A stretch of DNA of 64,000 bases from the human T2T-CHM13v2.0 reference genome, Homo sapiens: the NCBI GenBank assembly GCA_009914755.4, contig CP068257.2:6464001-6528000 (forward strand). Reading direction: 5' to 3'. Each line of letters opens with the position of its first letter. The first letter of the stretch is position 1. Under the pieces are notes generated by a model that was not told the DNA's origin, ran no database searches, and worked only from the letters and a program-made list of their open reading frames with translations. Below, piece after piece: positions 1-64,000 of this stretch. Made by a program: the position numbers and the translations under genes.

Positions 1-2499
1 TTGAATCATCCCGAGTGGAATGGAAGGGAGTGGAATGGAAGGGAGTGGAATGGAATGGAATGGAATAGAATGGAATTGAATCAATATGAGTGGAATGGAA
101 TGGAATGGAATGGAATGACATGGAAAGGAATGGAATGCAATGGAATGGAATAGAATGGAATTTAATCAACCCGAGTGGAATGGAATGGAACGGAATGGCA
201 TGGAAAGGAAAGGAATGGAATGCATTGGAATGGAAAGGAATCAACAAGAATGGAATGGAATGGAATGGAATGGAATGAAGTGAAATGCAATAGAATGGAA
301 TTGAATCAACCCGAGTGCAAAGGAATGGAATGAAATGTAATGGAAAGGAAAGGAATAGAATGGAATGGAATGGAATGGAATGGAATGGAATGGAATTGAT
401 TTGAATTAAGCTGAATGGAATGGAATGGAATGGAATAGAATGGAATTGAATCAACACGACTGTAATGGAATGGAATGGAATGCAATGCAATGGAATGGAA
501 TGGAATGGAATAGAATGGATTTGAATCAACTCCGATTGGAATGCAATAGAATGGTATACAGTGGAATGGAGTGGAATCGAATAGAATGGAATTGAATCAA
601 CCCGAGTGGAATGGAATGGAATGGAATGGAATGGAATGGAATGGAATGGAATGGAATAGAATGGAATGAATCAACCCAAGTGGAATGGAATGGCATGGAA
701 TAGAAAGGAATTGAAGGGAGTGGAATAGAATGGAATGGAATTGAATAGAATGCAATGTAATGGAATGTAATAGAATGGAATTGAATCAAACCCTGTGCAA
801 TGGAATTGAATGGAATGGAATGCAGTGGAATAGAATGGAATGGAATGGAATAGAATGGAATTGATTAAACTCGAGTGGAATGGAAAGTAATGGTGTGGAA
901 TTGAATGAAATGGTATGGAATGGAGTGGTATGGAATAGAATGGAATGGAATGGAAGGGAATAGAATGGAATTGAATCACCCAAATGGAATGGAATGGAAT
1001 GGAATGGAATGGAATAGATTGGAATGGAATAGAATGGAATTGAATCAACCTGAGTAGAATGCAATGGAATGGAAAGGAATGGAATGGAATGGAATGGAAT
1101 GGAATCAACCCGAGTGGTATGGAATGCAATGGAGTGGAATGGAATCGAAGGGAATACAATGGAATTAAATTAACCCGAGTGTAATGGAATGGAACGGAAA
1201 GGAATGGAATAGAATGGAATTCAATCAACCCAAGTGGAATGGAATGGAATTAAATGGAATGGAATTGAACGCAATGAAATGTAATGGAATGGCATGGAAT
1301 GGAATGGAGTGGAATGGAATCAACACTAGTGGAATGGAATGGAAAGGTATGGATTGGAACGGAATGGAATGGAATTGAATGGAATGGAATGGCAGGAAAT
1401 GGAATGGAATGGAACAGAATGGAAATGATTTAACACGAGTGTAATGGAATGGAATGGTATGGAATGGAGTGGAATGGAATGGAATGGAATGGAATGCAGT
1501 GGAATAGAATGGAATTGAATCAACCTGAGTGGAACAGAATGGAACGGAATGGAATGGAATGGAATGGAATGGAATGGAATGGAATAGAATGGAATTTAAT
1601 CAACCCGAGTGGAATGGAATGGAATGGAATGCAATGGAATGCATTGGAATGGAATGGATTTGAAAGGAATGGAATCAAAGCGAGTGTAATGGAATGGAAT
1701 GGCATGGAAAGGAATGGAACCAAATGGAATAGAATGAAATTGAATCAACCCAAGTGGAATGGAATAGAATGGAATGGGACGGAATAGAATGGAATGCAAT
1801 GGAATGGAATGGAATATAGTAGAATCGAATTGAATCAACCCGTGTGGAATACAATGGAATGGAATGCAGTGACATGGAATGGAATGGCATGTAATGGAAT
1901 GGAATAGAATGGAATTGAATCAACCCGAGTATAATGGAATGTAATGCAATAAAATGGCATGGAATGGAATGGCATGTAATGGAATGGAATAGAGTGGAAT
2001 GGAATCAACCCAAGTGGAATGTAATGGAAAGGAACGGAATGGAATGGAATGGAATGGAAACAACCCGAATGGAGTGGAATGGAATGGAATGGAATGGAAT
2101 GGAAGGGAATGGAATGGAATGGAGTGAAATGCAATAGAACGGAATTGAAGCAATCCGAGTGGAATGGAATGGAATGGAATGGAATGGAATGGAATGGACT
2201 GGAATGGAATGTAATGCAATAGAATGGAATTGAACTAATATGAGTGGAATGGAATGGAATGGAATGGAATAGAATGGAATTGAATCAACTGGAATGGAAT
2301 GTAATGGAATGGAATGGAAAGGAATGGAATGGATTGGAATGGAATGGAACTGAATCAACCCGAGGGTAATGGAATGTAATGAAATGTAATGGAATGGAAT
2401 GGATTGGAATGCAATGGAATGGAATGGAATGGAATGCAATGGAACGGAAGAGATTGGAAATGAATCAACACCAGTGTAATGGAATGGAATGGAATGGAA

Positions 2500-4160
2500 T
2501 GGAATGGAATGGAATGGAATGGATTTGAGTGGAATGGAATAGAATGCAATTGAATCAACCGGAGTGCAATATAATGGAAAGGAATGGAATGGAATGGAAT
2601 GGAATGGAATGGAATGGAATGGAATAGAGTGGAATGGAATGGAATGGAATAGAGTGGAATTGAAACAAACCGAGTGGAACGGAATGGAATGGAATGGAAT
2701 GGAATATAATGGAACTGAATCAAACCGAGGGGAACGGAATGGAATGGAATGGAATAGAATGGCATGGAATGGAATGGAGTGGAGTAGACTGGATATGAAA
2801 CAAACCGAGTGGAATAGAATGGAATGGAATGGAATAGAATTGAATTGAAACAAACCGAGTGGAATGGAATGGAATGCAATGGAATGGAATGGAATGGAAC
2901 TTAATAGAATGGAATTGAATCAACGCACGTGGAATGGAATGGAATGGATTGGAATGAAATGGAATGGATTGGAGTGGAATGTAATAGAACGCAATTGAAA
3001 CAACCCGATTGGAAAGGAATGGAAAGGAATGGAATGGAATGGAACAGAATGCAATTGAATCAAGCAGGAAGGAATACAATGGAATGGAGTTGAATAGAAT
3101 GGAATGGAAAATAATGGAATTGAATCAACCTGAGTGGAATGGAATGGAATGGAAAGGAATGGAATGGAATGGAACGGAGTGGAATACAAAGGAATTCAAT
3201 CAACCCAAGTGGAATGGAATGGAATGAAATGGAATGGAATGGGATGGAATGAAATTGAATGGAATGGAATGGAATCAACCCGAGTGGAATGGAATGCAAA
3301 GGAATGCATTGGAATGCAATGGCAGGGAATTGAATGGAGTGGAAATGAATGGAATGGAGTGGAATGGAATAGAATGGAATTGAATCATCTCATGTGGAAT
3401 GGAATGGAATGGAATGGAACGGATTGCATTGGAATTCAACGGATTTGAGTGGAATGAAATAGAATGCAGTTGAATCAAAACGAATGGAATGAAATGGAAT
3501 GGAAAGGTATGGAATGGAAGAGAATGTAATTGAATCAACTTGAGTGGAATGGAATGGAATGGAAAAGAATAGAATGGAATGGAATAGAATGGAATAGAAT
3601 CAAACTGAGTGGAATGGAATGGAATGGAAAGGAATGGAATGGAATACAATAAACCCAAGTGGAATGGAATGGAATGAAATGGAATGGAAGGGAATGGAAT
3701 ACAACGAAATGGAATGAATGGAATGGAATGGAATGGAAAGGAATGGAATGGAATGGATTGGAATAGAAAGAATTGAATCAATCCGAGTGGAATGGAATGT
3801 AGTGGAATGGAATGGAATGGAATGGAATGGAATGGAGTGGAGTAGATTGGATATGAAACAAACCGAGTGGAATGGAATGGAATGGAATGGAATGGAATGG
3901 AATGGAATAGAATTGAACTGAAACAAACCGAGTGGAATGGAATGGAATGCAATGGAATGGAATGGAATGGAATGGAATAGAATGGAATTGAATCAACGCA
4001 TGTGGAATGGAATGGAATGGATTGGAATGAAATGGAATGCATTGGAGTGGAATGTAATAGAACGCAGTTGAAACAATCCGATTGGAATGGAATGCAATGG
4101 AACAGAATGCAATTGAATCAACCAGGAAGGAATACAATGGAATGGAGTTTAATAGAATGG
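2500..4160 (+). repeat. Older ~1.06 kb tandem sub-repeat within HSat3 (diverged copies)
   Basis: Marker 'ggagtggagtagactggatatgaaacaaaccgagtgg' occurs at ~2771 and ~3831. ORF translations are homologous at an offset of ~1060-1075 bp (2720..3079 vs 3778..4137; 2564..2848 vs 3718..3921; 2005..2853 vs 3600..3926). Identity is clearly below that of the 3.9 kb duplication further on. Confidence 0.5.
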
Positions 4161-4821
4161 AATGGAAACTAATGGAATTGAATCAACCTTAGTGGAATGG
4201 AATGGAATGGAAAAGAATAGAATGGAATGGAATAGAATGGAATAGAATCAAACTGAGTGGAATGGAATGGAATGGAAAGGAACGGAATGGAATGGAATGG
4301 AATGGAATGGAATGGAATGGAACGGAACGGAAAGGAATACAATGGAATACAATCAACCCAAGTGGAATGGAATGGAATGAAATGGAATGGAAGGGAATGG
4401 AATGCAATGAAATGGAATGAATGTAATGGAATGGAATGGAAAGGAATGGCATGGAATGGAATGGAAAGGAATAGGATGGAATACAATCAACCCATGTGGA
4501 ATGGAATGGAATGAAATGGAATGGAAGGGAACGGAATGCAATGAAATGGAATGAATGGAATGGAATGGAATGGAATGGAATGAAATGGAACGGAATCATC
4601 CCGAGTGGAATGGTTTGCAAATGAATAGAATGGAATGGACTGGAATGGAATGGAATTGAATGGAGTGGAATGGAATGGAATGGAGTGGAATGGAATAGAT
4701 TGGAATGGAATCAAACAGAGTGGAATGGAATGGAATGGAATGGTTGGAATGCAATAGAATGGAATGGAATCAACGTGAATGGAATGGAATTGAATTGAAT
4801 GGAATGCAATTGAATGGAATG

Positions 4822-4856
4822 CATTCCATTCCCCTCCACTCGAGGGGAATGGAATG
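4822..4856. repeat. Perfect 15-bp inverted repeat (local strand switch) in the satellite: cattccattcccctc / cactc / gaggggaatggaatg
   Basis: Seen directly at 4822-4836 and 4842-4856 with a 5-nt spacer. It is the only place in 30 kb where the C-rich (ATTCC) orientation appears on the + strand. Confidence 0.8.
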
Positions 4857-7430
4857 GTTTGGAATGGAGTGAATTGCAATAGAAAGGATTTGAATGAACC
4901 CGAGGGCAGTGTAGTGGAATGGAGTGGAATGGAATTGAATGGAGTGGAATTTGGTCAACCCGAGTGTAATGTAATGGAATAGAGTGGAATGGAATGGATT
5001 TGAATTCACCCGACTGGAATGAAATGGAATGGAAAGGAATGGAAGAGAATGGAATGTATTCAACCCGTGTGGAATGGAATGGAATGGAGTGGAAACGAAT
5101 GGAACGGAACAGATAGGAATTGAATTAACCCCTGTGGAATGGAATGGAATGGAGTGGAATCGAATGGAATAGAATGGCGTGGAATAGAAAGGAATTGAAT
5201 TAACCCAAGTGGAATGGAATTGAAAGGAATGGAATGGACTGGAATGGAATGGAATGGAATGGAATAGAATGCAATTGAATCAACCCGAGTGGAATGGAGC
5301 GGAATGAAATGGAATGGAATGGAATGCAATGGAATGCAACGGAAAAGATTGGGACTGATTTAACACGAGTGGAATGGAATGGAATGGTGTGGAATAGAAT
5401 GGAATGCTATGGAATAGAGGGGAATGGAATAGAATGGAATGGAATGGAATGGAGTTGAATGGATTAGAATGGAATTGAATAAACCCTAGTGGAATGGAAT
5501 GGAATGGAAAGGAATTTATTGGAATTGAATCAACTCGAATGGAATTAAATGCAATGGAACGGAATGGAATGGAATTGAATCAACCAAAGTGGAATGGAAT
5601 GGAATGGAATGGAATGGAATGGAATAGAATGGAAAGCAATGAAATGGAAAGGAATGGAATGAAATGGAATGGATTGGAATGGAATCAATCCGAGTGCAAT
5701 GGAATGGAAAGGAATGGAATGAAAAGGAAAGGAATGGAATGGAATGGAAAGGAATGGAATGGAATAGAATGCAATTGAATAAACCCAAGTGGAATGCAAT
5801 GGAATGGAATGGTATGGAAAGGAAAGGAATGGAATGGAATAGAATGGAATGGAATCAAACCGAATGGAATGGAGTGGAATGGAATGAATTGGAATAGAAA
5901 TGTATTGCATTAACATGAGTGGAATGGAATGGAATGGAATGGAATAGAACAGAATGCAATTGAATAAACCCGAGTGGAATGGAATGGAATGGAATAGAAA
6001 GGAATGGAATGGAATAGAATGGATTTGAATCAACCCCGAGTGGAACAGAATGGGATGGGATGGAATGGAATGGAATGGAATGGAAAGGAAATGAATGGAG
6101 TGGAATAGAATGGAATGGAATGGAATTGAATGGAAAGGACTGGAATGGAACAGATAGGAATTGAAACAACCCCTGTGGAATGGAATGGAATGGAGGGGAA
6201 TCGAATGGAATGGAATGGAGTGGAATAGAAAGGAATTGAATCAACACAAGTGGAATGGAATTGAAAGGAATGGAATGGAATTGAATCAACCCGAGTGGAA
6301 TTGAAGAGAATGGAATGGAATGGAATGGAATGGAATGGAATGCAATGGAATAGAATGGAATTGAATCAACCCACGTGGTATGGAATGGAATGGAATGGAA
6401 AGGAATGGAATGGAGTGGAATAGAACGGAATGGAATGGAATGGAATGGAATACAATGGAATAGAATGCAATAGAATGGAATTAAATCAACTCCCTTGTGA
6501 AATGGAAGGGAATGGAATTGAATGGAATGGAATGGAATGGAGTGCAGTGGAATGGAATGGAAGGGAATGGAAAGGAAAGGAATGTAATGTAATGTAATGG
6601 AATGGAATCAACACGAATGGAATCAATGGAATTGAATGGAATGGAATAGAACGTAGTGAAATACAAGGGAGTGGAATTGAATCAACCCGACTGTAAAGGA
6701 ATGGAATGGAATGGAACGGAATAGAATTGAATTAAATTAACCTGAGTGGAATGGAATGGAAGGGAATGGAGTGGAATGGAATGGAATGGAATAGAATGGA
6801 ATTCAATCAACCCGAGTGGAATGTAATGTAATGGAATGGAATGGAATAGAATGGATTTGAATTAACACCGAGTGGAATGTGATGGAATGGTATGGAATGG
6901 CATGGAATGGAATGGAATGGAATGTAATTGAATGGAATGGAATAGAATGGAATTGAATCAACCAGAGTGGAATGGAATATAATGGAATGGAATGGAATGG
7001 AATGGAATGGAATGGAATGAAATGGAACAAACCCGAGTGGAATGGAATGGAATGGAATGGAATGGAATGGAATGGAATGGAACGGAATGGAATAGACTGG
7101 AATTCATTTAAAGCGAGTTTAATGGAATGGAATGGTTTGGAATGGAATGGAATGGAATGGAATGGAATGGAATGGAATGGAATGGAATATAATGGTATTT
7201 AATCCACCAGAGTGGATTGGAATGGAATGGAATGGAATGGAATGGAATGGAATGGAATGGAATGGAATGGAATGGAATTGAATGCAATGGAACAGAATGG
7301 AATCGAATCAACCCGAGAGGAATGGAATTGAATGGAATGGAATGGAATGGAATGGAATATAATGGAATTGAGTCAACCGGAGTGGAATTGAATGGAATGG
7401 AATGGAATGGAATGGAATGGAATTGAATGA

Positions 7431-10400
7431 AATGGAATGGATTGGTATAGAATGGAATTTAAACTACTCGATTGGAATGGAATGGAATGGAATGGAAAGG
7501 AATGGAATGGAATGGAATAGAATTGAATGGAATCAACCCGAGTGGAATGGAATGGAATGGAATGCAATGGAATAGAATGGAATTGAATCAACCCGTGTGG
7601 AATGGAATCGATTGGAATGGAATGGAATGGAATGGAATGGAATGGAATGGAATGGAATAGAATGGAATTGAATCAACCCGAGTGAAAAGGAATGGAGTGG
7701 AATGGAATGGAAAGGAATGGAATGGAATGGAATGGAATGGAATGGAAATGAATCAACCCGAGTGGGTTTCAATGGAATGGAATGAAAGGAAGGGAATGGA
7801 GGGGAATGGAATAGAATGGAATCGAATGGAAAGGAAAGTAATGGAATCTACCCGAGTAGAATGGAATGGAATGGAATGGAATGGAATGGAATAGAATGGA
7901 ATTGAATCAACCCGAGCAGAATGGAACGGAATGGAATTGAATGGAAAGGAATGGAATGGAATGGCATAGAATGGAATTGAATCAACCGAAATGGAATGGA
8001 ATGGAATGGAATGGAGTGGAATGGAATGGAATGGAATGGAATAGAATGGAATTGAATGAACATGAGCGGAATGGAATGGAATGGAATGGAATGGAATGGA
8101 ATTGAATCAATCCGAGTGGAGTGGAATGGAATGGCATGGAATGGAATGGAATGGAATGGAATGGAGTTAAATGGAATGCAATGGAATAGAATGGAATTGA
8201 ATCAACCAGTGTGGAATGGAATGGAATGGAATGGAATGGAATGGAATGGAATGGAGAGGAATGGAATAGAATGGAACTGAATCAACCCGAGTGGAAAGGA
8301 ATGTAATGGAATGGAATTAAATGGAAGTGAATCAACCCGAGTGGAATTAAATGGAATGGAATGGAAAGGAAGAGAATGGAATGGAATCGAATGGAAAGGA
8401 AAGTAATGGAATCGACCCGAGTAGAATGGAATGGAATGGAATGGAATAGAATGGAATTGAATCAACCCGAGTGGAATTGAACGGAATGGAATAGAATGGA
8501 ATAGAATAGAATTGAATTAACCTGAGTGGAATGGAATGGAAAAGAATGGAGTGGAATGGAATGGAATGGAATGGAATAGAATGGAATTGAATCAAGCCGA
8601 GAGGAATGTAATGTAATGTAATGGAATGGAATAGAATGGATTTGAATCAACACCGAGTGGAATGGTATGGAATGGTATGGAATGGAATGGAACGGAATGT
8701 AACTGAATGGAACGGATTAGAAAGGAATTGAATCAACCCGAGTGGAATGGAATGGAATGGAATGCAATGGAATGAAAGAGACTGGAATTCATTTAGACGG
8801 AGTTTAATGGAATGGAATGGTATGGAATGGAATGGTATGGAATGGAATGGAATGGAATGGAATGGAATGGAATGGAATGGAATATAATGGTATTTAATCA
8901 ACCCGAGTGGATCGGAATGGAATGGAATGGAATGGAACAGAATGGAATCGAATCAACCCGAGAGGAATGGAATTGAATGGAATGGAATGGAATGGAATGG
9001 AATATAATGGAATTGAGTCAACCGGAGTGGAATGGAATGGAATGGAATGGAATTGAATGAAATGGAATGGACTGGTATAGAATGGAGTTGAAACTACTCG
9101 ATTGGAATAGAATGGAATGGAATGGAATAGAATTGAATGGAATCAAACCGAGTGGAATGGAATGGAATGGAATGGAATGGAATGGAATGGAATGGAATGG
9201 AATAGAGGTAAATGGAATGCAATGGAACAGAATGGAATTGAGTCAACGCGTATGGAATGGAATGGATTGGAATGGAATGGAATGGAATGGAATAGAATGG
9301 AATTGAATCAACCCGAGTGGAAAGGAATGGAATGGAATGGAATGGAATGGAACGGAAATGAATCAACCCGAGTGGAATTCATTGGAATGGAATGGAAAAG
9401 AAGGGAATGGAGTGTAATGGAATGGAATGGAATCGAATGGAAAGGAAAGTAATGGAATCTACCCGAGTAGAATGGAATGGAATGGAATAGAACGGAATTG
9501 AATCAACCCGAGCAGAATGGAATGGAACGGAATGGAGTGGAAGGGAATGGAGTGGAATGGAATGGAATGAACACGAGTGGAATGGAATGGAATGGAATGG
9601 AATGGAATGGAATGGTTTAGAATGGAATTGAGTCAATCCAGGTGGAATGGAATGGAATGGCATGGAATGGAATAGAATGGAACTGAATCAACCCGAGTGG
9701 AATGGAATGGAATGGAATGGCATGGAATGGAATGGAAGGGAATGGAATGGAATGGAATGGAATGCAATGGAATTGAATCAACCCGAGTGAAATGGAATGG
9801 AATGGAATGGAAAGCGAAGGGATGGAATGGAATGGAATGGAATGGAATCAACCCGAATGGAATGCAGTGGAATAGAATGCTATGGGGTGGAATGGAATGG
9901 AATGGATTGCAATGTAATGAAATGCAATAGAATGGAATTGAATCAACCCAAGTGGAATGGAATGGAATGCAATGGAATGGAATCGAATGCGATAGAATTG
10001 AATTGAATTAACCTGAATGGAATGGAATGGAATGGAATGCAATGGAATGGAATTGAATCAACCCGAGTGGAATGGAATGGATTGGAATGGAATGGAAGGG
10101 AATGGAATGGAATAGAAATGAACCAACCCGAGTGGAATGGAATGGAAAGGAATGGAATGTAATGGAATGCAATGGAATGCAATGGAATGGAATGGAATGG
10201 AATGGAATGGAATGGAATGGAATGGATTGGAATGTGGTGGAATGGAATAGACTGGAGTTGAATCAACCCGAGTGGAATGGAATGGAATGAAATGGAATGG
10301 AATGGAATCAACCCGAGTGGAAAGGAATGGAATGGAATACAATTCAATGGAATGGAATGGAATGGAATGGAATCAACCCGAATGGAATGGAATGGAATTG

Positions 10401-11304
10401 AATGGAATGGAATGGAATAAAGTGGAATGGAATTTAATTAACCTTAGTGGAATGCAATGGAATGGATTGGAATGGAATGGAATGGAATGGAATCAATCCC
10501 AGTGGAATGGAAAGGCATGGATTGGAATGGAATAGAATGGAATGCAATGGAATGGAATGGAATGGAATGGAATGGATTGGAATGCAATGGAATGGAATGG
10601 AATGGAATGGAATGGAATGGATTGGAATGCAATGGAATGGAATGGAATGGAATGGATTGGAATGTAATGGAATGGTGTAGAATGGAATTGAAACAACTCG
10701 ATTGGAATGCAGTGGAATGTAATGGAATGGAATGGAATGGAATGGAATGGAATGGAATGGATTGGAATGGAATAGAATGGGATTGTATCCACCCGAATGG
10801 AATGGAATTGAATGGAATGGAATGGTATGCAATGGAAAAGAATGGAATTGAATCAACCCGTCTGGAATGGCATGGAATGGAAGGGAATGGAATGGAATGG
10901 AAGGGAATGGAAAGGAATAGAATGCAATTGAATCAACTCGAATGGAATGGAATGGAATGGAATCGAATTGAATCAACCCGAGTGGAATGGAATGGAATGG
11001 AACAGAATGGAATGGAATGGAATGGAAAGGAATGGAATAGAACGGAATTGAATCAACCTGAGTGGAATGGAAAGCAATGGAATGGAATGGAGTGGAATGG
11101 AATGGAATGGAGTGGAATGGAATGGAACGGATTGGAATGGAATGGAATGGAATGGAACGGATTGGAATGGAATGGAATGGAATGGAATGTATTTGAATGG
11201 AATTGAATCAACCCGAGTGGAATGGAATGGAATAGCATGGAATGGAATGGAATAGAATGGAATGGAATGGAATGGAATGGAATGGAATGGAATGGAATGG
11301 AATG
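7431..11304 (+). repeat. HSat3 higher-order repeat, copy 1 of a near-identical ~3.9 kb tandem duplication
   Basis: Dozens of ORF translations are identical to those in copy 2 at a constant offset of 3885 bp, for example 7682..7894=11567..11779, 8056..8280=11941..12165, 9094..9366=12979..13251, 9797..10006=13682..13891, 10272..10535=14157..14420. Line-by-line comparison (e.g. 8641-8760 vs 12526-12645) is identical. The offset changes only by multiples of 5 bp (3874, 3885, 3890), i.e. pentamer-count indels. Confidence 0.85.
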
Positions 11305-14300
11305 AAATGGAATGGATTGGTATAGAATGGAATTTAAACTACTCGATTGGAATGGAATGGAATGGAATGGAAAGGAATGGAATGGAATGGAATAGAATTG
11401 AATGGAATCAACCCGAGTGGAATGGAATGGAATGGAATGGAATGGAATGCAATGGAATAGAATGGAATTGAATCAACCCGTGTGGAATGGAATCGATTGG
11501 AATGGAATGGAATGGAATGGAATGGAATGGAATGGAATGGAATAGAATGGAATTGAATCAACCCGAGTGAAAAGGAATGGAGTGGAATGGAATGGAAAGG
11601 AATGGAATGGAATGGAATGGAATGGAATGGAAATGAATCAACCCGAGTGGGTTTCAATGGAATGGAATGAAAGGAAGGGAATGGAGGGGAATGGAATAGA
11701 ATGGAATCGAATGGAAAGGAAAGTAATGGAATCTACCCGAGTAGAATGGAATGGAATGGAATGGAATGGAATGGAATAGAATGGAATTGAATCAACCCGA
11801 GCAGAATGGAACGGAATGGAATTGAATGGAAAGGAATGGAATGGAATGGCATAGAATGGAATTGAATCAACCGAAATGGAATGGAATGGAATGGAATGGA
11901 GTGGAATGGAATGGAATGGAATGGAATAGAATGGAATTGAATGAACATGAGCGGAATGGAATGGAATGGAATGGAATGGAATGGAATTGAATCAATCCGA
12001 GTGGAGTGGAATGGAATGGCATGGAATGGAATGGAATGGAATGGAATGGAGTTAAATGGAATGCAATGGAATAGAATGGAATTGAATCAACCAGTGTGGA
12101 ATGGAATGGAATGGAATGGAATGGAATGGAATGGAATGGAGAGGAATGGAATAGAATGGAACTGAATCAACCCGAGTGGAAAGGAATGTAATGGAATGGA
12201 ATTAAATGGAAGTGAATCAACCCGAGTGGAATTAAATGGAATGGAATGGAAAGGAAGAGAATGGAATGGAATCGAATGGAAAGGAAAGTAATGGAATCGA
12301 CCCGAGTAGAATGGAATGGAATGGAATGGAATAGAATGGAATTGAATCAACCCGAGTGGAATTGAACGGAATGGAATAGAATGGAATAGAATAGAATTGA
12401 ATTAACCTGAGTGGAATGGAATGGAAAAGAATGGAGTGGAATGGAATGGAATGGAATGGAATAGAATGGAATTGAATCAAGCCGAGAGGAATGTAATGTA
12501 ATGTAATGGAATGGAATAGAATGGATTTGAATCAACACCGAGTGGAATGGTATGGAATGGTATGGAATGGAATGGAACGGAATGTAACTGAATGGAACGG
12601 ATTAGAAAGGAATTGAATCAACCCGAGTGGAATGGAATGGAATGGAATGCAATGGAATGAAAGAGACTGGAATTCATTTAGACGGAGTTTAATGGAATGG
12701 AATGGTATGGAATGGAATGGTATGGAATGGAATGGAATGGAATGGAATGGAATGGAATGGAATGGAATATAATGGTATTTAATCAACCCGAGTGGATCGG
12801 AATGGAATGGAATGGAATGGAACAGAATGGAATCGAATCAACCCGAGAGGAATGGAATTGAATGGAATGGAATGGAATGGAATGGAATATAATGGAATTG
12901 AGTCAACCGGAGTGGAATGGAATGGAATGGAATGGAATTGAATGAAATGGAATGGACTGGTATAGAATGGAGTTGAAACTACTCGATTGGAATAGAATGG
13001 AATGGAATGGAATAGAATTGAATGGAATCAAACCGAGTGGAATGGAATGGAATGGAATGGAATGGAATGGAATGGAATGGAATGGAATAGAGGTAAATGG
13101 AATGCAATGGAACAGAATGGAATTGAGTCAACGCGTATGGAATGGAATGGATTGGAATGGAATGGAATGGAATGGAATAGAATGGAATTGAATCAACCCG
13201 AGTGGAAAGGAATGGAATGGAATGGAATGGAATGGAACGGAAATGAATCAACCCGAGTGGAATTCATTGGAATGGAATGGAAAAGAAGGGAATGGAGTGT
13301 AATGGAATGGAATGGAATCGAATGGAAAGGAAAGTAATGGAATCTACCCGAGTAGAATGGAATGGAATGGAATAGAACGGAATTGAATCAACCCGAGCAG
13401 AATGGAATGGAACGGAATGGAGTGGAAGGGAATGGAGTGGAATGGAATGGAATGAACACGAGTGGAATGGAATGGAATGGAATGGAATGGAATGGAATGG
13501 TTTAGAATGGAATTGAGTCAATCCAGGTGGAATGGAATGGAATGGCATGGAATGGAATAGAATGGAACTGAATCAACCCGAGTGGAATGGAATGGAATGG
13601 AATGGCATGGAATGGAATGGAAGGGAATGGAATGGAATGGAATGGAATGCAATGGAATTGAATCAACCCGAGTGAAATGGAATGGAATGGAATGGAAAGC
13701 GAAGGGATGGAATGGAATGGAATGGAATGGAATCAACCCGAATGGAATGCAGTGGAATAGAATGCTATGGGGTGGAATGGAATGGAATGGATTGCAATGT
13801 AATGAAATGCAATAGAATGGAATTGAATCAACCCAAGTGGAATGGAATGGAATGCAATGGAATGGAATCGAATGCGATAGAATTGAATTGAATTAACCTG
13901 AATGGAATGGAATGGAATGGAATGCAATGGAATGGAATTGAATCAACCCGAGTGGAATGGAATGGATTGGAATGGAATGGAAGGGAATGGAATGGAATAG
14001 AAATGAACCAACCCGAGTGGAATGGAATGGAAAGGAATGGAATGTAATGGAATGCAATGGAATGCAATGGAATGGAATGGAATGGAATGGAATGGAATGG
14101 AATGGAATGGATTGGAATGTGGTGGAATGGAATAGACTGGAGTTGAATCAACCCGAGTGGAATGGAATGGAATGAAATGGAATGGAATGGAATCAACCCG
14201 AGTGGAAAGGAATGGAATGGAATACAATTCAATGGAATGGAATGGAATGGAATGGAATCAACCCGAATGGAATGGAATGGAATTGAATGGAATGGAATGG

Positions 14301-15190
14301 AATAAAGTGGAATGGAATTTAATTAACCTTAGTGGAATGCAATGGAATGGATTGGAATGGAATGGAATGGAATGGAATCAATCCCAGTGGAATGGAAAGG
14401 CATGGATTGGAATGGAATAGAATGGAATGCAATGGAATGGAATGGAATGGAATGGAATGGATTGGAATGCAATGGAATGGAATGGAATGGAATGGAATGG
14501 AATGGATTGGAATGCAATGGAATGGAATGGAATGGAATGGATTGGAATGTAATGGAATGGTGTAGAATGGAATTGAAACAACTCGATTGGAATGCAGTGG
14601 AATGTAATGGAATGGAATGGAATGGAATGGAATGGAATGGAATGGAATGGATTGGAATGGAATAGAATGGGATTGTATCCACCCGAATGGAATGGAATTG
14701 AATGGAATGGAATGGTATGCAATGGAAAAGAATGGAATTGAATCAACCCGTCTGGAATGGCATGGAATGGAAGGGAATGGAATGGAATGGAAGGGAATGG
14801 AAAGGAATAGAATGCAATTGAATCAACTCGAATGGAATGGAATGGAATGGAATCGAATTGAATCAACCCGAGTGGAATGGAATGGAATGGAACAGAATGG
14901 AATGGAATGGAATGGAAAGGAATGGAATAGAACGGAATTGAATCAACCTGAGTGGAATGGAAAGCAATGGAATGGAATGGAGTGGAATGGAATGGAATGG
15001 AGTGGAATGGAATGGAACGGATTGGAATGGAATGGAATGGAATGGAACGGATTGGAATGGAATGGAATGGAATGGAATGTATTTGAATGGAATTGAATCA
15101 ACCCGAGTGGAATGGAATGGAATAGCATGGAATGGAATGGAATAGAATGGAATGGAATGGAATGGAATGGAATGGAATGGAATGGAATGG
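11305..15190 (+). repeat. HSat3 higher-order repeat, copy 2 of the ~3.9 kb tandem duplication
   Basis: See copy 1. The junction at 11250-11304 lies in a pure (GGAAT)n run. Copy 2 differs by small indels, e.g. a frame difference near 14640 compared with ORF 10457..11206. Confidence 0.85.
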
Positions 15191-16030
15191 AATAGACTGG
15201 AATTCATTTAAACCGAGTGTAATGGAATGGAATGGTATGGAATGGAATGGAATGGTATGGAATGGAATGGAATGGTATGGAATAGAATGGAATGGAATGG
15301 AATGGAATGGAATATAATGGTATTTAATCAACCCGAGTGGATCGGAATGGAATGGAATGGAATGGAACAGAATGGAATCGAGTCAACCCAAGAGGAACGG
15401 AATTGAATGGAATTGAATGGAATGGAAAGGAATGGAATGGAATGGAATATAATGGAAATGAGTCAACTGGAGTGGAATAGAATGGAATGGAATGGAATGG
15501 ATTGGAATGGAATGGAATGGAAAGGAATGAAATGGAATGGAGTGGTATAGAATGGAATTGAAACTACTCGATTGGAATGGAATGGAATGGAATAGACTTG
15601 AATGGAATCAACCCTAGTGGAATGGAATGGAATGGAATGGAATCAAATAGAATGGAGGTGAATGGAATGCAATGGAATAGAATGGAATTGAATCAACCCA
15701 TGTGGAATGGAATGGATTGGACTGGAATGGAACGGAATGGAACGGAATAGAATGGAATTGAATCAACCATAGTGGAAAGGAATGGAATGGAATGGAATGG
15801 AAATGAATCAACACGAGTGGAATTCATTGGAATGGAATGGAAAGGAAGGGAATTGAGTGGAATGGAATGGAATGGAGTGGAATGGAATGGAATCAAATGG
15901 AAAGGAAAGTAATGGAATCGACCCAAGTAGAATGGAATAGAATGGCATAGAATGGAATTGAATCAACCCGAGCGGAATTGAACGGAATTGAAGGGAATGG
16001 AATGGAATGGAACGGAATGGAATGGAATCA
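15191..16030 (+). repeat. Diverged partial copy of the HOR sub-unit (homologous to 8771-9500 and 7085-7470)
   Basis: Shared markers: 'gactggaattcattta[ag]a[cg]cgagt[gt]taatggaatggaatggtatgg', 'aatataatggtatttaatcaacccgagtggatcggaatgg', 'gaaactactcgattggaat', and 'gaaagtaatggaatcgacccaagtagaatgg' at 15901. There are numerous substitutions. Confidence 0.5.
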
Positions 16031-16400
16031 ACGCAAGTGGAATGGAATGGAATGGTTGGACCACAATAGATTGAAATCGAACCAACACGAGTGGAATGGA
16101 ATGGAATTGAATGGAATGCAATAGAATGGAATGGAATCCACTAGAGTGGAATGGAATGGAATGGAGTGGAGTGCAATGGAGTGTGGTGGAATGCAATGGA
16201 GTGGAGTGGAATAGAATGGAGTAGGGTGGAATTCACTGGAACGGAGTGGAATGTACTGGATTTGACTGGAATGGAGTTGAGTGGAGTGGAATGGAGTTGA
16301 CTGGAGTGGCATGGAATGGAGTGGAGTGGAGTGCAATGGAATACAGTAGACTGGAGTGGAGTGAATTGGTGTTGAATGGAAAGGAATGGAATGAAATGGA

Positions 16401-16462
16401 TACTTAGATTGTGCCACTGCACTAAAACCTGTGTGACAGTAGGGGAACCTGTCGAAAGAAAG
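16401..16462 (+). repeat. Embedded Alu-tail fragment, variant 2 (GATTGTGCCACTGCACTAAAACCTGTGTGACAG...CTGTCGAAAGAAAGG)
   Basis: Seen directly. Variant-2 copies (CAGCCTGTGTGAC, followed by GGAGTGGAATGGGA) lie at ~16406, 16748, 17695, 18186, 21098, 21842, 24118 and 24813. Confidence 0.8.
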
Positions 16463-18631
16463 GAGTGGAATGGGAAGGAGTGTAGTGTAGTGGAGTGGAG
16501 TGGAGTGGAATTGGAGATTAATATAATGGAGTGGAGTGGAATGGAATGGAGTGGAGTGGAATGGATTGCAGGGGAGTGGGGTGGAGAGCAGTGGAATGGA
16601 GTGGAGTGGAATGGAATGGAATGGAATGGAATGGAGTGGTCTGGAATGGAATGGAGTTGCGTGGAGTGGAGTTCAGTGGACTTGAATGGAATGGAATGGA
16701 ACTGAGTGAAATGGAATGGAATGGAATTGGTGCTGAGATTGTGCCACTGCGCTACAACCTGTGTGATAGAGGGAGATCCTGTCAAAAGAAAGAATTCGAA
16801 TGGGAAGAAGTGGAGTGGATTGGAGTTGAGTGGAATGGAATGGAATTGATTGGAGTGAAATGGAATGGAATGAATGGTAAAGGAATGGAATGGAGTGGAG
16901 TATGGTGGAATGGAATGGAGTGGAGCGTAGTGAAGTGCAGTTGAGTGGAATGGATTGGAGTGGAGTGAAATGCAGTGGAAAGGAGTTGAGCGCAATTTAC
17001 CGGAAAGCAGTGGAATGGAATGGGGAGGAATGGAAAGGCATGGAGTAGAATGGAGTGTAGTGGATTGGAGTGGAGTGGAATTGACTGGAGTGGACTGGAG
17101 TGCATTGGAGTTGGGTGGAATGGAATGGAATTCAATGGCCTGCAGTGGAATGGAATGCAGTGGTGTTGAGTGTAGTGGAGTGGAATGGAACAGAATGGAA
17201 TGGAATGGAAAGGAGGAGTGGAGTGGAGTGGAATTCAGTGGAGTGGATTGCAGTGGAATGGAATGGAATGGATTGGAATGGAGATGAGTGGAGTTGAAAG
17301 AAGTGGAGTGGAATGGAGTGCAGAGGAGTGGATAGGAGTGCAATGGATTGCAGTGGAATGGAATGGCATAAAGTGGAGTGGAATTTAGTGGAATGGAGTG
17401 GAATGGACTGGACTGGAATGGAATGGAATGGAGTGGAGTGGAATGGAATGGAGTGGAGTGGAATGGAATAGAGTGGAGTGGAGTGGAATGCAGTGGCGTG
17501 GAGTGGAATAGAGTGAAGAGGAGTGGATGTAGTGAAGTGAAGTGGAATGAAATGGGGTGGAGTGGAGTGGAATTGAATGGATTGGAGTGGAGTGCAAAGG
17601 AGTCGAATGGAAACGGATGCAAAGGAATGTAGTGGAATGGAGTGGATTTGACTGGAATGGAATGGAATGGAATGGAATGGAATGGAATCGCTGTTGAGAT
17701 CGTGTCACTGTGCTACAGACTGTGTGACAGAGGGAGATCCTCTGGAAAGAAAGGAGTGGAATGGGATGGTGTCGAGTGGATTGCAGTGGAGTGGAGTGAA
17801 ATGGAGTGGAATGGATTGGTGTGGAGTGTAATGGAGTGGAGTGGAGTGGACTGGAATGGAGTGGATTGGGTTGGAATGGAGTGCAGTGGAGTGGAATCAA
17901 GTGGAATGGAATGGGGTGGAGTGTGGTGGAATGGAATGGATTGGATTGGAGTGGAGTGGAGTGGAGCTTAATGTTATGGAGTGGAGTGGAATGGATTGGA
18001 ATGGACTGGAATGGAATGGATTGGAGTGGAGTGGAGAGCAGTGGAGTGGAGTGGAGTGGAATGGAATGGAATGGAGTGGCATGCAGTGGAGTGGAAGGGA
18101 GTGGAGTGGACTGGAGTGGAAAGGAGGTGAATGAAATGGAATGGAATGGAATGGAATGGAATGGAATGGAATGGAATGGGTGATGAGATTGTGCCACTGC
18201 ATCAAAACCTGTGTGACAGAGGGAGATCCTGTCAAAAGAAAGAATTGTAATCGGAAGCAGTGGAGTGGATTGGAGTTGAGTGAAACGGAATGGAATGGAG
18301 TGGAGTGGAGTGGAATGGAGTGGAGTGGAGTTGAATGGAATGTGGTGGAGTGGAATGAAGTCGAGTGGAATGGAGTGGAATGGAATGTGATGGAATGGAA
18401 TGGAATGGATTATGGTGGAGTGGAGTGGATTGAAGTGGAGTAGAGTGGATTGTAGTGGAATGAAATGGGATGGAATGGAATGCCATCGAGTGCAGTGGAG
18501 TGGAGTGGACTGGAGTGGAGGAGAGTGGAATGGAGTCGAGTGGAATAGAATGGAGTGGAACAGAATGGAATGGAATGCAATGGAATGGAATGCAAAGGAA
18601 TGGAATGCAATTAAATAGAATGGAATGGAAT

Positions 18632-18710
18632 GGTGAAATGAAATGTGAGCTGAATTGGTGCCACTGCACGCCAGCCTGGGTGACAGAGTGAGATGCTGTC
18701 GAAAGAAAGA
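18632..18710 (+). repeat. Embedded Alu-tail fragment, variant 1 (GGTGAAATGAAATGTGAGCTGA..GTGCCACTGCAC.CCAGCCTGGGTGACAGAGTGAGAT.CTGTCGAAAGAAAG)
   Basis: Seen directly. It is near-identical to the copy at 26039-26118, 7.4 kb downstream. Variant-1 copies lie at ~18966, 19492, 19858, 20218, 20406, 20612, 20828, 22450, 22773, 23217, 23400, 23601, 23832, 25390, 25660, 26060, 26378, 26856, 27228, 27385, 27797, 28168, 28647, 28995, 29400 and 30208. Confidence 0.8.
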
Positions 18711-19857
18711 AATGGAATGGAATGGAGTGGAGTGGAGTGGTGTGGAGTGGAGTGGTGTGGAGTGGAATGGAATGGGATGGACTATAATGGAATGGATTGC
18801 TGTGGATTGGAGTGGTGGAGAGTGGAATGGAGTCGAGTGGAATGGAATGGAATGGACTGGAGTGGAATGCAGTGGAATGGAATGGAAAGGAGTGGAGTGG
18901 AGTGCAGTGGAGTGGAGTGGAGTGGAATGGAATGGAATGGATTAGCGAAATGAAATGTAAGCTGAGATTATGTCACTGTACTCCAGAATGGGTGACAGAG
19001 TGACATCCTGTGGAATGTAAGGAATGGAATGGATTGGAGTGGAATGGTTTGGAATGTAGTGGAGTGGATAGGAGTGAAGTGGAGTAGAATAGAGTGGAGA
19101 GGAATGGAATGGCAGGGAGTGGATAGGAGTGGACGGGAGTGGAGTAGAATATAATGGAATGGGATGGAATCGAATGGAATGAAATGGAGGGGAGTGGAGT
19201 GTTGGGGAGAGGAGTGGAGTGGTATGGAATTGGATGGAATTGAATGTAGAGGAGTGGAGTGGAGAGGAGTGGAGTAGAGTGGATTGGTATGGAATTGGAT
19301 GGAATTGAATGTAGAGGAGTGGAGTGGAGAGGAGTGGAGTAGAGTGGAGTGGAATGGAACGAAATTGAATGAAGTGGAGCCAAGTGGAGTGGACTGGAGT
19401 GGAGTGGAATGGAATATAGTGGAATGGAAACGAATGGAATGGAAAGGAATGTAATGCAATTGAATGGAATGATAAAATGAAATATGAGTTGAGATTGTAA
19501 CACTGCACTCCAGCCATTGTCACAGAGTGAAATACTGTCGAAAGAAAGGAATGGAATGGACAGGTGTGGAATGGAATGGAATGGAGCGGAGTGGAGTGGA
19601 TTATAGTGGAATGGAGTGGAATGGAATGGGATGGAATGGGATGGAGTGGAGTGGAGTGGAGTGTAATGGAACGGTATGGTATGGTAAGGAACGGAATGGA
19701 ATGGAATGGAATGGAATGCAGTGGAGTGGAGTGGAGTTCGCAGGAGTGGAATTAAATGGGATGGAATAGAATTGAATGCATTGCAATGGAATGGAATGCA
19801 ATGGAATGAAATGCAATGGAATGCAATGGAATGGAATGTTGAATTGAAATGTGAGCT

Positions 19858-22772
19858 GAGATACTGCCACTGCACTCCAGCCTGGGTGACAGAGTGAGAT
19901 CCTCTCGAATGAGAGGAATGGAATGGAATGGAGTGAAGTGGAATGGAATGGAATGGAATGGAATGGAATGGAATGGAATGGAGTGGAGTGGAGTGGAATG
20001 GAATAGAATGGAGTGGAATGGAATGTGATGGAGTGGAAGGAATGGAGTGGAGGGGAGTGGAGTGGACGGGAGTGGAGTGGAGAGAAATGGAGTGAAATGG
20101 AATGGGATGGAATGGAATGGGGGAGGGGAGGGGAGTGGAGTGGAATTGAGTGTAGTGGGATAGAATGGAATGGAAAGGAAAGAAATACAATGGAATGGTG
20201 AAATGAAATGTGAGCTGAGATTGTGCCCCTGTATTCCAGCCATTTTTGACACAGTGATATCCCGTCGGAAGAAGGGAATGGAATGGAATGGGGTGGAATG
20301 GAATGGAATGGAATGGAATGGGGTTTAATGGAATGGAATGGAATGGAATGGAATGGAATGGAATGGAATGGAATGGAATGGAATGGAGAAATTAAATGTG
20401 AGCTAAGATTGTGCCACTGCACTCCAGTCTGGGTGACAGAGAGAGATCCATTTAGAAATAAAGGAATGGAATGGAATGTAGTAGAATGGAATGACTGGAG
20501 TGGCGTGGAGTGGAGTGGAGTGGCGTGGAGTGGAGTTGAGTGGAGTGGAGTGGAAAGGAATTTAGGGGAATGGAATGGAATGGAATGGAATGGTGAAATG
20601 AAATGTGAGCTGGGATTTTGTAATTGCACTCCATTTTGGGTGACAGAGTGAGATCCTGTCGAAAGAAAATATTGGAATGGAATGGAGTGTAGTGGAATTG
20701 AAAAGAATGGAGTGGACTGGAGTGGAGTGGAGTGGAATGGAATGGAAGGGAATGGAATGGAATGGAATGGAAGGGAAAGGAAAGGAATGGAATGGAAGGT
20801 AAGGGAATGGGGAAATGAAATGTGAGCTGACATTGTGGCACTGCACTCCAGCCTCGGTGACCGAGTGAGATCCTGTCGAAAGAAAATATTGGAATGGAAT
20901 GGAGTTCAATGTAACGGAATAGAGTAAAGTGGAGTGGAACGGAATGTGATGGAATGAAATGTAGTGGAGTGGAGTAGAGTGGAACGGAATGGAGTGGAGT
21001 GGAGTGGAATGGAGTGGAGTGCAGTGGAGTGGAGTGCAGTGGAATTCATTGGAATGGAATGCAGTGGAATGGAATGAAAAGGAATTTAACAGGTGCTGAG
21101 ATTGTGCTACTGCACTACAGCCTGTGTGACAGAGGTAGATCCTGTCGAAAAATAGGCGTGCAATGGGTTGGAGCAGAGTGGAGTGGAGTGGAATGGAGTG
21201 GAGTGGAGTGGACTGGAGTGGAGTGGAATGGAATGAAGTGGAGTGGAATGGACTGGAGTGGAATGGAATGGAATGGAGTGGAATGGAATGGAATGCAGTG
21301 GAGTGGAGTGGAACGGACTGGAGTGGAGTGGAATGGAGTGGAGTGGAGTAGAGTGGAATGGGGTGGAGAGGAGTGGAGTGGAGTGGAATGGAATGGAATG
21401 CAATGCAATGCAGTGGAGTGGAGTGGAATGGAGTGGCATGGAATGGAATGGAGTGGAGTGGAATGGAATGGATTGCAGTGGAGTGGAATGGAATGGAGTG
21501 GAGTGGAATGGACTGAAGTGAAATGGAATCGAATGGAGTGGAATGGAATGGAGTGGAGTGGAGTGGAGAGGAATGGAATGGAATGGAATGGAATGGAATG
21601 GAATGGAATGGATGGAATGCAATTATGTGGAGCGGAACACAGTGGAGAGGAGTGGAAAGGAATGGAATGGAATAGAGTGGAGTGGATTGCAGTGAAGTGG
21701 AGAAAAGTGCAATGTAGTGGAATGGAATCAGATGTAATGGAATGTAGTACACTGGAGTGGAGTGAAGTGGAACGAACAGGAATGGAACGGAATGGAACGG
21801 AACAGAATGGAACAGAACGGAACGGAATGGAATGGGTGCTGAGATTGTGCCACTGCACTACAGCCTGCATGACAGAGAGAGATATTGTAGAAAGAAAGGA
21901 GTGGAATGGGATGGGGGAAGTGGAGTTTAGTGGAGTGGAATGGAGTGGAGTTGAATGGACTGGAATGGAGTGGAGTGGAGTGGAACGGAATGCAGTGGAG
22001 TGGAATGGAGTGGAGTGGAATGGAGTAGAGTGGAGTGGAGTGGAATTCGGTGGAGTGGAATGGAGTAGAATGGAATGCAATGGAATGGAATGGAGTCGAC
22101 TGGATTGGTGTGGAGTGGAATGAAGTGGATTGAAGTAGAATTAGCGGAATGGAATGGGATGGAATGGAATGGAATGAAGGGGAGTGGAGTGGGGTGGAGT
22201 GGAGTGCAGTGGAATTGAGCGGAATGGAATGGGATGGAGTGGATGGAGTGGAATGGAGTGGAGCGCAGTAGAGTGAATAGGAATGGAATGGAGTGGAATG
22301 GAATTGAATGTAGTGGAATGTAGTGGAGTGGAGTGGAATGGAGTGGGATGGAATGGAATTGAATTGAATGGAATGGAATTGAACGGAATGCAATGGAATG
22401 CAATGGAATAGTATGCAATGCAATGGAAAGTTGACATGTAATGTGAGCTGAGATTGTGCCACTGTACTCCAGCCTCGGTGATACAGTGATATCCTGTCAA
22501 AAGAAAGGAATGGAATGCAATGGAGTGAAATGGAATGGAAGGGAAGGGAATGGAATGCAGGCGAGTGGAGTGGAGTGGAGTTGAATGGAATGGTATGGTA
22601 TGGAATGGAATGGAATGGAATGCAGTGGAGTGGAGTGGAGCTCGCAGGACTGGAATGGAATGGGATGGAATGGAATTGAATGCATTACAGTGGAATGGAA
22701 TGCAATGGAAAGGAATGAAATGACATGCAATGGAACGGAATAGAATGGAATGGAATGGTGAAATGAAATTTG
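19858..22772 (+). repeat. Copy 1 of a ~2.9-3.0 kb tandem duplication within the composite satellite
   Basis: The Alu-fragment series at 19858/20218/20406/20612/20828/21098/21842/22450 matches the series at 22773/23217/23400/23601/23832/24118/24813/25390 (offsets 2915-3020). The intervening text is homologous, e.g. ORF 20283..20651 ('...NGEIKCELRLCHCTPVWVTERDP...') vs 23091..23438 ('...NGEIKCELRLCQCPPVRITD'), and the (GGGGA)n blocks at 20119 and 23108. Confidence 0.7.
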
Positions 22773-25660
22773 AGCTGAAATACTGCCACTGCACTACAGC
22801 CTGGGTGACAGAATGAGATCCTCTCAAAAGAGAAGAATGGAATGGAATGGATTGGAATGGAATGGAATGGAATGGAATGGAATGGAGTGGAGTGGAGTGG
22901 AGTGGAGTGGAGTGGAGTGGAATGGAATAGAATGGAGTGGAATGGAATGGGATGGAGTGGAAGGAATGGAGTGGAGGGGAGTGGAGTGGAGAGAAATGGA
23001 GTGAAATGGAATGGGATGGAATGGAATGGAGTGGAGTGGAGTGGAGTTGATTGGAGTGGAGTGGAATGGAGTGGAATGCAATAGAATGGAATGGTATGGA
23101 ATGGAATGGGGGAGGGGAGGGGAGGGGAGTGGAGTGGAGTGGAATTGAGTGTAGTGGCACAGCATGGAATGGAAAGGAAAGGAATACGATGGAATGGTGA
23201 AATGAAATGTGAGCTGAGATTGTGTCCCTGTATTCCAGCCTTTTTTGACAGAGAGATATCCCATCGAAAGAAAGGAATGGAATGGAATGGGGTGGAATGG
23301 AATGGGGTGGAATGGAATGGGGTGGAATGGAATGGAATGGAATGGAATGGAATGGAATGGAATGGAATGGAATGGAATGGAGAAATTAAATGTGAGCTAA
23401 GATTGTGCCAATGCCCTCCAGTCAGGATTACAGATTGAGATCCATTTCGAAATAAAGGAATGGAATGGAATGGAGTAGAATGGAATGACTGGAGTGGCGT
23501 GGAGTGGAGTCGAGTAGCATGCAGTGGAGTTGAGTGGAGTGGAATGGAATTTCGGGGAATGGAATGGAATGGAACGGAATGGTGAAATGAAATGTGAGCT
23601 GGGATTTTGTAATTGCACTCCATTTTGGGTGACAGAGTGAGATCCTGTCAAAAGAAAATATTGAAATGGAATGGAGTGAAAATGAATGGAATAGAATGGA
23701 GTGGAGTGCAGTGGAGTGGAGTGGAGTGGAATGGAATGGAAGGGAATGGAATGGAATGGAAGGGAAGGGAAGGGAAGGGAAGGGAAGGGAAAGGAATGGA
23801 ATGGAAGGGAAGGGAATGAGGAAATGAAATGTGAGCTGACATTGTGGCACTGCACTCCAACCTGGGTGACACAGTGAGATCCTGTCGAAAGAAAATATTG
23901 GAATGCAATGGACTGCAATGTAATGGAATACAGTAAAGTGGAGTGGAAAGGAGTGGAATGGAATGTGATGGAATGAAATGGACTGGAGTGGAGTGGAGTA
24001 GAGTGGAACGGAATGGAAAGGAGTGGAGTGGAGTGGAGTGGAGTGCAGTGGAATGAGGTGCAGTGGAATTCATTGGAATGGAACGGAATGGAATGAAAAG
24101 GAATGCAATAGGTGTTGAGATTGTGCTACTGCACTACAGCCTGTGTGACAGAGGCAGATCCTGTCAAAAGATAGGCGTGGAATAGGTTGGAGTACAGTGG
24201 AGTGGAGAGGAGTGGAATGGAGTGGAGTGGACTGGAGTGGAATGGAATGGATTGGAGTGGAATGGAAAGGACTGGAGTGGAGTGGAATGGAATGAAGTGG
24301 AGTGGAGTGGAGTGGAGTGGAATGGAGTGGAGTGGAATGGAATGGAATGGAGTGGAGTGGAGTGGAGTGGAATGGAGTTGAGTGGAGTGGAATGGAGTGG
24401 CATGGAATGTAAAGGAATGGAGTGGAATGGCATGGACTGGAGTGGAGTGGAATGGAAGGGAGTGGAGTGGAATGGAATGGAATGGAGTGGAATGGAATGG
24501 AGTGGTGAGGAGTGGACTGGAGAGGAATGGAATGGAATGGAATGGCATGGCATGGCATGACATGGCATGGCATGGAATGGAATGGAATGGAATGGAATGG
24601 AATGGAATTAAGTGGAGTGGAGCAGAGTGGAGAGGAGTGGAAAGGAGTGGAATGGAATGGAGTGGAATGGAGTACAGTGAAGTGGAGAGAAGTGCAATGA
24701 AGTGGAATGGAATCGGATGTAATGGAATGTAGTACAGTGTAGTGGAGTTAAGTGGAACGAAATGGAATGGAACGGGACGGAACGGAATGGAACGGAATAG
24801 AATGGGTGCTGAGATTGTGCCACTGCACTACAGCCTGTGTGACAGAGAGAGATACTGTAGAAAGAAAGGAGTGGAATGGGATAGAGGGGAGTGGAGTTTA
24901 GAGGAGTGGAATGGAGTGGAGTGGAATGGTGTGGAATGGAGTGGAGTGGAGTGGAATTAAATGCAGTGGAGTGGAATGGAGTGCAGTGGAGTGGAGTGGA
25001 ATTCATTGGAGTGGAGTGGAGTGGAGTATAATGGAATGCAATGGAACGGAATGGAATGGAATGGAATGGAGTCGACTGGATTAGTGTGGAGTAGAGTGAA
25101 GTGGATTGAGGAGGAACGGAGCGGAATGGAATGAGATGGAATGGAATGGAATGAAGTGGAGTGGAGTGGGGTGGAGTGGAGTGCAGTGGAATGGTGTGGA
25201 ATGGAATGGGATGGAGTGGATGGAGTGGAATGGAGTGGAGCGCAGTAGAGTGAATATGAGTGGAATGGAGTGGAATGGAAACGAATGTAATGGAATGTAG
25301 TGGAGTGGAGTGGAACGGAGTGGGATGGAATGGAATTGAATGGAATGCAATGGAATACAATGCAATGCAATGGAAAGTTGACATGTAATGTGAGCTGAGA
25401 TTGTGCCACTGTACTCCAGCCTCGGTGACACAGTGATATCCTGTCAAAAGAAAGGAATGGAAATGAATGGAGTTGAATGGAATGGGATGAAAGGGAATGG
25501 AATGGAGGGGAGTGGAGTGGAGTGGAGTGGATTCGAGTGGAATGGAGTCGAATGGAATGGGATGGAGTGGAATGGAGTGGAGTGAATTGGAGTGAAATAG
25601 AGTGGAATGGAGTGGGATGGAATGGAATACAGTGGAATGGTGAAAAGAAATGTGAGGTGA
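22773..25660 (+). repeat. Copy 2 of the ~2.9-3.0 kb tandem duplication within the composite satellite
   Basis: See copy 1. Confidence 0.7.
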
Positions 25661-40857: not shown

Positions 40858-41095
40858 TTGTACTTTAAGTTTTAGGGCATATGTGCACAACCTACAGTTT
40901 AGTTACATATGTATACATGTGCCATGTTGGTGTGCTGCACCCATTAACTCGTCATTTAGCATTAGGTATATGTCTTAATGCTATCCCTCCCCCCTCCCCC
41001 ACCCCACAACAGGCCCTGGTGTGTGATGTTCCCCTTCCTGTGTCCATGTGTTCTCACTGTTCAATTCCCACCTATGAGTGAGAACATGCAGTGTT
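40858..41095 (-). mobile_element. L1 (L1P-like) 3'-terminal fragment, antisense
   Basis: 'tttagggcatatgtgcacaacctacagtttagttacatatgtatacatgtgccatgttggtgtgctgcacccattaactcgtcatttagcattaggtatatgtcttaatgctatccctcccccctcccccaccccacaacaggccctggtgtgtgatgttccccttcctgtgtccatgtgttctcactgttcaattcccacctatgagtgagaacatgc' is the reverse complement of the L1 3' end (...GGGAGGGATAGCATTAGGAGATATACCTAATGTAAATGACGAGTTAATGGGTGCAGCACACCAACATGGCACATGTATACATATGTAACAAACCTGCACGTTGTGCACATGTACCCTA...). Confidence 0.8.
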
Positions 41096-43149
41096 TCATT
41101 TCCACTTAAGTATCTATCTCTATTTGTTCTTTATTTTCATTTCCATCCTAGCTCTATCCCTTGTCTCCTTCGTGTGTCTCAGTATAAGTGCCCTATAACA
41201 TTTTATATTTCTGGAAACCCTTCAATATAAAGTTATTACATGTAAAAATAAAAAGTCTGTTTTAGCGAACTTTTTCTTCACAAATTATATTTTCCTACTT
41301 CCCTATTAGACAATTTTTGTAGGCTCCATATGCTATTAATTTACATTCACTTTTAGAAGAATTTTCATCAAAAGCAAAAGTCTTATGTAAATTGATTATA
41401 TGTTATTTCTACTTCTATGTATATATACGCACATAGCCACATACATATATGTAACTCCAGAGGCCTGCCTGGACTGTTTGATAACTGTATTGAACAACAG
41501 CAAGAAAAAGCTGTTCAAATTTCAAACAACAAGTTGAACTGAAGACTTCACATCTTTGAATTAAATAGACACTAGTAGCCTTTAAAAATTAAGCATTTCT
41601 ACTGTTTTAAAAAATTATAGCCATCATAGTATGAGGAAAAAATGTAATAATCTTTTTTAATTCTTGCCATTTTATTAACCACGGACTCCTTATGCCCTAA
41701 CTTCATTGGTACCCCTTTGAGATTAAACAGAACACTTAATTTAAAATTCTGATAAATAAATTAATTACAGCATTTACTTGAGGTACTCTTTCACCTTTCA
41801 AGAAATATTTTGAGAATTCATTAGCTAAATATTGCTATAATGCAGGCTAGTAATAAACGGAAAGAATGAATTCATTGTAAAGTTTAAACTAATGATGGTA
41901 TGATCTGGAATTTTTGTTAACTTAGAAGACATAATTAGCTTTAGAGGTGAAATGAAAGACAAAATCACTTCACATATTAGTAAAAAACAAATAATATAAC
42001 TTTATAAGCTACTGCTGTTCTTTTGCTATTAAGAACCAATGACATCTGTAATTAGGGAAGATTATGGAAAGATTAAAGATGAGAATACATGCAGTCTATC
42101 TACAGGAAACCTAAACTGTTTAGGTTAAGGAAATGTTTGAGAAAGTCATATTAATTAGCAGGTTCACAGGAAACTAACATTTATTGTATAAATTGCATGG
42201 TAAAATGTATTAGGGCTCCATGCACACAACTATGTGCCATCTACGTTACCACACAGTGCTTACTTCTTTCAGTCTTTATTCATTTCTCTCCTAATGGTCT
42301 GTATGGTATTATTACATAGTTCTAAAAACCTTCCATGAGGCAGAAATTTCATTTAATCATATAGCTTCAAAAATAATGAAAAACAGTAGAAAATTTCTAT
42401 TTTTTTATGAAGCAGAATTGTTGAATTTTCAGTTTCATTTATTTAATATTACAAGATGACAAACATATTTCTTTAACTCCATCTTTTTATTTTTGTCTAA
42501 CATCAACCACAGCCATTTCTTTCATTTGAAGTTGAAAACTGCTCATCAAAATCCAGTTTAAGCTGAGAAACAAAGAACTAAATTTTGCATGAGAGATTAT
42601 ACACTGCATAAGTAAAAAACAGGACCAGAAACAATGGTGGATTAGCAATTTTTAAAAAGACAAAAACAGGTTATCATCAAATCAATTGTTACCAACACAC
42701 CAATTCCACCTCTAGGACAGAAAATTAGCCACTTACCCACGGGAAAACAATGATTGAAGACAAAGTTCACCAGTGAAAGTTGGTTATTTTTTTCCATCCT
42801 TGCATCAACTAGAATGATATCTACAGTTCCTCTTAACACTTTTCTGAGTTTCAAATATGTGGGTATGCTTCATTAGCTGAAGCCATTTTCCATATGTACA
42901 TCTGGCTACAAGGGAAACTGGGAATGTGAGCCCTGATCCTAATGTTTGTAGAGTATTTAGAAATTTGAGAATTCCCTCCAAATAAAGAGTTTTTTAAAAC
43001 ATTGTTAGACAAAAAGTTTGAATTACAAAATGTGGTAGTAGCTCAGGTCTAACTCAAATGCAGGGAAAAAAACTATTAACTGTAAAAAAAATTAAATACA
43101 CATTTGATGGCAATGAGAAACAGAAAACAGGCAGAAATAGTAGAATATT

Positions 43150-46620
<3,471 letters not shown>

Positions 46621-46689
46621 AATTGATTTCAACTTAAAGAGCTATCACCATTCTAATCTGTGATTCTAATGAATTTGGCTATCTTAGAT

Positions 46690-47270
46690 ACTTTATACAA
46701 GTGGAATCATACAGTTTGTCCTTCTGTGACTGATTTACTTTACTTAGCATTAATGTCCTCTAGGTTCATCCATGTTGCATATTGCCGGGATTTCTTGTTT
46801 TAAAGCTGAATAATATTCCGTTGTATGAATATACCACATTTTCTTTATCTTTTCATCTGCCAATAGACATTAACCTTATTTCCACATTTTAATTAGTGTA
46901 AATAATGCTGCAATGAGCCTGAGAATCATCCCAATCTCCATTCTTTCAGATAAATAACCTGAAGTGAGACTACTAGATCATATGGTAGTTCTACTTTCTT
47001 AATTTTTTTGAGGAACCACCGTACTGTTTTCCATAGAGGCTGCACAGTTTTACTTTCCCAGAAACACTGTAGAAGTGTTCCAGTTTCTCCCCATTGTTAA
47101 CACTCATTATCTTTTTCTTTTAATAAGACTATTCTAACAGGTTTGAGGCAATATCTCTTTGTGGTTTTGATTTGCATTTCCCTGAGGATTAGTGATGCTG
47201 AGCATTTTTTTCATGTATCTGTTGGTCATTTGGATATTTTCTTTGGAGAAATATCTATTGCTGATTTAAA
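46690..47270 (-). mobile_element. L1 ORF2 3'-region fragment, antisense
   Basis: 'ggaatcatacagtttgtccttctgtgactgatttactttacttagcattaatgtcctctaggttcatccatgttg...gctgaataatattccgttgtatgaatataccacattttctttatc...ggtagttctactttcttaattttttgaggaaccaccgtactgttttccatagaggctgcacagttttactttcccag...ctctttgtggttttgatttgcatttccctgaggattagtgatgctgagcattttttcatgt' is the complement of the ORF2 3' region / 3'UTR. Confidence 0.7.
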
Positions 47271-49684
47271 AAAAAACTCTCAGCAAGCTAGAAAAGGAAA
47301 TTTTCTCAAAGTGATGGAAAGCATCCACAACAAGACATATAAACATTATATTTAATGGTGAAAGTGTAAATATTTAAACTACATAGATTAGGACAAGAAA
47401 GGAATGTGTGTGTTCATCACCTCTATTCAACATTGTACTGGTGATCCTAGATTCTGAGTATAAATATTTAGGGGACAACTATTGTCACTGAAGTCCAAAT
47501 CTTGGTCATCCTCAGAAAAAAAAAAAGTTGATTAGATTGTATATAATCTAATTCTACTTGCTAACTTAATTTCTCTAAAATTACAGCTTGCATCCACTCT
47601 AGAATTTATTGGGCACCTCCTAGGGCATAAACACTGGAATTTGGTGAGAGACATCAAATAGGAAAGAACCTGGCTCTGACATAAATTCAACACACGAAGG
47701 GGGACACATGTTATGAGACTGACCTGGCCTCTCCATCTCATAAAAGGGGTTCTTGTTGCTGGTAACACAGATTAAAACTATTTCAATTACATTCAAGATA
47801 AAAAGATTAGCAATGGTATGTAAGATGAAAAAATCACCCCACAGGAAGACAAAAGTCTTACAAAAGGATATTTAAACTAGCCAACCCTTTGAAATTCAGG
47901 CAGAGATCGTGCTTTCTGGGTGAACTAAGGTAGCAAGAACAAAGTAGAGGCTCCAATTCTAGGAAAAATGGGCCCTAATAAGGTTTACAATCCAGAAACT
48001 CAAGAAATCCAGACAGAAGAATGCAGTCTCCGCTTTCAAGGCAGTAACAGTACCTGGATTACTAAGCCAATCCCCAACACAATCATAAACACAAATTTGA
48101 TTGAGGAAGAACTTGCCCACCAGAAGATTTAGGTTATTACAAGGTAGAATGTGATAGAGAAAAAGAGCATGGGACTGGAAACAAAAGGAGGTAGCCCCAT
48201 GATCACAACTGGAATATATCTGTCAGAGATGGTGCGGAAATAAGACTGAAGAGAGAGATCCTTAAACCCCACGTGCCTTACATCAGGACTAATCCTGGAC
48301 ACAGGCTGGAAAGCATAGCCTACAGGTGGTGAGGGAGGAGGAGTGGGCTCAGCTGTGAGAAGGAGAAGGAAATATGGCTGAAAACCAGATATGGGTCTTG
48401 AAATCACAGCGAGGATTTGGGCCTTTGCTGCTGTCTGCCAGCAGCTGCCAGTAGTTCTCACACTTTGGCTGGCATCAAAATAACCTGGGGCAGTGGTGGG
48501 GAAGTGGGGGGAGTGTTGTAAAACCACAAGTGACCAGGAAAAAATCACCTGTATGTTTTCCAATTCAGTAAGTACAGAAATATTAATTGGAAAAAGGTGG
48601 AGATCAGACATTGATAGTGCTGTGGACTGCTCCAGGGACATAAGCATGATCTTTAGAGAGGTGACTCTAATCAGTTGAGGGCAACCACCGGACAGAAAGA
48701 GGTCCAGACTAACCGTACACATTGACATCATACAACTACACTTTAGCAACTTCTCCAAATAACATGTCTCTTACTGAAACTTGGGAGGTTGAAAGTTATA
48801 AACATAAAATCCAGTGGCATTTATGTATCCTAGGCACTTACATTTGTCTGATTCTTCCAACTTGCCTTTGCTTGGTTAGAGTTTTGGGTAGATAAGAGGT
48901 GGATTTACATGTGCTAGTGTGAGAACTTTGATACACTCACTTAGACATTGACCTACTATCTTGATGTTTGAAAGTTAAAACCCAAAGAAATTTGTCTTTT
49001 TAGATAAAACAAATTCAGCCCTTACCTTCCTTATCGATTACATCTTCCACTAGCAGTAATAAAAAAGTAACAATATGCATAAGTCAAAGTATCTTCTTAA
49101 ATCTTCTGTAGTGTTTTATTATTTAGTTGTGTTAATTAAAGTAACTGTCTCAAAATTTCAAGGAATGCCTGAGAATAAATTCATGTTCAAAGGTTGCCCT
49201 CTTGTGACAATGTGTTGTATGTTTTACTGTAAAAGTAATCTTATTTTACCTTATAACATCTACAATCCAATTCATAACAGCATAAAAAGGAAATAAAGCC
49301 TTACATAATTTTGAATTTTGAAAAGTACCTTGTTTATATGGTTCCTTTAGCTAATGAATAGACAATTTGGTAAATATTCCAGTGAGTTGAAGGTTTGAAT
49401 CTATCTCACTTAACTAGCTTAATGGATGTATTTCTAAACCTGTACAACCCAATCCTCTGCTTTTAAAAAATTAAAGTTAGCTGTAGATTGAGATGTCAGT
49501 GACACAGTTTATAGAACATAACTTAGATTGTCATCTACATTACTGTAACTACAAATACCACCCTCAGATGGAAGAATCAGTTTTATCAGTGAACATCTAA
49601 TTGAACTATAAATGGTGTATGTCTTCTGGCTTTTACAAGCTCTTGGTCTAACACGGGATATATGATGTAAAAATTACAAAGCAA

Positions 49685-50092
<408 letters not shown>

Positions 50093-53000
50093 TTATTCTA
50101 AGCTCACTGATGTAAACGAATAGACAGAAAAGGTTTGCTGGAAAAACTAATAACTTGCTATCTTTTCTGTCTTTTGTTTTTTAAAAGCTTGAGCATTTGG
50201 GAGAATTTGGAAAGATTGTGGAGTAAGGGCAAAGAAGGAATTTTCTAAAAAAATTATATAGGTTAAAATGAGTTTTTTCCAGGTTAGAAAATATCCACTC
50301 CCTACCCTCCTACATTCCTTTCCCATGGTTAAGAAGAGGAAAAAACGAAGACCTCTTGGTGAGCAGTGGTGACTTCGGCAGTTTCTTAGAAATATTCTAG
50401 AAGGCATAGTCATCTTTTAAAAAAAATAGCTACAAGGATATGTCTAAGCAGAAGGGACCATGGGCCAAATTACTTGTAGATTTTTGCATTCCAAATATGG
50501 TAAAGAAGAAGCAGGAAGCTGGGGGGCCTAAACAAGCCACACAGAAATGGACAAGGAAGAGGCCAGCAGCAGCTTGTGGGGGCAAGATGTCAAGCCCCAA
50601 ATGTTAAACCCACCATCCATCTTCCAAATTCTGGCTCTGCTTAACAAGGCTGTGGTCTGACACTAGATGCCGCCTCAGTGACTAAAGCATAATTCCCCTT
50701 CTCCTGGGAGTGTTGACAGCTGACTCCTGTCAACAATACTCACAGCACAGTAAAGTTCCTTCATCCAAATCCATGTCCCTTCTCAAGGCATCCCACATCC
50801 GAGAACTGCTTGGTACAGAAATATAATGGCCTTGTTTGCTTGCTCCAATTTGAGGTCATTAGGTAAACTCACCAAGATCCCTGTAGAGTGCACTGCGGCC
50901 ATGATAGTGATTGCATTCCAGCCGACTTCCTGCTCCACCCAATCCTATTGCTTTCGCTCTTCCACAGGTGTTGGGAATATCATTTCAACCTCCTTGCATG
51001 CAAATCTCCAACTCGGAGTCGGCTTCCTAGGACACTTGACTGGTGACATCTCTATCACTATCACAGTACTTAGAGGGGAGCATCTTAAAATGATTGAGGG
51101 CTAACTGCCCTAACAGCACAGGCAGATGGTGGCTTAAAATAGAATTTAAGTGGACTTAAAAAAACATGAAAAAAGTTGACATTGCACGCTCATAGGAGCT
51201 TGTGGATCAAACCATACGTATGATTTTTAAGATCCCTCGTGCAGTATATATTTGCACTGTTTATAAATGGCATCCCCTTAAATTGAATTCAGTGCAATTC
51301 AAAACAGTAATTTGTGGGAAAAATTAGATATGCAGATAACCTGGACTCTAGAGAGGAACACATCATTTGGAGAATAATAGTGAACCGGCTGGTCTATGAG
51401 GGAAGAAAACAGAGTGAATATAGACTATTATTGAACAAGGATATTTTCCCATGTATATTCAAATTAAGGTGAATTTTTTTACAGAATTATGCCTTAGAAA
51501 GAAAAAGTATTTCCCTATATTTGAGTCCTCACAAGTTTTCCTACGATGAGTGCTTTTGTGATTATTTTGAATAACAAAATAATATTTAAGTAAACTCTCT
51601 TGCCCTGAATGTACTTTAATTTATGTCAATTGAAGTTGCATATAGAGATCATCAAAGTCAAGCTACAAGAAAAAGAGGAACATAACTTAGCAAAGACTTA
51701 GAGGATTAGTCCTAATAGTGTGAAATCAAAATTTCAAGTGAGGGAATAAATGCAGCTTTTAATGATTACTTAAATGAAGTTTAACTCTAGCAGGATCTAC
51801 AAGAAATTGGCAACCTTTGGCTTCAGTAACAGAATCTCAAGGTATATGCCCTTCAGTGCGTTTGCATTCTGCCTCATATTGAGAGACACTCCTTTAAACA
51901 GCAATAAGAAACTTCCTGTGACAACATAATAAATTCAAAAAGTTCTGTAACTCAGACAATTTAGACAGAAGTGATAACTTTGGCCTATAAAGCCCTGTTC
52001 ACCCTAAAGATGGATTAAACAATGAAAAAGATATTGATATCAAAAATTCAATCAGGAATTTGATTAAAGCATTTCATTAAATGTGATAATTTCTTAGTAT
52101 ATTATCTTACATATGCAATATTCATGTGTAACAAATTAAATACAAGTAAACATTTGACCATATTATCTGCAGCATAATTTAAATATCAATTTACATATTC
52201 AGTTTTGCTCACATGAAAACTTGGATCTTCTCAATAAGAAAATGTATGAAATCTTTAACTCCTCATCCCCAGGAATGTAAATAAATAAATATAAATACTG
52301 TAAGTCAGTGATTTTTTCCTAGGAAGACAGTAAAAATACTTTACACGCCTTCTCATTGTAAACCTAAATAACAAACAGAGAAAGGCTCTCTAAAGGAAAA
52401 AGACACATCTTAGGGAGGAGGGCACTGCAATGGGAATATGCATGACAAAGCAAACTATATAGATTCAAATGGTAAAGGAAGAGAAGGTCTTTAAAAGAAA
52501 AATGATCAACCTGGAAGTATGGGGGAGTAGAAAAAAATAAATAAGGGAAAAGTGAAGAGGCTTCTATAATTGTTTTGATATAGTTACCTTTGAATATAAA
52601 GATCAACAACAAGGTCAATGTCAGTTGAAGTTTGGGCAGGCAGTTGCTGGATAGATGTCCTCACAGAAGTGTATTTTGTGTAAGGTTGCTATGGCCTTTG
52701 TGCAAGGTTGTGGTTTTTGTGGTATTTTGTAATAGTTTTTATCAGGCCTAGAAGCATGAGAACCCTCTCTTCAAGGCCTTCTCTGAATATATTTGTTCAG
52801 GTTTTTTCTTCTCTTTTTAAACATTAGTGACAGTTTTGTTTCTGATAACTTTCATATCATGATCCCTAATTTCAAAAAAAATTAAACGTGTAACTTATTT
52901 ATGATGTATTTGATAGGCTTGGATTTGTGAATCACCTCTACTATCTATAGTGGTAGATATATCTGAGCCTGCTTACACAGGACTTCCATCAGATTCTCTC

Positions 53001-53100
53001 TTCAGTGGAATTGGAAGAGGGGGTTTTGGAGAAGGGAATGAAGGAATTGTGCTGCATCAGCACAGGGCGTTTTTCTGTGCTCTTGCCAGGCCGTTGTATT

Positions 53101-53145
53101 GGCTGATGCAAAAGTAATTTTGGTTTTGTCATTGAAAGTAATGAG
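53101..53145. mobile_element. Possible mariner-type (Hsmar1/MADE1-like) terminal inverted repeat half
   Basis: 'ggctgatgcaaaagtaattttggttttgtcattgaaagtaatg' resembles the MADE1/Hsmar1 ITR (GGTTGGTGCAAAAGTAATTGCGGTTTTTGCCATTAAAAGTAATGGC, from memory). Only one half is present, followed by unrelated sequence. Confidence 0.35.
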
Positions 53146-54299
53146 ACCATCTGGCTTACAATGTCTGTGCCATAACCAGCTCCTAATAGCCTCCGAGGAC
53201 AGCTTTGCCCTGACATATACTGTCCTGGAACCACGTCTGCTTTGTAACTCCTGAGGTAGCTGCCACCATGACCAATGCCTTCTCATCTTTACTCTACATG
53301 CTGGTAACAGTTATAATTATATCTCTGTGTATTCACAGAACATCTAGTACATCTGGGACTTCTACAAAATTTCCCTAGCTGATATTGGTGTTCTGGGGTA
53401 CTGGCAGCTCTAGCCATGAAGGGATGATGCTTTATTAGCATTTCTGTTGAGTTTTTTGCTTTTTCTCAAAAACTGATTCCACTTTTCCCACATACGTTTG
53501 ACAATTCATTTGAACTCATTTATTCTAAACCCATTATTTTTGGTCTATTATTTAATAGGGAGGGGGGCGAGGGATAAAAGATTACAAATAGGGGGCAGTG
53601 TACACTGCTCGGGTGATGGATGCACCCAAATCTCACAAATCTCCAGAAAAGAACTTACCCATGGAACCAAATACCACCGTACCCCAACAACCTATGGAAA
53701 AAAAATAAAAAATAAAGTAAAAAAGAGTCAGAAAGAAAGAAAATAATCACTGTACTTACCATGACACTTAGAAATGGTGACTAACATTATTTGTGTCACC
53801 TAATAATATTATTATTTTTTATTTATGCTACAATCTAGCTCTGCTATTACAATCACTACTATTTGAAGTGTTACTAAATTAAATTAAATCTATTGTATCC
53901 TTCTGGACTCAGAAATGGGGGTAAATGCCAAGATGATTTCAGAATATGATCACATATTAAAAGCATATTATATGGGGAAAATTTGATTTTTAAAAAATAG
54001 AAATTGGTAGAGAAACAATTTTTGGGTCTTTAATTTCCGCACATTTTGCAAGTATGGACAATGACTTTATTGTTCCAAATGATTGTTTTCAAGCATGTTT
54101 GTATAGAAAACAGCCTTGGAATAGAAAACCAGTACCTCCTTCTGGAACAAAGGAAAAGTTTATTTACTGTCTAGTATAATGCAGATAATTTCTCCCTCTT
54201 GGGAAGCATACAGCCAAGTGAACTTCCAATAACACAAGTTGGGTTTTCTTGAGCTTGGGTTTTTCTTCCACAGTGTAATGTGCAGGTGCCACTTGGCTC

Positions 54300-55090
54300 T
54301 CTTTGTGTTATCCTGGGAAAGCTGATGGCTGTAGGTGCATGTGTTTATTTTGGGGATCTCTATTCTATTTCATTGGTCTTTGTGTCTGTTTTCATATCAG
54401 TACCATGTTATTTTGTCTACTGTGGCCCTAGGGTATAGTATGAAGTCAAGTAATGTGATGTCTCCAGTGTTGTTCTTCTTGCTTAGATTTCCTTTGGTTG
54501 TCTGGGCTCTTTAAAAATCCATATGAAATTTAGAATATTTTTTTCTAATTTTGTGAAAAACGACACTGGTTGTTTCATAGGAATAGTGTTGAATGTGTAG
54601 ATTGCTTTTGGCAGTATAGCCATTTTAACAATATTGATCTTTCTAATCCATGAGCATGGAATGGTTTTCCATTTGTTTCGACATCTGTGATTTCTTTCTG
54701 CAGTGTTTTGCAGGTCTCCTTTTAGATATCCTTTACCTCCTTGGTTAGAAATATTCTTTTATTTTATTTTGGGGGTTGCTGTTGTAAACAGGATTGCACT
54801 CTTGATTTACCTTTCAGTTTTAATATTTTTGGTGAACTGCAATCCTACTTCTTTTTATATGTTGATTTTTTTTTATCCTGAAAGTTTGCTGAAGTTTTTT
54901 TTATCAGTTCTGGGAGCCTTTTGGCACAGTCTTTAGGGATTTCTAGGTGTAGAATCATATCATCAGTGAAGAGAGATAATTTGACTTCATTTCCTATTTG
55001 GATGCTTTTTATCGCTTTCTCTTGCCTGCTTGCTCTGGCTAGGACTTGTTAAACAGGAGTGGGGAGAACAGGCATCCCTATTTTATTCCT
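54300..55090 (-). mobile_element. L1 ORF2 (RT-distal region) fragment, antisense
   Basis: 'gcagtatagccattttaacaatattgatctttctaatccatgagcatggaatggttttccatttgtttcgacatctgtgatttctttctgcagtgttttgcag...ctggctaggacttgttaaacaggagtggggagaacaggcatccctattttattcctg' matches the antisense L1 motif 'ggcagtatggccattttcacgatattgattcttcctacccatgagcatggaatgttcttccatttgtttgtatcctcttttatttccttgagcagtggtttgtag...gccctggccagaacttccaacactatgttgaataggagtggtgagagagggcatccctgtcttgtgcc'. Confidence 0.75.
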
Positions 55091-55109
55091 GTTCATAAGG
55101 GGAATGTGT

Positions 55110-55397
55110 TGGGAGAAAAGCTGAGTGTTGGAAGAGAAGCTGAGGCAGGGCCATATGTTTCTCATTCACTTGATACACCATTTCCTTTTAACCCCCACAT
55201 CCTCACCACCTGTTTCTTTGTTTGAGCACCAACAAATAGCGTGGGCTCCCAGAGCTTGGGGACTTTGCAGACTCCACACTCGTGATGGTCTCCTGGTCCC
55301 ACTTTCTCTCTCAAACTGTCTTTTTCTCATTCCTTTGACTCTGCCGGACTTCATCACCCCCATGACCTAGTGTTGGGTCTGATCACCCCAACATTCC
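55110..55397 (+). mobile_element. Truncated retroviral LTR (U5-proximal part), 5' LTR of proviral remnant A
   Basis: ~290 bp lie between the L1 fragment and the primer-binding site. The 3' end '...gtgttgggtctgatcaccccaacattcc|tggtgcccaacatgggg' aligns with the end of the second LTR-like block at 57580-57645 ('...tgctgggttagggtctccccaaccgacctggtctcagcaag|tggtgcccattcatggggg'). Family not assigned. Confidence 0.5.
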
Positions 55398-55414
55398 TGG
55401 TGCCCAACATGGGG
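55398..55414 (+). other. Primer-binding site, tRNA-Lys(CUU)-type with CpG decay (TGGTGCCCAACATGGGG vs canonical HERV-K TGGCGCCCAACGTGGGG)
   Basis: It differs from the betaretroviral Lys1,2 PBS only at the two CpG positions (CG>TG, CG>CA). It sits immediately 3' of the LTR-like block and ~80 bp upstream of the gag ATG at 55496. Confidence 0.6.
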
Positions 55415-55495
55415 TGACAAAGACCCGGTGAAGGAAGGCTAGAGCATATGAAAGCAGAGGACACATCATCAAAAGACACCCGAGGACATACAAAG

Positions 55496-57085
55496 ATGGG
55501 GAGTGAAATTTAGTACTTAGAATTTGTTATCACTCTTTAGTACAGTAAAGCAGTTTTGCCCATGGTTTCCAGAGCAAAGGGACTATGAAGTTGGATGAAT
55601 GGGAGAGAATTGGAAGAGATTTTTAAAAGGCATATAAAGATGGAGCAGAAATTCCAGTTTATATATGGTCAGTGTGGGCACTAATAAAGGCAGCCCTTGA
55701 GCCATTTCAAACAGATGATGAGGCAGATTCAGATGAGGAAGAGGAGGATGAGTGTAAAAAACTAACTTCAAATTCTGAGTGTGAGGAGCAGCTACCGGAG
55801 GAGATTAAAGAAAAGAAAGAAAAACTTTAAAAAGTATGTTTTACTAGCCCGTTGGCTCCACCTGCTGAATTAAGTGAATGGCCACCTCCTCTCTCTCCCC
55901 TAAATGGGTGAGAAAATAAATTAGCTGAAAAACTTACTGCTCCTGTAGTTACAACATTAAAACCTGGAGCAATTGGTGGTGCTAGACAAAATTCTATTCA
56001 AAAAGCTAAAGCCAAGGGAGACCTTGAAGCATGGCAATTTCCCGTTACTATAATCCAGCAAGTAGGACAGAATATAGCTAATTAGCCTGCTTTTTCTTTT
56101 AAGTTAATAAAGAATTTAAGCAAGCCATTAGTCAATATGGACTGAACTCTCTTTTTGCGCAATCTTTATTAAAAATATGGCTCTTGATAATAGATTAATA
56201 CCATATAATTAGGATACTTTGACAAAACCTGTTCTCACTCCATCTCAGTACTTGCAGTTTAAAACTTGGTAGGCTGGTGAACTCAAACTCAGGCAAAAGA
56301 AAACACACACCTGCAGCCACCTGTGCCTGTTTTCTTTGATCAGTTAATATGAGTTGGCCCTAACTGGGGTTGATTAGAGAATCAAGCAGTAATGGAAGAT
56401 GTTGTCATTGTTCAGCTGTGCTTCATGTGCTTACATGCATAGAAAAGGATAAATGTTACAGGGGAAAAGTATCCTTATTTCAGTTCTGTCTGACAAGGAC
56501 CTAAAGAACCATATATTAATTTTATTGCTCAGCTCCAAGAGGCTGTGTATAAAGCCGTAAATGATCAAAACAGCTCAGGATGTTGTAATACAGCTTCTTG
56601 CATACAATAATGCTAATGCAGAGTGTCAAACTGCTATTAGATATCTGAGAGAGAAGGCTCATTTAACTAAATATATTAAGTCTTGCGATGGCATTGGAGG
56701 TAACTTACATAAGGCTATTCTTTTAGCTCAGGCTATGGCTAGATTAAGAGTAAGAAAAAATATGTTTCACTTCTCAGGCTCTTGCCTTAATTGTGGGCAA
56801 ATTGGACACAAGAAAGGAATGTAGAAAGGAATTCAAAAGACGAAAACTACTACCATCAATCAACAGAAAAGACCCAGTGTATGTCCCTGGTGTAAGAAAG
56901 GCGATCACTAGGCAAGGCCGTGTCATTCTAAATTTAGCAAAGATGAACAACCTCTTTGAGGAAATAGGAAGAGGGACCCGCCTCAAGCCCCTCAACAAAC
57001 TGAGGCATACCCAGCACAGCCACTGCCCTTACAAATGTACAGCAATTGTCCCCCGCCTCAGCAAGCAGTGCTGCTGTAGACCTCT
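55496..57085 (+). pseudogene. gag: gag pseudogene of an HERV-K (HML)-like betaretrovirus, remnant A (multiple stops and frameshifts)
   Basis: Translated pieces match HERV-K Gag in order: 'EWERIGRDF.KAYKDGAEIPVYIWSVWALIKAALEPFQTDDEADSDEEEEDE' (cf. HML-2 'DWKRIGKELKQAGRKGNIIPLTVWNDWAIIKAALEPFQTEEDSVS'); 'GDLEAWQFPVT' (cf. 'DTEAWQFPVTLEP'); ORF 56561..56824 'DVVIQLLAYNNANAECQTAIRYLREK...IKSCDGIGGNLHKAILLAQAM...CLNCGQIGHKKG' (cf. 'KVIVELMAYENANPECQSAIKPLKGK...VKACDGIGGAMHKAMLMAQAI...CYNCGQIGHLKKNC'); second zinc knuckle 'CPWCKKGDHWARPCHSKFSKDEQPL' and the proline-rich tail '...NCPPPQQAVLL'. Confidence 0.8.
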
Positions 57086-57149
57086 ACAGCACAATTCCCA
57101 TCTCCTTACTTCCTGAGGAGCCACGAAAGAAGGTCACCACAGGAGTTAG

Positions 57150-57620
57150 GGCACCCTTACCCTGAGGAACTGTTGGGAACAAGCCTCCCCCAAATCCGGC
57201 CATAAACTGGCCCCAAAACTGGCCATAAACAAAATCTCTGCATCACTGTGTCATGTTCTTGATGGCCATAACACACACCCTGGAAGGTTGTGGGTTTACC
57301 GGAATGAGGACAAGGAACACCTGGCCCGTCCAGGGTGGAAAACCACTTAAAGGCATTCTTAAGCCACAAACAATAGCATGAGTGATCTGTGCCTTAAGAA
57401 TAAGGGATACTTTTAGTTAATCTAATATCTATAGAAACAATGCTAATGACTGGCTTGCTGTTAATAAATACGTGGGTAAATCTCTGTTCAGAGCTCTCAG
57501 CTCTGAAGGCTGTGAGACCCCTGATTTCCCACTTCACACCTCTATATTTCAGTGTGTGTGTCTTTAATTCCTCTAGTGCTGCTGGGTTAGGGTCTCCCCA
57601 ACCGACCTGGTCTCAGCAAG
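57150..57620 (+). mobile_element. LTR-like block (U3/R/U5) preceding remnant B; AATAAA at 57463-57468
   Basis: It lies between the end of gag A and PBS B: '...gctgttaataaatacgtgggtaaatctctgttcagagctctcagctctgaaggctgtgagacccctgatttccc...gggttagggtctccccaaccgacctggtctcagca'. The layout (AATAAATAC ... U5 ... PBS) parallels HERV-K LTR ends. The 5' boundary is uncertain. Confidence 0.5.
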
Positions 57621-57645
57621 TGGTGCCCATTCATGGGGGCTCGAA
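57621..57645 (+). other. Primer-binding site B, degenerate tRNA-Lys(CUU) type with extended complementarity (TGGTGCCCATTCATGGGGGCTCGAA vs TGGCGCCCAACGTGGGGCTCGAAC)
   Basis: Seen directly. It is followed by a leader containing a consensus splice-donor-like GGTGAGT at 57730-57736 and the gag ATG (MGQ...) at 57770. Confidence 0.55.
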
Positions 57646-57769
57646 TACAGGTCAAAGGATCGCTGGAGCAACGATTGGAGAATGTGGAACTAGCTGGAGG
57701 ACATCCGAGTACTCTTAAAGCAATCCCCATGGTGAGTCAGAAGGGGAGCTCAGAAGCATCAGGGTAACA

Positions 57770-64000: not shown

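What the first reader, a model, noticed from the sequence alone, without database searches (positions are those of the whole stretch)
7085..15570. Near-identical ~3.9 kb tandem duplication (higher-order repeat) in HSat3 with breakpoints in pure (GGAAT)n runs
Blocks 7431-11304 and 11305-15190 are essentially identical. Many ORF translations are identical at a 3885-bp offset, and the only differences spotted are 5-bp-multiple indels. By contrast, the first 6.5 kb of the array and the flanks carry only diverged homology.

A ~350-bp segment (7085-7430, 'gactggaattcattta...gaaactactcgattgg') precedes copy 1 and recurs after copy 2 (15191-15570), but not between the copies. The copy junction (11250-11304) and the corresponding outer boundaries (7380-7420, 15140-15185) are uninterrupted (GGAAT)8-11 runs.

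This is the expected footprint of a recent unequal crossover within perfect pentamer tracts. It may represent the local HOR period of this array. HOR length and sequence are chromosome-specific in HSat3.
Basis: seen in the sequence. Interest (0 to 1): 0.6.

Follow-up and report, generated by a model that had tools for sequence, protein, structure and literature searches.

The report
Recent 3.9 kb duplication in HSat3
A 3.9 kb stretch of a primate (most likely human) pentamer satellite has been copied once, head to tail, so recently that the two copies differ by no base substitutions; this is real but an ordinary example of how satellite DNA grows.

Summary
Window 7429-11303 (3875 bp) and 11304-15193 (3890 bp) are direct tandem copies. 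They show 0 substitutions over 3879 aligned bases. The only differences are two pentamer-run length changes: (GGAAT)4 vs 6, and (GGAAT)7 vs 8. Every other offset in this satellite gives 75-78% identity, and no third copy exists in the 64 kb window.

The exchange point lies at the 3' edge of a 38/39-bp homology: (GGAAT)6-TGAAT on the left against (GGAAT)9 on the right. An ancestral T at 7424 confines it to 4 bp.

The best explanation is one recent out-of-register, homology-mediated exchange or template switch between pentamer runs. It probably happened less than about 32,000 generations ago.

The suggestion that 3.9 kb is the local HOR period is not supported. With copy 2 removed, the array shows no 3.9 kb signal, only weak old periods of about 0.6, 1.05, 1.65, 2.5 and 4.2 kb. 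The duplicated unit spans roughly two older diverged sub-units.

The flanking "X" module is also present inside each copy.

Hyper-local kb-scale expansion in HSat2,3 is already described in the T2T work. An assembly artefact cannot be excluded without reads. Interest is low.

The parts
1..16150 (+). Array 1: HSat3-type satellite, with the GGAAT strand on +. It runs off the left edge of the window.
   Evidence: 1633 GGAAT and essentially no ATTCC in 16.15 kb. TRF finds period 5 with consensus TGGAA. There are 53 CAACCCGA[AG]T decamers here and none elsewhere in the window.
7094..7428 (+). Head of X module copy X1 (AGACTGGAATTCATTTAAA...). This is the left flank and is not duplicated.
   Evidence: Marker positions and a four-way alignment of the X modules.
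7390..7428 (+). Left homology tract GAAT(GGAAT)6-TGAAT. T7424 marks the left edge of identity.
   Evidence: It matches the right-end run at 38/39 positions when the ends are aligned. TGAAT is shared with internal module X2, so the T predates the duplication.
7429..11303 (+). Copy 1 of the duplicated unit (3875 bp). The start has a 4-bp GAAT ambiguity (7425-7428).
   Evidence: 0 mismatches against copy 2 over 3879 aligned bp.
11259..11303 (+). Junction run (GGAAT)9, followed directly by GAAAT, the first pentamer of the unit.
   Evidence: Sequence read directly. It has the same length as the right-end run and lacks the TGAAT of the left flank.
11304..15193 (+). Copy 2 of the duplicated unit (3890 bp).
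11419..11448 (+). Run (GGAAT)6 in copy 2 against (GGAAT)4 at 7544-7563 in copy 1. This is the 10-bp difference.
14609..14648 (+). Run (GGAAT)8 in copy 2 against (GGAAT)7 at 10724-10758 in copy 1. This is the 5-bp difference.
8780..9105 (+). X module copy X2 inside copy 1. Its duplicate lies at 12665-12990 in copy 2. It marks the boundary between two older sub-units within the duplicated unit.
   Evidence: Marker GACTGGAATTCATTTA occurs at 7095, 8780, 12665 and 15195. Alignment A1.
15149..15193 (+). Right-end run (GGAAT)9. This is the ancestral right homology tract.
15194..15575 (+). X module copy X3, forming the right flank. It is followed by a diverged partial copy of the unit's 5' part up to about 16150.
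   Evidence: The stretch 7094-8060 against 15194-16160 scores z=3.25 over 150 in-register control segments.

Best explanation
This is a genuine, evolutionarily very young, two-copy tandem duplication inside an HSat3-type pentamer satellite at the edge of a primate (most likely human) pericentromeric block.

**Ancestral arrangement.** X1 - (GGAAT)6 TGAAT - unit - (GGAAT)9 - X3.

**Proposed event.** A DNA 3' end carrying the (GGAAT)9 run at the end of the unit paired out of register with the (GGAAT)6-TGAAT tract 3.9 kb upstream, on the sister chromatid, the homologue or the same template. The unit was then copied or joined a second time. The pairing could have occurred during unequal sister-chromatid or homologue exchange, or during a replication template switch or break-induced repair. 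The result is unit - (GGAAT)9 - unit with no filler.

**Later change.** Only two pentamer runs have since slipped, by +2 and +1 units.

**Consequence.** No function is implied. The event simply adds 3.9 kb to the array and could seed a new kb-scale nested repeat if amplified further.

**Shown versus inferred.** Shown: the duplication, its exactness, the junction anatomy, and the lack of any array-wide 3.9 kb period. Inferred: the molecular pathway and the age.
For: - Two copies show 0 substitutions in 3879 bp with two in-run indels, against a 75-78% background.
- They form the only such repeat in 64 kb.
- The junction is clean and lies at the 3' edge of a 38/39-bp shared tract. Homology drops to background immediately downstream, at 58% over 50 bp.
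- T7424 is shared with the older paralogous module X2 and is therefore ancestral. The junction carries G and a full 9-unit run identical in length to the right-end run. The switch point is therefore confined to the last 4 bp, as expected if the end of the run primed or was joined at the homology edge.
- Runs of n>=6 cover only 9.4% of the array, so breakpoints at two runs are not chance.
- Zero differences give a 95% upper bound of 7.7e-4 per site. That is less than about 32,000 generations at 1.2e-8 per bp per generation, a rate taken from my own knowledge.
- Hyper-local expansion of kb-scale units in HSat2,3 is reported for T2T-CHM13 (10.1101/2021.07.12.452052).
- The G-rich pentamer strand folds into non-canonical hairpins in vitro (PMC11014236). 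This is a plausible cause of fork stalling, but that link is inference only.
Against: - No read-level data are available, so a false assembly duplication is not excluded.
- No other genome could be compared, so copy number in other haplotypes and the reciprocal one-copy allele are unknown.
- Perfect homology at the exchange point is short (34 + 4 bp), which is below what classical mammalian homologous recombination prefers (my own knowledge).
- The pathway (crossover, template switch or break-induced replication) is not resolved by the sequence.
- The array continues beyond the left edge of the window, so more copies further away cannot be ruled out.
Confidence: 0.85

Rival explanations
1. Assembly artefact. 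A single 3.9 kb unit was falsely written twice, for example through a mis-resolved overlap or two haplotype alleles joined in tandem.
For: Perfect base identity over 3.9 kb is what a false duplication would give. If two alleles had been joined, differences limited to short-tandem-repeat lengths would be plausible. No reads are available.
Against: - The copies are not identical in length. Two runs differ, by 10 and 5 bp.
- The junction is a biologically sensible homology-edge join rather than an arbitrary point.
- The whole 7.8 kb structure is shorter than typical long reads, so it is easy to resolve. This last point is inference, because the sequencing platform is unknown.
Confidence: 0.07
2. 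The two copies are part of an established array-wide HOR or nested tandem repeat of about 3.9 kb.
For: kb-scale chromosome-specific units exist in HSat2,3: DYZ1 at 3.6 kb, chr1 HSat2 at 1.77 kb and pTRS-47 at 1366 bp (PMC4022460). The array extends beyond the left edge of the window.
Against: - There are only two copies.
- The 7 kb to the left and the 1 kb to the right align to the unit at background identity.
- With copy 2 removed there is no 3.9 kb peak in rare k-mer spacings.
- The flanking older paralogy has a different period of 4215 bp.
Confidence: 0.04
3. An old duplication whose copies were later homogenised by gene conversion.
For: Conversion is a recognised homogenising force in satellites (PMC7767330).
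Against: - Identity is perfect across the entire 3.9 kb and stops exactly at the tandem junction and outer ends, with no gradient.
- Mammalian conversion tracts are usually much shorter than 3.9 kb (my own knowledge).
- The older repeat layer has X modules between units, unlike this junction.
Confidence: 0.03

Closest known systems
Hyper-local expansion of nested tandem repeats (NTRs) in HSat2,3 arrays, as described for T2T-CHM13 (10.1101/2021.07.12.452052)
   Same: Both involve a kb-scale unit made of diverged pentamers that is duplicated locally inside an HSat3 array. In both, the copies are far more alike than the surrounding array.
   Different: Here there are only two copies, so this is at most the first step of such an expansion. 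No period is established.
Unequal crossover model of satellite evolution (Smith 1976; Kurnit 1979, cited in PMC4022460)
   Same: Direct tandem duplication with both breakpoints in short shared repeats and no filler sequence.
   Different: The perfect homology at the exchange point is only 34 + 4 bp, and the switch lies at the very edge of it. This fits template switching or break-induced replication at least as well as a reciprocal crossover.
DYZ1 (HSat3A6), the 3.6 kb HSat3 repeat unit of Yq12
   Same: A pentamer-based unit of similar length (3.6 against 3.9 kb).
   Different: DYZ1 is present in thousands of copies. Its top subfamily-specific 24-mer is absent from array 1 even with 2 mismatches. 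Array 1 carries the CAACCCGAGT decamer and resembles the HSat3B marker 24-mers instead.

Membership tests
Human satellite 3 (HSat3) | Array built from the (GGAAT)n / (CATTC)n pentamer with strong strand asymmetry | tested here: met
   1633 GGAAT in 16.15 kb and 0-2 ATTCC per kb on the + strand. TRF finds period 5 with consensus TGGAA.
Human satellite 3 (HSat3) | Interspersed decamer CAACCCGA(A/G)T. This is the classical satellite III definition of Prosser et al. 1986, recalled from my own knowledge. | tested here: met
   53 copies in array 1, 0 in array 2 and 0 in the non-satellite part.
Human satellite 3 (HSat3) | [quoted passage not shown] | tested here: inconclusive
   Only the 14 top 24-mers of Table 1 could be tested, and none matches exactly. 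The HSat3B2 24-mer matches 26 times at 1 mismatch, and the HSat3B1 24-mer matches 16 times at 2 mismatches. The stored full list is truncated to HSat2A1.
Human satellite 3 (HSat3) | Pericentromeric location on a human chromosome | not testable with these tools
   No human reference is available. The flank contains at least 9 Alu elements and a retroviral pol fragment, so the host is a primate.
HOR / nested tandem repeat array | Many tandem copies with one constant period across the array | tested here: not met
   There are two copies only, and no 3.9 kb signal remains after copy 2 is removed.
HOR / nested tandem repeat array | Identity between units far above identity between the sub-repeats inside a unit | tested here: met
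   100% between the copies, against a 75-78% background and 82-91% for the older paralogous patches.
Tandem duplication by unequal homologous exchange | Head-to-tail copies, no spacer, breakpoints in sequence shared by both ends | tested here: met
   Junction (GGAAT)9|GAAAT. There is a 38/39 match between the left and right tracts, and homology is lost immediately 3' of the switch.
Tandem duplication by unequal homologous exchange | Reciprocal one-copy (deletion) allele, or copy-number polymorphism in the population | not testable with these tools
   No other primate assemblies could be searched. Marker scans of the metagenome and prokaryote genome collections found nothing.
DYZ1 / HSat3A6 | 3.56 kb period and HSat3A6-specific 24-mers | tested here: not met
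   The period here is 3875-3890 bp. The top HSat3A6 24-mer has 0 hits in array 1 at up to 2 mismatches.

The most novel reading that the evidence does not exclude
The pair is the caught-in-the-act seed of a new nested repeat unit. It would be a copy-number-polymorphic two-copy allele, created by break-induced or template-switch replication primed at the edge of a hairpin-prone (GGAAT)9 run. Its dimer-of-older-units structure (X-headed sub-units of about 1.7 and 2.5 kb) would show how longer periods are built stepwise in HSat3.
Probability: 0.15. Interest if true: 0.3.

Novelty: already known. Interest (0 to 1): 0.12.

Why it matters
It matters little beyond serving as an illustration. It gives a base-pair-resolved example of how pentamer satellites gain length, with the switch point confined to 4 bp at the edge of a pure pentamer run. 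It also gives a datable event: no substitutions and two run-length slips. If the locus can be placed on a human chromosome, the one-copy versus two-copy state could serve as a structural marker for that pericentromeric haplotype. It does not reveal a new kind of element or mechanism.

Tried and rejected
- **The repeat finder on 6500-16200.** The output was swamped by the pentamer background, with hundreds of 60-80% 'copies', so it was uninformative. It did report no inverted repeats of at least 300 nt.
- **Megablast of the window against itself.** Internal matches were culled under the full-length self hit. I replaced this with k-mer offset counting.
- **TRF.** Its maximum period is 500, so it cannot see a 3.9 kb unit. 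It only confirms the pentamer.
- **Rfam at gathering thresholds.** It found nothing.
- **Exact scans for locus-specific markers.** I ran two scans of metagenome contigs and one of genome contigs, hoping for human-contaminant contigs. All gave 0 hits, so no independent copy of the junction was obtained.
- **Subfamily assignment with the Altemose 24-mers.** Only the Table 1 top 24-mers were usable. The stored full list is cut off within HSat2A1.
- **Literature search for the decamer string.** It returned only unrelated primer sequences.
- **DYZ1 identity.** I considered and rejected it, because the period and the marker 24-mer do not fit.
- **The X modules as the recombining repeats.** I considered and rejected this, because the junction contains no X head and the left breakpoint lies inside X1, just before its last ~50 bp.
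Full report
**Context**

The window has three parts.
- Positions 1 to about 16150 are a dense pentamer satellite. It holds 1633 GGAAT on the + strand and almost no ATTCC, and TRF reports period 5. It also carries 53 copies of the decamer CAACCCGA[AG]T, which occurs nowhere else in the window. From my own knowledge, this is the classical satellite III / HSat3 signature.
- Positions about 16150 to 30480 are a second, G+C-richer array.
- From 30497 onward the sequence is non-satellite. It has at least 9 Alu elements and a retroviral RT/RNase H fragment.

The source is therefore a primate, most likely human, and the window covers the edge of a pericentromeric block. No human reference was available, so the chromosome is unknown. 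None of the 14 top subfamily 24-mers of Altemose 2014 (PMC4022460) matches exactly. The nearest is the HSat3B2 marker, with 26 hits at one mismatch. I can therefore only call array 1 'HSat3B-like'.

Yes.
- Exact 40-mer matches pile up at offsets 3885 (3139), 3890 (532) and 3875 (101). The next offset has 64.
- The exact blocks are 7425-7564, 7543-10761 and 10721-11303 against their partners.
- Global alignment gives 118 + 3178 + 583 = 3879 aligned bases with no mismatch. There are two insertions in copy 2, of 10 bp and 5 bp.
- Both insertions are unit-number changes in pure runs: 4 vs 6 units at 7544/11419, and 7 vs 8 units at 10724/14609. The other 56 of 58 pure runs have identical lengths.
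- The same query aligns at only 75-78% at any other offset in the array.
- No other long near-identical repeat, direct or inverted, exists in the 64 kb.

Chance is not a candidate explanation.

**Junction anatomy**

- The left flank reads ...GGAGT GGAAT TGAAT (GGAAT)6 TGAAT | GAAAT GGAAT GGATT GGTAT...
- The junction reads (GGAAT)9 | GAAAT GGAAT GGATT GGTAT...
- The right end reads (GGAAT)9 | AGACT GGAAT TCATT....

When the tract ends are aligned, the two ancestral breakpoint regions match at 38 of 39 positions: 4 bp, then the T7424/G mismatch, then 34 bp. They match at 46/50 upstream. Downstream identity falls at once to 58% over 50 bp.

The TGAAT pentamer before GAAAT is also present in the older paralogous module inside the unit, X2. 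The T therefore predates the duplication. The junction carries G and a run exactly as long as the right-end run. The switch is thus confined to the final GAAT of the shared tract, unless a heteroduplex mismatch was repaired to G.

Pure runs of at least 6 units occupy 9.4% of the de-duplicated array. Two breakpoints abutting such runs is therefore roughly a 1% coincidence, and the runs very probably mediated the event.

**Older structure and the X segment**

AGACTGGAATTCATTTAAA occurs only at 7094 and 15194 and is absent from the junction.

The slightly shorter marker GACTGGAATTCATTTA also occurs at 8780 and 12665, that is, inside each copy. A four-way alignment shows one module family with copies X1, X2, X2-duplicate and X3. 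X3 shares two long exact markers with X2 that X1 lacks.

The left breakpoint lies inside X1, just before its last ~50 bp.

In de-duplicated coordinates the modules are 1686 and 2529 bp apart, summing to 4215 bp. This agrees with the weak old diagonals at about 1610-1645, 2525-2585 and 4200-4225 bp, and with finer ones near 0.55-0.6 and 1.05 kb.

The stretch after X3 is a diverged partial copy of the unit's 5' part. It is 90.9% identical in aligned columns, against 86.1% for controls, with z=3.25.

The 3.9 kb unit therefore spans about two older, diverged sub-units. The arrangement is X1-U1-X2-U2 | (tail of X1)-U1-X2-U2 | X3-...

**Is 3.9 kb the array's period?**

No evidence supports this. There are only two copies. 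The 7 kb to the left and the remainder to the right align at background identity. Rare k-mer spacings in the de-duplicated array show no 3.9 kb peak.

The T2T centromere study names kb-scale units of HSat2,3 'nested tandem repeats'. [quoted passage not shown] This pair is the minimal case of that behaviour.

**Mechanism**

What is shown is a clean head-to-tail join at the 3' edge of a short near-perfect homology between two pentamer runs 3.9 kb apart.

What is inferred is out-of-register pairing of the run at the end of the unit with the run before it, followed by exchange or re-copying. Three routes give this product:
- reciprocal unequal crossover, the classical model (Smith 1976, via PMC4022460);
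- a replication template switch;
- one-ended strand invasion (break-induced replication).

A switch exactly at the homology edge that retains the invading run's G is what trimming a non-homologous 3' tail back to the last paired base would produce. I therefore lean slightly toward an invasion or template-switch route, but the sequence cannot decide.

(ATGGA)4 folds into a non-canonical hairpin in vitro (PMC11014236). This makes fork stalling at pure runs plausible, but the link to this event is speculation.

**Age**

Zero substitutions in 3879 sites give a 95% upper bound of 7.7e-4 differences per site. That corresponds to less than about 32,000 generations at 1.2e-8 per site per generation, and less if satellites mutate faster (the rate is from my own knowledge). 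Two run-length slips among 58 runs per copy fit a young age.

**Rivals**

- Assembly artefact. It cannot be excluded without reads. The unequal run lengths and the sensible junction argue against it.
- Established HOR/NTR. The tests described above argue against it within the window.
- Conversion-homogenised old duplicate. This is unlikely, because identity is perfect over the full 3.9 kb and ends exactly at the junctions, and because the older layer has X heads between units.

**Verdict**

This is an ordinary, well-understood kind of event in satellite DNA, so novelty and interest are low.

Noticed in passing
window 16150-30480: A second satellite array of mixed GGAGT/GGAAT pentamers, with G+C of 0.45-0.49 and no CAACCCGA decamers. 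It contains at least 20 irregularly spaced fragments of ~50-65 bp that match the 3' end (positions ~224-288) of an Alu consensus. This agrees with the report that HSat3 repeat units often include fragments of old transposable elements.
   Followed up: partly
window 19941-22379 vs 22930-25356; 18347-19264 vs 25760-26676: Array 2 has its own older internal duplications. One pair is 86% identical at an offset of about 2989 bp, and another is 91.6% identical at an offset of about 7413 bp. Neither is recent.
   Followed up: partly
window 30480-30740: The satellite ends directly against a 5'-truncated Alu (consensus positions 58-288, 81.5% identity) with a poly-A tail. This marks the boundary between satellite and unique sequence.
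   Followed up: partly
window 60233-60574 (+): An ORF fragment with reverse transcriptase and RNase H domains (Pfam RNase_H, E=9e-9). It is an endogenous retrovirus pol remnant, adjacent to a cluster of Alu elements in both orientations at 60983-63644.
   Followed up: partly
window 1-30480: Both satellite arrays keep a single polarity, with the G-rich strand on +, over 30 kb. There are no strand switches.
   Followed up: no
window 62667-62756: A short self-complementary TA/CA-rich microsatellite. It is the only inverted match found in the window.
   Followed up: no
window 7094-16150: Array 1 shows nested old periodicities of about 0.55-0.6, 1.05, 1.6-1.7, 2.5 and 4.2 kb at 82-91% identity. They are marked by the recurring X module at 7094, 8780 (with its duplicate at 12665) and 15194.
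   Followed up: partly
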